This document shows positions 1 through 64,000 of a DNA stretch of 64,000 nt, one piece after another. The position numbers and the translations under genes are program-made. The notes under the pieces were generated by a model. The model was given only the letters and a program-made list of their open reading frames with translations. It ran no database searches and had not been told where the DNA came from. Source of the DNA: Macrostomum hystrix (Eukaryota; Animalia; Platyhelminthes); contig CATNEN010000011.1 of assembly GCA_950097015.1 (NCBI GenBank), positions 4,030,001-4,094,000 of the forward strand, written 5' to 3'. Numbering within the stretch: position 1 is the first letter of the stretch; every line of letters begins with the position of its first letter.

Positions 1-59
1 GACTCATAGTTAAAAAATAGCATCACTTCACTACTACGATTGTCCAGTCTATAAATAGC

Positions 60-2568
60 ATGAATAATGAGTCACTGCTTCAGTCTAAAAATAGAATCAA
101 CTCCTCTGCACATTGCAGGCATCAACAACCAGATCAAGTGCACACACCGACGGACAGCTTTTTGAGCTGTCCAACTCTTCGACTAGACGCGGCCAATCAG
201 AGACGCGGTCGTGCGCGGAGCGCTTTTCGAGGCCTACTCAGTCCGTTGTTAATCCTTCTATGTCTGGGCATTGGGCGTTGCCTATTGGAATCGCGCCTAA
301 GACACGGCCCTCTGACTGGGAATCCGCTCAGCTGTCTAGCCACTGGAGGCGGTCCTCTATGCCTTGCCAGTCTGGCAGTCCTAGCCTTTGTCGCGTTGAA
401 TATGGCAGTTCTATTGGCCAATTGCGGTGGACATCGTCGGCTCGGTGTCGTTAGCGCCGCCTGCCTGCTTCTCGTGTCTCCGGCCTGTGTTGTGCTGTGG
501 AGCAGGCCATCGCCTGGTAAGCAGTGCATCCCCTGCTTGCTGGTAACAGCGGCATGATAATAATATCTAACATTCTACAACACCTTGGAAACTTTTCTTC
601 CTGCTAATTCTAAAGCTGACCCTCCCTAATGCTTCAGTAGGGTCATTGCTACCCTCCCTGAAGCATCAGTTGTCTGTAGCTACCCTCCCTGAAGCATCAG
701 TTGTCTGTAGTTGTCTGTTGTCTGTAGCTCAGTTGGCTGTAGCTACCCTCCCTGAAGCTTCAGTAGGTCATAGCTACCCTCCCTGAAGCTTCAATTGGTC
801 ATAGCTACCCTCCCTGAAGCTTCAGTAGGTCATAGCTACCCTCCCTGAAGCTTCAGTAGGTCATAGCTACCCTTCCTGAAGCTTCAGTAGGTCATTGCTA
901 CCCTTCCTGAATCATCAGTTGTCTGTAGCAACCCTCCCTGAGGCTTCAGTTGTCTGTAGCTGCCCTCCCTGAAGCTTCAGTAGGTCAAAGCTACCATTCC
1001 TGAAGCTTCAGTAGGTCAAAGCTACCATTCCTGAAGCTTCAGTAGGTCATAGCTACCATTCCTGAAGCTTCAGTAGGTCATAGCTACCATTCCTGAAGCT
1101 TCAGTAGGTCATAGCTACCATTCCTGAAGCTTCAGTAGGTCATAGCTACCATTCCTGAAGCTTCAGTAGGTCATAGCTACCATTCCTGAAGCTTCAGTAG
1201 GTCATAGCTACCATTCCTGAAGCTTCAGTAGGTCATAGCTACCATTCCTGAAGCTTCAGTAGGTCATAGCTACCATTCCTGAAGCTTCAGTAGGCTGTAC
1301 TGTCATCTTCAAACCCTCAATTCCCGCAGTGCTCAGCTTTGCTGCCATGTCAGCCAGTGTGTGGCTATTCCTCAAGCTGGCCACATTTCATCTAGTGGCC
1401 TTCAAAACAGTCACATCAGGCCGGCAGAGCGAAGCCGGGCCTGTAACAACGAGACGCCTGTGTTATTTCGTCTTGTCCTCTCGTTTGGCAACATCCGAGA
1501 CTGGCGCTTTCAGAGCAGATTGGAACACTCTAAGCTATAGTCTGCAACTAACTGGCCTATTGGCAGCATCTGTCTCCCTGTCTCAGCAATGGCTTCTGCC
1601 TTCGCTGGAAGCTGCTGCCGCTTCAGCTGGCGACACTGCGGCCTCGAATGATGAGCAGTCGGCGACCACTCCGCACTTCTGGCTGTTGGTGACGTTGGAA
1701 CGCCAGCTTCGGTTGTCTGCGCCCGTCATCGCCGTCTGTCTTCTAGTCGGCTTAGCTGGAAATCGATTTTTTAAACTCATCGATCACTGCTGTCAGACTA
1801 AAGATCTGGTGAGAATTTTATTATTATATAAATTTTGACTTTGCTTGTACCATTTTGTACTTTATAATAGTGTTTTATTGTGAACCTTCAAGGCCTCTCA
1901 AAATGATCCATTAGGGCCACTCTAAATTATCCTTCAAGCCTTTTTAAAATTATCCTTCAAGCCTTCTTAAAATTATCCTTCAGGACCTCATAAAATTATC
2001 CTTCAGGGCCTCTCTAAATTTTTCTTCAGGGCCTCTCAAAATGATCGTTAATGGCCTTTTTTGATAACCTTTCAGGCCCTTGTAAGAATGATCGTTCAGG
2101 TCATAATTTATATGCGAAGCTGCAGGATCTTCTTTATAGTATATTTCAGGTCCTTCATTGGCAGTAGCTATAGAGACAAACTAAATTAACAAAGCAACAC
2201 CCGCCTACCCAATGCAGAAATCGTCAACAATCAGTGCTCAGCAAACAGATGAGCAGTGGTGGAACGCCTCGAGCCTGTCCGATCTATTTCATCAATCCAG
2301 CCTAGCCTTGTCAGCATCGTCACCAATTAGACAACTGAAACTGCCGGGCCTGGCTTGGGCCCTCCTAACCCAGCTAGTGGTGTCTGTGTCTCTGCGTTCA
2401 CCCAGGCTTTGGCCCCTACTGATTGTCACCGCTGTTCTACCTGCGCTGAATTTAGTCAGCAAAAAATTGGGCAACAATGTGTTTGTCTGGCTGTGCATGG
2501 TGCTTGGCCTACCAGTTCTGTCCCAGTTAGCCCACACTGACTACTACCAGTACTATCTAGTATGGTGA
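60..2568 (+). CDS. DGAT1: DGAT1-like MBOAT membrane protein, probably catalytically dead. Three exons: 60-516, 1330-1808, 2218-2568 (~428 aa).
   Basis: The spliced translation is collinear with DGAT1: VHTPTDSFLS~CHRLQDSLFS, AFRGLLSPLLILLCLGIGRCLLESRLRHG~[40 protein letters not shown]~QQWMVP, ERQLRLSAP~ERLLKLAVP, QWWN, VVSVSLRSPRLW~LVSVPLRMFRLW, GNNVFVWLCMVLGLP..TDYY~GNAAVWLSLIIGQP..HDYY. GT/AG junctions (517/1329 phase 1; 1809/2217 phase 0) keep the frame. The exon 3 acceptor is the least certain. Confidence 0.85.
640..1295 (+). repeat. 31-bp minisatellite in DGAT1-like intron 1 (GAAGCTTCAGTAGGTCATAGCTACCATTCCT), ~20 copies
   Basis: Directly visible tandem units, homogeneous from ~970. Contains the 12-bp palindrome CTGAAGCTTCAG. 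Confidence 0.95.
1885..2100 (+). repeat. Degenerate tandem repeat in DGAT1-like intron 2 (TTATCCTTCAGGCCTCTCAAAA-like)
   Basis: Recurring CCTTCA(A/G)G(G)CC..AAAAT(T/G)AT units. Confidence 0.7.
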
Positions 2569-3277
2569 CACCCTAATTGCAGTCTTGTTTTGACTTGTAA
2601 ATATAAACATATTATTATTGTATTACTATTTATAAGTAGCGTGTTTTTGAATCAATACTAATTATACTAATACCAATGTAAGTTTCATTGTGAATGATTT
2701 CACTAGCAATAAATCAATTGCAGTCAATTTCATTACTATTCAGAAATCGAATAGTCGATTATTCGTTTTGTCTTTCTTTGACGACAAGGTTTTGTTTAAA
2801 AATAGTTTCTAGCGATTTGAAACTTTAGTGTACAAAAAGTACATAAAACATCTTTTGGTTCTAAATAATTGGGAAATTCAACATAAAAGAAGCGATTTAT
2901 CTGTCAATAAGAGTCTCTTTATTCCCTAATTGCTTTATTTTTAATCAGTAAAATTAATAGCAGCATCAGGTGGGGTGTGGCGGCCTGCTAGTCCATGGAC
3001 AAAACAGCTGTACACATCCTTCAATAGCTACGACTTTAAATCTGGTCTAACTTGGCTTTTTTAAAGCTTTATTTTTTAAAGCAAACAAAAAATTGCAAGC
3101 TACCAATAATAACACCTATAATGACCAACGTTACCAGTAATTTAGACCCGGGATTAATTTTAATCTTTATTTTTAATACCAAAATGACTCCCATAGAATC
3201 TAAACTATCAAAATCAGTCTTGATTTATTCATAATCATTCTTTAATTATAGCTACTATTTTACAAATTTGTTTCCAG

Positions 3278-4399
3278 TCGGCAAACTACTCAGCCGGCCT
3301 GTCGGAGTACGCCGACAAAGGCACCCTAGGCCTGCCGGAGACTCACGAGTCTCAGGCCGACTGGGAGGCTAAAACTCGCCACCTGGCTGAACTCATTCGT
3401 CAGCCAGGAGCGCGGCTGGTTGTACACACCGGCGCTGGTATCAGCACAGCCGCCGGTATTCCGGACTTTCGCGGGCCAAACGGCGTCTGGACGCTGGAAC
3501 GTCAAGGTCGAGTAGCCGAGGCTGGCGCCAAGTTTGAAGAGGCCAGGCCGACTCTGACCCACGCGGCTCTGGTTGCCATGGAGGCGGCAGGCTATTTGCA
3601 CTATTTAGTGACGCAGAATGTTGACGGCTTGCATCTGCGGTCTGGCTTTCCGCGCAATCGCCTGTCCATACTGCACGGCGACATGTTCGTTGAACGCTGT
3701 CGCCGTTGCGGCCTGCACCAATGTCGCCAATCTGGCCCGGTTGAGACCGTCGGCCAGAAGCCGACGGGTCGATTCTGTACGGCTCCGGCCAGGCGTGGCA
3801 GAAAGAAAGATCAGCCTGCTGTGGATGGAGGCGTTTGTGGCGGGGAGATGCTGGACACTGTCCTCGATTGGGAGCATCAGCTGCCGTTGGCTGACTTACG
3901 TCGGGCTCGCGAGCATGCCAGTAAGGCTACTGTCAATCTGGCCCTGGGCACCAGTTTGCAAATTGTCCCCGCCGCCGACTTGCCAACAATGGGCGGAAAG
4001 TTGGTCATTGTTAATCTCCAACCGACAAAGCGTGATTCTGACAGTTATTTAAGAATCAACGCCCGCTGCGATTCAGTGATGCGACTGCTGTGCCGTGAGC
4101 TGGGTATTGGCGATGAGATTTTGGCGCCCTTGCTTCAGCTGCAGCATTTGCGTCTGTTGTCTAGGCACACTAAGAAAAGTGAACGACTTCCTTGGCGATT
4201 TGCGTCTTTAGAAGGTGACTTTTCCGAGGATTCTAAACAGCTCGTGACGTTGTCGATTGATAACGAATCTCATCGCGAAGAAGTTAAAGTGAAACAGGGG
4301 AACATCAAGACTGAAAGAGGAGCTCAGCAACCAACTGAAAGCGGAGCTCAACAACCAACTGAAAGCGGAGCTCAACCACCAACTGAAAGCGGAGCTTAA
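3278..4399 (+). CDS. SIRT6: NAD-dependent deacylase sirtuin-6. Single coding exon with no genomic ATG; the frame starts at acceptor TTCCAG|TCG. It would extend to 4687 if TAA 4397 were sense.
   Basis: The frame from 3278 reads SANYSAGLSEYADKGTLGLPE, matching SIRT6 (M)[21 protein letters not shown]. Also HTGAGISTAAGIPDFRGPNGVWT, TQNVDGLHLRSG, LHGDMFVERCRRC (catalytic His), a second Cys pair, DTVLDWE and GTSLQIVP. In frame with the supplied ORF 3578-4399. Confidence 0.95.
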   Translation, partial: SANYSAGLSEYADKGTLGLPETHESQADWEAKTRHLAELIRQPGARLVVHTGAGISTAAGIPDFRGPNGVWTLERQGRVAEAGAKFEEARPTLTHAALVAMEAAGYLHYLVTQNVDGLHLRSGFPRNRLSILHGDMFVERCRRCGLHQCRQSGPVETVGQKPTGRFCTAPARRGRKKDQPAVDGGVCGGEMLDTVLDWEHQLPLADLRRAREHASKATVNLALGTSLQIVPAADLPTMGGKLVIVNLQPTKRDSDSYLRINARCDSVMRLLCRELGIGDEILAPLLQLQHLRLLSRHTKKSERLPWRFASLEGDFSEDSKQLVTLSIDNESHREEVKVKQGNIKTERGAQQPTESGAQQPTESGAQPPTESGA

Positions 4400-4572
4400 C
4401 AACCAACTGAAAGCGGAGCTCAACAACCAACTGAAAGCGGAGCTCAACAACCAACTGAAAGCGGAGCTCAACAACCAACTGAAAGCGGAGCTCAACAACC
4501 AACTGAAAGCGGAGCTCAACAACCAACTGAAAGCGGAGCTCAACAACCAACTGAAAGCGGAGCTCAACAACC
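4319..4572 (+). repeat. 24-bp coding tandem repeat (AQQPTESG) in the SIRT6 C-terminal tail, ~10 copies
   Basis: GCTCAACAACCAACTGAAAGCGGA units; one copy has CAA>TAA at 4397. Confidence 0.95.
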
Positions 4573-5059
4573 TAAGAAAGAGTTGATCAATGGTACTCAA
4601 AACTATGATAAAAGTGACAAGCAAGAGTCGAATGAGGATGAAGATGAGTTTAATTCAAGACCCGCTAAAGTTTCTAAGCTAGTTTAGTACTCCATTTGTA
4701 CTCGCATCTTAACTCTAATCGCGCATTTTAAATTGTCGCTTTAGTTTTATATAATAAAAATTTTCAGCATTTGTAATATAGTACCTGTAAAATTACTGTC
4801 ATAATTATGGCGTCGAAAAAAGTGTACATTGTAGCTTGTTATTTCTTGTTTTTTTCATAGCGCATGTTTAAATAAAAAATCCAGCATGCCAGGATTTAAG
4901 CTTCTAATCTTCTGTTACAAATGTTTTTTTGGAAACTGGAATTAAAATATTATATATTTCATAATCTTTTTAATTCGAAGCCTTCTTAAAGATTGCGGAG
5001 ATCCTTTTAAACTCCTGTCATTAGGTCGCTTCAAAAAGTCACTTTCTTTTATCCCAATC

Positions 5060-5712
5060 CCTCCCATTTCGGACTGTCATTCTACAAGATCCCATTTCGG
5101 ACTGTCATTCTACAAGATCCCATTTCGGACTGTCATTCTACAAGATCCTTTCGGACTGTCATTCTCCAAGATCCCATTTCGGACTGTCATTCTCCAAGAT
5201 CCCATTTCGGACTGTCATTCTACAAGATCCCATTTCGGACTGTCATTCTACAAGATCCTTTCGGACTGTCATGCTCCAAGATCCCATTTCGGACTGTCAT
5301 TCTCCAAGATCCCATTTCGGACTGTGATTCTCCAAGATCCCATTTCGGACTGTGATTCTCCAAGATACCATGTTGGACTGTGATTCTCCAAGATCCCATT
5401 TCGGACTGTGATTCTCCAAGATCCCATTTCGGACTGACATTCTCCAAGATCCCACTTCGGACTGACAGTCTCCAAGATCCCATTTCGGACTGACATTCTC
5501 CAAGATCCCATTTCGGACTGTCATTCTCCAAGATCCCATTTCGGACTGACATTCTCCAAGATCCCACTTCGGACTGACAGTCTCCAAGATCCCATTTCGG
5601 TCTGACATTCTCCAAGATCCCATTTCGGACTGACATTCTCCAAGATCCCATTTTGGACTGTGATTCTCCAAGATCCCATTTCGGACTGATATTCTCTAAG
5701 ATCCCATTTCGG
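5060..5712 (+). repeat. 28-bp minisatellite between SIRT6 and SMYD4-like (CTCCAAGATCCCATTTCGGACTGTCATT), ~23 copies
   Basis: Visible tandem units; they explain the minus-strand repeat ORFs. Confidence 0.95.
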
Positions 5713-5800
5713 TTTTTGACATTTTTTTGTCTACAATGCTTTAAAAAATCCCATTTCTCCAAGGTTTTCTCCAAAAAATTGCCCAACACCCGCAGCCGCG

Positions 5801-7762
5801 ATGCCGACGCCAGCTGCACAGCGCACCGGCAGCCGGTCCATGCCGCAGGCCATGAAATGCCTCGGCGCTGAGGCGTCAACCACCGCCCTGGCCTGGCTGG
5901 CAGCTCCGGAGGCTGCCGACCGCACTCGCGCGGGTTCGCCAGCTGAGTTCGAGCTCCTGCTAGCCCAGCAAGTCCTGGCCTCGCTTGATTGGTCCAGCTA
6001 CGTTGCCGAAGCCGTCTCTGATTGGCCGCGTCAGCGTCCGTTGCCTGGCGACGCTAAAAGTGCAGCTAGACTAGCCGAAGCTCGCCTAGCCGGAATCGAA
6101 GCCCTGGACTGTGGACTTCTGCGACTTGCGGCTTTGCGTTTCAGCGAGTGCGCCAGACACGCCCAGCCGGGCAGCGTCGACCTCGCCGTAGCCTTCGCCA
6201 ATCGCTCGCTTGCTTTCAAACGTCTGGGCCTCTACGCCGAGTCCGTAGCTGATGCCGAGGCGGCTCTTAGCCTGCCCTACGGCGACGATCGGGTCGGCAA
6301 ACTTTTCGCTCGCATCGCTGAATGCCAGAAACTAATTTCGGCCAAGTCGACTGATTCGACATTGTCTTCGCCACCCGGTCAAGAATGGAAGCCGAATCCG
6401 CACCTGCCGCACGCCAGTAACAAAGTCGATCTCGCCGTAGCCGATGACAATCGCGGTCGTAGCCTAGTCGCCCTGGAAGACATCGATGTTGGCGAATTGG
6501 TGATTTTCGAACCGGCTTTTAGCGCCGTTCTCAATTCCGGCCTCCGTGAGACCCACTGCGCCACTTGCCTGACGCCTTGCCATCGACTCCTGCCCTGCCA
6601 CGGATGCTCTGCTGTGGCCTTCTGCTCCGAGGCCTGTCGCGATCTGGTCGACGGCGTCCACGCGGCCGAGTGCGGCTGGCTTGCCAGCTGGCTTGACTCG
6701 GCATTCAACGCAGGCATTGGTCGCCTAGCCTTCGCCACAGTGTTGTTCGCTGGTGGACCCCGGGCTGTTGTTGACGCAGTTAATAAGAGGCTCACTGAAT
6801 GTGCCAAGCCTGGAGTGGATGCTGTATTCGGCGCTGTTGGCGACTATCAATCTGTGCTGGATCTTGTAGCCGGGGAGACGCGCAGAGGACCTGAAGATCT
6901 GGCCCGTCGAGTGGGCGTCGCCTATCAGATGGCTCTGCTCCTGAGTCCACAGTTTGAGTCGATCGCTTCGCCGGAATTCGCGGCCAGGCTAGCCGCAGCC
7001 CTGCTGCATCATCTCATGCTGATACCTTGCAATGCGCACGATGTCACCGCTCTGACAGCCCCGCCCTCTAGGCTGACCAGCCCGAGTCTGACTGACAGCG
7101 CCAGCTCCGTCGAAGTTTCAGCGTTGACCATTCGCGATATCGGATCGGCAGTTTATCCCACGGCCAGTCTGATCAATCACTCCTGCGATCCCAATCTAGT
7201 CAGGGTCACTGGCGCCGGCTTGCGCTTGGAGATCCGCGCTCTCCGGCCCATTGCTAAGGGCTCAGAGTTGCTTGACAACTACGGCTGGCACTGGGCGGTG
7301 CATTCCAGACAGCAGCGATTGGAGAACCTGCGGTCACAGTACTTGTTCGACTGTGACTGTCAGGCATGCCAGGGTGAGTGGCCCCTGTACGAAGGGCTGC
7401 TGTCGATTGAGCCCAATTGGGTTGTCGAGGGCGAGGCCAAAGTCGATGACACTGTCGTTCAAGACGAGGCTGAAGACAGCAATACCTCCGAGGTTGTCGC
7501 TAAAGTCGAAGTCGATAGTACCATCAAAGCCGAAGTGGAGTCCGCTGTCGCAGTTGTTGTCGAATTTGTGTCGTCTTCATCGGCGTCAGCTGGACAACTG
7601 GGCGCCGATTTGAATGCGCGTTTCGCGCCGCGCCTGCTGTCTCTGATTGGCCTACTGCAGCGTCGGGTGCGTCGGCCGCATCGATGGTTTAACGACGCCG
7701 AAGAGTGCATCAAAATGGTTTGGAGCGCTCAAGGCCGACTGGACGCCGTCGGTACAGACTGA
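5801..7762 (+). CDS. SMYD4: SET and MYND domain protein, SMYD4-like lysine methyltransferase, intronless, 653 aa
   Basis: N-terminal TPR (AFANRSLAFKRLGLYAESVADAEAAL), SET-N (RGRSLVALEDIDVGELVIFEPAFS), MYND (CATC..CHGC..FCSEAC..HAAEC), SET-C (AVYPTASLINHSCDPN..ELLDNYG) and post-SET (YLFDCDCQAC). The TPR before the SET domain favours SMYD4. Confidence 0.85.
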   Translation: MPTPAAQRTGSRSMPQAMKCLGAEASTTALAWLAAPEAADRTRAGSPAEFELLLAQQVLASLDWSSYVAEAVSDWPRQRPLPGDAKSAARLAEARLAGIEALDCGLLRLAALRFSECARHAQPGSVDLAVAFANRSLAFKRLGLYAESVADAEAALSLPYGDDRVGKLFARIAECQKLISAKSTDSTLSSPPGQEWKPNPHLPHASNKVDLAVADDNRGRSLVALEDIDVGELVIFEPAFSAVLNSGLRETHCATCLTPCHRLLPCHGCSAVAFCSEACRDLVDGVHAAECGWLASWLDSAFNAGIGRLAFATVLFAGGPRAVVDAVNKRLTECAKPGVDAVFGAVGDYQSVLDLVAGETRRGPEDLARRVGVAYQMALLLSPQFESIASPEFAARLAAALLHHLMLIPCNAHDVTALTAPPSRLTSPSLTDSASSVEVSALTIRDIGSAVYPTASLINHSCDPNLVRVTGAGLRLEIRALRPIAKGSELLDNYGWHWAVHSRQQRLENLRSQYLFDCDCQACQGEWPLYEGLLSIEPNWVVEGEAKVDDTVVQDEAEDSNTSEVVAKVEVDSTIKAEVESAVAVVVEFVSSSSASAGQLGADLNARFAPRLLSLIGLLQRRVRRPHRWFNDAEECIKMVWSAQGRLDAVGTD

Positions 7763-9151
7763 AACTGAGCTTGGGGTTGGCTAACTGCCGCTCCACCACC
7801 TGACTGGGAAGAGTTGTTAGAAGGGGGCCGTACCTGCGGAATTCAGAAGCTTTGCGAGCGTGAGTTTGCAGACCCCTCTCTTAACAATAGAAAGAGCACG
7901 GCTGATGGGGGGTATTCTAAATTCCCAACTGCTCTTCCCAACTCCCAACCCTCCGCTCTTTAGGATAATTAACTTTCAAAGCCGTTTGACCTCAGCATCG
8001 TCGAGATATTCAGCGATTCTTGTGGAAGATCCTCGTGAAAAGGACAAGTAACATTGCTCTGTGTAAACCTCTACGGCGTGTTCGTATTGGTTAAGAAAAA
8101 TAGCCGCGGGATATTTTAGAATACTGAAAAAATAAAGTATTTGAAATTTCCCCGTGATCTTTCTATTGTTAACCGATCATAATTGGAACTAAATTTATAC
8201 ACTTTTCTACCTACTTTTATCGAATTGTTAAGTAGTATGTTGGTTTGTAACGCGTGCCTTTTTACGCGTTTTCTAGAGTTTTAATGCTAGACCTGTTCCT
8301 TCAGTATTATAGGGGTGTCTAAGTTTATATTAAAATTTTATGCTACAACTTTTTCACTAGCTTATCATAGAATATTTACCGACTGAATAATGAATGAAGC
8401 ATGCCTTGAATTGAGTGCCGTGTTTTTTACCTATTTATCAACGATCATTTTTTTTGCCTTGCTTGCATGTCAATACTTGATCATCATATTTATGTGTGTG
8501 ACCGCATTTTTAGCCTTATTAAATAACGCTTTTTGGCAACCAGACCATTGTGTTTGCGTGCTGTTAAATTAATTTTATTTATGCAATTCTATTAAGATTA
8601 TCTTCTAATTATAACATCCAAACTTGAAGGAATTTTAATTTGAAATGAAAAAAATAAACTTTGATTTAATTTTTTGTCCCTTTTTCTGGAAAATTCATTC
8701 AATAACTTCAGACTCATTTATTTTCCAGAGATTCACAGGCTGTGTATCGTTTTTCTGTCCGTGGACTGGGCTTCAGTTTATTCAGTCATACAGCTGGATA
8801 AACATGTTCTACTATTAGCACGAGTCTAACTAATATTATTAGTATGATTATTTTTATAAGTCTTATCGCCCTTGTGTCCACACAGCTACCGTACAGCTAC
8901 CGTACCGCACACAGCACACGCTGTCCTCTCTTCCTTCTCGTTTTTTTGTTTGCTAATTAACACCACCCTGGCTAGCGGTTTTCTGCTGAATGATGGCCTT
9001 TAGAGTGGGCGTCGATAAATTTCGATGCACTTTTAAGCAAAAAAATGCTCGAACTAACTAAGCTTCTCTGAGAACAGTTGTACACGCTACAAAGATGACG
9101 AAGCATTTAGCTACTCGAAAATCAGTCACGGTTACTCCTGCCTTTTACCAG

Positions 9152-10558
9152 GCTGATTCAGACAGTCCACGACCCCGTTTGCTGGTTCTGGTATCTGGCA
9201 AACGGAAATCCGGCAAAGATCACGTGACCAGCCGCCTGCTAGAAGCTGCAGCCGGGCGGGGCCTGCCAGCCGCTTGGCTGCGCGTGAGTAAGCCGTTGAA
9301 GGTCGAGTACGCCCGACTGCACAGTCTGGATCCCGACCGCCTGGCGGACTCGTCTCCCTACAAGGAGACGCACCGGACCGCCATGATCGCCTGGGGTGAA
9401 CAACTGCGTGCTAAAGATCCCGGATGCTTCTGCAGGCTGGCCGTAGCGATGGCCAACCCGCCAGCCGACGGTCTCTGGGTGGTGTCCGATGTGCGCCGGC
9501 CCAGCGACATTCAGTTCTTTCAGGTGAAGCTGGGTACCGAGGATTCGATTGGGATTTCTGAATCTGGATTTGGGTTTTTAATCAGGGTTAGGATTACAAA
9601 ATCAAGGTTGCGTTGTTCGGGTCAAGATCATGGTTGGGATTTATAGATCATGGTTGGGATTTATAGATCATGGTTTGGATTTCTAGATCATGTTAGGGAT
9701 TTCTAGATCATGGTTGGGATTTATAGATCATGGTTTGGATTTCTAGATCATGGTTGGAATTTATAGATTATGGTTTGGATTTCTAGATCATGTTTGGGAT
9801 TTATAGATCATGGTTTGGATTTATAGATCATGTTTGGGATTTATAGATCATGGTTTGGATTTATAGATCATGTTTGGGATTTATAGATCATGGTTGGGAT
9901 TTATAGATCATGGTTTGGATTTCTAGATCATGTTTGGGATTTATAGATCATGGTTTGGATTTCTAGATCATGTTTGGGATTTATAGATCATGGTTGGGAT
10001 TTATAGATCATGGTTGGGATTTATAGATCATGGTTGGGATTTATAGATCATGGTTTGGGATTTATAGATCATGGTTTGGGATTTATAGATCATGGTTGGG
10101 ATTTATAGATCATGGTTTGGGATTTATAGATCATGGTTAGGATTTCTAGATCATGGTTGGAATTTCTAGATCGGTTGAGATTTATAGATCATGGTTGGAA
10201 TTTCTAGATCATGGTTGAGATTTATAGATCATGGTGACTTTTAGATCAATGAGTTTTAAATAGGCGTTGGTGTTTTAAATAGGTTGATGTGCAGTTGTGA
10301 TTTAGTGTTTCTATAATATCGAGACGCTCGTTGGCCATCCAGTCTGCCTACCCGAACCTGGTCCACCTGCTGCGTCTGTCGGCTACCGAAGAGGCTCGCT
10401 CGAAACGGGGCTGGGTTTTCACACCTGGAATTGACGACGCGGAATCAGAGTGCGCCTTGGACAGCTGGGAACTATGGCACTCGCACCTGGATAATAGCGG
10501 CGACTCTGACGAAGTGGACCGCTGGATTGAGCACATTCTCAACAAAGTGACTTTATGA
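9152..10558 (+). CDS. PMVK: Phosphomevalonate kinase (animal type). Exons 9152 (or ATG 9095)-9523 and 10343-10558.
   Basis: PRLLVLVSGKRKSGKD P-loop, SKPLKVEYA, YKETHRTAMIAWGEQLRAKDPGCFCR, WVVSDVRRPSD, RLSATEEARSKRGWVFTPGIDDAESECALD. Phase-0 intron CAG|GTGAAG 9524 to CCAG| 10342. Confidence 0.95.
9625..10235 (+). repeat. 20-bp minisatellite in the PMVK intron (GATCATGGTTGGGATTTATA)
   Basis: Visible tandem units, ~30 copies. Confidence 0.95.
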
Positions 10559-10699
10559 ACTTTGCGCTCATTGTTTATAGTGCATTTAGATCCAGTTTTT
10601 CATTGGTTTTTAGAAAATTTTCCACTACAAATCAAAGCTGTTATATTCTTTAGAATTACACCTGTCTTATTCAAAAGTAAGGTACTGTGCTAAAATTCA

Positions 10700-11085
10700 A
10701 TCGTGACTGGCAACTGTCATATTTGACAGTGACTGACAGCTGTCATATTTGACAGAGACTGACAGCTGTCATATTTGACAGTGACTGACAGCTGTCATAT
10801 TTGACAGTGACTGACAGCTGTCATATTTGACAGTGACTGACAGCTGTCATATTTGACAGTGACTGGCAACTGTCATATTTGACAGTCACTGACAGCTGTC
10901 ATATTTGACAGTGACTGACAGCTGTCATATTTGACAGTGACTGACAGCTGTCATATTTGACAGTGACTGACAGCTGTCATATTTGACAGTGACTGGCAAC
11001 TGTCATATTTGACAGTCACTGACAGCTGTCATATTTGACAGTGACTGGCAACTGTCATATTTGACAGTGACTGACAGCTGTCGTG
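10700..11085 (+). repeat. 26-bp minisatellite with palindromic core TGACAGCTGTCA, ~14 copies
   Basis: Unit GACAGTGACTGACAGCTGTCATATTT. Confidence 0.95.
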
Positions 11086-11804
11086 TCTCGTTATTGCAAG
11101 CTGTCATCTTATCTTTTTGCGTGCATCACCTCGATGAGTTTTAACTAAATGGTGTTAGTTTTCTTATAAATAAGAGCTTTGTACTCTTGTTGACGATTCT
11201 ATTAGGTTCGTCTGCTGTCGTGTTTTGTCGAAGCGAAGCTAAATAATAGATTCATAACCAGACTAGGCTTTATTCTAATTGCAGTTTCGCCTTTCATCAC
11301 CTGACGAAAATGATTACTGGGGCTCCTTGCTGTCTTTTGTCTTTAATCCCTTGCTTTCAATTTTCCCCTTGTAGTTCAATGCGCGCACAATGATCCCTTT
11401 GTGTGGTGCCTGCCTCTAGGGGAACGCGTCAACCCGCGTCTGCTAGTCTGCCACGAGCTGCAGCTAATTAGCTAAATGGCTTGTCTTCTAGCTGTCCTGC
11501 ACCCCCTTACACTCAGCTGGATGGTTCTATCTACTAGTCTTGTGAATTATTCCAAATGAAGCTCATCGATTTCAAATAAAGGAACTTTACATTTCAGCCT
11601 CATTTAGATCATGCGTTTGTTAGCTTTGATGAGGGCGTTTTCAAAGCCAGGTTTCTGTCGATCTCCCAAATGGGATTTTACATGCTTAAAGAGACTAGAG
11701 AATGTAGATTTCGGGATAATAATCAGATTTTCAGATTTGAAAGACTAGGAAAATAGGATTTGGCAAGCTAAATGTAGCGCGGATTCTTAAATCTAAGAGT
11801 ACGT

Positions 11805-12660
11805 ATTTGAGAATCTGGGATTAAGGTTTTGAGAATCTGAGAGTAGGGATTTGGGAATCTGGGAGTGGGTATTTGAGAATCTGGGAGTAGGGATTTGGGA
11901 ATCTGGGAGTAGGGATTTGAGAGTAGGAATTTGAGAATCTGGGAGTAGGAATTTGGGAATCTGGGAGTAGGAATTTGAGAATCTGGGAGTAGGGATTTGG
12001 GAATCTGGGAGTAGGGATTTGGGAATCTGGGAGTAGGGATTTGAGAGTAGGAATTTGAGTATCTGGGAGTAGGAATTTGAGAATCTGGGAATAGGAATTT
12101 GAGAATCTGGGAGTAGGGATTTGAGAATCTGGGAGTAGGGATTTGAGAATCTGGGAGTAGGGATTTGAGAATTTGGGAGTAGGGATTTGGGAATCTGGGA
12201 GTAGGGATTTGAGAGTAGGAATTTGGGAAGCTGGGAGTAGGAATTTGAGAATCTGGGAGTAGGGATTTGAGAATCTGGGAGTAGGGATCTGGGACTAGGG
12301 ATTTGAGAATCTGGGAGTAGGGATCTTGGAGTAGGGATTTGAGAATCTGGGAGTAGGGATTTGGGAGTAGGGATCTGGGAGTAGGGATGTGGGAGTAGGG
12401 ATCTGGGAGTAGGGATCTGGGAGTAGGGATCTGGGAGTAGGGATCTGGGAGTAGGGATTTAGTTATATGGGAGTAGGGATTCGGGAATATGGAAATTGGG
12501 ATTTGTGAACCTAAAAGTAGGGATTTAGGATTAGGATTGTGATTATATATACTGTGAGGCTGGTAGTATGGGAGTTTGGATTCAGGAATATGGAAGTTGG
12601 GATTTGTGAACCTAGCAGTAGGGATTTAGGAATCTGTGATTAGGGATTTACAAGGCTGGG
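11805..12660 (+). repeat. G-rich ~22-bp minisatellite (GGGAGTAGGGATTTGAGAATCT), grading into 13-bp units
   Basis: Visible tandem units with GGG tracts. Confidence 0.9.
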
Positions 12661-13207
12661 ATTAGTGAAATTTGTGGTTTCAATGTTTTTAGAAAAGAAA
12701 GGAAGAAATTATCAACTTGTTTATCACATTTCCCTTGACTCAAATTTAGGTATTCAGTGTGCCTTTGTGACATTCAAAGCGAAAGGTATTTACTAAATTT
12801 ATAAATGTATTTTACTTAACACATTGGGAGTTCATGGCAACCGCTAGTTATTGTGCACAGTAAAACAGATACTTTTAGTGACATGTTTTTCTGGGACTTT
12901 TATTAACTTACGACATTATTTGTAAACTGAGATTTATAGCAAACGCAGATCCTTGATTTGGCGTTTTGACCAGAGACTAAAGTTACTGAGAAAAACAAGG
13001 ACTACTTGATCCTTGCTAAAAAATCTGAAAATTCGTCATCGTTTGTCTTTAGTAAATAGAAATGAATTATTTAATTACGACAGTTAGCAGCACTAATATC
13101 AATCATGGCTATATTGAATCATCTTTAATGAGTAGTTTCAATAGATTTGTTTTATTTAACTAATCAAAATCAATCGACACTATTGATCCAGTTGGAGGAG
13201 CTCCGTG

Positions 13208-16200
13208 TTAGTGATCCAGGTTCTTCCACCAGATGGCTGAAAAGTGTTTAGTTTGAAACGTCTAATTTGACAGTAGGGGATCTGGGAGTAGGGGATTTGT
13301 GAGGCTGGGAGTGGGGGATTTGTGAAGCTGGGCGTATGGGATTTGTGAGGCTGGGAGTATGGGATTTGTGAGGCTGGGAGTATGGGGTTTTTGAGGCTGG
13401 GAGTGGGGTATTTGTGAAGCTTGGCGTATGGGATTTGTGAGGCTGGGAGTAGAAGATTTTTAAGGCTGGGAGTAGAAGATTTTTGAGGCTGGGAGTAGGG
13501 GATTTTTGAGGCTGGGAGTAGGGGATTTTTGAGGCTGGGAGTAGGGGATTTTTGAGGCTGGGAGTAGAAGATTTTTGAGGCTGGGAGTAGGGGATTTTTT
13601 AGGCTGGGAGTAGGCGATTTTTGAGGCTGGGAGTTGGGGATTTTTGAGGCTGGGAGTAGGCGATTTTTGAGGCTGGGAGTAGGCGATTTTTGAGGCTGGG
13701 AGTAGGCGATTTTCGAGGCTGGGAGTAGGGGATTTTTGAGGCTGGGAGTAGGGGATTTTTGAGGCTGGGAGTAGGCGATTTTTGAGGCTGGGAGTAGGCG
13801 ATTTTTGAGGCTGGGAGTAGGCGATTTTTGAGGCTGGGAGTAGGCGATTTTTGAGGCTGGGAGTAGGCGATTTTCGAGGCTGGGAGTAGGCGATTTTTGA
13901 GGCTGGGAGTATGGGATTTTTGAGGCTGGGAGTAGAAGATTTTTAAGGCTGGGAGTATGGGATTTTTGAGGTTGGGAGTAGGGGATTTGTGAGGCTGGGA
14001 GTATGGGATTTGTGAGGCTGGGAGTATGGGATTTGTGAAGCTGGGAGTATGGAATTTTTGAGGCTGTGAGTATGGGATTTGTGATGCTGGGAGTGGGGAT
14101 TTGTGAGGCGGGGAGTATGGGTTTTGTGAGGCTGGGAGTATGGGATTTGTGAGGCTGGGAGTGGGGGATTTGTGAGGCTGGGAGTGGGGGATTTGTGAGC
14201 CTGGGAGTATGGGATTTGTGAGGCTGGGAGTATGGGATTTGTGAGGCTGGAAGTACGTGATTTTAAAGGCAAAATATTTAAGAATTTAGGAAACTAGCAG
14301 TTAGGGATTTAGGAAGGCAGGGATTAAGGCTCCGAGTAGAGTAATTTCAAGGCTGGAGGAAAAGAGAAGGCTGAAGCTCACATGGCATTAGCAGTGTCTC
14401 AGTAGATTCTGGCGCGTCAGTGCAGTCGACCACAGCCCGACGGAGGTCGCGACTGACAGGACTTGGGAGAAACTTGCGCCAGCCGCCAAGAGATTCCCAG
14501 AACTCGTACAGCACCACACAGCCGGTCTCACGGTAGTGGCGAACACTCAGACTGCCGGGTGTGATGAGACAGGTGTGTCAAGTGGAGTGGTGTGATGAGA
14601 CAGGTGTGTCAATTGGAGTGGTGTGATGAGACATGTGTGTCAATTGGAGTGGTATGATGAGACAGGTGTGTCAATTGGAGTGGTATGATGAGACAGGTGT
14701 GTCAATTGGAGTGGTGTGATGAGACAGGTGTGTCAATTGGAGTGGTGTGATGAGACAGGTGTGTCAATTGGAGTGGTGTGATGAGACAGGTGTGTCAATT
14801 GGAGTGGTGTGATGAGACAGGTGTGTCAATTGGAGTGGTATGATGAGACAGGTGTGTCAATTGGAGTGGTGTGATGAGACAGGTGTGTCAATTGGAGTGG
14901 TGTAATGAGACAGGTGTGTCAAGTGGAGTGGTATGATGAGACAGGTGTGTCAATTGGAGTGGTATGATGAGACAGGTGTGTCAATTGGAGTGGTATGATG
15001 AGACAGGTGTGTCAATTGGAGTGGTGTGATGAGACAGGTGTGTCAATTGGAGTGGTGTGATGAGACAGGTGTGTCAATTGGAGTGGTATGATGAGACAGG
15101 TGTGTCAATTGGAGTGGTGTGATGAGACAGGTGTGTCAATTGGAGTGGTATGATGAGACAGGTGTGTCAATTGGAGTGGTGTAATGAGACAGGTGTGTCA
15201 AGTGGAGTGGTATGATGAGACAGGTGTGTCAATTGGAGTGGTATGATGAGACAGGTGTGTCAATTGGAGTGGTGTAATGAGACAGGTGTGTCAATTGGAG
15301 TGGTGTGATGAGACAGGTGTGTCAATTGGAGTGGTGTGATGAGACAGGTGTGTCAATTGGAGTGGTGTGATGAGACAGGTGTGTCAATTGGAGTGGTGTG
15401 ATGAGACAGGTGTGTCAATTGGAGTGGTATGATGAGACAGGTGTGTCAATTGGAGTGGTGTGATGAGACAGGTGTGTCAATTGGAGTGGTGTGATGAGAC
15501 AGGTGTGTCAAGTGGAGTGGTGTGATGAGACAGGTGTGTCAATTGGAGTGGTGTGATGAGACAGGTGTGTCAATTGGAGTGGTGTGATGAGACAGGTGTG
15601 TCAATTGGAGTGGTGTGATGAGACAGGTGTGTCAATTGGAGTGGTATGATGAGACAGGTGTGTCAATTGGAGTGGTATGATGAGACAGGTGTGTCAATTG
15701 GAGTGGTATGATGAGACAGGTGTGTCAAGTGGAGTGGTGTAATGAGACAGGTGTGTCAATTGGAGTGGTATGATGAGACAGGTGTGTCAATTGGAGTGGT
15801 GTAATGAGACAGGTGTGTCAATTGGAGTGGTATGATGAGACAGGTGTGTCAAGTGGAGTGGTATGATGAGACAGGTGTGTCAATTGGAGTGGTGTAATGA
15901 GACAGGTGTGTCAATTGGAGTGGTGTGATGAGACAGGTGTGTCTAGTGGAGTGGTGTGATGAGACAGGTGTGTCAATTGGAGTGGTGTGATGAGACAGGT
16001 GTGTCAATTGGAGTGGTGTGATGAGACATGTGTGTCAATTGGAGTGGTATGATGAGACAGGTGTGTCAATTGGAGTGGTATGATGAGACAGGTGTGTCAA
16101 TTGGAGTGGTGTGATGAGACAGGTGTGTCAATTGGAGTGGTGTGATGAGACAGGTGTGTCAATTGGAGTGGTGTGATGAGACAGGTGTGTCAATTGGAGT

Positions 16201-19200
16201 GGTATGATGAGACAGGTGTGTCAATTGGAGTGGTATGATGAGACAGGTGTGTCAATTGGAGTGGTATGATGAGACAGGTGTGTCAATTGGAGTGGTGTGA
16301 TGAGACAGGTGTGTCAATTGGAGTGGTATGATGAGACAGGTGTGTCAATTGGAGTGGTGTAATGAGACAGGTGTGTCAATTGGAGTGGTATGATGAGACA
16401 GGTGTGTCAAGTGGAGTGGTATGATGAGACAGGTGTGTCAATTGGAGTGGTGTAATGAGACAGGTGTGTCAATTGGAGTGGTGTGATGAGACAGGTGTGT
16501 CTAGTGGAGTGGTGTGATGAGACAGGTGTGTCAATTGGAGTGGTATGATGAGACAGGTGTGTCAATTGGAGTGGTGTGATGAGACAGGTGTGTCAATTGG
16601 AGTGGTGTGATGAGACAGGTGTGTCAAGTGGAGTGGTGTGATGAGACAGGTGTGTCAATTGGAGTGGTGTGATGAGACAGGTGTGTCAATTGGAGTGGTG
16701 TGATGAGACAGGTGTGTCAATTGGAGTGGTATGATGAGACAGGTGTGTCAATTGGAGTGGTGTGATGAGACAGGTGTGTCAATTGGAGTGGTGTGATGAG
16801 ACAGGTGTGTCAATTGGAGTGGTGTGATGAGACAGGTGTGTCAATTGGAGTGGTGTGATGAGACAGGTGTGTCAATTGGAGTGGTATGATGAGACAGGTG
16901 TGTCAATTGGAGTGGTGTGATGAGACAGGTGTGTCAATTGGAGTGGTGTGATGAGACAGGTGTGTCAAGTGGAGTGGTGTGATGAGACAGGTGTGTCAAT
17001 TGGAGTGGTGTGATGAGACAGGTGTGTCAATTGGAGTGGTGTGATGAGACAGGTGTGTCAATTGGAGTGGTATGATGAGACAGGTGTGTCAATTGGAGTG
17101 GTGTGATGAGACAGGTGTGTCAATTGGAGTGGTGTGATGAGACAGGTGTGTCAATTGGAGTGGTATGATGAGACAGGTGTGTCAATTGGAGTGGTGTGAT
17201 GAGACAGGTGTGTCAATTGGAGTGGTATGATGAGACAGGTGTGTCAATTGGAGTGGTGTGATGAGACAGGTGTGTCAATTGGAGTGGTGTGATGAGACAG
17301 GTGTGTCAATTGGAGTGGTGTGATGAGACAGGTGTGTCAATTGGAGTGGTATGATGAGACAGGTGTGTCAATTGGAGTGGTGTGATGAGACAGGTGTGTC
17401 AAGTGGAGTGGTGTGATGAGACAGGTGTGTCAATTGGAGTGGTGTGATGAGACAGGTGTGTCAATTCGAGTGGTGTGATGAGACAGGTGTGTCAATTGGA
17501 GTGGTGTGATGAGACAGGTGTGTCAATTGGAGTGGTGTGATGAGACAGGTGTGTCAATTGGAGTGGTGTAATGAGACAGGTGTGTCAATTGGAGTGGTGT
17601 GATGAGACAGGTGTGTCAATTGGAGTGGTGTGATGAGACAGGTGTGTCAATTGGAGTGGTGTGATGAGACAGGTGTGTCAATTGGAGTGGTGTGATGAGA
17701 CAGGTGTGTCAAGTGGAGTGGTATGATGAGACAGGTGTGTCTAGTGGAGAGGAGCAATCGGATGGTAATAATGGGATAATATAATAATTATAGTAATGTT
17801 TGCAAAGTTTATAGATAAGATTCAGGGAGACAGAAAATGAGTTTTGTTACTATGGTAACACGATACCGAGGGCTATAAAAGTGCACTTTGAATTCTCAAT
17901 GAAAGCAGATACTGTTGAAGCTTTGGCTCAGTGAATTCTGCCACTTCGCTTCATCATCATCCACTCTTTGAGCAAATAAAATACAGAACATTTCAGATTC
18001 TGTTACACCCGTGCAGCAATCATTGATCCGTGGCCAGTAAGTCCGGAATTTTCTGGATTTCATGTCTGTCATGAATTACCTAAACCAAAACAAATATCAT
18101 TGGTCAGATTTCTGAATCTAGAGGTCGGAAGTTCGAATTTCAGGCCGAGAAAAAAGTGTAAAATGAATTATTGAGACGCTCGTATGAAAGAGCTGTGAAA
18201 TTATCAGCTGCAGTAGAAACCTAGGTGATTGTCCATGGACTGAACATATGTACACAACCTTCCGTGGACTCTTGTGCGCATAAAGCAGTTCTATTAGTCA
18301 TCTCAATTTTAGTACTGAATTCGACCTGCTCATATTCTCTTCAATATTTCCTATTGCTTCATCTTCATCTGGCTGCTACGGCATTCTGCTACGTAGCTCT
18401 GACTGCTTATTGGCTAATCCTGCTTTGAGTAGGGAAAAATTAATTTATTTATGATAGAATCAGAGAAATAGAAATGATGAGAGTAGGAGAAAAACATTTT
18501 GGCATTGCCATGTTAAGAGGAGTGCATAATATAATAATATAATATAATTAAACAGAAATAATATACATCCATCCCTTTTGTACAAATTTACAATTGTGTA
18601 CGCATTGCCTAGTCTTAGAAATCGATACATTGTTTACACATTTCCCGATCTATCCCATAGAAATCTATCCCTTAATACACATCTCCCAAAAGAAACCAAC
18701 ATTTTGCTTTGGGGAAACATCTCCCAAACTTACAAGAGGCACGAGGTGACATTCTCCAGGTTGCTTGAGTACTTTTTAACGGCGGACAGGAAACCGTTGA
18801 GCAGGTCCTCCTGGACAGACAGCCGACGGCGTACAATGAGAATCTGCGCAGAGTGTAAGGGGGAAGAGAATTGTAAAAGGGAAGGGGTTTTTAAACGATG
18901 CGCTCACTAGAATAGGCAGCTCCTGTAGCTTTTGTATTAAGTGTGTGGGTCAGGCAAACCCTATCTAGATGATGGCTCAATGGGTTGGCCGAGCTCACTC
19001 GCTTGACAATTACTTTGAAAGCAAAAAGGCAAACCGCTTTTGATGTATTGACAAGTACTGGGGTCCAGTAGTACTCGTAGTTGGGGTGAATATTTGTAAG
19101 TTGAGCTATTTTTAGATGCAACAGTAAGTTCAAAAAATTATGAAGCTGTCTTCAAAATACTCGTACAAGAGTTTAGCTTTGTTTTTTGTCAAAAATTTAG

Positions 19201-21064
19201 ACCTAGAACAAGATAATATCATAAATCAATATCATATCTTAAAATTAACAAAATATCTTGATAATTTTTAATTTTCATATTTTAAATTGTCACCTCTCTC
19301 GTGTCTATCTTCTATCTCATCTCTCTCGTGTATTATCTCTCCCGTGTATTATCTCTCCCGTGTCTCATCTCTCCCGTGTATTATCTCTCCCGTGTCTCAT
19401 CTCTCTCGTGTATTATCTCTCCCGTGTATTATCTCTCCCGTGTCTCATCTCTCCCGTGTCTCATGTCTCCCGTGTCTCATGTCTCCCGTGTCTCATCTCT
19501 CCCGTGTCTCATCTCTCCCGTGTCTCATGTCTCCCGCGTCTTATCTCTCCTGTGTCTCATGTCTCCCGTGTCTGATCTCCCGTGTATTATCTCTCCCGTG
19601 TCTCATCTCTCCCGTGTCTCATCTCTCCCGTGTCTCATCTCTCCCGTGTCTCATGTATCCCGTGTCTTATCTCTCCCGTGTCTTATCTCTCCCGTGTCTC
19701 ATGTCTCCCGTGTCTTATCTCTCCCGTGTCTCATCTCTCCCATACCTCATGTCTCCCGCGTCTTATCTCTCCCGTGTCTCATGTCTCCCGTGTCTCATGT
19801 CTCCCGTGTCTCATCTCTCCCGTGTATTATCTCTCCCGTGTCTCATGTCTCCCGTGTCTTATCTCTCCCGTGTCTCATCTCTCCCGTGTCTCATGTCTCC
19901 CGTGTCTTATCTCTCCCGTGTCTTATCTCTCCCGTGTCTCATCTCTCCCGTGTCTCATCTCTCCCGTGTCTCATCTCTCCCGTGTCTCATGTCTCCCGTG
20001 TCTCATGTCTCCCGTGTCTCATCTCTCCCGTGTCTCATCTCTCCCGTGTCTCATGTCTCCCGCGTCTTATCTCTCCCGTGTCTCATGTCTCCCGTGTCTC
20101 ATGTCTCCCGTGTCTCATCTCTCCCGTGTCTCATCTCTCCCGTGTCTTATCTCTCCCGTGTCTCATCTCTCCCGTGTCTCATCTCTCCCGTGTCTCATCT
20201 CTCCCGTGTCTTATCTCTCCCGTGTCTCATGTCTCCCGTGTCTCATCTCTCTCCTATCTCATCTCTTCCGTGTCTCATCTCAACCATGTCTTATCTTTCC
20301 CGTGTCTCCTCTATCTCGTGTCTCATAAATTCCGTGTCTCATCTCTCCTGTCTAATTTCACCCGTGTGTCTTATCTCTATCGAGTCTTATCTCTCCCGTG
20401 TCCTCTTTTGAATTCAGTATTTTGTCTGAAATTCAGACTGACCAGCTAATTCACACATCTCAAAGCCAATGGAATAAGGCAGACAAGAAAGTAGTTTCTT
20501 CTCTTAAGATATTTTGTACTTCCATATTATATTTTAGGACTATATATTAGTAAAAATTCATCGCAACGGAACATTGCGAAGCGTAGCCAATTTCCTCGTT
20601 CTGCCCAGATCTCAAAGCTGTTCAATCTAAAAGGCTTTAGGACAATTATGACAAGAAATGCAAAGTCAAGACAGAGCACAGAATTATTCGCAGTATCACA
20701 CACACAGCGTAGTATGATTGATAGATGATAGAATCAAGAACTAAACACACGCACACACCGCCTCAAAAAAGGCCAAGCAATATAACAGCAGGCTGAAGAG
20801 ACTCTGAGCACAGTATAGGAGAGGAAAAATCAATTATTTAGTCATCTACTCAACCCGGATAAATAAATAAGCAGATTTTCTCCATCAACTGAATTTCTCC
20901 GTTTCTCCCAATGCCAAGTCGGCCTGGCAGCTTGGTTTCTACCCCAAAATCCCATTGGGAGCAGACACTGAGCTGTGCTCATATAGCACATTTGCACTTT
21001 CGTGAGCTTCATGCGCTAGGTGAGCACGCTGCATCTCTCTTCGCCTCATCCACTTCTGCTTCCA

Positions 21065-21113
<49 letters not shown>

Positions 21114-24100
21114 AGCGTTTGTGTGTTTGAGAGAGAGAGAGAGGAGAGAGAGAATTATTAGTGTCATATGCGCTCCATCATTAATCGATGAATACACGTT
21201 ATGAGCAAATGCCAAGGTGGAGGAGGTGGGGTTGGCTGCAGGCTGCTCAGATACTCTCAGGAACGGGCTCTGATGGATTTTGCGCTTCAATTTGGGATTT
21301 TCTGCTGCTGTCCTTGATTCTGCTGAGTTAGTTGATTCCGCTTTCTAGTCCAAATTAATTGCGTATCATTTTTCGCAGCTCGCTATTTTACTATTTATTT
21401 TATTCGTCAGCCCCAACTCGTTTCTGCCCAAGCTTTTTTGTACCGATTAGTCAAAATATTGCGGATTGCCAATCAGAAAAATCACTAATCAAAAATCGAT
21501 ACTAGTAGAATCTCGATATATCGTAATCATAATCCCTAATAAATAAATCAAACAATGAATTATTCAAAATACCAAAAAATCTGAATCCTAGATTTTCATA
21601 ATCCATATTTGTCAAAATCCCATTTGTCGAAATCCCAGTTTATCAAAATCCCAGTTTTTCGAAATCCCATCCAGTTAATCGAAATCCCAGTTTGTCAAAA
21701 TCCTAGTTTGTCGATATCCCAGTTTGTCGAAATCCTAGTTTGTCGAAATCCCAGTTTTTCGAAATCCCATCCAGTTAATCGAAATCCCAGTTTTTCGAAA
21801 TTCCAGTTTGTCAAAATCCCAGTTTGTCCAAATCCCAGTTTCTCCAAATCCCAGTTTGTCGAAATCCCAGTTTATCGAAATCCCAGTTTATCGAAATCCC
21901 AGTTTATCGAAATCCCAGTTTGTCGAAATCCCAGTTTCTCCAAATCCCAGTTTTTCAAAATCCCATCCAGTTAATCGAATTCCCAGTTTTTCGAAATTCC
22001 AGTTTGTCAAAATCCCAGTTTGTCCAAATCCCAGTTTCTCCAAATCCCAGTTTGTCCAAATCCCAGTTTCTCCAAATCCCAGTTTATCGAAATCCCAGTT
22101 TGTCAAAATCCCAGTTTATCGAAATCCCAGTTTGTCGAAATCCCAGTTATGTCGAAATCCCAGTTTATCGAAATCCCAGTTTGTCGAATTCCCAGTTTTT
22201 TCGAAATCCCAGTTTATCAAAATCCCAGTTTTTCGAAATCCCAGTTTGCCAAAATCCCAGTTTCTCCAAATCCCAGTTTGTCAAAATCCCAGTTTTTCGA
22301 AATCCCATCCAGTTAATCGAAATCCCAGTTTATCGAAATCCCAGTTTTTCGAAATCCCAGTTTGCCAAAATCCCAGTTTCTCCAAATCCCAGTTTGTCAA
22401 AATCCCAGTTTATCAAAATCCCAGTTTATCAAAATCCCAGTTTATCGAAATCCCATTTTGTAGAAATCCCAGTTTGCTGAAATGCCAGATTTTAATCCTG
22501 TCGAAATCCTAGTTTGCCGATTTAGAATTACCATTTTTCGCCCCACCACAAATCTGATAAGCTGATAAACAGCCGCTTAAACTACAGCACTTGCCGAAGC
22601 TCATAAATCCTCCATAGTCATCATTTCAACAGCCGAAATTCTCCCAGGAAAGCTTCATGCATCATAAACTGCCTTTCAACACGCGTAAAATCATAGAGCC
22701 AAGCAGATAGATCAGATTAATTTTGACATGTTCCAGGCAAGACGAAATGAATTCAGCATTTTCTCTGTTCTGTTCTGTTCTGTTCTGTTCTGTTCTGTTC
22801 TGTTCTGTTCTGTTCTGTTCTGTTCTGGTTCTGTTCTGTTGTGGTTCTGTTCTGTTGTGGTTCTGTTCTGTTGTGGTTCTGTTCTGTTCTGGTTCTGTTC
22901 TGTTGTGGTTCTGTTCTGGTTCTGTTCTGTTCTGTCATGTTCTGTTTTTTTCTGTTCTGTCATGTTCTGTTCTGTTCTGTTCTGTACTTTACTCGTAGAT
23001 TAGTTTCTAATGCAAGAGTGCATTCTGTAGTGCATTCTGATCCTAGATCCCATAAATCTCATAAAAGGCAGGAAACAGCTTAGATAATGGAACCGTACGT
23101 TGGCTATACTTAATAATCTTTCTGAAAGGCTTTGCTGTTTATTATTTCATAGTGACACAGTAACAGTTTAGCGTATTTAGATCGTTAATGAGTTAGGCTT
23201 TGATCCACTAATTAAATTATGGTTGCTATGCAAAGATTCAATTCATGCCAATTCAATCAATGCGAGCTCTGCCTCCCGTCTTCTGGTAACTAATGAAACT
23301 TTATACAGTTCCCAAATATCGACAGTACAGTAGTCGATAACGGCTGTTTTGTCGATAATCTACGAATACAGAAGACCCGCTGTGAAATTGTTGGCTGTGC
23401 AAATCGTTAAGTCTCTCAGTTGACAACAAATTCTTGAATTTTATGCAATTGTCCTCCTCGCATATCAATGTGCCTTTGGAACTGAGTACAGGTTGTTTTA
23501 TCGATAACTTAAGAATTTTGTGAATCTTTCAGATCACTAAGTGTCAGGTGCTTCAAAAACATCCTGAAGAGCCTAAAGACCTTCAAGACCCTGAAGACAT
23601 TCAAGACCCTGAAGACATTCAAGACCCTGAAGACCTTCAGGACCCTGAAGACCTTCAAGACCCTGAAGACCTTCAAGACCCTGAAGACCTTCAAGACCCT
23701 GAAGACCTTTGAGACCCTGAAGACCTTCAAGACCCTGAACACCTTTAAGACCCTGAAGACCTTTAAGACCCTGAAGACCATCAAGACCCTGAAGACCTTC
23801 AGGACCCTGAACACCTTCAAGACCCTGAAGACCTTCAAGACCCTGAAGACCTTTGAGACCCTGAAGACCTTCAGGACCCTGATGACCTTTGAGACCCTGA
23901 AGACCTTCAAGACCCTGATGACCTTTGAGACCCTGAAGACCTTCAAGACCCTGATGACTTCGAAGACTCACCATAGGCTCCTCTTCATCCAGGTTTGCCT
24001 CTTCTATTCGGCTGCGAGCCGTAGCCAGAGCTGTGCGGCTCTCCAGTCTATCCAGCAGTCGCTGCAGTCTCGCCACCTCCCAGTGCAGGCAGCCGTCTAA

Positions 24101-24293
24101 GTCCAGGTCACCCGGGCCTGAGTCCAGGCTGCCATCAACGATTCTTGGCGACTGCGGCGTCTGCTGCTGCTGATGCTGCTGCTGCTGCTGCTGCAGATGC
24201 TGCTGATGCTGCTGACGCAAGCTCTGCTGCAGTAGTGGCGGCGGTATGGGACGCGATTTTGGTGTCAGTGGCTCTGACGTCTTCGAGTGTTGC

Positions 24294-24327
<34 letters not shown>

Positions 24328-27076
24328 CGGATGCATTTGGCGGCGGCGGTCTTGGCGGGGGAGGCGGCTGCGGCTGCGGCGACTGTGGCGTGGTCAGCAT
24401 GGCCGATGCGGCCGACGGTGCTTCGTCGTTCATGTTCGCCATGGATGTCAAGTTTGACGGAGTTGAAGTTGTCGCCGAATCTCTGGCCAGCCTTCGCAGA
24501 CTTTCGTGAGCATTTCTCAGCACCTTTAGAGCAAATAGTAATGAGTGAGATTATATTGGCAAGGCTGGATAATGGTAAAGGACTCTAAAATAATTCTCAC
24601 CTGCAGCTGAGCCTCCAGGTGAGCGCACATTTCTCGCAGCAGAAATCGATCGACAAATTGAGCAGAAGCCGGTTTGCCAAGGTGGGTCTCAGCTAGCGAC
24701 TTCACGGAGGCGGACACGGCGCGGCACAGGGCACCGGCCGATTGAAACACGGGCTCGTGGGTGCCCAGGCGCTCAGTGAAGTAGATGCACAGCTCGTGCG
24801 TGTCTATGTTGCTGGGCGGTGAAGTTTGGCCATAGACTATCAGAGATATCGTTATCAGTGGATTATGCTGCTTTCAATACGTAGATTCCTGCTACGATTC
24901 TCAAGTTTGTTCGATTCCAATTACTATCTTACAGTTAGTGCGCTTGCTGCTTCGATTCTAGTTCTAATTCCTGCTACGATTGTAGTTACGATCTCTGCTA
25001 CGATTCTTGCTGCGACTCCTGATTGGATTCTAGTTCCAATTCCTTCTACAATTCTTGCTGCGATTCCTGCTACGATTCTAGGTCCGATTCCTGCTACGAT
25101 TTTAGTTACGATCTCTGCTACGATTCTAGCTGCGACTCCTGATACCGTTCTAGCTGCGATTCCTGATATAATTATAGTTTTAATTCCTGCTACGGTTCTA
25201 GCTTCGATTCCTGCTACGATTCTAGCTGCGATTCCTGATACGATTCTAGCTGCGATTCCTGATAGGATTCTAGTTTCGGTTCCTGCTACGGTTCTAGTTG
25301 CGATTCAAGTTAACGATTCTAGATGCTAAGTTTAAGCTTGAGCTCATTATAACTATACTGTTATAAGGCACACCAGCTGGCTTCCAAAATATCTGTCGCA
25401 ATCAAATTTCTTGCTGCATTGCTGCGACAAGTTCTTAGAAAATACCCCGCCATCGTGGGTGCAGCAGGAAAATCGATGCAAATAACAAGAGAATAATTTG
25501 CATCGGAAAACTGGCTAAGCCTACAGAGCTTCTGTTCTTCACCCCAGAACTGCATGGGCTGCTGCCTAATGAAGGGCCGGCGCTACATGCAGCGGAATGA
25601 GTACTTGGGATCAGGAATCAGCAGCACACTCCTGATGCATCCTATTTCCAATCCCCCCAACTGTCTGTACGTCCTGAAGGGCCAAAAAATCCACTCCATT
25701 CTCTCACACACGCAGCTGCTGCTTCACTTCAGATCCCACAGTCTCTATTCCTCTAATTGGAAGCTGCCATATGAAATCACAGGGATAAGGGACGCTTCGC
25801 TTACAGACTTAAGGATACGAGATGACAGGATGGGAAGTATAATATATTATATATATCAGCACGTGCCGCGTGAGGCCTTGACTGTATAGTGCCTGCGCTT
25901 TCTCAGTGCGAGCTCACCATAATCCTAAAGCACAGGAGCACTTTGAGTACTGAGAAGACTACAGATATAGACAGGACAATTTTCATAGATGTCTTAATTA
26001 GAACCAGAGACTTTGAGTTCCGTAACCTCATCTTTTGAGTCTATTTGACTGATCATAGTTCAAGGGTTTCAAATTGAAATGCCATTTTTAATTGTAGAAT
26101 GTTATATTTTTCTCAGTTCAGCCCTAAGAAAATATTATCGCATTTAGCCACACGACATTCACCGCGACGGCGACCCAGAATTAATTCTGTGCAATTTTAT
26201 CAGCAGGAAGCACAAGTGCTATAAAAACAATTTGATCCGTTAGATTTTGAGGCCATGCAAATCGAGTTATTGTCAGACGCGCTAAATAATTCAGTGCCTC
26301 TGGGGAACTAAACGCGCAAAGCCAGCTTGACGTGTCCAATGTCAGAATCGCAGGCAGGATGAGAAATCTACAATCTACGCTTACATTAGAATGCACGAGA
26401 TAATTTGTATTTTTATTTGCAAATTGAATTCACAATCACAAATGCATGCGAATTTCATTTTACCCTCTTTTAAATCAATCTTTTTGAGTCCAATTTTACG
26501 TCCAAAATGTACTCTTACGTATGAATTGAGTGAAGCGAAAATCGTTTTTATTGAATACAACCTTAGGTCTAGAATCAATACTAATTATACTGTCCTACAT
26601 TTTTTTTTCCTTATCGACAATTTGGTGGCTCGGGTTGCCTCATTAGTGCAAATACAAAAAGGGGCCTTTATTATTCAACTTACTTTGTATGATGTGAATC
26701 GATCTCGTTGAAGAGGCTTCGCATTCCATCATCAGTCACGATGCCATCTGAGAAGTACGCGACAAACTCTGTCCAAGAGATTGCTCCATCGTCTAAAATA
26801 TTTTTGTACGTATAGGTTTGGCTTAAAGTTGACGCAATAAAAAATATATTTAATATATAATCTCGTCAAAAAGCAAACGTGTTGACGACCGGGGCCTATA
26901 ATCAGGAATGCATTTGCTGTGGACGAAAATAAATAAAAAACAAACGTTTTTATTGAAACTGAAACTGACACGTTACTTCTTATATCCATACCATTTTTAT
27001 CTGCCCGGCGGAAGATATCTTTAAAGATGCACAAATCAACGTCAGATATTGTTTGGCAATTTTTATCGGAGTACAT
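13208..27076 (-). CDS. NECAB: N-terminal EF-hand calcium-binding protein (NECAB family). Seven exons: 27076-26992, 26792-26684, 24811-24601, 24523-23972, 18843-18734, 14551-14382, 13236-13208 (~421 aa).
   Basis: The spliced product has [29 protein letters not shown] (EF1), FNEIDSHHTNNIDTHELCIYF (EF2), QFVDRFLLRE, EVARLQRLLDRLE, and an ABM domain ILIVRRRLSVQEDLLNGF..VVLYEFWESLGGWRKF..TETLLMPSIWW*, all collinear with vertebrate NECAB1-3. All six GT-AG junction phases are compatible. Confidence 0.93.
13272..14265 (-). repeat. 23-bp G-rich (on +) minisatellite filling NECAB intron 6 (GAGGCTGGGAGTAGGCGATTTTT)
   Basis: Visible tandem units. Confidence 0.95.
14558..17748 (-). repeat. 31-bp homogeneous satellite, ~100 copies, in NECAB intron 5 (GGTGTGATGAGACAGGTGTGTCAATTGGAGT on +)
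   Basis: Period of 31 checked (14701 to 14732). Only a few recurrent variant sites. Abuts the exon-6 acceptor. Confidence 0.97.
19288..20400 (-). repeat. 16-bp minisatellite in NECAB intron 4 (CTCCCGTGTCTCATCT on +)
   Basis: Visible tandem units; source of four spurious long ORFs. Confidence 0.95.
21064..21152. repeat. (CTG)n microsatellite followed by (GA)n
   Basis: Direct read. Confidence 0.95.
21605..22520 (-). repeat. 16-bp minisatellite in NECAB intron 4 (GTCGAAATCCCAGTTT on +)
   Basis: Visible tandem units. Confidence 0.95.
22764..22985. repeat. (TTCTG)n pentanucleotide microsatellite
   Basis: Direct read. Confidence 0.95.
23570..23965 (-). repeat. 18-bp minisatellite (CTTCAAGACCCTGAAGAC on +) starting immediately after the NECAB exon-4 donor
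   Basis: Visible tandem units. It gives the false collagen-like GLQGLEG tail in ORF 23573-24523. Confidence 0.95.
24945..25315 (-). repeat. Degenerate 12/24-bp repeat (TAGCTGCGATTCCTGCTACGATTC on +) in NECAB intron 2
   Basis: Recurring CGATTC-containing units. Confidence 0.85.
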
Positions 27077-28304
27077 TGTGTGGTCAACCGACAGTAACTT
27101 GCGAAAGAATGAAAGCTTTTCTTTTATTAATAGACGCGCAATTTTGGGGCCTTCCTGAATTATAACAGTCTAGATATAATCTGGCAGCGATCGAGGGAGT
27201 TAATTCAACAGCCAAGTAAAGAATTTTAAATATGTTCATTTATTTTTTCGATGCAGCATAACAAAAACTGATGGACACAGCCCAGTTATAATGCAAAACA
27301 GTTTATTTTGTTTTATCACGAGTGATTCTTGCTGATTTTTTTGTGAAAGTGTAGTAACTCTTCTTGTGTTAGCGAAATGTTTTCATTTCCGTTGTGCAAG
27401 TTTTCAAATGAGACAAATACCTAGAAATGTACTGGCCAGCCAGCTGCATAGTCGTGTCTGCGGCACGACAGCGAGGAACAAGTCGTAAAACGAATCATAA
27501 TGAAGTAACTTAAAAAGAAAAAATTAATTTATTACGTTTCAATTTTTTGTTCGGATTTGGATTTTGCATTCTAAAATCTTGCTCGACATGATCTAATTTT
27601 TACTGAATCTACAACAATCTGAATCCATTTTAATATATCAATCACGATGACATTAAAAAACTTCAAAGTTCATTAATTCCATTTATGTTTGACTTTCCAT
27701 TAAACAAAGATTTGATATTGTTTATCCAAAGAGTCTATTTTATACCCTTCTTTTGCTCTAAAACTGCTAGCATTCATAATTTAGTTATTATACTAAAGGC
27801 TCCTGTGCCAATCGAAGCAGCTATCTCTGTCATACTACACATTTTTCTATAACAACTATAACATATTATATTTTTCTTTATGCGAATTAATGACAAAAAA
27901 TTCTTAATTGGTATAGATAAAAACCTAATATCTTTTCATTGAGTGTTGCTTTTTACTTTTTAAAAATTTTTATGCACTGATTTCTTTTTTGTTAATTTAT
28001 ACTTAGTACTTTAATATGTTATTTTCTTCTTTTTATGCTGATAAAATAGCAATTAAAAATAACCATTTAAATGTTGAAACAAAATATAACTAAGCATAGC
28101 TATGCACTATTGAGATCTATTTAATTGTGATTTCATTACAAAAAAGTGAATTATATAAAATGTTTAGGTAGTAGTTGTAAAAATGGTTAATAAAATAAAC
28201 TACCCATTATGATGCAATTTAGTCCTTTTAAGTCTTGTTTATCGTTTATTATTTACTTTAGGTATTAATTACTTTAGTATTTTGTGTCAACTATGTGTAC
28301 TTAG

Positions 28305-32603
<4,299 letters not shown>

Positions 32604-32859
32604 CTAAGACTCGTGCTGGCCAGGTGAATGAGTCCTATGGAATCTGGTTGATATGACACAGGTTTTCTCGTTGTTTTGTGTCTCGTTTTGTCTTTCCCCA
32701 GCCATCCAGTGTTTTAACGAGTATGTTGTGCGCGCTGTTGTTCATGTGCTCAAAACTGCAAAGTAATATATTATTTTTATTTAATACACGCAGTTAAGAC
32801 TTAACAAAGTCTATATTGTATTGCCGCTTTACAGCTCTCGCCGTAGATTTCTGGTGTTT

Positions 32860-33272
32860 GGTGTCTGATGAGGCAGGGAGTGAGGTGGGTGTCTGGTGAG
32901 ACAGGAAGCGAGGTGGGTGCCTGGTGAGTCAGGAAGTGGGGTGGGTGCCTGGTGAGTCAGGAAGTGGGGTGGGTGTCGGGTGAGACAGGAAGTGGGGTGA
33001 GTGTCTGGTGAGTCAGGCAGTGGGGTGGATGTCTGGCGAGGCAGGAAGTGAGTGGATGTCTGGCGAGGCAGGAAGTGGGTGGATGTCTGGTGAGACAGGA
33101 AGTGGGGTGGGTGTCTGGTGAGTCAGGAAGTGGGGTGGATGTCTGGCGAGGCAGGAAGTGGGTGGATGTCTGGTGAGACAGGAAGTGGGGTGGATGTCTG
33201 GCGAGACAGGAAGTGGGGTGGGTGTCTGGTGAGACAGGAAGTGGGGTGGGTGTCTGGCGAGGCAGGAAGTGA
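32860..33272 (+). repeat. ~28-bp G-rich minisatellite (GGGTGGGTGTCTGGTGAGACAGGAAGTG)
   Basis: Visible tandem units. Confidence 0.9.
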
Positions 33273-33794
33273 TGTGTGTGTCGTGTAAGGGAGGCAGTGA
33301 TGTTTGTGTTGTTCTGGAAAAAGAAAGAATGTGCTTTTTCAGGTATATTATTCTTTCTGGATTTTTAGAAAATACGCTCGGATTTTTAGAAACTTTATTA
33401 CGAGTGATTGCGTATATCGATCAAGAAAATATTGATAAGTGTTGCTTCGAGATAGCATGCTGTGTGATGTAGTGCACTATTGTCGCCTTGCAGCTTAGTA
33501 AAAATTATAACATGTTTCTTCCCAGCTTTAATGCGAAGTGTATTTACTTATAAGAAAATTTATTTGTTTTATTTTGTATTTTCATTCTTTTTACACAGCT
33601 TCTGTGAAGCATTTTTCTTTAGATCTACACTCGTATGAATATCATTATACTTTTAAAAGTGAGCATCCATTTTTTCTTGCGTCATTTTTCACGAACTAGT
33701 GGGGTGTTTATCAAACACTATGTAAAAGTCTGGAGCATTATATCTCGCTCCATTCCCCTCAAAACACACGCCTTCACCCACACCTACTTAAAGA

Positions 33795-34165
33795 CCCCCA
33801 CTTTTAGCCATTTTTGACACCCACCCCACTCTTTGCCACTTTAGAACCCCCCACTCCTTCACACACAACCTATTTAGACAGACAACCCTCACTCCTTGCA
33901 ACTTTAGACCCCAACCCCACTCCTGCCACTTTAGACCCCCACCCCACTCCTTGCAACTTTAGACCTCAAGCCCACTCCTGCCACTTTAGACCCCCACCCC
34001 ACTCCTTGCAACTTTAGACCCCAACCCCACTCCTGCCACTTTAGACCCCCACCCCACTCCTTGCAACTTTAGACCTCAAGCCCACTCCCTGCGACTTTAG
34101 ACGCCCACCTCACTCCCTGGCACTTTAGACCCCCACCCCACTCCTTGCCACTTAAGACCCCCACA
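33795..34165 (+). repeat. 27-bp C-rich minisatellite (CCCCACCCCACTCCTTGCCACTTTAGA)
   Basis: Visible tandem units. Confidence 0.9.
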
Positions 34166-34909
34166 TTAATCCCTGGCTGGCAAGACACAAACCTCACAGC
34201 ATCCACCTCGCCCCACTTTTATATTGAAACATACTTTCACTATAAAAGCCGCAGTAAGAACTAAAGAAAAATGCTTTAATCAATTCAAATATTATTTCCG
34301 GCTTTAATGCTTCTCGTGCTTATGCGTTTTCTCAGCGTCAATTAAATTGACTGACTGTCGTCTAAAAGTGAAGTCATTTATGTCTTCAGCATTCTCAATG
34401 CACCGAAATTCGCCAATGCGCTATTCTGCTCAATCAAAAAATTACTTAGATCGTCAATTTCTTTCAACGAATATTTATTCCTAGAAATTGAATTTCGAAA
34501 TTTTGTTTTTTTTTTTATGCAATCAACAGTTATTCGGGTTTGTACTTTAGCATATCGCACTGCTTTAGTGTCTAATTGTAGACCGTTTTGCAAATAGTCT
34601 ATATTTTCCTATAGGCTTTCTCGAATTTTACCCTCGGACTAAATGGAAATGTGTTTTTGTGTTGTCAGTTCCTTTTTTAGACCCGGCACCTGAATCTGTG
34701 CACACCTGACCTCAACCGTTTTTTGCTTAGCTCTAATATACATTTCTGTAGCCATTATAGAGGATTTTGTGACAACTTTTAAAACATCACTTTGCACTTT
34801 AAGAAACGAACATCTAACTATTAATCATGTTATACTTTTTTTAGTTTTTCTTTGTTAACACAAAAATTCTTAAGAAGATATTAAGATATCTTAAGATAGA
34901 TATGGTGCC

Positions 34910-37900
34910 TGAGGTGAAGTAGTGTCTAGTGACGTGGGCATCAAGTGAGGTGGGTGTCAAGTGAGGTGGGTGTCAAGTAAGGTGGGTGTCGAGTGAGGTG
35001 GGCATCAAGTGAGGTAGGTCTCTAGTGACGTGGGCATCAAGTGTGGTGGGCATCAAGTGAGGTGGGCATCAAGTGAGGTGGGTGTCGAGTGAGGTGGGCA
35101 TCAGGTGAGGTGGGTGTCTAGTGACGTGGGCATCAAGTGAGGTGGGTGTCGAGTGAGGTGGGAGTCAATTGAGGTGGGTGTCTAGTGACGTGGGCATCAA
35201 GTGAGGTGGGTGTCGAGTGAGGTGGGAGTCAATTGAGGTGAGTGTCTAGTGACGTGGGCATCAAGTGAGGTGGGTGTCGAGTGAGGTGGGCATCAAGTGA
35301 GGTGGGTGTCGAGTGAGGTGGGTGTCGAGTGAGGTGGGTATCAAGTGAGGTCAGTATAATGTGAGGTGGGTGTCAAGTGAGGTGGGTGCCGAGTGAGGTG
35401 GGCAACAAGTGAGGTGGGTGTCTAGTGACGTGGTCATCAAGTGAGGTGGGTGTCGAGTGAGGTGGGTGTCAAGTGAGGTGGGTGTCTAGTGACGTGGGCA
35501 TCAAGTGAGGTGGGTGTCGAGTGAGGTGGGTGTCAAGTGAGGTGGGTGTCAAGTGACGTGGGTGTCAAGTGAGGTGGGTGTCGAGTGAGGTCAGTGTAAT
35601 GGGAGGTTGGTGTCAAGTGAGGTGGGTGTCGAGTGAGGTGGGTGTCTAGTGACGTGGGCATCAAGTGAGGTGGGTGTCAAGTGAGGTGGGCATCAAGTGA
35701 GGTGGGTGTCGAGTGAGGTGGGAGTCAATTGAGGTGGGTGTCTAGTGACGTGGGCATCAAGTGAGGTGGGTGTCGAGTGAGGTGGGAGTCAATTGAGGTG
35801 AGTGTCTAGTGACGTGGGCATCAAGTGAGGTGGGTGTCGAGTGAGGTGGGCATCAAGTGAGGTGGGTGTCGAGTGAGGTGGGTGTCGAGTGAGGTGGGTA
35901 TCAAGTGAGGTCAGTATAATGTGAGGTGGGTGTCAAGTGAGGTGGGTGCCGAGTGAGGTGGGCAACAAGTGAGGTGGGTGTCTAGTGACGTGGTCATCAA
36001 GTGAGGTGGGTGTCGAGTGAGGTGGGTGTCAAGTGAGGTGGGTGTCTAGTGACGTGGGCATCAAGTGAGGTGGGTGTCGAGTGAGGTGGGTGTCAAGTGA
36101 GGTGGGTGTCAAGTGACGTGGGTGTCAAGTGAGGTGGGTGTCGAGTGAGGTCAGTGTAATGGGAGGTTGGTGTCAAGTGAGGTGGGTGTCGAGTGAGGTG
36201 GGTGTCTAGTGACGTGGGCATCAAGTGAGGTGGGTGTCAAGTGAGGTGGGCATCAAGTGAGGTGGGTGTCGAGTGAGGTGGGTGTCTAGTGAAGTGGGCA
36301 TCAAGTAAGGTGGGTGTCGAGTGAGGTGGGAGTCAATTGAGGTGAGTGTCTAGTGACGTGGGCATCAAGTGAGGTGGGTGTCTAGTGACGTGGGCATCAA
36401 GTGAGGTGGGTGTCGAGTGAGGTGGGTGTCGAGTGAGGTGGGTATCAAGTGAGGTCAGTATAATGTGAGGTGGGTGTCAAGTGAGGTGGGTGTCGAGTGA
36501 GGTGGGCAACAAGTGAGGTGGATGTCGAGTGAGGTGGTTGTCAAGTGAGGTGGGTGTCAAGTGACGTGGGTGTCAAGTGAGGTGGGTGTCGAGTGAGGTC
36601 AGTGTAATGGGAGGTTGGTGTCAAGTGAGGTGGGTGTCGAGTGAGGTGGGTGTCTAGTGACGTGGGCATCAAGTGAGGTGGGTGTCAAGTGAGGTGGGCA
36701 TCAAGTGAGGTGGGTGTCGAGTGAGGTGGGTGTCTAGTGAAGTGGGCATCAAGTAAGGTGGGTGTCGAGTGAGGTGGGAGTCAATTGAGGTGAGTGTCTA
36801 GTGACGTGGGCATCAAGTGAGGTGGGTGTCGAGTGAGGTGGGCATCAAGTGAGGTGGGTGTCGAGTGAGGTGGGAGTCAATTGAGGTGAGTGTCTAGTGA
36901 CGTGGGCATCAAGTGAGGTGGGTGTCGAGTGAGGTGGGCATCAAGTGAGGTGGGTGTCGAGTGAGGTGGGTATCAAGTGAGGTCAGTATAATGTGAGGTG
37001 GGTGTCAAGTGAGGTGGGTGTCGAGTGAGGTGGGCAACAAGTGAGGTGGATGTCGAGTGAGGTGGGTGTCAAGTGAGGTGGGTGTCAAGTGACGTGGGTG
37101 TCAAGTGAGGTGGGTGTCGAGTGAGGTCAGTGTAATGGGAGGTTGGTGTCAATTGAGGTGGGTGTCGAGTGAGGTGGGTGTCTAGTGACGTGGGCATCAA
37201 GTGAGGTGGGTGTCAAGTGAGGTGGGCATCAAGTGAGGTGGGTGTCGAGTGAGGTGGGTGTCTAGTGAAGTGGGCATCAAGTAAGGTGGGTGTCTAGTGA
37301 CGTGGGCATCAAGTGAGGTGGGTGTCAAGTGAGGTGGGTGTCAAGTAAGGTGGGTGTCGAGTGAGGTGGGCATCAAGTGAGGTAGGTCTCTAGTGAGGTG
37401 GGTGTCGAGTGAGGTGGGTGTCTAGTGAAGTGGGCATCAAGTAAGGTGGGTGTCGAGTGAGGTGGGAGTCAATTGAGGTGAGTGTCTAGTGACGTGGGCA
37501 TCAAGTGAGGTGGGTGTCGAGTGAGGTGGGCATCAAGTGAGGTGGGTGTCGAGTGAGGTGGGTGTCGAGTGAGGTGGGTATCAAGTGAGGTCAGTATAAT
37601 GTGAGGTGGGTGTCAGGTGAGGTGGGTGTCGAGTGAGGTGGGCAACAAGTGAGGTGGGTGTCTAGTGACGTGGTCATCAAGTGAGGTGGGTGTCGAGTGA
37701 GGTGGGTGTCAAGTGAGGTGGGTGTCAAGTGACGTGGGTGTCAAGTGAGGTGGGTGTCGAGTGAGGTCAGTGTAATGGGAGGTTGGTGTCAAGTGAGGTG
37801 GGTGTCGAGTGAGGTGGGTGTCAATTGAGGTGGGTAATAAGTGAAGTGGGTGTCAAGTGAGGTGGGTATCAAGTAAGGTGGGTATCAAGTGAGGTCAGTG

Positions 37901-38085
37901 TCATGTGAGGTGGGTGTCAAGTGAGGTGGGTGTCAAATGAGGTGGGTGTCGAGTGAGGTGGGTGTCAAGTGAGGTGGGTGTCAAATGAGGTGGGTGTCAA
38001 GTGAGTTGGGTGTCAAGTGAGGTGGGTGTCTAGTGACGCGGGCATCAAGTGAGGTGGGTGTCAAGTGTGTCAACTAGTGAGGTGG
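34910..38085 (+). repeat. 16-bp satellite (GTGAGGTGGGTGTCAA), ~3.1 kb, with higher-order repeats
   Basis: The landmark variant GTCAGTATAAT occurs at 35350, 35910, 36454, 36982 and 37590; spacings of 560, 544, 528 and 608 are all multiples of 16. Confidence 0.95.
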
Positions 38086-38574
38086 ATGTCGAATGCAGTA
38101 GTCGATGACGTTAGCATTTAACGACTTTGTCTCTAGTCCTGAGTAAAGTGTGATCGATAAATTCAAAGCAATATCATTTTCCAAGATGGTGTGACGATTA
38201 AAACACAAAGGACGAAGTCGAAGTCAGAGCAGCGGCTATTGTAAGTTCGGCAATTCAGAGTCAGTAATGTCTGTGATGTAGCGGTAGCACTTTTATTCTG
38301 GGTGCACTGGGACGTCGACAAGCAGGGCGTTATGTAAGGCGTAGGAGCTCGTTAATGGTGATTGTTGGACACGAACAGAACCGAATGTAGTGGAGTGTAG
38401 TGAGAGAAAGGCACAGCACGAACACATAGAAGGGCGAGAGTGAGAAGGTGAGGCGCGAGCGGAACGGAAAGAACGACTGAAAGAAAGAAGGAACGAAAGA
38501 AAGAAAGTGAAGCGCGAGCGGGCCTGAAGCCTTGATTAAGTAAACTAGGCTGACTGAAAAACATAGCGATCGAT

Positions 38575-38608
38575 ACTTCCGGCCAGCCAGAGCTCGCACG
38601 CTCATTGG
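38575..38608 (-). promoter_or_regulatory. Possible promoter (ETS CCGGAAGT plus CCAAT on the minus strand) in a CpG-containing island
   Basis: ACTTCCGG at 38575-38582 and ATTGG at 38604-38608. No downstream gene was identified. Confidence 0.2.
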
Positions 38609-39348
38609 CCGGGGGGGAAATACATTAAGATACGCGTAGGAAATAGCTAGAATGGCGCGATATGCGTTTATGGTTACTGACAGTAGCGCGCTAATAATTT
38701 GACTTAATAATATACATTAACAGAATTGGGTGATATTATACGATGAGTTAAAACGGCCCAAGCTAGTACATAATTAGGAAATTAAGCATGTAATCAACGC
38801 ATAGAGTAATATTGCAGGGGCGCCTTCAACAAGTGACAACGTCACAATGGTCTACAGTAAGATATTAATAAAAACGGACATGTAGTGCAGTAATTCTGAA
38901 AATAATGATGAAGAATTTAAATTTGGTCGATGTTTCAATCATCAGATCATATACAATAAGCGATCTAAAACTATGCCGCCATAAATAAGTATTCCACTGC
39001 ATAAGTGTTTGACGCACACTATAGTGTCCAGAAAGTTTTTAAATCATTTTATTTTTTGGCATCTGATGCAATGCGCTGAGCTGGGAGAGGAGAAAGAAAA
39101 TTAAATGCTCAAACTGGCAGGTAGGCAAACTGAGTGTTGCACACAGCAGAACTGCATTCCACCGACTATAGTTCTGCAATCGCCAGCTATTCAACATTGT
39201 AAACCAATTAGGTATCGTTGAAAGATACCTGAAAAGTAGCTAAAATATCATCAGTTATCGACTCAATGGAACAGCTCACTCAATCACTCAGTCTTGTCTG
39301 TATGGTGTAATGTTATACCAATGCCAAGTACAATGCTAAAATTACTAA

Positions 39349-39349
<1 letters not shown>

Positions 39350-39384
<35 letters not shown>

Positions 39385-39486
39385 CGACTGGGTAGACAGG
39401 TAGTGAATTGGGTAGTGTCCACTACTACTATCGCTATTACAAGTGCACTATTATGACTAACTTTATTACTACTACTACTACTACTA

Positions 39487-39552
<66 letters not shown>

Positions 39553-39562
39553 ATACTACTAC
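39350..39562. repeat. (CTG)n and long (CTA)n microsatellites
   Basis: Direct read. Confidence 0.95.
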
Positions 39563-39810
39563 GTTGCATGTGCATTGCCTAATAGAGGTTAAAATGCACA
39601 ATCCACAGACCCTTGCAGATGCTGCTGACGCGGTTGTCATAGTAACGCAAGTCTAACCCACTCCGCCTACGTGCAATGGCCGCTACAAAATGGCATGAGA
39701 AGTTTAATAGCTGATTGGGATCATTCTAGGGGTATACATTTTTAAAATTCAATTTCTGCTAACCAGTTTGTGCTCGATCAATAGATTTGCTTAACGGAAA
39801 AGCTTCAAAA

Positions 39811-41720
39811 ATGTCCTCAACTCTAAACTCTACTCTAGTCCTCTCTGTCCTGCTCATCTGGTCTCAAAACGCCTCGGTGGTTCGCGCAGTCGGCTGCTAC
39901 AAATTCAGTCGAGCTCGCGAACTTTGCGCTGTGAAACTGCCACCGGCAGTGGGCTGGCGAGACGGCAACGCCACATTTCGCCGACTTGGCGGCATCGCCG
40001 ATGAGCGAGTCTGCGCGCTGATGTGCGCCGCCAGCGGAGCGTCCAGGTGCTCGGTGTTCCAGCTGCTGGCACCGATGTCCAGTATAGACTCGACCATTGT
40101 GGACACCAGCACTTGCCTTCTGGGCGACGCCTGCGATCTTGTCGCCAGTTGGCAGTGGAACTCCGGTGCTGCGTGCCTCACGAAACAGCTCGATGCTAGG
40201 CCCGAATGCAATCCGACTGCAGCCACCACCGCTACGACTGCAGCCACCACCGCTACGACTGCAGCCACCACCGCTACGACTGCAGCCACCACCGCTACGA
40301 CTGCAGCCACCACCGCTACGACTGCAGCCACCACCGCTACGACTGCAGCCACCACCGCTACGACTGCAGCCACCACCGCTAAGACTGCAGCCACCACCGC
40401 TACGACTGCAGCCACCACCGCTACGACTGCAGCCACCACCGCTACGACTGCAGCCACCACCGCTACGACTGCAGCCACCACCGCTAAGACTGCAGCCACC
40501 ACCGCTACGACTGCAGCCACCACCGCTACGACTGCAGCCACCACCGCTACGACTGCAGCCACCACCGCTAAGACTGCAGCCACCACCGCTACGACTGCAG
40601 CCACCACCGCTACGACTGCAGCCACCACCGCTACGACTGCAACCAGGACTTTTACTTCTGTACCTCCCTACGTGATTACAGGTGAGTGAAATGAAATTTT
40701 ACTGTTGAATGCATTTGTTTAATTGGTTTGTGCACTGGTGTCATTAAATGTATCATAGCAATTAGGCAAAAAATACTAGATAGGAATTTTTCCCCTGTTC
40801 AGGCGTATTTTTCACCTGTTCAGATGGACGTTTTACCTGTTCAAGTAGAAGTTGAATTTCGCCCTTTTTTGCTACTATTTCTTGGAACTCACTAAAACCG
40901 TCTCGCATGTCCAGCTCCAAACGACGGCGCCAGTGTCCAGTCCGGTTCTTTGCAATCCTACGACATCGGCACAACTGGCTGTTACAAAATCGCAGCCTAC
41001 GGAGCTCGCGGCGGAGCTGCTGGCAGTTACTCGACGCCTGGCAACGGCGCCTTCATCGCCGGACACTTCCTGCTCGACGCCGGTCAAAAATTGGTATTCG
41101 TTATTGGCAAACCGGGCCGGAGCTCCAACGGCGGCGGAAACGATGCCGGAGGCGGCGGCGGCGGCACTTTTGTCTACTTGGCCAGCGACAGAGCTCTGCT
41201 AGTGGCAGCAGGTGGTGGCGGCGGCAGCGGCAGCAGCTACGCTTGTGCCGGCTACGATGGAAGCGCCGAGAAACCCGGCGTCGGTGGCGGCGGCAGCGCC
41301 GGAGGAGCCGGCGGTGTCAACGGCGCCGGAGGCTCAGCTAAGAAATTCGGCAGCGGCAACGGTGGCGCTGGCGCCGGCTGGCTGACAGCCGGAGAGGACG
41401 CCAGCGGTAATAAGAGAGGCCTTGGTGGCGAGACCAGCACCTCTGATTGGACCGGTGGCAACGGAGACTCCGCGTTCGGCGGCTACGGCGGCGGTGGCGG
41501 CGGCGGCGGCGGTGGAAGCTCCTCCGGGGGCGGCGGCGGCGGGGGCTACTCAGGCGGCGGCGGCGGCGACGGCGACTGCGGCGGAGGCGGCGGCGGCGGC
41601 AGCTACTTGGCTAGCAGCGCTGCCAATGTTGAGCGAATCGCCGGTGGCAATTCAGAGCTGAACGGCAGGGCCTCCGTCCAGCTTGTTGGGCCGTCAAACT
41701 CCTTGAACTGTATGCGGTGA
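39811..41720 (+). CDS. Secreted protein: signal peptide, 8-Cys PAN/apple-like domain, Thr/Ala mucin stalk, ALK/LTK-type glycine-rich domain. Exons 39811-40681 and 40915-41720 (~558 aa).
   Basis: Hydrophobic N-terminus (TLVLSVLLIWSQNASVVRA). C-x3-C-x7-C-x2-F...C-x-L pattern. Phase-1 intron ACAG|GTGAGT..CCAG|CT. Exon 2 has QSYDIGTTGCYKIAAYGARGG, GHFLLDAGQKLVFVIGKPG, GGGGGGTFVY..LLVAAGGGGG, FGGYGGGGGG, GGGGGYSGGGG and GGGGSYL, collinear with the ALK/LTK GRD. No TM segment or kinase before the stop. Confidence 0.8.
40216..40641 (+). repeat. 21-bp coding repeat (TAATTAT), ~20 copies, mucin-like
   Basis: ACTGCAGCCACCACCGCTACG units with a periodic ACG>AAG (Lys) variant. Confidence 0.95.
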
Positions 41721-42332
41721 AACTGTCACTCTAGCTTGAATGCAGCGGTTGGCTTCGCTATTTAATTTTAACCGGGACATCGGGTGTTCGATTCTCCGCA
41801 CAGTGGAAACACTGTTTCATTGTGCCACTGACCAAAACACTAACTTCTCTATTTTCCTTTTAATCCCACCATAATGTTGGCTCAAAATCAAATCCTGTTT
41901 GTCTCTCTACCCATTAAATAAATTTTAAATAAACGAGTGTTGTTGCAACACTTTAGTGGGTTATGCCATCGTGGAACGATCATGGAATGATCGCGAGTCA
42001 TGAGCAGCACCAACTCTAACTTAGAATAAGTGCAGGGCAAAAGTAGTCTATGGCCTAATCTTGCTTCATATTCGTAAGTGAGCAAGCACATTCAGGTTTA
42101 TAGCATGGCTGCATATGAAACGCGCTGTATAGTTGGTATGGACTTTTCATTTTATAAATCAATGATCACCGAACTTTAGCGAGTGCGGAATTCGCTGATT
42201 ATACTCCAGGCTGCTCACCTGCGCCTCACCTGCGCCTCACCTGCGCCTCACCTGCGCCTCATAGATGCATCGCCACTGACAAGCCGTCAAACCGATTCCA
42301 CTCTTCAAGCACAAGCACTAGAAAGGCCCTAA

Positions 42333-43394
42333 ATGGCCAGGGCTATGCAAGAACAAGATTTGAAAGGCTTGGCTAACCGACTTTTGAAGTTCGACGCTAG
42401 TGACTTTTATAACCATGTGCCGCTGACTGCAACAGAATGTCTGATTGTGTGCCACATGGCCACGGAGGCTATGCGCAAAACAGAACTCTGCATCACTGTG
42501 AAGGCACCGATTAACATTGTTGGCGACCTGCACGGCCAGTTTCACGATCTGCTGCGCATCTTTGACTCGCTTGGCCAACCGCCGCAGTCCCGCTTTCTTT
42601 TCCTCGGTGACTACATCGACCGGGGCAAGTACTCGCTGGAGGTCATGACTCTGCTGTTTGTGCTCATGCTGCTCTACCCCGACTCGGTGTACCTGCTTCG
42701 CGGCAACCATGAGACTGCGAACATCTGCTGTCGCTACGGATTCAAGGACGAGCTTAAAATGCGCTTCGTCAAATCGCAGGCGCACGGAGTTCTCGGCGGC
42801 TTCGTCAGAACGTTCCAGTGGATGCCAATGTGCGCCATCGTCGACAGCCAAATTTTCTGCTGCCACGGTGGCATCTCGCCGAACTTCTTGCTGCAGCCTT
42901 TCAATAAAAGTCCCAGTCAGCAGGGCAATGTGAAAATCTTAAACGAATTCAAGAAGCCTATTGAACCATCTCCACCGGGTGTCCTGTGTGACATAATCTG
43001 GTCCGACCCGACGAGTACTAGCTTCAGTACTCAGTTCAACGCCACATCCGAAGTCGCCACGGAAGCCAAATGGCTGCCGAACAAGCGTGGCTGTTCGTTC
43101 CTGTTCACTGCACCTGCCCTCGAGGATGTGATGCGCGTGTTCCAGACTTATATGCTTGTCAGGGGCCACCAGGTTGCGCAAGGTGGCTACTTGACTCATC
43201 ACAATCGACGCTGCGTGACCGTGTTCAGCGCGCCAGGCTATTGCGGCATCGAAGATAATTCGGGCAGCGTCCTGCAAGTTGACCACAGGCAGGACAGCAA
43301 GACCCATCCCGGCAGCTTCTTCCTTCTTAGGCCTCTTGAACGAGACCCCGCGGCTATCAATTGCTTGTTTTGGTCGGAGCTAAGCGATGTTTAA
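42333..43394 (+). CDS. Divergent intronless PP1-like Ser/Thr phosphatase (PPP family), copy A, 353 aa
   Basis: GDLHGQ, GDYIDRG, LRGNHE, HGGISP, DIIWSDP, RGCSF, LVRGHQ, TVFSAPGYCG; the metal and catalytic residues are intact. Confidence 0.93.
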   Translation: MARAMQEQDLKGLANRLLKFDASDFYNHVPLTATECLIVCHMATEAMRKTELCITVKAPINIVGDLHGQFHDLLRIFDSLGQPPQSRFLFLGDYIDRGKYSLEVMTLLFVLMLLYPDSVYLLRGNHETANICCRYGFKDELKMRFVKSQAHGVLGGFVRTFQWMPMCAIVDSQIFCCHGGISPNFLLQPFNKSPSQQGNVKILNEFKKPIEPSPPGVLCDIIWSDPTSTSFSTQFNATSEVATEAKWLPNKRGCSFLFTAPALEDVMRVFQTYMLVRGHQVAQGGYLTHHNRRCVTVFSAPGYCGIEDNSGSVLQVDHRQDSKTHPGSFFLLRPLERDPAAINCLFWSELSDV

Positions 43395-43604
43395 GAACCC
43401 TGCGTTAAATATAACCAATTGCCCAGGTGTCTCCGCGTTCGGCGGAGTCTGAGCCTTATCATTTTCTGTATTATTTCTGCTTTCGCTGCACGAGTTACAC
43501 TCTGAATTATGACGTATGAGTCATTTATTATCGATTTTTTTTCAATACAGCTTCGTTATATTTAGTAGTCGCTTACATGTACCTGTACATGTCTCATTGA
43601 CTCT

Positions 43605-44108
43605 CTACTAAATCCTCATTGACTCTCTCCTGAATCCTCATTGACTCTCTCCTGAATCATCATTGACTCTCTCCTGAATCATCATTGACTCTCTCCTGAA
43701 TCATCATTGACTCTCTCCTGAATCATCATTGACTCTCTCCTGAATCCTCATTAACTCTCTCCTGAATCATCATTGACTCTCTCCTGAATCCTCATTGACT
43801 CTCTCCCGAATCATCATTGACTCTCTCCTGAATCCTCATTAACTCTCTCCTGAATCATCATTGACTCTCTCCTGAATCCTCATTGACTCTCTCCTGAATC
43901 CTCATTGACTCTCTCCTGAATCATCATTGACTCTCTCCTGAATCATCATTGACTCTCTCCTGAATCCTCATTGACTCTCTCCTGAATCATCATTGACTCT
44001 CTCCTAAATCCTCATTGACTCTCTCCTGAATCCTCATTGACTCTCTCCTGAATCCTCATTGACTCTCTCCTGAATCATCATTGACTCTCTCCTGAATCCT
44101 CATTGACC
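43605..44108 (+). repeat. 22-bp minisatellite (TCATTGACTCTCTCCTGAATCA/C), ~22 copies
   Basis: Visible tandem units. Confidence 0.95.
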
Positions 44109-44930
44109 CTTATATTGATCCGATTCGGGCTTAAAATTGTAGCGATGCAAAAAAACGAATTCTACTCGAAGTGCAGATAACAGTAGCGATGCTAGACAAG
44201 ATTGTTCATGCGAATGAAGTCGTAGTAGCGACCTCTTCTGGCCTGCATCTCTGGCTTCAGCTTCTTCAGCACACTCAGAAGCAGTGGCCAGCTGCGGCAG
44301 CCAAATCTTTAAGTCAGCTCTGAGTTTGTTTCCCGACAGTTGGTTGAGTAGTTTTACAAAGTCCGTCCACTTTAATCTGAGTTCTCTAGTGAGTCTTGCA
44401 GTTTCCAAATCAAGCTGATCAGCAGGCATCAGCTTGACCTTCGATCTGATTGGCCTGCTGTTGTACGCGAGCAGCTCCGCCTGAATCTGCATCAACTCAA
44501 ACGGCGAGGCCATGTCGATGAAGTTGTCGATAAAACTGATGGTCTTACTGGTCCCTTCAATCAGAAGTCGAGCTCATATGCAATTATTGTAGAAATCGCT
44601 CGCAGCCTGAAACAATTAGTCACTCAGCTCGGCACTGGCGGAAATATTTTGCTGATCGTGAAGCAGCTCAAACAGCTTTCCTCTCAGATTCTCCGAGTCG
44701 ATGCCAATACGACCGATCACTGACTGAATCCTGGGTTTCGTTCGTAAATGGGTGGCTTTTCTGGAAGTTCGCAGGCGAACTGGTAGCAATCTTGGCACGG
44801 GTTGACTGACTGGTCAACGCTGGTTTGTAGAAGCGCGCTGGCACTTACACAAGCTTGGCTGAAGCACTGCTTCGGTGGCGGCTGCGGCTGCTCCTGCTCT
44901 GGCAGCTGCGACAGCGTTCTTGCATAAATC
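44100..44930 (-). pseudogene. Coding-like segment of unknown family with two in-frame stops and a probable small intron
   Basis: ORFs 44616-44798 and 44100-44513 share a frame and are separated by TAA and TGA (..AELSD*LFQAASDFYNNCI*ARLLIEG..). GTAAGT..CTACCAG intron-like piece at ~44790-44858. Composition is exon-like. Confidence 0.4.
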
Positions 44931-47900
44931 CCGAATTAGAATTAGACGTACCGTCCACTGCTATGAATCCCGAAGATATCAAAAGTGAGAAACACAGCTA
45001 AGGATACAATGCATCAACCATACCGTTGTTGCTTGCTCCTTAATTGCTGCTTCAGTTAACATGCATGGCTTTGTTCAGAGGGGATTTAACACGATGTAAA
45101 TCAAACTAGACACTCTGTAAAACACGTTAAGAAATATGTAATTTCTATAATTTCCGAATTTAAATTTTGTTTGTTTGCTTTAAAAGAGCCAGCAATTTAG
45201 ACACAGTTAAAATGCTTTTATTTATCCAGTCCTGGGTTAATATCGCTTTGAAGATTTGAATTGCACACTCGTGTAAGCATATATTGTCATTAGCTCGTAC
45301 CAGTATGCCGTAGCATGGATGCCGAATAAACAAAACAGTGCTAGCTCATTTTACGCCTACGCTTTTTACAAAAGAGACGACGCGAAAAGCAAAATGCGAT
45401 CGAATGTTATAGCAGCGTGCAACAACAGACAAACAGACCATGCCTGCATCAACTATTAAAACTGCATTAATACTCGTATATCTGTTCCCTAAACACTTAA
45501 TCTATTTTTAATATGCTATCCGTAAACAGGCACTCAATCCATGGTTCCGCGTGAAGGTGTGCCAAATGTGCTGATTATTTTTTCAATCTCGTAGGTGTAA
45601 GTTTTTCAATATAAATGATTGCGAGCGTAATCCGCTCTTTATAGAGAGCGGCGCAAGACGCAGCTTTCACATTGCTCCAACCGACTGTCATTATCTAACA
45701 GGGTTCAGCGGGATTTTAATCATTAACACGTGCAGCAACGTGTCACAATCGACGTTTACCATGCAATCATGCTTGTTCCGCATCCTTACTTTAGTGCGAC
45801 TAAAACTTTTAAGAAGTTAAGAATTTTCCAGGATTTAATTCCTGTGTTTGAGAAATTCCGACCAGGGACTGTTAATAAATACTCAGGGAGTCCCTGATTC
45901 CGAACTTACAATTAGCAACAAATACAAAGAGAAGTAAACAAACAGGATTGAAAAGGATAATCGAGCTCCATGAGATACGAGAGAGAGAGAACACAGGAAA
46001 ATGATTAGCCACAGAAAAAACGATCGATGCTTAGAACAGTTATAAAACTTTCTACCTTAAAAAATAAAAAATACTTTACCGGTGTTTTTACAACAAAACA
46101 AGTTGTTTTTTTCTAATGCAAACAAATCTTTAAATTCTTAAGTAGAGCTTGTTCTAGTAGAAGCAAAAAAACTTTATGTTATTATTAAAAGCATATAATA
46201 AATACTAACTATCCACTACTAGCTAACAGCCATTCTTTCTGACCAAAGTGAAAACTATTTTTCAACTTACATTCTTCGTCTTTGCTTTTTTATCCCCGCT
46301 AGACACTGCTACTTCACTATTAATAGTTTTTTATCAGATTAATTACCATAATTTGGCAAATTATGTCTAACTTTCCTAGCTATTACTTGCGCCTAAAAGT
46401 CTTTGAAATTCCTTTAAAAATATTTCTTTAATTATTTGATACAGTTTGTTAGATCGACATATCAATCTTTTGCTATCCGCCTATCGTCATAATCTATAAT
46501 ACAATTCAAGAATTGGGTTAAAAGAGTGCTTGCCTGCGCCAAAATATCGGCCCCGATTTCGCCATACTATTCAGCAGTGCAATTCAGCTTTTATAGAACC
46601 TGTGTTAGACCCTATGCTGGCTAAACTAATTGCTGTTTATGGCATTTGTTGTTATGGTAAATAAAGGTAAGTGTTTCTTCGCATGTACTTTTTGAAATCA
46701 TTATAGTTACATGTTTTTCGTCATGTTTTACTAGGGATTATTTGTCTGGAATCTAGACTACGCCTAGATTATTAGGACTGAGGCGAAAAGCTACATTTTT
46801 ACCCATTAAGACTTAAGCCTATTTAGTACAGGTCTTGCAAGATTAAATATTATTGTCTACAATGCAATATAGTGTTTTTGCCAGTTCAAGAGCTCTATTT
46901 TACTAATCTCTGGGCTCTAGCCTCAGCCTCTAGCTAGCTTTTGCTTTAAATAGCTAGCTTTTGGCACTTTTGCTTTAGATAGCTAGCTTCAGCCTTGTCT
47001 ATAATGGGTATAAATATCCATAAAATGCTTTCCCTATTTTGAGTCTTTTTCATGATCCATAGTTCGGATCAATGTAGTTTCTGGCATACATTTGTGCAGT
47101 TGGTATATATCGGTGTGCACTTGGCATGCACAAGCTTCCAATTGGCATATTCCGCATGCAAAAAGGTGCTTCGTATTTATGTTTGTGTCATGTCCATGTC
47201 CACGTGCAGTAGCAAATAAGAGAATGTCAGTGGCAAAAATATATGACTAAGGCGGAAGGCCTTTAGTTTACAAAGTTGGAGTGGCAGCGAAGTTAATGTG
47301 CTGCATGGCACCTATATTTATATTTACAGCAAACGCAAGAGCGAGATAGAGGGGCCTAGGGAGGTGCGAAATGGTGGCTTGACTTCTCACACCCGACTTA
47401 GCGAGCCGGCTGGCAGGGTGCACCAACCCCCACCTCAACTAGACTGAGGTTGAGGGGTTTGGGTGCGGCTGCACTGTTGCTGGCCGGTCACGTGTTGACT
47501 GTCCGCCACAGGACAATAAATTGAAATAAGAAAAATGGTTGGCTAAAGTCTATCTAAGCTGCTCTAAGCGCTAAAGCTGAAATTTCCTATTTTTATCTAA
47601 GTGATTCAAAACTTTCCAAAATTGTGCAGCTTCAAACAAACTCCAAACAAACATTTAAACAAAGTTCAGCATTTTTTAAAAAAATATTTCTTAATGAGCT
47701 TCTAAGAGCCCAATTGTCTCAAAAAATATTGGACAGTAGTTTCATTTTAATATAATATATATTGCTTTGAACAAAAGCAAATTTTGAACTAAAAAAATAG
47801 TGCTTTTGGTTTTGCCTGCTAATACTAATACTAATAATAAATTTAAGTGATTTAGGTGTTATATGGCCCTTTTTATTTTTATTAATATAAAAACTCACTC

Positions 47901-48857
47901 TTTGACTCACTGAATTAACTTAAGAAATAAAAATTCTTCTTTTACTTTGTCTAATGACTTCTCTTTCAATAACTTATTTTCTTATTGATTGGCCTTTCTC
48001 TCTATTCCCTGTGTCTCCTTACTCTCAATTTATAATAGTTTCCTAAATATATGCACACTAGACAGTTTTTTTCTGACAGCATTATCAAGTTTGCTATATT
48101 TTTTAGCCAACTACATTAGTTGGCTAACACAGTAGTTATAGGCCTTAATAATAAAATCCCCCATTGTTGCCATATTAACCCAATATTACACCCTCAAAAG
48201 TTGCCAATTCCACCAAAACTTGTAAGCTATCCCACCGGAAAGCTAATTTTTCAAGTTTACCATTTTAACAGACTTCCCATTAAGCTGTTGACTTTCCAAA
48301 GTAAGAAAATTTTCCTTATTATATGTTAGGATTTCATCTCAATTCAAAAGTTATTAGTGTGCATTGTCATACATGCGCAACACCTGGCCAACCTGGCCAA
48401 ACTGGCCAGGTGAAACGAGGGCCAAGCAAGGTAAGTCGCAAAAGCCAATCAACCAAGTGCAAAAAATCAAAGGGGGGACCAAGGGACAAAAAAGGAAGGC
48501 ATGAAGAAAAGGAAAAAGGGGAGAGAAAATGAGAGCAAACTAAGTCGTAAATAGAGCAAAAACTAAGTCGCACAGCTGGCTAAGATTTGGGAGGTTGCAC
48601 ATGTATGTGCATTGTTCTTATTATTGCAGAAAAGGCTTCAATTAGTGTTTTAAAACTTGCTTTGCTTTTTTCTATAGGTCTAAAGTTCACGGAACACTTC
48701 TTTTTTACCTCTATGCTTCCTTTACAGCTGTACCATAGCCTGGCCCATCATAAAATATTTTCACCATTAAATGTTTTATTAAGACAGGATAAGTGTTCAT
48801 AGTAAGGTTTTTCTTTTTGCTTACTAGCCACAGTAAAGTGCTCTATGTGTTGACTGT

Positions 48858-48930
48858 TTGTTATGATGAGAAAATGTTTGTCTGCAAATCAATTTGAAGA
48901 CATTCAATCACCAAGATCGCTGATAGAACA
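48858..48930 (+). ncRNA. SNORD24: Box C/D snoRNA, U24/SNORD24-like, copy 1
   Basis: C box ATGATGA 48863. D guide ATCACCAAGATCG-CTGA (48920-48923) is nearly identical to the vertebrate U24 3' end (ACCACCAAGATCGCTGA) and antisense to the LSU rRNA motif GAUCUUGGUGGU. Terminal TGTT/AACA stem; lies in intron 48802-49004. Confidence 0.85.
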
Positions 48931-49084
48931 GATCTATAATATCTGTTAATGTTTATTTTTTTCTATTCCTCAGTGTTATAATATCAACTTTATTCCCTTT
49001 TTAGATTCCATGTAAAACCTCTGCTTCCTAACAGGTCTATAATGTGTAAGCTTTCTTTTTTTCACGGTTATACTTAATACTGTA

Positions 49085-49162
49085 ACAAATGATGTAAAAT
49101 ACTAACTATCTGGAGTCCAGTAGGCCAATGAGGACTTTTTATCACCAAGATCGCTGAGAGAA
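49085..49162 (+). ncRNA. SNORD24: Box C/D snoRNA, U24-like, copy 2
   Basis: ATGATGTAAAATACTAACTATCTGG resembles the U24 5' half (ATGATGTAAAAGAATATTTGCTATCTGA). Same D guide plus CTGA at 49154-49157; lies in intron 49046-49240. Confidence 0.85.
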
Positions 49163-49346
49163 ATTAGACAAGAAAAGTACTTGTTATTATTATTTTGCAT
49201 GAATACTTAATGCACAAAACTCCTAAATAAATAATTTTAGAGCCAGGAAACAACATTAATATACGTGGCTAACAAATGTTGTGATGGCAGTTATAGCAGG
49301 TAACAAAGCTTATGAAATAATTACCCCCGAGTGTACCCCAATAGTG

Positions 49347-49427
49347 TGAACATGATGAAATCCATCTTTGTCCAGAGTCATTCAATGACATTGAGGACCC
49401 TTTATCACCAAGATCGCTGAAGTGTTC
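49347..49427 (+). ncRNA. SNORD24: Box C/D snoRNA, U24-like, copy 3
   Basis: GAAC-ATGATGA (49352) to ATCACCAAGATCG-CTGA (49417-49420), then GTGTTC terminal stem; lies in intron 49300-49501. Confidence 0.85.
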
Positions 49428-49609
49428 TTTGTCATAAATGAAGTGTTAATTCAAGCTCTGTAAATTTCTCATTCCTATATGAGATTGCCTTTGTTTTTCA
49501 GATTCTCAGATTTGAAGTCCTCAAAAAATTAAAGGTAAACTCGTCACCATTTTCATGTGTTTTAGCTTTAATCATATAAATAATTTGTTTCGTATAACTC
49601 TTCAAATTC

Positions 49610-49680
49610 CTCAATGATGCTTTAACAGAGTTTCTTCACCTGATCTGCGAGAGACATTTCGTATTTCTTTTTTGAAAAGT
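49610..49680 (+). ncRNA. SNORD36: Box C/D snoRNA, U36/SNORD36C (snR47)-like
   Basis: AATGATGCTTTAACAGAGTTTCTTCACCTGA resembles human U36C AATGATGGTTAAGAATTTCTTCACCTGA. The guide is antisense to the LSU motif GUGAAGAAAUUC. The D box is only a degenerate TTGA (49672). Confidence 0.6.
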
Positions 49681-50853
49681 CTAGTAGCAGACTGTGAATG
49701 ATAAGCGACAGTCTGATTGTTCATTCTTGATACCTCCTAAGTCATGTTTCAGTTTGAAGACAGTTTATTAAAATAAGTTATTTTTTCACCCAATTTTCAG
49801 AGCCCACCTGGTGTTCACTAAACCTGATGTCATGACCAACACGATGTGCCTAATTAAAATCTGACTGAAAGACAAGCAGATTTTTATATTAAATGTAAAT
49901 AGTTTTGTTGCATTTGCTTCTCTTCTACACGATCATATAAATTATTCCCTGAAATTTATTTTTTTTCTTGCAAATATATATTCTTGTGGCAGCTAAGCAT
50001 TTACAAGCTCAGCTACTTTTTTTTCTTATATTGAATTTGCAGTTTTTTCTGCAAGTAAGTATTTTCGTGGTTTCTATTTCTTTTATTTTAATGATCTTTA
50101 GCAGCAATAAACACAGCTAAAACATCTCTAGTACGACTGGATTCGTTTTAAAAAGTTAAGGGTCGATTTCAAGCGAAATTTGCTTTAATGATACTCAATT
50201 CATCCAGGAAAACAGTCATTCAGGCAATCATGACATTGCCTGAATATGATTTAGTCAGTTTGAGCGTACATAAATGCCCTGCATTTAAGTCTATATTAAT
50301 TAATCTATCTATTCATTAATCTAATTAATTAATTAAGCAATCTATAGTAATTACTGCTCCCACAAACGAAGTGGCCAAAACAGAGAGGATAAGTTATGGA
50401 AGCGCATGCATCTCTAGGCTAACATCACACCCGTCGTTTCTCGACAAAAAGTCACAACCGTGGCGCCAGCATCGGCCTTAAAGTATTGTTTCCACTAATC
50501 AGAGAGCTCTGCGTTCTAATTTGGTCTATGGACTGCAGAAACACGATTGCCGCACACAAAACTTGTAAGGAGCCACGCTGAATATTTAGGCCTCTGCTGG
50601 ACTCTATTTCTCATTCTTTTCCAATTGACAAGAACTCTTGGCGCTTCATCCCAGAAAATGTAGACAAGTTTTTATTTAAAAACTGTAGTCGCCTTCCATT
50701 GCGTTAATTATTTAAATAGCGAAAAAAATTGCCGTTTTGCAGTGCAAAGGGTTGCTAATGCCAGATAAGAGAAAAAATAGAGGGACAGCTCATAGTGAAC
50801 CCGTTCGCTTGTAATTGTAACTCAATGCATTTATATAAAGCGACCCTATAAAG

Positions 50854-51912
50854 TCACTCCTCACGCATTTCGTGCCAGAACAAATTATTCATCGCCGCCT
50901 CGTCTCTTTGCAACGGTTTAAGAAGAAAGAAACTACCGGGTATCTTTTCGTTATCCAAATGGTCAATCTGCAGCACGCTGCTAGTGTTGTTGTACATACC
51001 GCAGTAGCCTGGCGCGCTGAACACTGTTAGACAGCGTCGGTTCAGCTGCGAGTTGTAGCCGTTCATAGCCAGTTGATGGCCTCTGACAAGCATCTGGGTC
51101 TCGAACATGCTCATCACGTCATCCAGGGCGCCACTTGAGAAAGCGAAGGAGCAGCCACGATTGTTCGGCAGCCACCTGGCCTCTGTTAGGGTTTCGCTGC
51201 TCGGGTTGAACTGAGCATTTCGGACATAGCTAACCGGATCGGCCCACATTAGGTCGCACAGGATTCCGGGCCCTATCGGTTCCTTTGGCTGTTTGAGTTC
51301 GTTTAGGATAAGCACATTGGCCTGCTGGCCAGCTTTCGGATTGAATGGCTGCAGCAAGAAGTTCGGCGAGATACCACCGTGGCAGCAGAAGATTTGGTTG
51401 TCGAGGATGGCGCACATCGGCATCCACTGGAACGTCCTGACGAAGCCGCCGAGAACCTTGTGGGCTTGCGCCCGAAGCATTCTCTGAGCTATCTCATCCT
51501 TGAATCCGTAGCGACAGCAGATGTTCGCAGTCTCATGGTTGCCGCGAAGCAGGTACACCGAGTCGGGGTAGAGCAGCATGAGCACAAACAGCAGAGTCAT
51601 GACCTCCAGCGAGTACTTGCCCCGGTCGATGTAGTCACCGAGGAAAAGAAAGCGGGACTGCGGCGGTTGGCCAAGCGAGTCAAAGATGCGCAGCAGATCG
51701 TGAAACTGGCCGTGCAGGTCGCCAACAATGTTAATCGGTGTCTTCACAGTGATGCAGAGTTCTGTTTTGCGCATAGCCTCCGTGGCCATGTGGCACACCG
51801 TCAGGCACTCCATCGCCGTCAGCGGCACATGGTTGTGAGAATCTTCGATGTCGAACGCCAGCAGACGATTGGCCAAAGCTTCCAAATCGATACTCTGAAA
51901 CAACTGCAGCAT
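50854..51912 (-). CDS. Divergent intronless PP1-like phosphatase, copy B, 352 aa
   Basis: Same PPP motifs (GDLHG, GDYIDRG, RGNHE, HGG, DLMWADP, RGHQ, SAPGYCG); clear paralog of 42333-43394. Confidence 0.93.
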   Translation of the reverse strand: MLQLFQSIDLEALANRLLAFDIEDSHNHVPLTAMECLTVCHMATEAMRKTELCITVKTPINIVGDLHGQFHDLLRIFDSLGQPPQSRFLFLGDYIDRGKYSLEVMTLLFVLMLLYPDSVYLLRGNHETANICCRYGFKDEIAQRMLRAQAHKVLGGFVRTFQWMPMCAILDNQIFCCHGGISPNFLLQPFNPKAGQQANVLILNELKQPKEPIGPGILCDLMWADPVSYVRNAQFNPSSETLTEARWLPNNRGCSFAFSSGALDDVMSMFETQMLVRGHQLAMNGYNSQLNRRCLTVFSAPGYCGMYNNTSSVLQIDHLDNEKIPGSFFLLKPLQRDEAAMNNLFWHEMREE

Positions 51913-53012
51913 AATCCGGATTTGGTGTCGACTGCTTTTTTGACTTAGGGATTAGCGGCTCGAATTGGTTCTCTGGCCAGCTGGCCAGGCTTGAGTTAAT
52001 CCACGTCTAAATGTCAAAGGTTAGCAAATGCCCCGAGCAATAGACGTCCGATGCTTATCTTATTCTTTTGTTCACTAATTTTGCTCTATTTATTCATAAC
52101 ATGAGACCCTAGACAGCTGATTGCACTTAAATATCTGCTACGGATCCAGAGTACTTATTCAAACAAGACAAAAAAGCCTCCGAAACACATTTTGATGTTC
52201 AAGCCTGTGGATTTTCTGTGGTTGAAATTCTGTAAGCTACCTCGCAGATTTAAAAAAAATTATTTTTTGTTTGTTAATAATAAGCTTACACGCAAATCGA
52301 CGTATTAGTAGTATATCTGAGATTCTATAGAATTAAAATATTATACTTGTAGATTAATAAAAAGAGATAAAGCTACAAAATTATCTGTACTACTTGAACG
52401 ACCAATCCAGGTATGGTTTAGTTATTTATCATTTTTAGGCCATATCAATAGGCGGGCTAGACGTACAGTCAGCGGCTTCTCAAAGGCTGCGAACAGCTGC
52501 TTGTTTAGACTGACTGTTTGCACAATACTTACATATAGTAACTTAGCGAATTGATCATTAAAATTAATAAGTGGCGTACATTTGAATTCTAATTAACCTG
52601 GATTAATCTGTTTGCATAGCAGCAGCAAAAACCTGTTGAAACGCTATACTAGATTAAAAAGTGAAGAAAAACCTAAAAAGGACAAAGATGTGGTTAGATT
52701 ATGGAAAACGTATCTTAGCGCTAATTAAACAATTTTGGTTGTGTTACAAAGAATTACAACTAGATTTAAAATAAAAAATATGGCGCCTAAAGTATTTAGT
52801 CAATGATATTAAGAAGTGTCACGCGAATAGCTACTTTAATTTTACGAGCTAAAAATAGAATCAAGTAATCGATAATTAGATTTCCTTTAACTCCGAAGCA
52901 ATACACCTTGCCGATCAATAATATCGATTTTATCGATTTAAAAAAAGATAGATAAATCGATTTTTGAAAGTATCAAATTTCCAAGTCGAATCGATATCAA
53001 CGAATCAAAAAA

Positions 53013-57147
<4,135 letters not shown>

Positions 57148-59705
57148 TTCTGGACTGGGGTTGCTTTACCAATTCTGTAAGGAAAATCAATTTTATTGAC
57201 AAAAAATTGTGCACACAGATGTATGAAATACTCACTCAGATAGTTATGTATTTGCAAAACAAGTATTTGATGCAAGTTTAACAAAACTTTGTAACAGCCA
57301 TTCGACATTATAGCTATCTTGAATTATATAAAACTATAATTCTTATGAAATGATAAAAAATAAGGTAGGGCCTAATAACTAAAAGCCCAACTTTATCTGT
57401 CAAGCTGTCTCAACAACACGTAGTAGAAAGATAGACCTTTAAAATATTTTCATAGTTGTTCTAATTAAGAAGTTATTTTTTATATGTAAATTTACTTTTT
57501 ACTCTCTATATATTAGGCTACCTTGATAAAAAATATTTGATGCAGCTCAAAATAGGCCCTAAATTTTGATTGACTGACTGAGAACTGAATAGGCCTAGTT
57601 AAAAATACCTTTCTGGCCAATAGACAATAAAAAAATGTAAAGGTAGCAAACATGTAATTAAAACAAAGTACTTAATACCCTCTTACAGAATACTTAATAC
57701 AATACATGTCAATATTTCTCAATACCAGGCCTAATAATAACCTACTATTACTAACAATAATATTACATTTTTCTAGAAATACTTAATTCTGCAAACTTTT
57801 ATCCTACATTATAACTAGCTGGATCATAACAAAGGGGGCTGAGTAGTGTCGTAATGACTGAATATTAATATAGGGCAAATAAAAATCGAAAATCCATTGA
57901 GAAAGATACTATACTTAACACTACTTTATTGAAGTTTACTTTTACCATGCTACTAAAAAGCAAAAGTTGTTGTATAAGGCTAGTTGACATTTATCGCTAC
58001 CTGATAGGCTTGTGCTAATCTTGCATTGCATGACAATGAAAACTGCTTTTAAAAGTATTCTGTATGACTATGACTATGAGCCTATGACAAATCTTGTCAT
58101 ATCATATCATATCTATTACTTTAAGACAATAAGATTTCATTTAATGGAATCAATTAACAATGGATTCAATGTATTCGAATGGCTTCACTATAGGACTAGT
58201 TACTATAGAGAGGCGAAAAATATAACACTATCGTCACTAGTCAGCGGCAGAATTTTGATAAATTCATTTCACTTCTGATTTATTTGTTAATTAAAGAAAA
58301 AAGCTTCCGTGGTTAAATTTGAATTTGTTTGGACAAGCTATTGTAGCTGTTGATTATGATAGCAGTCTATTGAATGAGAACAATTGTGTTATATTTATAA
58401 CATTTTGTACTTATGTGACTGTTTTACCGTCTTTTCAGGGACGTCAAGAAAACTTTTGTTTCTTTGTAGTCTATTTTCATGTATTTCAAATTTTATTTGA
58501 ATTATGTACAAAATTCAATTACCATATAAAAAATTTCACTTTCCTAAAATTAAATTTATTTGCGAAATGATCGAATATATATATATCGATATATATTGAT
58601 TGCTAGATCAGTGGACCGAATGTTTTCCACCAAGGTGCACATGAGAGAGATTAGGTGCAATAGAGATGAGGCTAGGAAGAGACAGGAGAAATATCATATG
58701 CTGCAGAGGTGGACACTGAAGATCTAAATTAGACGCATAAGATCTAAGATCTAAAGCATCGAGAGAGATGCTTGTGTAAGAGAGAGTTGGGAGTGAGTAA
58801 AAATACCTTCCTGACGTTTCGATACCACTGCACTGAGTAGCTTGATATATTATAATATATAACTTAATTACAATAATATAATAATCTATTTAATTTAAAG
58901 ACAGATAATAAAGTTGAATTCCTTGATAAGAATTAGAAAGAGAAAAAGAGAAAACAAGAAAGAAATAAAATATAAATAATGGAAATATATAAATACATTT
59001 GAATTCATACAGCAGTAAGCACAGAATGGCCAACGGGAATTGGTTAATGTTGTGCAAAAACAAAAGAGTGCGCGACTAGGTTCGGAGAAACAACCAGGTT
59101 CAGAGAGGTTCAGAGGTTCAGAGAGTGCAAGAAGGTGCAGAGAGGCGGACCAATCAGAATTGGGGGCATGCAGGTGTGAGATTAAGGTCAGCGGTAGAGA
59201 ACCAGACAGAATTAGATCGAGGGGAGAAACAGCATGGCAAACAGACGAAATGTGCGGATGAACCGGCGAGAAAGTAGCGACAACAATTAAAGCGTTTGCA
59301 CAATCGTTTCTAGGAAAATCGCTTATAGGAAAAATCTGACTTTCGACCAGAACCATTGAATATCTCGACAGTCTGAAGAGCTGGCGACTTGATTATTGTT
59401 TTAGAAGATGCGCAACAAAAGTTTGGGCTGTGTTCTTGAGTTTCGTGTGCTTGCGTTGCTCAGTTCGGGTGCCGCAAAAAATGATCTACTACCTACCTAG
59501 AAGTAGAATACTCGGTAGCCGCCAACAACTTGGTCGTTCTATTGTTAATGAATCTGCTTGTGGTGCATATATAGGTTTATTTGTTACAAACAATTAATTA
59601 ACACATATGTACCGCGCGCCGCATTAATAAACCGGTACGCGATGTTTCTAATCCTATCAAATTATAATAGTATATAGCTAGTGATTGTTTGTGGTTCGCT
59701 TTCCA

Positions 59706-61149
59706 TCAGGCACAAGGTCCACTATCAGCTGGCCCGACTAGTTGAATCTGCGCCCGACCCGCGCTTGCGACCGAGTTGACGCTGAAGCTGACTCGCCTAG
59801 CAAAGGGCGCGGCGTAGCTGCTTCCAGCGCCGCCGCCGACGCCGCTTCCGGAGCCACCGAAGCCGCCAGCGAAGCCGCCGCCGCCCCCACCACCGGCGGA
59901 ATTGCCGCCGCCTCCTCCGGCGCCGCCACCGCCGCCGTAGCCGCCAAAGCCAGTGCCACTGGAGTCGCCGCCTGTCCAGCCTGTGGCGCGTCCGAATGAT
60001 CCGCCGAAGCCGCGTTTGTTGCCCAAACAGCTGGCTCCAGACTCTAGCCAGCCGGCGCCGCCGCCGCCTCCGCCACTGTCGCTGGAAGCTAAGCCGCCAC
60101 TGCCAACGTCACTGCGTGGTTTGACGGAGACTGCGCTCTGACCAGGCGCTGATGTGCCAGCTCCGCCTCCACCGCCAGCTGCCAGCAGGAGTTGCCAGTC
60201 AACGCTGTCGTTGCCGACGCTGCTCCGACGATAATAGACGAACGTTCCACCACCGCCGCCGCCGCCGTTAAACGAAAAGCTGATGCCGCTGGCGCCCTCG
60301 CAGCCGAGAACGATGGTCAACTGCAGTGCTGTGGAAGCCAACGCTGGCAGCGAGAGATGAGCTGTCACAATGCCGCCGAGGCCACCAACACCGCCCACTG
60401 CGCTACCACCCGCTGCTCCCCAGGCGGTGATGGCATAGCATCCGGCTGAAGCCGATAACGAGTAGTATTTTGGACTGCCGCTTCTGCTGGTGGACTGCGC
60501 TGAAACTGGTAGGATTGAGTGATTGAGTGATTACACCATTTTGTCAGAGAGAGTACACCAATGAGAGAGGATTGAGCACACAATAAGTGGCAGTGGCAGA
60601 GTGAGAAAACCAGGGACAGGCTGAGCACACCAGGCGTGACCAGGGACAGTGAGCACACCAGGGACAGTGAGCACACCAGTATCAGGGTGAGCACACTAGG
60701 CACAGGGTGAGCACTTTCGGACAAACAGAGCCATGAATCTTGCCATAGATGACGGGAGCGCTGGTAGTCGGCATAGGACGAACACAGTCGGGTCGTCCGT
60801 TCAGCACTTGTGAGAAACACGCAGATGCGCTGGAGTGGTTTGTGAACCATTTCTCGGCTAGATCGCATGGCGATCCCAGTAGGCAGCTGACATTCGTAGC
60901 GTCGGCATCATCAGCGAGAATCAATTGGAACACTGAGCAAAGCACCGGTCCGCTAGCAGCGCATTCGACAGCGCAAACTCTCGCGTCCTTTGCGCCAGTG
61001 ATTCGGCGAAATGTACCCGAACTCGACGTCACAGTGGAAGTGACGCACAGGTTTTCCACCTTGGTAAAAGTGACCGCAGCGGCCGTGACTGCAACAGTAA
61101 AACAAATCACGGGCAAGAAGCTAAGTTGAAAGTTAATGTTGATTTTCAT
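59706..61149 (-). CDS. Secreted PAN-like plus ALK/LTK-type glycine-rich-domain protein, paralog 2, without the mucin stalk. Exons 61149-60744 and 60499-59706 (~399 aa), joined by a GC-AG intron.
   Basis: Signal peptide; eight Cys aligned with paralog 1 (RVCAVECAASGPVLCSVFQL~RVCALMCAASGASRCSVFQL). Exon 2 reads GCYAITAWGAAGG, GGGGGGTFVY, LLLAAGGGGG, GAGWL..GNKRGFGG, GFGGYGGGGG and GGGAGSSY. Confidence 0.8.
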
Positions 61150-61611
61150 TTTTAGGCTCCGAAGAAAGCCAAAAGAAACTCGTGCAAGATTTTATTGAAA
61201 AACCGATTCATAAAACAAGTGAAAAAATATCTTTTTAACGTTTTTGGGCTAAGACGAATTTGATTGGTCTGCCAGTTGGCTTTCTTGTGGGGTTTCCGTC
61301 TGATCCCAGGTGGGTCTTCAACATTCTGGACGGACGTTACTTTTAACAGTCTGAGGGGTGAAAAACTCGCGAAAAACTCAGAAAAACACGCACACATACG
61401 AGCTTCTAAACACGAACACAACGGCCAAAGTTGTGTTCAGCTAATCATTACGAAGACTGAGGAAATAAATTTCAACCCGAGCCGATGCTGGTACCCAATT
61501 TACAGATGTGAGAGCTGTAGGAATTTAATGTCTGCTTAAGGACAGGGTTTTCTATTTTAACGCAGTGCCCATAACAATGTGCTATGGGCAATGGCACATC
61601 ATTTGGTGACA

Positions 61612-61866
61612 CTAGACCCGCAGCCAGCGAGAAGCAATTCTGGCCATTCCGCTGACTCCTCAGCACACACGCACTCGGATGCCGTACGCAGGAACACACT
61701 CTCACGGGGGTGAACCTGTTCTGACTTTCTAATACCCAGGCAGTGTACATGTCCACTTTAATTGTGCCTTGAAGGTTGAACCTCAAGGGCGCCAATTACA
61801 CAGCAAGCCCCTAGGCCTTCTCTCCGTGGCTGAGCACCAAATGAATGTGGCTCAGCTCAGGAACCT
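61612..61866 (-). mobile_element. SINE-like family 2, copy 3
   Basis: Aligns by eye to 53460-53702. Confidence 0.65.
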
Positions 61867-63027
61867 TGTTGCGTTCGCCACTCTGCTACTCACCCTCCAG
61901 AAGATTTAAATTGATAATCCGGAAACGGTAGACTGAATTCTGATCGTTTTAACCACAGCGAAAATTATGTGCAAGTGAGATTTTCAATTTAATCGCTTTA
62001 GACGAAAATGCGTCAAAATTCAAAAACTGTTTATTGAGTGACTGCATGATCTGTGAGGTTCGAGCCCTTTTTAGTAGAAATAAAGCTAGTTTTTAGCTTT
62101 AACGGGTTCATTTACGATAGCACCCGAAACGAATTATAAAAATTTTCCGCCCTTTATAATGAACCAACTTTCAAAGCCGTCCAAGCCAGCATCGTCGAGA
62201 TATTCAGCAATTCTTGTCGGATACACTGGTGACAAGGACAACTAGCATTGCTATGCATTAATATTGATGGTAAATCCATATTTGACCAAGAATATAATAC
62301 ACATAGACAAAATAATCAAATGCAATAGCCGACCTAGTTACATATTAATATTTTGTGAACTGAAAAAAATATTTCTAAATTGATAGTTTTTGCCATCGTT
62401 GAATATCTCGACGGCGCCGATGCTTTGTGATTATTGAAGTTGTTTGATCGGATAATGTGGAAAATTTTCGGATACACCGAACTTAAAAAACTATCGACTT
62501 CAAATTGACTCTTGAAACAGGAATATAAGGGATTTTTAGCAGCTATTTTCTTAGAAACTCAATCTTGCGACATTGACGAGAGAAGCAGGTTAACAGGTAA
62601 AATGTAAGCTGCAATCCAACCTCTAGTGATAGAACGGTCTTCCGCTCTTGCAAAGTTTTCATTTGAGCATATAAAACACAATTTTTTCCAAACGCGCTCA
62701 GTGTTCTCAGATGCACCAAAATAGAAAGGCCACGGCCACGACCAACGGTTCTGAGTTTCCAGGAAGCGCAACAGCCGGATGTGTTCGCAGCCGGATTGGC
62801 AAAGCGCATTGTTTGCCATTGTTTGCCATTGTTTGCCATTGAAAGAGAAAGTTGGCTGCGCGGGTACTTGGCTTACCGTTGACATTGATCCATCAAGAAA
62901 TATAAAGAAAGCAAACGGAACACTTGCTGCCAAGCAGACTCTTTTGCCTATTTGAGCTGTGCTGGCAGAAATTTCTGGACTTTTATATAGATGCCATTGC
63001 CATTGGCCTGCACAATGGCAATTCTAA

Positions 63028-63230
63028 CGAGCTCGATTCCGCGGCGAGGCCACATTCCTTTGAGGCGCAGCCGCGGAGAGAAGACTTGGGGAACTTGACG
63101 CGCAGTCAATTCACCATTTGAGGGCCAACCTCCAAGGCACAATGAGAGTGTAAACTGCCTGACGATAAGAAAGTCAGGGCAGATGTGCTACCCTGTGTGT
63201 GAGTGTGCTCATGCGTATAATATCTGTGTC
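63028..63230 (+). mobile_element. SINE-like family 2, copy 4
   Basis: GAGCTCGATTCCG (B box)..GCAGCCGCGGAGAGAAGACTTGGGG..TTTGAGGGCCAACCTCCAAGGCACA..AGAAAGTCAGGGCAGATGT, as in 53862-54050. Confidence 0.65.
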
Positions 63231-64000
63231 TCGATGACAAGTCCAGGAAAATATCTAACATTACACCAAGCACCAATACCAATAAGCACCAATAAGGCAC
63301 ATAAAAATGTATTTGGGAATATATGTAATTTAACTAGTAGAGAGATACAGATAAGACCAAAGCAATTTAGCTACGCCACACGTACAACACAGCCGCAGCT
63401 TTTGAGCTGTACAACAGTTCAGTCCATGGACTGTACGGCGGCCACACGGCCCCTAATATCTTAAATTGTGTGTCTCAGGGAGGTTTACTTTTGACCACTG
63501 AACTTTGCCTACAGCCAATACAAAAATGCGGTTGGTTTGTTATTACTGCAGCAACAGTCCCTACTATTAGTAGAGTCAGGCGAATAACAAAGCACAACTT
63601 CGACAAGGATGCATAAGCTAATTTACTGCTATTATACTGCATTCCTGCTTGTCGCAAACTTATTTTCTCTAACACACACGCAAACTACTTCTTTGCGTTC
63701 CATGCTTCAAGTTAATTATCGCGTCTCCATGGCAACACTGTAGAGACAAATTTATAGCAGTTTTATTGCATTTTACATAGTTCAGAGTGGATAGAGCTGA
63801 ATATAGAGAAGGTGAAAGTTAGTTACGAAGGCCTTGGACCATGGTACGGTCGGCCGCGGTTGTCAAGGCTACAGCGAAAAAATACACAAAACAGACCGAC
63901 AAGGAGCCAGCTACGTTAAAAAAGCAACTCAAGGTATTTGGTTAGGAGTTGCATACAGACAGTGATTGAGTACATACGGTGTGTGTGTGTGTGTGTGCGG

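Follow-up and report, generated by a model that had tools for sequence, protein, structure and literature searches.

The window, by which we mean the whole 64-kb stretch of Macrostomum hystrix DNA analysed here, holds a sirtuin gene that follows a gene of ~360 residues and precedes a SET-domain gene, an order that is kept in Macrostomum lignano. The features that bear on the expression of the sirtuin are collected in Table 1. Further along the same strand, the SET-domain (SMYD-like) gene at 5801-7762 has a genomic ATG of its own and a syntenic counterpart in M. lignano, a SET gene of 646 residues (L001:10216-12156).

Table 1. Features at the SIRT6 locus, in window coordinates.
Feature	Position	Strand	Evidence
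ATG/GTG motif, proposed cis donor (ATG 2563-2565, then GTGACA)	2563..2568	+	overlaps the upstream-gene stop codon; not used as a donor in contigs
Outron/intergenic spacer, from the upstream-gene 3' end to the trans-splice acceptor	2724..3266	+	depth 0 over 2735-3259 in all four runs; AATAAA at 2708
Nearest in-frame upstream stop, TGA	3221..3223	+	codon scan
Pyrimidine-rich tract and 3' splice acceptor TTTGTTTCCAG, used for spliced-leader trans-splicing	3267..3277	+	spliced-leader letters end here in 4/4 runs; CTTCCTCCCACCTCCAG occupies this position in the M. lignano orthologue
SIRT6 orthologue, single coding exon, codon 2 (TCG, Ser) to stop	3278..4399	+	translation; Pfam SIR2; human SIRT6 match; RNA contigs
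First genomic in-frame ATG, exon residue 101, 3' of GAGIS	3578..3580	+	ORF list; ATG scan; M. lignano alignment (Leu there)

In translation, the sirtuin exon comprises 373 uninterrupted codons, a count that excludes the donated methionine discussed below, and its frame carries a Pfam SIR2 domain (E 4e-21). The best match among solved structures is human SIRT6 (3k35_A and others; E 1.5e-80), in an alignment that spans residues 1-277 of the frame and 2-271 of the chain; human SIRT6 scores 274 bits, as against 153 for SIRT7 and at most 86 for other sirtuins, and nearly all of the named top matches in a large protein set are SIRT6. Standing in register with 3k35_A are HTGAGIST, PDFRGP, LHGDMF (containing the catalytic LHG/His) and the four zinc-binding cysteines (ERCRRC...FCT...VCGG). 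Judged by these similarities the gene is SIRT6, a class IV sirtuin, with SIRT7 and the other sirtuins more distant. The C-terminal tail of the protein consists in part of GAQQPTES repeats, encoded by a 24-bp tandem repeat of 11 copies with 97% matches at 4310-4572; the tail of the M. lignano orthologue carries another repeat (STERTLES.../SESAHCTS).

The exon opens with TCG GCA AAC TAC TCA GCC GGC CTG TCG GAG TAC GCC GAC AAA GGC, which reads S-A-N-Y-S-A-G-L-S-E-Y-A-D-K-G, and the acceptor TTTGTTTCCAG, ending at 3277, lies directly 5' of the first of these codons. An earlier, sequence-only reading of this DNA had held that the conserved SIRT6 N-terminus begins at residue 2, immediately after the acceptor, and the structural alignment agrees, since the serine at 3278 (frame residue 1) aligns with human SIRT6 residue 2. 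It had further proposed that the gene has no genomic start codon, and here too an in-frame scan bears it out: none of the 18 codons between the TGA at 3221 and position 3278 is ATG. The only near-cognate starts in this interval are ATT and ATA codons, all of which lie 5' of the acceptor, are therefore missing from the mature mRNA and were rejected as starts. Across all frames, the sole ATGs between 3150 and 3700 are at 3184, 3578, 3618 and 3683, the first of which is out of frame and 5' of the acceptor. The first in-frame ATG, at 3578, falls past the NAD-binding GAGIS motif as that reading had stated, 49 residues after it (exon residue 101, against residue 52 for GAGIS at 3431-3445). We considered and rejected the 300 nt without an ATG in any frame (3278-3577) as a signal in itself; whereas a mononucleotide shuffle gives a P(0) of 0.04 for this stretch, a codon-order shuffle gives 0.70, because the stretch is simply without methionine codons.

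Evidence at the RNA level comes from Logan contigs, rather than raw reads, of four public runs (X2-X5), all from a single study and a single organism. These runs contain all sampled words of the SIRT6 exon, and their contigs were aligned to 2060-4305; run X1 (organism A), with 0.08 of the sampled words, was left out of the contig alignment. The run records carry no statement that the material is RNA, and this was deduced from intron removal: contigs of the upstream gene in all four runs join 1807/1808 to 2217/2218 and so remove a GT..AG intron (1809-2217), from which it follows that the contigs represent RNA. Every run yields a single SIRT6 contig (4/4) of 1103-1104 nt, which covers 3277-4305 and beyond with 0 differences up to 4305 and stops ~50 nt past that position, inside the 24-bp tandem repeat and short of the predicted stop codon at 4397-4399.

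At their 5' ends these contigs begin with 22-23 letters that are foreign to the window, (T)GCGAAGACTCAATTTATTGCAT, followed by the G at 3277 and TCGGCAAAC, such that the reading across the joint is ...TGCGAAGACTCAATTTATTGCATG and then TCGGCAAAC. In the part of PMC8629364 that describes it, the spliced leader (SL) of M. lignano is a 35-nt sequence, CGGTCTCTTACTGCGAAGACTCAATTTATTGCATG, whose 3' end, ...CTGCGAAGACTCAATTTATTGCATG, terminates in ATG. The 24 leader letters on the contigs (G 3277 included) are identical to the 3' end of this SL, confirming for the present gene the expectation that a flatworm SL ends in AUG. Because the G at 3277 could belong either to the genomic AG or to the end of the SL, placement of the cut is ambiguous by 1 nt, with the mRNA sequence unchanged. 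The mature mRNA accordingly reads ...UUGCAUG and then UCG GCA AAC in the contigs of all four runs, with the SL AUG in frame and directly adjoining codon 2. The junction to 3278 that the sequence-only reading had asked to be sought is therefore present in the contigs of 4/4 runs, which read ...GCATG before TCGGCAAAC and restore M-S-A-N-Y as it had predicted. No other AUG precedes residue 101 in the mature mRNA, and by vertebrate Kozak standards the SL AUG does not stand in a strong context (UUGC AUG U). A search of the 64-kb window for the SL 24-mer with up to 3 mismatches gave no occurrence, and an Rfam scan of the whole window found no SL RNA gene; the leader is therefore not a local cis exon.

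Comparison with M. lignano places the same boundary at the same codon. The large protein set holds no protein identical to the SIRT6 frame, and the closest is M. lignano BOX15_Mlig002561g2, which is 80% identical and labelled 'partial' (5'-partial) by NCBI; at the nucleotide level the exon is 78% identical to M. lignano (GCA_002269645.1). The orthologue starts SANYSAGLSEY, with the same serine, right after ...CTCCAG, and in three M. lignano contigs the coding sequence begins directly after ...CTTCCTCCCACCTCCAG. Similarity between the DNA of the two species starts exactly at TCCAG/TCGGC, with none that is meaningful 5' of that point, where the window species is AT-rich and M. lignano has a tandem repeat. 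This repeat, of ~60 bp, fills the SIRT6 outron of M. lignano (L001:5400-5900; ATG region L001:5866-6000). The statement that there is no genomic ATG fails for M. lignano, in which in-frame ATGs lie 45 and 28 codons 5' of the acceptor with no stop between; it is strictly true of the window species only, and for M. lignano the argument is built on where the annotated transcript starts and on the conservation of the acceptor. A naive ORF call at the M. lignano loci would add a spurious N-terminal extension of 45 residues.

Selection on the coding sequence extends to the very start of the exon. Over codons 2-101 the window species and M. lignano differ by 48 synonymous and 16 non-synonymous changes (dS ~1.2, dN/dS 0.063), and over codons 2-31 dN/dS is 0.013. 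The low ratio over codons 2-101 indicates that the first 100 codons are translated and constrained.

Upstream of SIRT6, on the same strand, an open reading frame of the preceding gene spans 2212-2568 and its transcripts end at 2703-2723, just past an AATAAA. Low-depth contigs (3.8-4.7) over 2060-2246 in runs X3 and X4 probably represent retained intron or pre-mRNA. The spacer from the upstream poly(A) site to the acceptor at 3277 is ~555 nt, which falls within the same-strand spacing of <1 kb to an upstream gene that serves, in the relevant part of PMC8629364, as a criterion for M. lignano operons. At this distance the two genes may share a polycistronic unit in which SIRT6 lies downstream. 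No contig spans 2735-3259, where a rare precursor could not be shown by contigs, and the depths of the two genes differ (~140 vs ~20-30). Further tandem repeats, with units of 31 bp (21 copies; 631-1294), 23/69 bp (1885-2057) and 28 bp (23 copies; 5062-5712), occupy an intron of the upstream gene and the interval that separates SIRT6 from the SET-domain gene; they agree with a published comment that the spacers of Macrostomum operons are enlarged by repeats.

The upstream region also bears on the alternative that fares best against trans-splicing, namely that the start codon comes from a cis-spliced exon ending in ATG, located either at 2563-2566 where ATG meets GT or beyond the window, and that the SL form is a minor one. 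An ATG followed by GT is present at 2563-2567, and contig assemblies do drop rare variants. However, this motif overlaps the upstream gene's stop codon, upstream contigs read through it to their ends at 2703-2723, and in the contigs of four runs no joint enters 3278 from anywhere in 2060-3277, the SL being the sole sequence found before 3277/3278. The junction that the sequence-only reading had itself named as its refutation, ATG/GTGACA at 2562-2565 joined to 3278, is thus not seen. Together with the M. lignano annotation, which likewise begins at codon 2 as a 'partial' protein, these observations make a cis-spliced start very improbable.

A start at 3578 (Met101), with a truncated N-terminus and the 100 upstream codons serving as an untranslated leader, appears slightly less probable still. 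It would draw on the weak context of the SL AUG and on the fact that the exon has no ATG in any frame before 3578, the one that a ribosome skipping the SL AUG would reach. Its product would be without the NAD-binding motif, however, and the codons it leaves untranslated are those under strong purifying selection, which align with residues 2-103 of human SIRT6, GAGIS and PDFRGP among them. Met101 is moreover a leucine in M. lignano, in which the first methionine of the exon is residue 136, beside the catalytic histidine; downstream initiation is therefore no conserved alternative. We give as little credence to the idea that assembly falsely fused the SL letters to this gene from another SL-bearing transcript, the gene itself being a start-less pseudogene or one with an unassembled 5' exon. 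The evidence does consist of contigs throughout, and 22-23 letters are fewer than the 31-letter word of the assembler graph; yet four samples independently yielded the same joint, exactly at a canonical AG acceptor, the 373-codon frame is intact with a dN/dS of 0.06, and the annotation of the M. lignano orthologue starts at that position too.

We therefore favour, with a probability of about 0.88, the reading in which the SIRT6 pre-mRNA is trans-spliced between CAG (3277) and TCG (3278) and the SL provides the start codon that the genome lacks. On this proposal the AUG-ending SL, joined directly to codon 2, creates AUG-UCG-GCA-AAC (M-S-A-N-Y...) and with it the canonical SIRT6 N-terminus. Ribosomes would then start at the SL AUG, a step that we infer by analogy with the schistosome mRNAs of Cheng et al. 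2006. Pre-mRNA that escaped trans-splicing would give no active sirtuin, because translation from the sole remaining in-frame AUG would begin past the NAD-binding GAGIS motif. The coordinates and factual statements of the sequence-only reading, from which this proposal derives, all proved correct on recheck.

The mechanism itself has been known in flatworms since 2006, and SIRT6 is confirmed as a new example of it. According to the summaries in the relevant passages of PMC9851317 and PMC12582326, the spliced leaders of flatworms have AUG at their 3' end, and Cheng et al. 2006 showed by experiment in Schistosoma mansoni that this AUG serves as an initiator. The present gene resembles the S. mansoni cases, as summarised there, in its AUG-ending SL, the in-frame joint to a start-less ORF and the conserved N-terminus that is restored; it differs in that those cases come from S. 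mansoni with translation proven by experiment, whereas here the gene is SIRT6, the animal is a free-living macrostomid and translation from the SL AUG is a deduction. Another known case is S. mansoni Sirt7, the initiating ATG of which is supplied by the SL (Lancelot et al. 2013, PMC3772001). This is likewise a flatworm class IV sirtuin with an SL-derived start codon, but it is a different paralogue (Sirt7, not Sirt6) and belongs to another lineage; SmSirt6 is described in the same paper as a single 1287-nt transcript with the SL unmentioned.

Within the genus, SL trans-splicing has been described in M. lignano (Ustyantsev and Berezikov 2021, PMC8629364; Wiberg et al. 2023, PMC10468722), with which the present case shares the same SL over 24 nt, a CAG acceptor and a position <1 kb downstream of a same-strand gene; the passages of these two papers that deal with trans-splicing contain no list or analysis of SL-AUG-dependent genes. 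In its section on the leader, Wiberg et al. 2023 (PMC10468722) regard the final ATG of the SL as probably a start codon, and left it untrimmed to avoid annotation problems. Trans-splicing has been reported for 85% of neoblast-specific genes in M. lignano. Open reading frames made by a spliced-leader start codon have also been collected as slORFs (Song et al. 2023, PMC9851317); the likeness is in the principle, while that study ran slORFfinder on nematodes, ascidians and euglenozoa, with the help of ribosome footprints, and used no Macrostomum data.

Outside Macrostomum, the SIRT6 gene of Echinococcus granulosus keeps a genomic ATG (L004:1501, ...TTCCAGTGGAATGTCACTAGATTAT), and among the three flatworms examined a start at codon 2 occurs only in the two Macrostomum species. 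The E. granulosus ATG lies 4 nt after an acceptor-like TTCCAG (L004:1480-1510), and an SL joined there would put the SL AUG out of frame with the ATG of the gene.

For annotation, the value of this case lies in the errors that such genes invite. Gene predictors truncate them to the next ATG, which here, as the sequence-only reading foresaw for standard ORF finders, is residue 101 and costs 100 residues including the NAD-binding motif; the other outcomes are a 'partial' label, as given by NCBI to the M. lignano orthologue, or extension to a spurious upstream ATG. A rule that looks for an acceptor directly before a conserved codon 2, in combination with an AUG-ending SL, would mend many Macrostomum gene models.

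In biological terms, the codon-2 start is common to two Macrostomum species, while the tapeworm keeps its genomic ATG. One could go further and suppose that the SL dependence of the SIRT6 start is an old, conserved state in Macrostomum, given the same acceptor in two species separated by a dS of ~1.2, and that it acts as a control point; we regard this extension as doubtful. As only trans-spliced molecules could make active SIRT6, trans-splicing efficiency would gate enzyme dose, and if the supposition were true it would thereby set the dose of a regulator of chromatin and genome stability. On the favoured reading, SIRT6 would add a conserved nuclear enzyme to the flatworm genes that are not expressible without trans-splicing.

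Follow-up and report, generated by a model that had tools for sequence, protein, structure and literature searches.

A predicted secreted, kinase-less protein with an ALK/LTK-type glycine-rich domain and a Cys-rich head in the flatworm Macrostomum hystrix

The window analysed here, a stretch of 64,000 nucleotides of Macrostomum hystrix contig CATNEN010000011.1, carries two related two-exon genes, hereafter called gene A and paralog B. Their features, as well as those of their predicted products, are collected in Table 1.

Table 1. Features of gene A and paralog B (positions are those of the window)
Feature	Position	Strand	Description
Gene A	39811-41720	+	Two exons, predicted product of ~558 aa
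Gene A, exon 1	39811-40681	+	ATG at 39811, donor ACAG/GTGAGT
Gene A, signal-peptide-like N-terminus	39811-39888	+	Residues 1-26, with start codon, h-region LVLSVLLIW
Gene A, Cys-rich head	39889-40209	+	Residues 27-133, PAN/apple-like, core C-x3-C-x7-C-SVFQL...C-LLG
Gene A, Thr/Ala-rich mucin-like stalk	40210-40681	+	(TAATTAT)n, three TAATTAK variants
Gene A, intron	40682-40914	+	GT-AG, phase 1, between stalk and GRD
Gene A, exon 2	40915-41720	+	ALK/LTK-type glycine-rich domain (GRD), LVGPxxSxxC tail, stop TGA 41718-41720
Paralog B	59706-61149	-	Product of 399 aa, head and GRD
Paralog B, exon 1	60744-61149	-	Signal peptide, 8-Cys head, short linker, without stalk
Paralog B, exon 2	59706-60499	-	GRD ending ...QIQLVGPADSGPCA, then stop

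Gene A is a real and intact gene. The acceptor of its intron is TGTCCAG/CT, and the reading frame is restored across the predicted junction. Its stop codon lies 10-12 residues past the last strand of the GRD, and the contigs of two public runs are colinear with the window across this stop and into the 3' flank. The next gene, which begins with its own ATG 613 bp past the stop, encodes a PP1-like phosphatase and is unrelated.

As originally predicted, the product of gene A has a signal-peptide-like start and bears neither a transmembrane (TM) segment nor a kinase. Its best hydrophobic window is located at the N-terminus (KD19 of 1.55 at residue 9, with a short LVLSVLLIW core), and no other TM-grade segment is found by KD19 hydropathy in either exon. 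Likewise, no kinase domain is matched by Pfam in these exons. The signal peptide would be cleaved, judging from its composition, and the gene A product would be exported and act outside the cell.

Homology searches for both genes were performed exon by exon rather than on the joined, full-length protein. Exon 2 of gene A encodes a domain that is 34.8% Gly and retrieves 588 relatives at E<=1e-3, the best of them at 7e-24. Several motifs of the domain are nearly or fully invariant, namely Y-x-I-x-A-x-GA-x-GG, GGGGGG-TFV, AAGGGGG, GGAGW, GGGGGGYSGGG and GGGGSY. Because of these 588 relatives and of the conservation of its non-Gly motifs, exon 2 can be considered as a real domain and not as a GGC microsatellite. 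A (CGG)n-like stretch is included in it at positions 41477-41600.

The model of this domain generated by AF2 (pLDDT 94.3, pTM 0.92) has the GRD fold of ALK and LTK, composed of a TNF-like sandwich and a Gly-rich bundle, in agreement with the original prediction. When it is compared with the PDB by Foldseek, the top 21 matches are all ALK/LTK GRDs (E 2e-10 to 2e-4, TM 0.52-0.67), with 19-28% identity in the structural alignments. Its fold neighbours in the ESM Atlas reach TM values of 0.78-0.89, or 0.78-0.85 for those with PF12810, a Pfam domain also carried by 21 of the 68 exon 2 relatives that were sampled. At the sequence level, phmmer with exon 2 aligns LTK (7nx0) over the non-Gly strands at E=1.3e-3, and the family profile matches ALK (7nx3) at E=1.6e-39. 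In a direct Pfam scan, PF12810 scores 13 bits (E=0.1), below its gathering threshold of 24.5, and the Macrostomum GRD therefore goes unannotated. The nearest relative of the GRD, P0001, is encoded on a eukaryote-like contig, with no recognisable PAN-like exon upstream.

Polyglycine-II bundles form the ice-binding faces of the snow-flea antifreeze protein, and it could be proposed, following the original prediction of an ice/surface-binding protein, that the gene A product binds ice or a mineral surface via a flat polyglycine face. The fold that is matched is however the ALK-type TNF-like and Gly-rich domain and not the snow-flea bundle, no antifreeze protein is present among the Foldseek matches, and the sequence gives no hint of a binding to ice or minerals. 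The probability of such a function is close to negligible.

When gene A is compared with the ALK/LTK ectodomain (PDB 7nx1, 7nx3, 7n00 and 7lrz, and 7lir for SCD-2 of C. elegans), the GRD fold is common to both, whereas the MAM, LDLa and EGF-like modules, the TM helix and the kinase are all absent from gene A by Pfam and hydropathy. The N-terminal strand/helix segment of the ALK GRD, FT-x-x-GA-x-G-x-x-GPT, is also missing, in gene A as in the two other Macrostomum sequences of the family (see below). Since the fold is that of the ligand-binding domain of ALK/LTK, and since soluble decoy ectodomains are known for other receptor families, the free GRD might be thought to sequester or present the ligand of a worm ALK-type receptor, and thereby to take part in ALK signalling as a decoy or carrier in soluble form. 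Several results argue against this idea, which had been part of the original prediction. ALK/LTK are only marginally similar in sequence (E=1e-3; 22-28% identity when aligned structurally), and the lack of the FTxxGAxGxxGPT segment is accompanied by that of an EGF-like module past the GRD. In addition, the GRDs of metagenomes and bacteria are nearer to that of gene A than the cnidarian ones are, and one would not expect a decoy to be mucin-stalked and to belong to a multi-copy family. Finally, the ALKAL/AUG ligands are reported to have arisen in vertebrates and to be specific to them, the Jeb and HEN-1 ligands being unrelated (PMC7851593). The decoy idea is weak because of this reported vertebrate origin of the ligands and of the absence of the EGF-like module past the GRD, and we regard it as very unlikely.

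The Thr/Ala stalk, which was expected to be of about 140 aa, is 157 aa long, 143 of these residues being encoded by a tandem repeat (positions 40214-40645) with a period of 21 bp, 20.6 copies and 98% matches as determined by TRF. It contains 82 Thr (52%) and 61 Ala, a composition suggesting that it is probably heavily O-glycosylated and mucin-like. The stalk is not essential to the family, since it is absent from both paralog B and the M. lignano protein A0A1I8IMG2.

Paralog B, whose existence was correctly predicted, is 40% identical to gene A in the head and 48% in the GRD. Its N-terminal hydrophobic segment (KD19 of 2.09) is equivalent to that of gene A, and its intron is of phase 1 and located at the homologous position. 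The donor of this intron is probably of the GC type (TATG/GCAAGA). With regard to this junction, the transcript-derived A0A1I8IMG2 runs straight on after '...IY'. A0A1I8IMG2 is a member of the same family: its head is 53% identical, its GRD and that of paralog B have 61% identity, and the C-terminal LVGPxxSxxC tail is conserved in all three proteins. It differs from gene A by the lack of a stalk, and its entry opens with upstream sequence that has been translated. Pfam fails to detect its GRD.

One could still argue that gene A is not a working gene, but either a decaying duplicate or a model mis-joined across a GGC-rich microsatellite. The 21-bp array, being almost perfect, is young in evolutionary terms, the (CGG)n-like stretch lies within exon 2, and no RNA joint is recovered in the public runs, none of which is recorded as RNA. 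The contigs of these runs, which are limited to fragments of exon 2 and of the 3' flank and do not include the intron, are on the other hand in favour of a genuine gene. Both exons are moreover open, with canonical splice sites that restore the frame, the non-Gly motifs are conserved, the fold is confidently predicted, and the C-terminal tail and the intron phase are common to gene A and paralog B. A defunct or mis-joined gene is thus highly improbable.

The head of gene A contains 9 Cys, 8 of which are invariant in the alignment of the three family members, the remaining one being an extra Cys of gene A; in this alignment it is 42-50% identical to the two other heads. The 8-Cys head of the original prediction has to be corrected for this extra Cys, and its assignment as PAN/apple-like has to be qualified, as the different approaches disagree. 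A word search with region 27-135 of exon 1 gives zero matches, and an exhaustive phmmer search with the head finds A0A1I8IMG2 as the sole relative. No Pfam family, PAN_1, PAN_2 and PAN_4 included, is matched at E<=1 by the heads of gene A, paralog B or A0A1I8IMG2. When the head profile is compared with the PDB, no PAN domain is matched and only marginal, unrelated matches are obtained. Similarly, the alignment of the Macrostomum head with cnidarian PAN domains by hhalign gives a probability of at most ~4%, irrespective of whether the alignments are whole or trimmed, global or local. The AF2 model of the head, built from a three-sequence alignment, is unreliable (pLDDT 40.6) and gives only noise in Foldseek, though its strand-helix-strand order is compatible with a PAN domain, in which a helix packs on an antiparallel sheet.

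In favour of the PAN assignment, inspection of the alignments reveals the Cys pattern of the PAN core, C-x3-C-x5-7-C-x2-F ... C-x-L, together with additional disulfides, the motifs compared being VCAxxCAASGxxRCSVFQL...CLLG and CAQxCLSxxxCxSFNF...CELN. Furthermore, the language-model neighbours of the head are all PAN clusters (0.93), the structural neighbours of the paralog head, as modelled in the ESM Atlas, include PAN_1, PAN_2 and MANEC domains of the PAN clan (TM 0.53-0.60), and A0A1I8IMG2 is named 'Apple domain-containing protein' in UniProt. The PAN/apple-like nature of the head is thus moderately supported. PAN domains function in adhesion and binding.

The architecture of gene A had been presented as unrecognised and its family as undescribed, a view that does not hold. 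A0A1I8IMG2 has its UniProt entry, and kinase-less proteins composed of a signal peptide, PAN_1 and PF12810 are abundant in Exaiptasia, Acropora, Stylophora, Nematostella, Porites and Montipora, as well as in ESM Atlas clusters. The domain combination is therefore not new: it is frequent among corals and sea anemones, though unstudied; our literature search found no paper on either the Macrostomum family or the cnidarian PAN-GRD proteins. Cnidarian examples are P0123 of Exaiptasia diaphana, P0150 of Stylophora pistillata, P0191 and P0211 of Nematostella vectensis, and Acropora proteins named 'ALK/LTK receptor-like'. They share with the Macrostomum proteins the succession of a signal peptide, a small Cys-containing head of PAN or PAN-like type and a C-terminal GRD, without TM segment or kinase. 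Their size is also similar (about 370-400 aa, compared to 399 aa for paralog B), and both groups are multigene families. The cnidarian head is however a 4-Cys PAN_1 domain recognised by Pfam, whereas that of Macrostomum, with its 8 conserved Cys, has no Pfam match. The cnidarian GRD retains the N-terminal FVFTTLGAxGxxGPT segment that the Macrostomum GRD lacks, and the latter has an extra Cys past the last strand. Finally, a mucin-like repeat stalk is inserted in gene A.

In a GRD tree that left out the ALK GRD sequences, the cnidarian clade has a support of 88 and the Macrostomum sequences group weakly (76), the two groups not being joined. One possibility is that the association of a PAN-type head with a GRD was assembled independently in flatworms and in cnidarians, the Macrostomum proteins forming a new class of animal extracellular recognition or adhesion proteins with a Gly-rich tip similar to that of phage fibres. 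This tip might bind glycans or microbial surfaces, and the GRD exon might be of microbial origin instead of deriving from an animal ALK. We consider such a scenario as unlikely.

In sequence, exon 2 is best matched by bacterial and phage GRDs, in PF12810-containing exoproteins with PEP-CTERM or Por tails (E down to 7e-24, 38-50% identity). In these proteins, like in gene A, the GRD is a secreted or surface-exposed terminal module, but it is associated with other partner modules and sorting signals, and neither with a PAN head nor with a mucin stalk. The GRD fold is found joined to PAN_1, EGF, Ricin-B lectin, Ig-like and FG-GAP domains and to PEP-CTERM and Por-secretion tails, the sequences suggesting that it is a promiscuous extracellular binding module with many partners in bacteria. 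The fibre protein gp24 of cyanophage Pam3 (PDB 7ypx) is a weak Foldseek match to exon 2 (E 0.29, row 23). In this fibre, the receptor is bound by a tip of GRD-type fold, in which the Gly stem is conserved and the tips vary (PMC9608196).

The gene A product could, by comparison with these fibres, be a secreted pattern-recognition or microbe-binding protein of immune, lectin-like type, in which variable loops at the tip of the GRD would recognise foreign surfaces, and whose family would be diversified by duplication. The use of the fold in phage receptor-binding tips that vary upon a conserved stem is consistent with this role, and so are the identity of just 40-48% between the two copies within the window and the joining of the bacterial GRD fold to Ricin-B lectin domains. 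This possibility, which we regard as rather doubtful, nevertheless overlaps with a function in a secretion or a surface coat, as both are extracellular binding roles.

The explanation that we favour, with a probability of roughly 55%, is that the gene A product is a secreted, kinase-less, mucin-stalked binding or cross-linking protein, belonging to a Macrostomum-specific multigene family, and not a signalling receptor. Its rigid Gly-rich domain and its disulfide-rich, PAN-like head would be two terminal binding modules, kept apart by the extended, glycosylated stalk. The protein would be a binding or cross-linking part of a secretion or of a surface coat, such as mucus, glycocalyx, adhesive, or egg or eggshell material. 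Both ALK and phage tail fibres bind their targets through this TNF-like and Gly-rich fold, and by analogy it may be so used here.

Our results add a bilaterian lineage, that of flatworms, to a little-noticed group of kinase-less secreted proteins with the ligand-binding fold of ALK/LTK. They support the idea that this fold is a general extracellular binding module, which is used by receptor kinases too, rather than an ALK-specific one. As RNAi and in situ methods can be used in Macrostomum, it is there that the function of a free GRD protein could first be tested. The results also point to an annotation problem, as the relatives in cnidarians bear the names 'ALK/LTK tyrosine kinase receptor-like' or 'receptor protein-tyrosine kinase' despite being kinase-less. 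One 1892-aa entry, P0122, does associate a family member with a kinase, but this kinase is pyruvate kinase, a metabolic enzyme and not a tyrosine kinase, and the entry was rejected as a chimeric gene model.

The gene anticipated by the original prediction is present in the window, with an ATG, canonical splice sites that restore the frame, and a stop codon (see the table). The joined product of this gene, gene A, would be about 558 aa long (290 + 1 split codon + 267); searches and folds were run exon by exon. Hydropathy shows a single strongly hydrophobic window, LVLSVLLIW, at the N-terminus encoded by exon 1. It is followed by a head of ~107 residues, including 9 Cys, and by a stalk of 157 residues, 82 of them Thr and 61 Ala, encoded by a tandem repeat, while glycine makes up 34.8% of exon 2.

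Features of gene A, its paralog B and their surroundings (window coordinates)
Feature	Position	Strand	Remarks
Gene A exon 1	39811-40681	+	ATG at 39811; consensus donor ACAG|GTGAGT
Gene A stalk repeat	40214-40645	+	21-bp unit, 20.6 copies, 98% identity
Gene A intron	between 40681 and 40915	+	233 bp; acceptor TGTCCAG|CT at 40914/40915; phase 1, frame restored
Gene A exon 2	40915-41720	+	TGA at 41718-41720
Gene A GRD Cys pair	40980-40982 and 41709-41711	+	equivalents in paralog B and A0A1I8IMG2
PP1-like phosphatase ORF	42333-43394	+	intronless, 353 aa, own ATG, Metallophos E=5e-30
Paralog B exon 1	61149-60744	-	head, no stalk
Paralog B intron	60743-60500	-	donor TATG|GCAAGA
Paralog B exon 2	60499-59706	-	GRD
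Minisatellite arrays, very large	11790-17749, 19315-22492, 30876-38067

A direct Pfam scan of exon 2 gave the glycine-rich domain (GRD) family PF12810 only 13 bits, below the cut-off of 24.5. LTK (7nx0) was matched at E=1.3e-3 (phmmer against PDB sequences), and since this match lies in non-glycine strands (YxIxAYGAxGG...), it is not driven by composition. A word-indexed search returned 588 relatives (best 7e-24), many of them bacterial PEP-CTERM or PF12810 proteins and a few of animal origin. When 68 sequences were aligned, 21 of which match PF12810, the resulting profile retrieved ALK ectodomain structures at E=1.6e-39 across the whole domain, the TNF-like part alone scoring 68 bits with a bias of 0.1. 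The AlphaFold2 model obtained from the same alignment (pLDDT 94.3, pTM 0.92) has as its best 21 Foldseek matches in the PDB the GRD structures of ALK and LTK (E 2e-10 to 2e-4, TM 0.52-0.67), followed, after a wide gap, by phage tail proteins. The C-terminal domain had been claimed to be of this kind and its predicted fold is indeed GRD-like; by profile and model, exon 2 is a true ALK/LTK-type GRD. All three Macrostomum GRDs, those of gene A, paralog B and the Macrostomum lignano protein A0A1I8IMG2, have in common one Cys in their first core strand (GC[YF]xI) and one in the C-terminal tail; the two may be bridged by a disulfide specific to the lineage, holding the N- and C-terminal strands together. 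Of the full-length matches to the Macrostomum GRD, the best is P0001 (38% identity over 94%), located at L002:2639-3631 (ENA ERZ25070786, contig ctg113456l), where ORFs are sparse and short; this contig looks eukaryotic, a hint of similar GRD exons in another eukaryote.

The absence of a transmembrane segment or kinase, also part of the original prediction, holds. The Pfam scan of the gene A exons gave no hit to kinase, MAM, LDLa or EGF families, and hydropathy showed no TM-grade segment in the protein. The protein stops 10-12 residues past the last strand. Its C-terminal tail, LVGPxxSxxC, recurs in paralog B and A0A1I8IMG2, both of which terminate directly after it. Contigs from two public runs are colinear with the genome across the stop and on into the 3' flank (41616-41900); public-run contigs span parts of exon 2 and this flank and show no splice joint, none of the runs being recorded as RNA. 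The separate PP1-like phosphatase gene starts 613 bp 3' of the stop.

The second copy is likewise borne out, as a two-exon gene with 40% (head) and 48% (GRD) identity to gene A and an intron of the same position and phase 1. Where gene A has a GT donor, this intron appears from its sequence to use GC, as no nearby GT is both in phase and close to the donor consensus. The junction is supported by A0A1I8IMG2, which runs on directly past '...IY'. As the stalk is absent from paralog B, the gene A repeat was inserted or expanded recently.

The head had been described as PAN-like, and this finds moderate support. When the gene A head was searched exhaustively with phmmer against 1.84 billion representatives, it matched one protein only, P0121 (E=2.5e-15, 53% identity), which is UniRef A0A1I8IMG2, named 'Apple domain-containing protein'; in sequence, the head is thus restricted to its lineage. 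The three heads have eight invariant Cys. No family was assigned to them by Pfam, no PAN structure in the PDB was matched by the head profile, and hhalign against cnidarian PAN domains was not significant. On the other hand, the core motif C-x3-C-x7-C-SVFQL...C-LLG parallels C-x3-C-x5-C-SFNF...C-ELN of cnidarian PAN_1, every one of the ten best named neighbours by language model is a PAN cluster (0.93), and most structural neighbours of the A0A1I8IMG2 head, as modelled in the ESM Atlas, belong to the PAN clan (PAN_1, PAN_2, MANEC, factor XI; TM 0.53-0.60). The AlphaFold2 model of the gene A head is unreliable (pLDDT 40.6), its strand-helix-strand order fitting PAN. The Macrostomum head is therefore probably PAN-like.

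The novelty claimed for the architecture does not hold, because kinase-less PAN_1 + PF12810 proteins are already abundant in Cnidaria. The exon 2 search matched P0113, a transcript-derived cnidarian protein of 369 aa in which PAN_1 (E=9e-8) precedes PF12810. Among its 1854 relatives, the top ones are PAN_1 + PF12810 proteins of about 370-400 aa from Exaiptasia, Acropora, Stylophora, Porites, Montipora and Nematostella, in which a signal peptide and a 4-Cys PAN directly precede the GRD. By its annotated domains, PAN + GRD without kinase is thus an existing, automatically catalogued architecture, for which no published study was found in the literature. The source names are 'ALK/LTK tyrosine kinase receptor-like', 'receptor protein-tyrosine kinase', 'Glycine rich protein', 'WAG22 antigen-like' and 'loricrin-like'. 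P0123, P0135, P0148, P0152 and P0191 are labelled 'ALK/LTK tyrosine kinase receptor(-like)' in NCBI and 'receptor protein-tyrosine kinase' in UniRef; as these and others hold PAN_1 and PF12810 only, this looks like propagated mis-annotation. P0122 (UPI0007A20D54, 1892 aa), an older M. lignano model in the same 90% cluster as A0A1I8IMG2, joins a PAN-like/GRD member, spanning residues 230-713, to pyruvate kinase in two copies (PF00224, E=2e-220). It looks chimeric, with neighbouring genes merged into one model, and was rejected as a GRD-kinase fusion.

The Macrostomum proteins differ from the cnidarian ones in several respects. Homology between their heads is not detectable, the N-terminal GRD segment FTxxGAxGxxGPT of ALK and cnidarian proteins is missing in Macrostomum, and the Macrostomum-specific Cys pair is missing in P0113. 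In a quick ML tree, built without ALK sequences, the GRDs of Cnidaria make up a separate clade (support 88) and the three Macrostomum GRDs group weakly (support 76) among metagenomic sequences, with no link between the two groups. Gene A adds a divergent flatworm member to a kind of protein that is known but uncharacterised.

In the ESM Atlas, GRD-fold neighbours (TM 0.78-0.89 by query) have different partners: PAN_1/fn2 and EGF among Cnidaria; Hint, Ig-like, FG-GAP, Ricin-B lectin and DUF4215 among bacteria; and MAM together with a kinase among chordates. The GRD is thus a promiscuous extracellular module. PAN domains are adhesion and binding modules, and the Thr-rich repeat is mucin-like in composition. 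In bacteria, the GRD fold occurs on exported proteins, alongside lectin and Ig-like domains, and in the Pam3 tail fibre a TNF-like plus Gly-rich fold, described as structurally similar to C. elegans ALK, forms the receptor-binding tip; its Gly stem is conserved and its distal tips vary (PMC9608196). Because of these analogies, we commit to the reading that the gene A product would be a secreted protein with a mucin-like stalk, binding or cross-linking outside the cell, which could be a component of mucus, the glycocalyx, an adhesive or the egg coat. A role in immunity, through binding of microbes, comes close behind as a rival reading. The proposed soluble decoy in ALK signalling is unlikely despite the shared fold: the ligand ALKAL/AUG is reported to be vertebrate-specific (PMC7851593), the similarity of the gene A GRD to ALK is marginal, the receptor-side N-terminal segment and EGF-like module are missing, and gene A belongs to a multi-copy family.

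Finally, (TGC)11 and (TAC)32 microsatellites lie at 39350-39562, about 250-460 bp 5' of the gene A start codon, and the large minisatellite arrays, including 31 bp x 103 at 14558-17749 and 32 bp x 98 at 34922-38067, account for the GC-skew plateaus of 0.6-0.7 in the composition profile.

Follow-up and report, generated by a model that had tools for sequence, protein, structure and literature searches.

Our results support the assignment of three U24/snR24-type snoRNAs and one U36C-type snoRNA, all predicted, to the introns of a spliced transcript on the + strand of the window (the whole stretch of 64,000 nucleotides of Macrostomum hystrix DNA that was analysed); the transcript has four introns and there are four box C/D snoRNAs, one per intron. 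We consider it probable, at roughly 0.7, that the locus is an independent non-coding RNA polymerase II host gene, each of whose four introns yields one box C/D snoRNA. Four rRNA-methylation guides and their host can thereby be annotated in DNA left empty by gene finders. The gene type is ordinary and well known, and the sole unusual feature is that the guide pair of vertebrate RPL7A occurs in one host. The exons and introns are the following.

46387 to 46666, + strand: exon 1; last 30 nt (46637-46666) verified, 5′ end estimated
46667 to 49004, + strand: intron A, 2338 nt, GT..AG; contains a dispersed repeat and U24-type copy 1
49005 to 49045, + strand: exon 2, 41 nt; transcript contigs
49046 to 49240, + strand: intron B, 195 nt, GT..AG; joint in 4 of 4 runs
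49241 to 49299, + strand: exon 3, 59 nt; transcript contigs
49300 to 49501, + strand: intron C, 202 nt, GT..AG; joint in 4 of 4 runs
49502 to 49534, + strand: exon 4, 33 nt; transcript contigs
49535 to 49800, + strand: intron D, 266 nt, GT..AG; joint in 4 of 4 runs
49801 to 49971, + strand: exon 5 (last); contig ends between 49934 and 49989

This structure was derived from transcript contigs of four sequencing runs, which were taken as RNA on the basis of the splice joints and not of the run records. Three of the joints were seen directly and the fourth, between 46666 and exon 2, through a loose end: in all four runs, the loose letters joined to 49003/49005 were those of 46635-46664 followed by AG. 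The contigs thus bear out the GT..AG introns around copies 2 and 3 and the fourth RNA. Exon 1 ends at a 5′ splice site, AAG/GTAAGT, at 46667, and its start was estimated from the length of the transcript contig, with contig and genome assumed to be colinear. Given that exon 2 is joined to the exon ending at 46666, the gene covers no less than the segment from about 46.4 to 49.97 kb, and, with the true first exon ending there, copy 1 lies within a 2.3-kb first intron. A C-plus-pyrimidine tract at 46371-46377, just upstream of the estimated contig start, may be a 5′ terminal oligopyrimidine start and could equally be a splice acceptor. At the other end of the gene, ATTAAA occurs twice in exon 5 (49853 and 49888). 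Exons 1 and 5 are each single-copy in the genome, indicating that the joined form is not a retrocopy, and the loci that share a 54-nt piece of exon 1 have no C/D candidates in their vicinity.

The sequence-only reading had proposed a GT-AG intron for each U24-type copy, which held for copies 2 and 3 and failed for copy 1, located in the 2.3-kb intron 46667-49004. Its upstream exons, modelled within 48330-48800, had to be abandoned, since a large part of that segment is a repeat, no splice joints were found there, and exon 2 joins 46666 instead.

48368 to 48607, strand not assigned: interspersed repeat, SINE/MITE-like, 240 bp; covers the first exon of the earlier model

This repeat has at least about 990 candidate copies in the genome at 88-93% identity, and the contigs over it showed very high depth and many differing flanks. 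A candidate exon at 48330-48430, with the next near 48679-48802, was rejected on the same grounds, namely the lack of joints and the dispersed repeat. The interval 48006-49032 was covered by low-depth unspliced contigs only.

The exons seen give the spliced transcript no coding capacity, and RPL7A is not the host. The TAA at 49013-49015 in exon 2 ends the last open reading frame, so that all three frames are closed by 49015 and exons 2 to 5 are non-coding. ATG-initiated ORFs of the spliced model reach 16 aa at most, compared with an average of 36 for the longest in shuffled sequences. A Pfam search of the open stretches contained in single exons, a set that leaves out one 30-aa stretch crossing junctions, gave no match, and no residual RPL7A coding similarity was detected in 45000-50500 (all E above 1). 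The proposal that the exons hold neither RPL7A nor any other ORF therefore stands, and splicing into a protein-coding mRNA was not found in the joined exons, of which exon 1 is verified over 30 nt. One could still envisage a protein-coding gene whose ORF lies in unseen exons upstream of 46637 and ends at or before 49015; the snoRNA-bearing introns would then sit in the 3′ UTR, an arrangement that would expose the mRNA to nonsense-mediated decay. The short verified part of exon 1, and a 54-codon open stretch that lacks a good ATG and ends at a TAA at 46662-46664, leave room for such a gene, but no + strand ORF between 43.4 and 46.4 kb reaches 70 aa, that interval contains a minus-strand ORF (44100-44513), and the segment from 46.0 to 46.4 kb is AT-rich and intergenic in appearance. 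Given also that the exon-1 ORF counted from an ATG is 16 aa and that the open stretches have no Pfam match, we regard a coding host as quite improbable.

The assignment of the intronic RNAs begins with a 17-mer, ATCACCAAGATCGCTGA, that had been reported to occur three times, and exact + strand copies were indeed located at 48907, 49141 and 49404, with 0 expected by chance. The 220-Mb genome contains no further exact copy, and none of the three 1-mismatch matches elsewhere in it has a C box upstream. The C boxes of the U24-type RNAs start at 48863, 49089 and 49352, and the D box ends 60-68 nt past the C-box start, in agreement with the earlier placing of the 17-mer about 60-70 nt after a C box.

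48854 to 48931, + strand: U24-type box C/D snoRNA copy 1 (predicted); SNORD24 35.1 bits, E 0.0011
49083 to 49161, + strand: U24-type box C/D snoRNA copy 2 (predicted); SNORD24 36.5 bits, E 0.00052
49348 to 49427, + strand: U24-type box C/D snoRNA copy 3 (predicted); SNORD24 partial match, 23.3 bits

Copy 1 consists of a C box (48863-48869), a C′ box UGAAGAC (48895-48901) and a D box (48920-48923), flanked by a terminal stem (48854-48860 with 48924-48931) that is closed in the predicted fold. Copy 2 (C box 49089-49095, D box 49154-49157) and copy 3 (C box 49352-49358, D box 49417-49420) share the C′ box UGAGGAC. At the gathering threshold, an Rfam search of the whole window gave no match, the SNORD24 cut-off being 41 bits; copies 1 to 3 were recovered below it in E-value mode, at 35.1, 36.5 and 23.3 bits, respectively. 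Rfam matches were thus obtained for SNORD24 at sub-threshold scores, and SNORD36 gave no match to the fourth RNA. Copies 1 and 2 score best with SNORD24 among the Rfam families, and genome-wide they are the top two SNORD24 matches.

We compared the guides with the genome's own rRNA. The D guide of copy 1 forms a 12-bp duplex with LSU rRNA and those of copies 2 and 3 form 14-bp duplexes, all three pairing within LSU 1696-1709, with C1699 opposite the fifth nucleotide upstream of the D box. C1699 lies within GAUCUUGG and corresponds to the snR24/U24 site, as had been predicted for the +5 base. An equal duplex score against rRNA was obtained for 6-10% of the window's other CTGA sites, and the score was therefore rejected as evidence by itself. 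The D′ guides of the three copies formed only weak, G-U-rich duplexes with the genome's own SSU, 5.8S and LSU rRNAs. MFE folding usually says little about box C/D RNAs, and it was uninformative here.

The 17-mer of guide plus D box is invariant across the three copies, while the rest of the snoRNA sequence and the intron flanks have diverged. It is conceivable, though unlikely, that the copies are recent redundant tandem duplicates, one of them functional and the others decaying pseudogenes. Degenerate D′ boxes (CUGC, CUGG, CAGA), diverged D′ guides and the poor terminal stem of copy 2 would be in keeping with decay; on the other hand, none of the three copies has lost its C, C′ or D box or the 17-mer, even though identity between the flanks is near random, and every copy keeps a spacing of 81-83 nt to its own 3′ splice site. 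With the fourth RNA included, the distances from D box to 3′ splice site are 81, 83, 81 and 84 nt. The 81-84-nt spacing fits the known preference of box C/D snoRNAs for a site some 50 nt ahead of the branch point (PMC5519232). Neither Rfam at E up to 1 nor a C/D-plus-guide scan detected a further snoRNA on the + strand of intron A and exon 1.

Intron D holds the fourth RNA.

49612 to 49719, + strand: U36C-type box C/D snoRNA candidate; D′ guide and D′ box compared with the SNORD36 consensus

The candidate has an imperfect C box, AUGAUGC (49614-49620), a D′ guide (49628-49639) followed by a D′ box (49640-49643), a 51-nt spacer leading to the C′ box UGAAUGA (49695-49701), a D box (49713-49716) and a 3-bp terminal stem. 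Of the 16 positions of its D′ guide and D′ box, 15 agree with the SNORD36 consensus in Rfam, and the guide pairs over 12 bp, with one G-U pair, to the genome's own LSU 2539-2550, placing A2543 at position 5. This residue, in LSU GUGAAGAAAUUC, is the second A of GUGAA, the U36C/snR47 site; the U36/snR47 target is Am3703 in human LSU (PMC3511168, PMC2653536), and this 28S methylation site has been traced to the last eukaryotic common ancestor (PMC3511168). A U36C-like guide in the intron next to the U24-type ones, as first proposed, was thus recovered together with its target. The 11-nt D guide has no convincing target in rRNA, including SSU GUUAAAAAGCUC (the U36A/B function).

There is some chance, a small one in our view, that this fourth element has no function and that its likeness to the U36 guide is accidental or a residue of decay, in which case the host would carry the three U24-type RNAs only. 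The SNORD36 covariance model gave no match to it over 48200-50200 at E up to 10, its C box is atypical, its internal spacer long and its D guide an orphan, a hairpin overlaps the D box, and intron D is covered by no transcript contig of the four runs. Moreover, one genomic match was also obtained with the reversed control of the pattern of C box plus U36C guide, a pattern that itself occurs once in the genome, at this locus. Against this, the guide and D′ box are in the correct register and depart from the family at a single position of 16, the distance from D box to 3′ splice site is that of the U24-type copies, and the element is the only candidate found for the LSU A2543-type site. The best SNORD36 match of the genome is an RNA in an RPS12 intron that scores 33.3 bits, over the cut-off; it retains the 18S-type guide only, its 28S guide being degenerate, which likewise argues for a functional fourth RNA.

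On the reading that we prefer, that of an independent non-coding host, RNA polymerase II would transcribe the gene on the + strand between about 46.4 and 49.97 kb, the joining of five short exons would yield an RNA of some 0.6 kb that lacks a usable reading frame, and the introns would be the functional products. Splicing, debranching and exonucleolytic trimming would release one box C/D snoRNA from each intron, and the snoRNAs would then accumulate. The three U24-type D guides would direct fibrillarin to 2′-O-methylate C1699 of the genome's own LSU rRNA (GAUCmUUGG), the U36C-type D′ guide would direct methylation of LSU A2543, and the spliced host RNA would decay. We infer these steps, as we do the 5′ end of exon 1, from the arrangement of the locus, and Cm1699 and Am2543 on LSU rRNA are predictions open to test.

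The sequence-only reading had also suggested that the U24-U36 linkage may be ancient and may have outlived the coding capacity of the host. The locus has no RPL7A remnant. The genome's RPL7A genes, which have a CDS intron of about 420 nt, sit on another contig; Rfam at E up to 1 detected no snoRNA in the RPL7A locus scanned, and the search for U24/U36 guides in RPL7A came out empty, both guide patterns being confined to the present locus genome-wide. The second U24 guide, for the UAGCAA site, was found on a contig other than that of the host gene, in an intron of a PNKP-like gene that holds two U24-derived snoRNAs, whose guide is adapted to the altered rRNA sequence of this genome. One could imagine that the shared host of U24 and U36C reflects a linkage inherited from ancestral animals, in which a block of snoRNA-bearing introns lay in RPL7A, where vertebrates still have it; in this flatworm lineage the block would have survived on a transcript whose coding exons were lost or had never existed, RPL7A would have lost those introns, and the two-guide U24/U36 RNAs would have split into single-guide descendants at four loci. 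We hold this history to be doubtful. In sponges the host of U24 is RPL5 (PMC3412847), and changes of host are known for snoRNAs (PMC3511168). Together with the snoRNAs on two other contigs, the locus makes a clear example of ancestral U24/U36 guides split among genes, in one case with a guide that changed alongside a lineage-specific change in its rRNA target. The pairing of U24 with U36C as in vertebrate RPL7A merits comparison across flatworms and spiralians.

Non-coding snoRNA host genes include mammalian UHG/SNHG1 and GAS5 and the Drosophila dUhg genes; other marks of the type are a 5′ TOP start, polyadenylation and a spliced RNA that decays rapidly. The flatworm gene resembles them in its short, spliced, ORF-less exons with one snoRNA per intron, in the conservation of the snoRNA elements and not of the exons, and in the fixed distance of the snoRNAs upstream of the 3′ splice site; it differs in being small, with four snoRNAs, three of which are paralogues of one guide.

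Copies 1 to 3 resemble SNORD24/snR24 (RF00069) in their box C/D architecture, in the C′ box UGAxGAC and in a D guide, xxCACCAAGAUCG plus CUGA, that keeps the register of the family consensus and has the C of GAUCUUGG as its target (PMC3511168), with at least 12 nt on LSU GAUCUUGGUGG and that C at position 5 in all three. In contrast to the family, they score under the Rfam cut-off and have no D′ guide to the UAGCAA site (LSU 1705-1720 in this genome). The fourth RNA resembles SNORD36C/snR47 (RF00049, clan CL00051) in its D′ guide, GAxUUUCUUCAC plus CUGA, which targets the A of GUGAAGAAAUUC, and it has, like human U36C, a 28S guide only and no U36A/B function (PMC2653536). It differs in its length of about 108 nt against the 77-position model, with no covariance-model match, in its long D′-C′ spacer and in its orphan D guide. 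As for the host, that of U24 is RPL7A in vertebrates and RPL5 in sponges (PMC3412847), and the flatworm host is neither. Unlike vertebrate RPL7A, the host of U24 and U36A/B/C, it has no coding capacity or residual RPL7A similarity; like RPL7A, it carries the two families in separate introns of one host (PMC2653536).

Each of the four introns (A-D) of the plus-strand host gene carries one box C/D snoRNA, and three of these are U24-type. As the sequence-only reading had it, a 17-mer occurs three times, each after a C box and in its own intron; it comprises guide and D box, and the exact copies start at 48907, 49141 and 49404 (+; chance expectation in the window, 0). No further exact copy was found in the whole 220-Mb assembly, and the three matches with one mismatch elsewhere in the genome all lacked an upstream C box. 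Every copy of the 17-mer has CUGA at its 3' end, a C box (AUGAUGA or AUGAUGU) 44-52 nt upstream and a conserved C' box, UGA(A/G)GAC, immediately 5' of the guide. Outside the boxes and guide, the three units and their flanks are near-random in identity, the pattern that would be expected under selection on boxes and guide. Rfam at gathering threshold returned no match in the window; in E-value mode SNORD24 was the best family for these copies.

SNORD24 matches of the U24-type copies
48857-48927, plus strand: copy 1, 35.1 bits
49083-49161, plus strand: copy 2, 36.5 bits
49382-49420, plus strand: copy 3, partial match, 23.3 bits

All three score below the SNORD24 gathering cut-off of 41 bits; copies 2 and 1 are the two best SNORD24 matches genome-wide.

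Pairing with rRNA was scored against the genome's own rDNA sequence. Counted upstream from the D box, position 5 of the U24-type D guide faces C1699 of GAUCUUGG in a duplex of 12-14 bp with LSU 1696-1709, in keeping with the proposal that the +5 base targets the U24/snR24 cytidine. The guide register is that of the SNORD24 family consensus; Hoeppner and Poole (PMC3511168) list the site targeted by that consensus as human Cm2338 and yeast Cm1435, and the yeast Cm1437 named previously is the same site. The second (D') guide of SNORD24 is not kept in the three copies. Their D' regions showed no pairing at the family D' site and no convincing target elsewhere in rRNA; LSU 1705-1722 is GUAGUAGCAAUUACUCAAG, in which the D' target region reads GCAAUUACUC, whereas the SNORD24 consensus D' guide implies GCAAAUAU. 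The 11.6-kb rDNA repeat also contains a full-length U1 snRNA gene (151.7 bits; L019, a stretch of contig C15, 9713-9875), on the rRNA strand about 2.7 kb upstream of SSU.

The fourth snoRNA is a U36C-type candidate in intron D.

Features of the fourth snoRNA
49612-49719, plus strand: whole unit
49614-49620, plus strand: C box AUGAUGC
49695-49701, plus strand: C'-like UGAAUGA
49713-49716, plus strand: D box

After its C box come GAGUUUCUUCAC and CUGA; at the equivalent place the Rfam SNORD36 consensus, read from the alignment of the genome's best SNORD36 match, has GAAUUUCUUcac and then CUGA. Guide and D' box are identical to this consensus at 15 of 16 positions, and its pairing with LSU 2539-2550 (12 bp, one of them G-U) places A2543 at position 5 of the guide, which upholds the claim of a U36C-like guide in the next intron. 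A2543 corresponds to human Am3703, the target of U36/snR47 (PMC3511168); in vertebrate U36 the 28S function is carried by the 5' guide, and in human by U36C alone (PMC2653536). The candidate has several weak points: its internal spacer is 51 nt, the terminal stem is 3 bp, folding gave a possible hairpin across the D box, the 11-nt D guide is an orphan for which no convincing rRNA target was found, intron D is covered by no contig in four public runs, and the SNORD36 covariance model did not match it.

From the end of the D box to the last intron base, the four snoRNAs measure 81, 83, 81 and 84 nt. According to Hirose and Steitz (cited in PMC5519232), human intronic box C/D snoRNAs favour a position some 50 nt 5' of the branch point, and the spacing seen here corresponds to that preference. 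It is kept both in a 2.3-kb intron and in that of the fourth RNA, and in our view its constancy is the strongest internal evidence for the processing of all four predicted snoRNAs from introns. The rRNA duplex by itself is not rare: among CTGA sites in the rest of the window, 6-10% reach the guides' duplex score, and within 46000-50100 (+) the only sites that pass are the four guides described. The case rests on the nucleotide targeted, in-register identity with family guides, boxes and intron position.

Transcript evidence came from contigs of four small public runs, unlabelled as RNA, which we took as transcriptomes because their contigs carry GT..AG joints. The junctions sought were present: 49046-49240, 49300-49501 and 49535-49800 were seen in all four runs, together with an exon 1-exon 2 join. 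In each run the contig that reaches exon 2 (at 49003/49005) has 255 further letters upstream, of which 30 equal 46635-46664, followed by AG; a perfect donor, AAG|GTAAGT, at 46667 ends exon 1. This puts the first intron at 46667-49004, with copy 1 near its 3' end. Contig size suggests that exon 1 starts at or before ~46387, only its last 30 nt being verified. Because the genome has just one copy each of exons 1 and 5, the joined form cannot stem from a retrocopy. Within exon 1, 54 nt (46495-46548) that begin with a TATA-like motif recur at about 90% identity at two other loci, on contigs C38 and C33, near which no C/D snoRNA candidates were found.

The introns first drawn around copies 2 and 3 and the fourth RNA thus stand, but the exons placed between 48330 and 48802 do not: no joints lie there, 48368-48607 is a repeat, and the 5' exon ends at 46666. 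This 240-bp interspersed repeat, which covers part of the supposed exon 48330-48430, has about 990 candidate genomic copies (88-93% identity), very high and heterogeneous contig depth, and many different flanks in transcript contigs. At 48431 it holds a sequence close to the 5' splice-site consensus, CAAG|GTAAGT, which one contig appears to use.

The exons seen contain neither RPL7A nor another ORF, as had been stated. From the verified part of exon 1 onward, stops at 46658, 46662 and 49013 close the three frames, so that exons 2-5 are untranslated whatever lies upstream, and introns B-D are 3' of any possible stop. The joined sequence was analysed for ORFs and stops by script: the spliced RNA (colinear exon-1 model) is 584 nt, and its longest ATG ORF, 16 aa, is shorter than in 96% of shuffles. 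Pfam, applied to open stretches within single exons, gave no match. The upstream neighbourhood has a minus-strand ORF and an AT-rich spacer, and no plus-strand coding exons were found in it. Two inverted, intronless PP1-type phosphatase paralogues, 42333-43394 (+) and 50854-51912 (-), flank the host gene. We conclude that the finding is real and its main reading right, with the gene model corrected; the kind of gene is well known.

RPL7A, whose introns were to be inspected, is on contig C25 (stretch L018) in two copies of opposite orientation that lie about 60 kb from each other, 3826964-3827134 (+) and 3886847-3887017 (-), each with a long first coding exon (~190 codons) and then a GC-rich CDS intron of ~420 nt before the last exon. 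Rfam at E up to 1 detected no snoRNA in the RPL7A locus scanned, no U24 or U36C guide (exact 17-mer, or C box plus U36C guide) was found genome-wide outside the host locus, and that locus has no residual RPL7A similarity. Sponges host U24 in RPL5 (PMC3412847), and snoRNAs move between hosts (PMC3511168). The two snoRNA families hosted together here are precisely those that have RPL7A as their common host in vertebrates; this co-hosting is suggestive but does not by itself amount to evidence of descent.

Counterparts of both families were found elsewhere in the genome.

U24- and U36-related snoRNAs on other contigs
L004 (contig C14) 1321-1398 and 1501-1579: two tandem U24-derived box C/D snoRNAs, found through the next-best SNORD24 matches
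L026 (contig C9) 1501-1565, contig positions 921121-921185: the sole SNORD36 match above cut-off, 33.3 bits

The D' guide of the C14 snoRNAs, UAAUUGCUACU, pairs perfectly over 11 bp with LSU 1708-1718, with A1711 or G1712 as target. This corresponds to yeast A1449/G1450, the site assigned to snR24. A lineage-specific LSU change in a conserved helix (1705-1722) is matched by a compensating change in this guide. The initial ACCACC of the U24 D guide persists in the C14 snoRNAs, whose D guides have diverged from each other; both snoRNAs lie directly 3' of an ORF that resembles PNKP in its FHA and HAD-phosphatase features. The AT-rich C9 match lies about 210 nt 5' of an RPS12 exon; its 18S-type guide is preserved but for one mismatch, whereas the 28S guide is degenerate. 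Both ancestral two-guide snoRNAs, U24 and U36, thus appear to have been divided in this genome among descendants with one guide each, in parallel with human U24/U76 and U36A/U36C (PMC3511168, PMC2653536).
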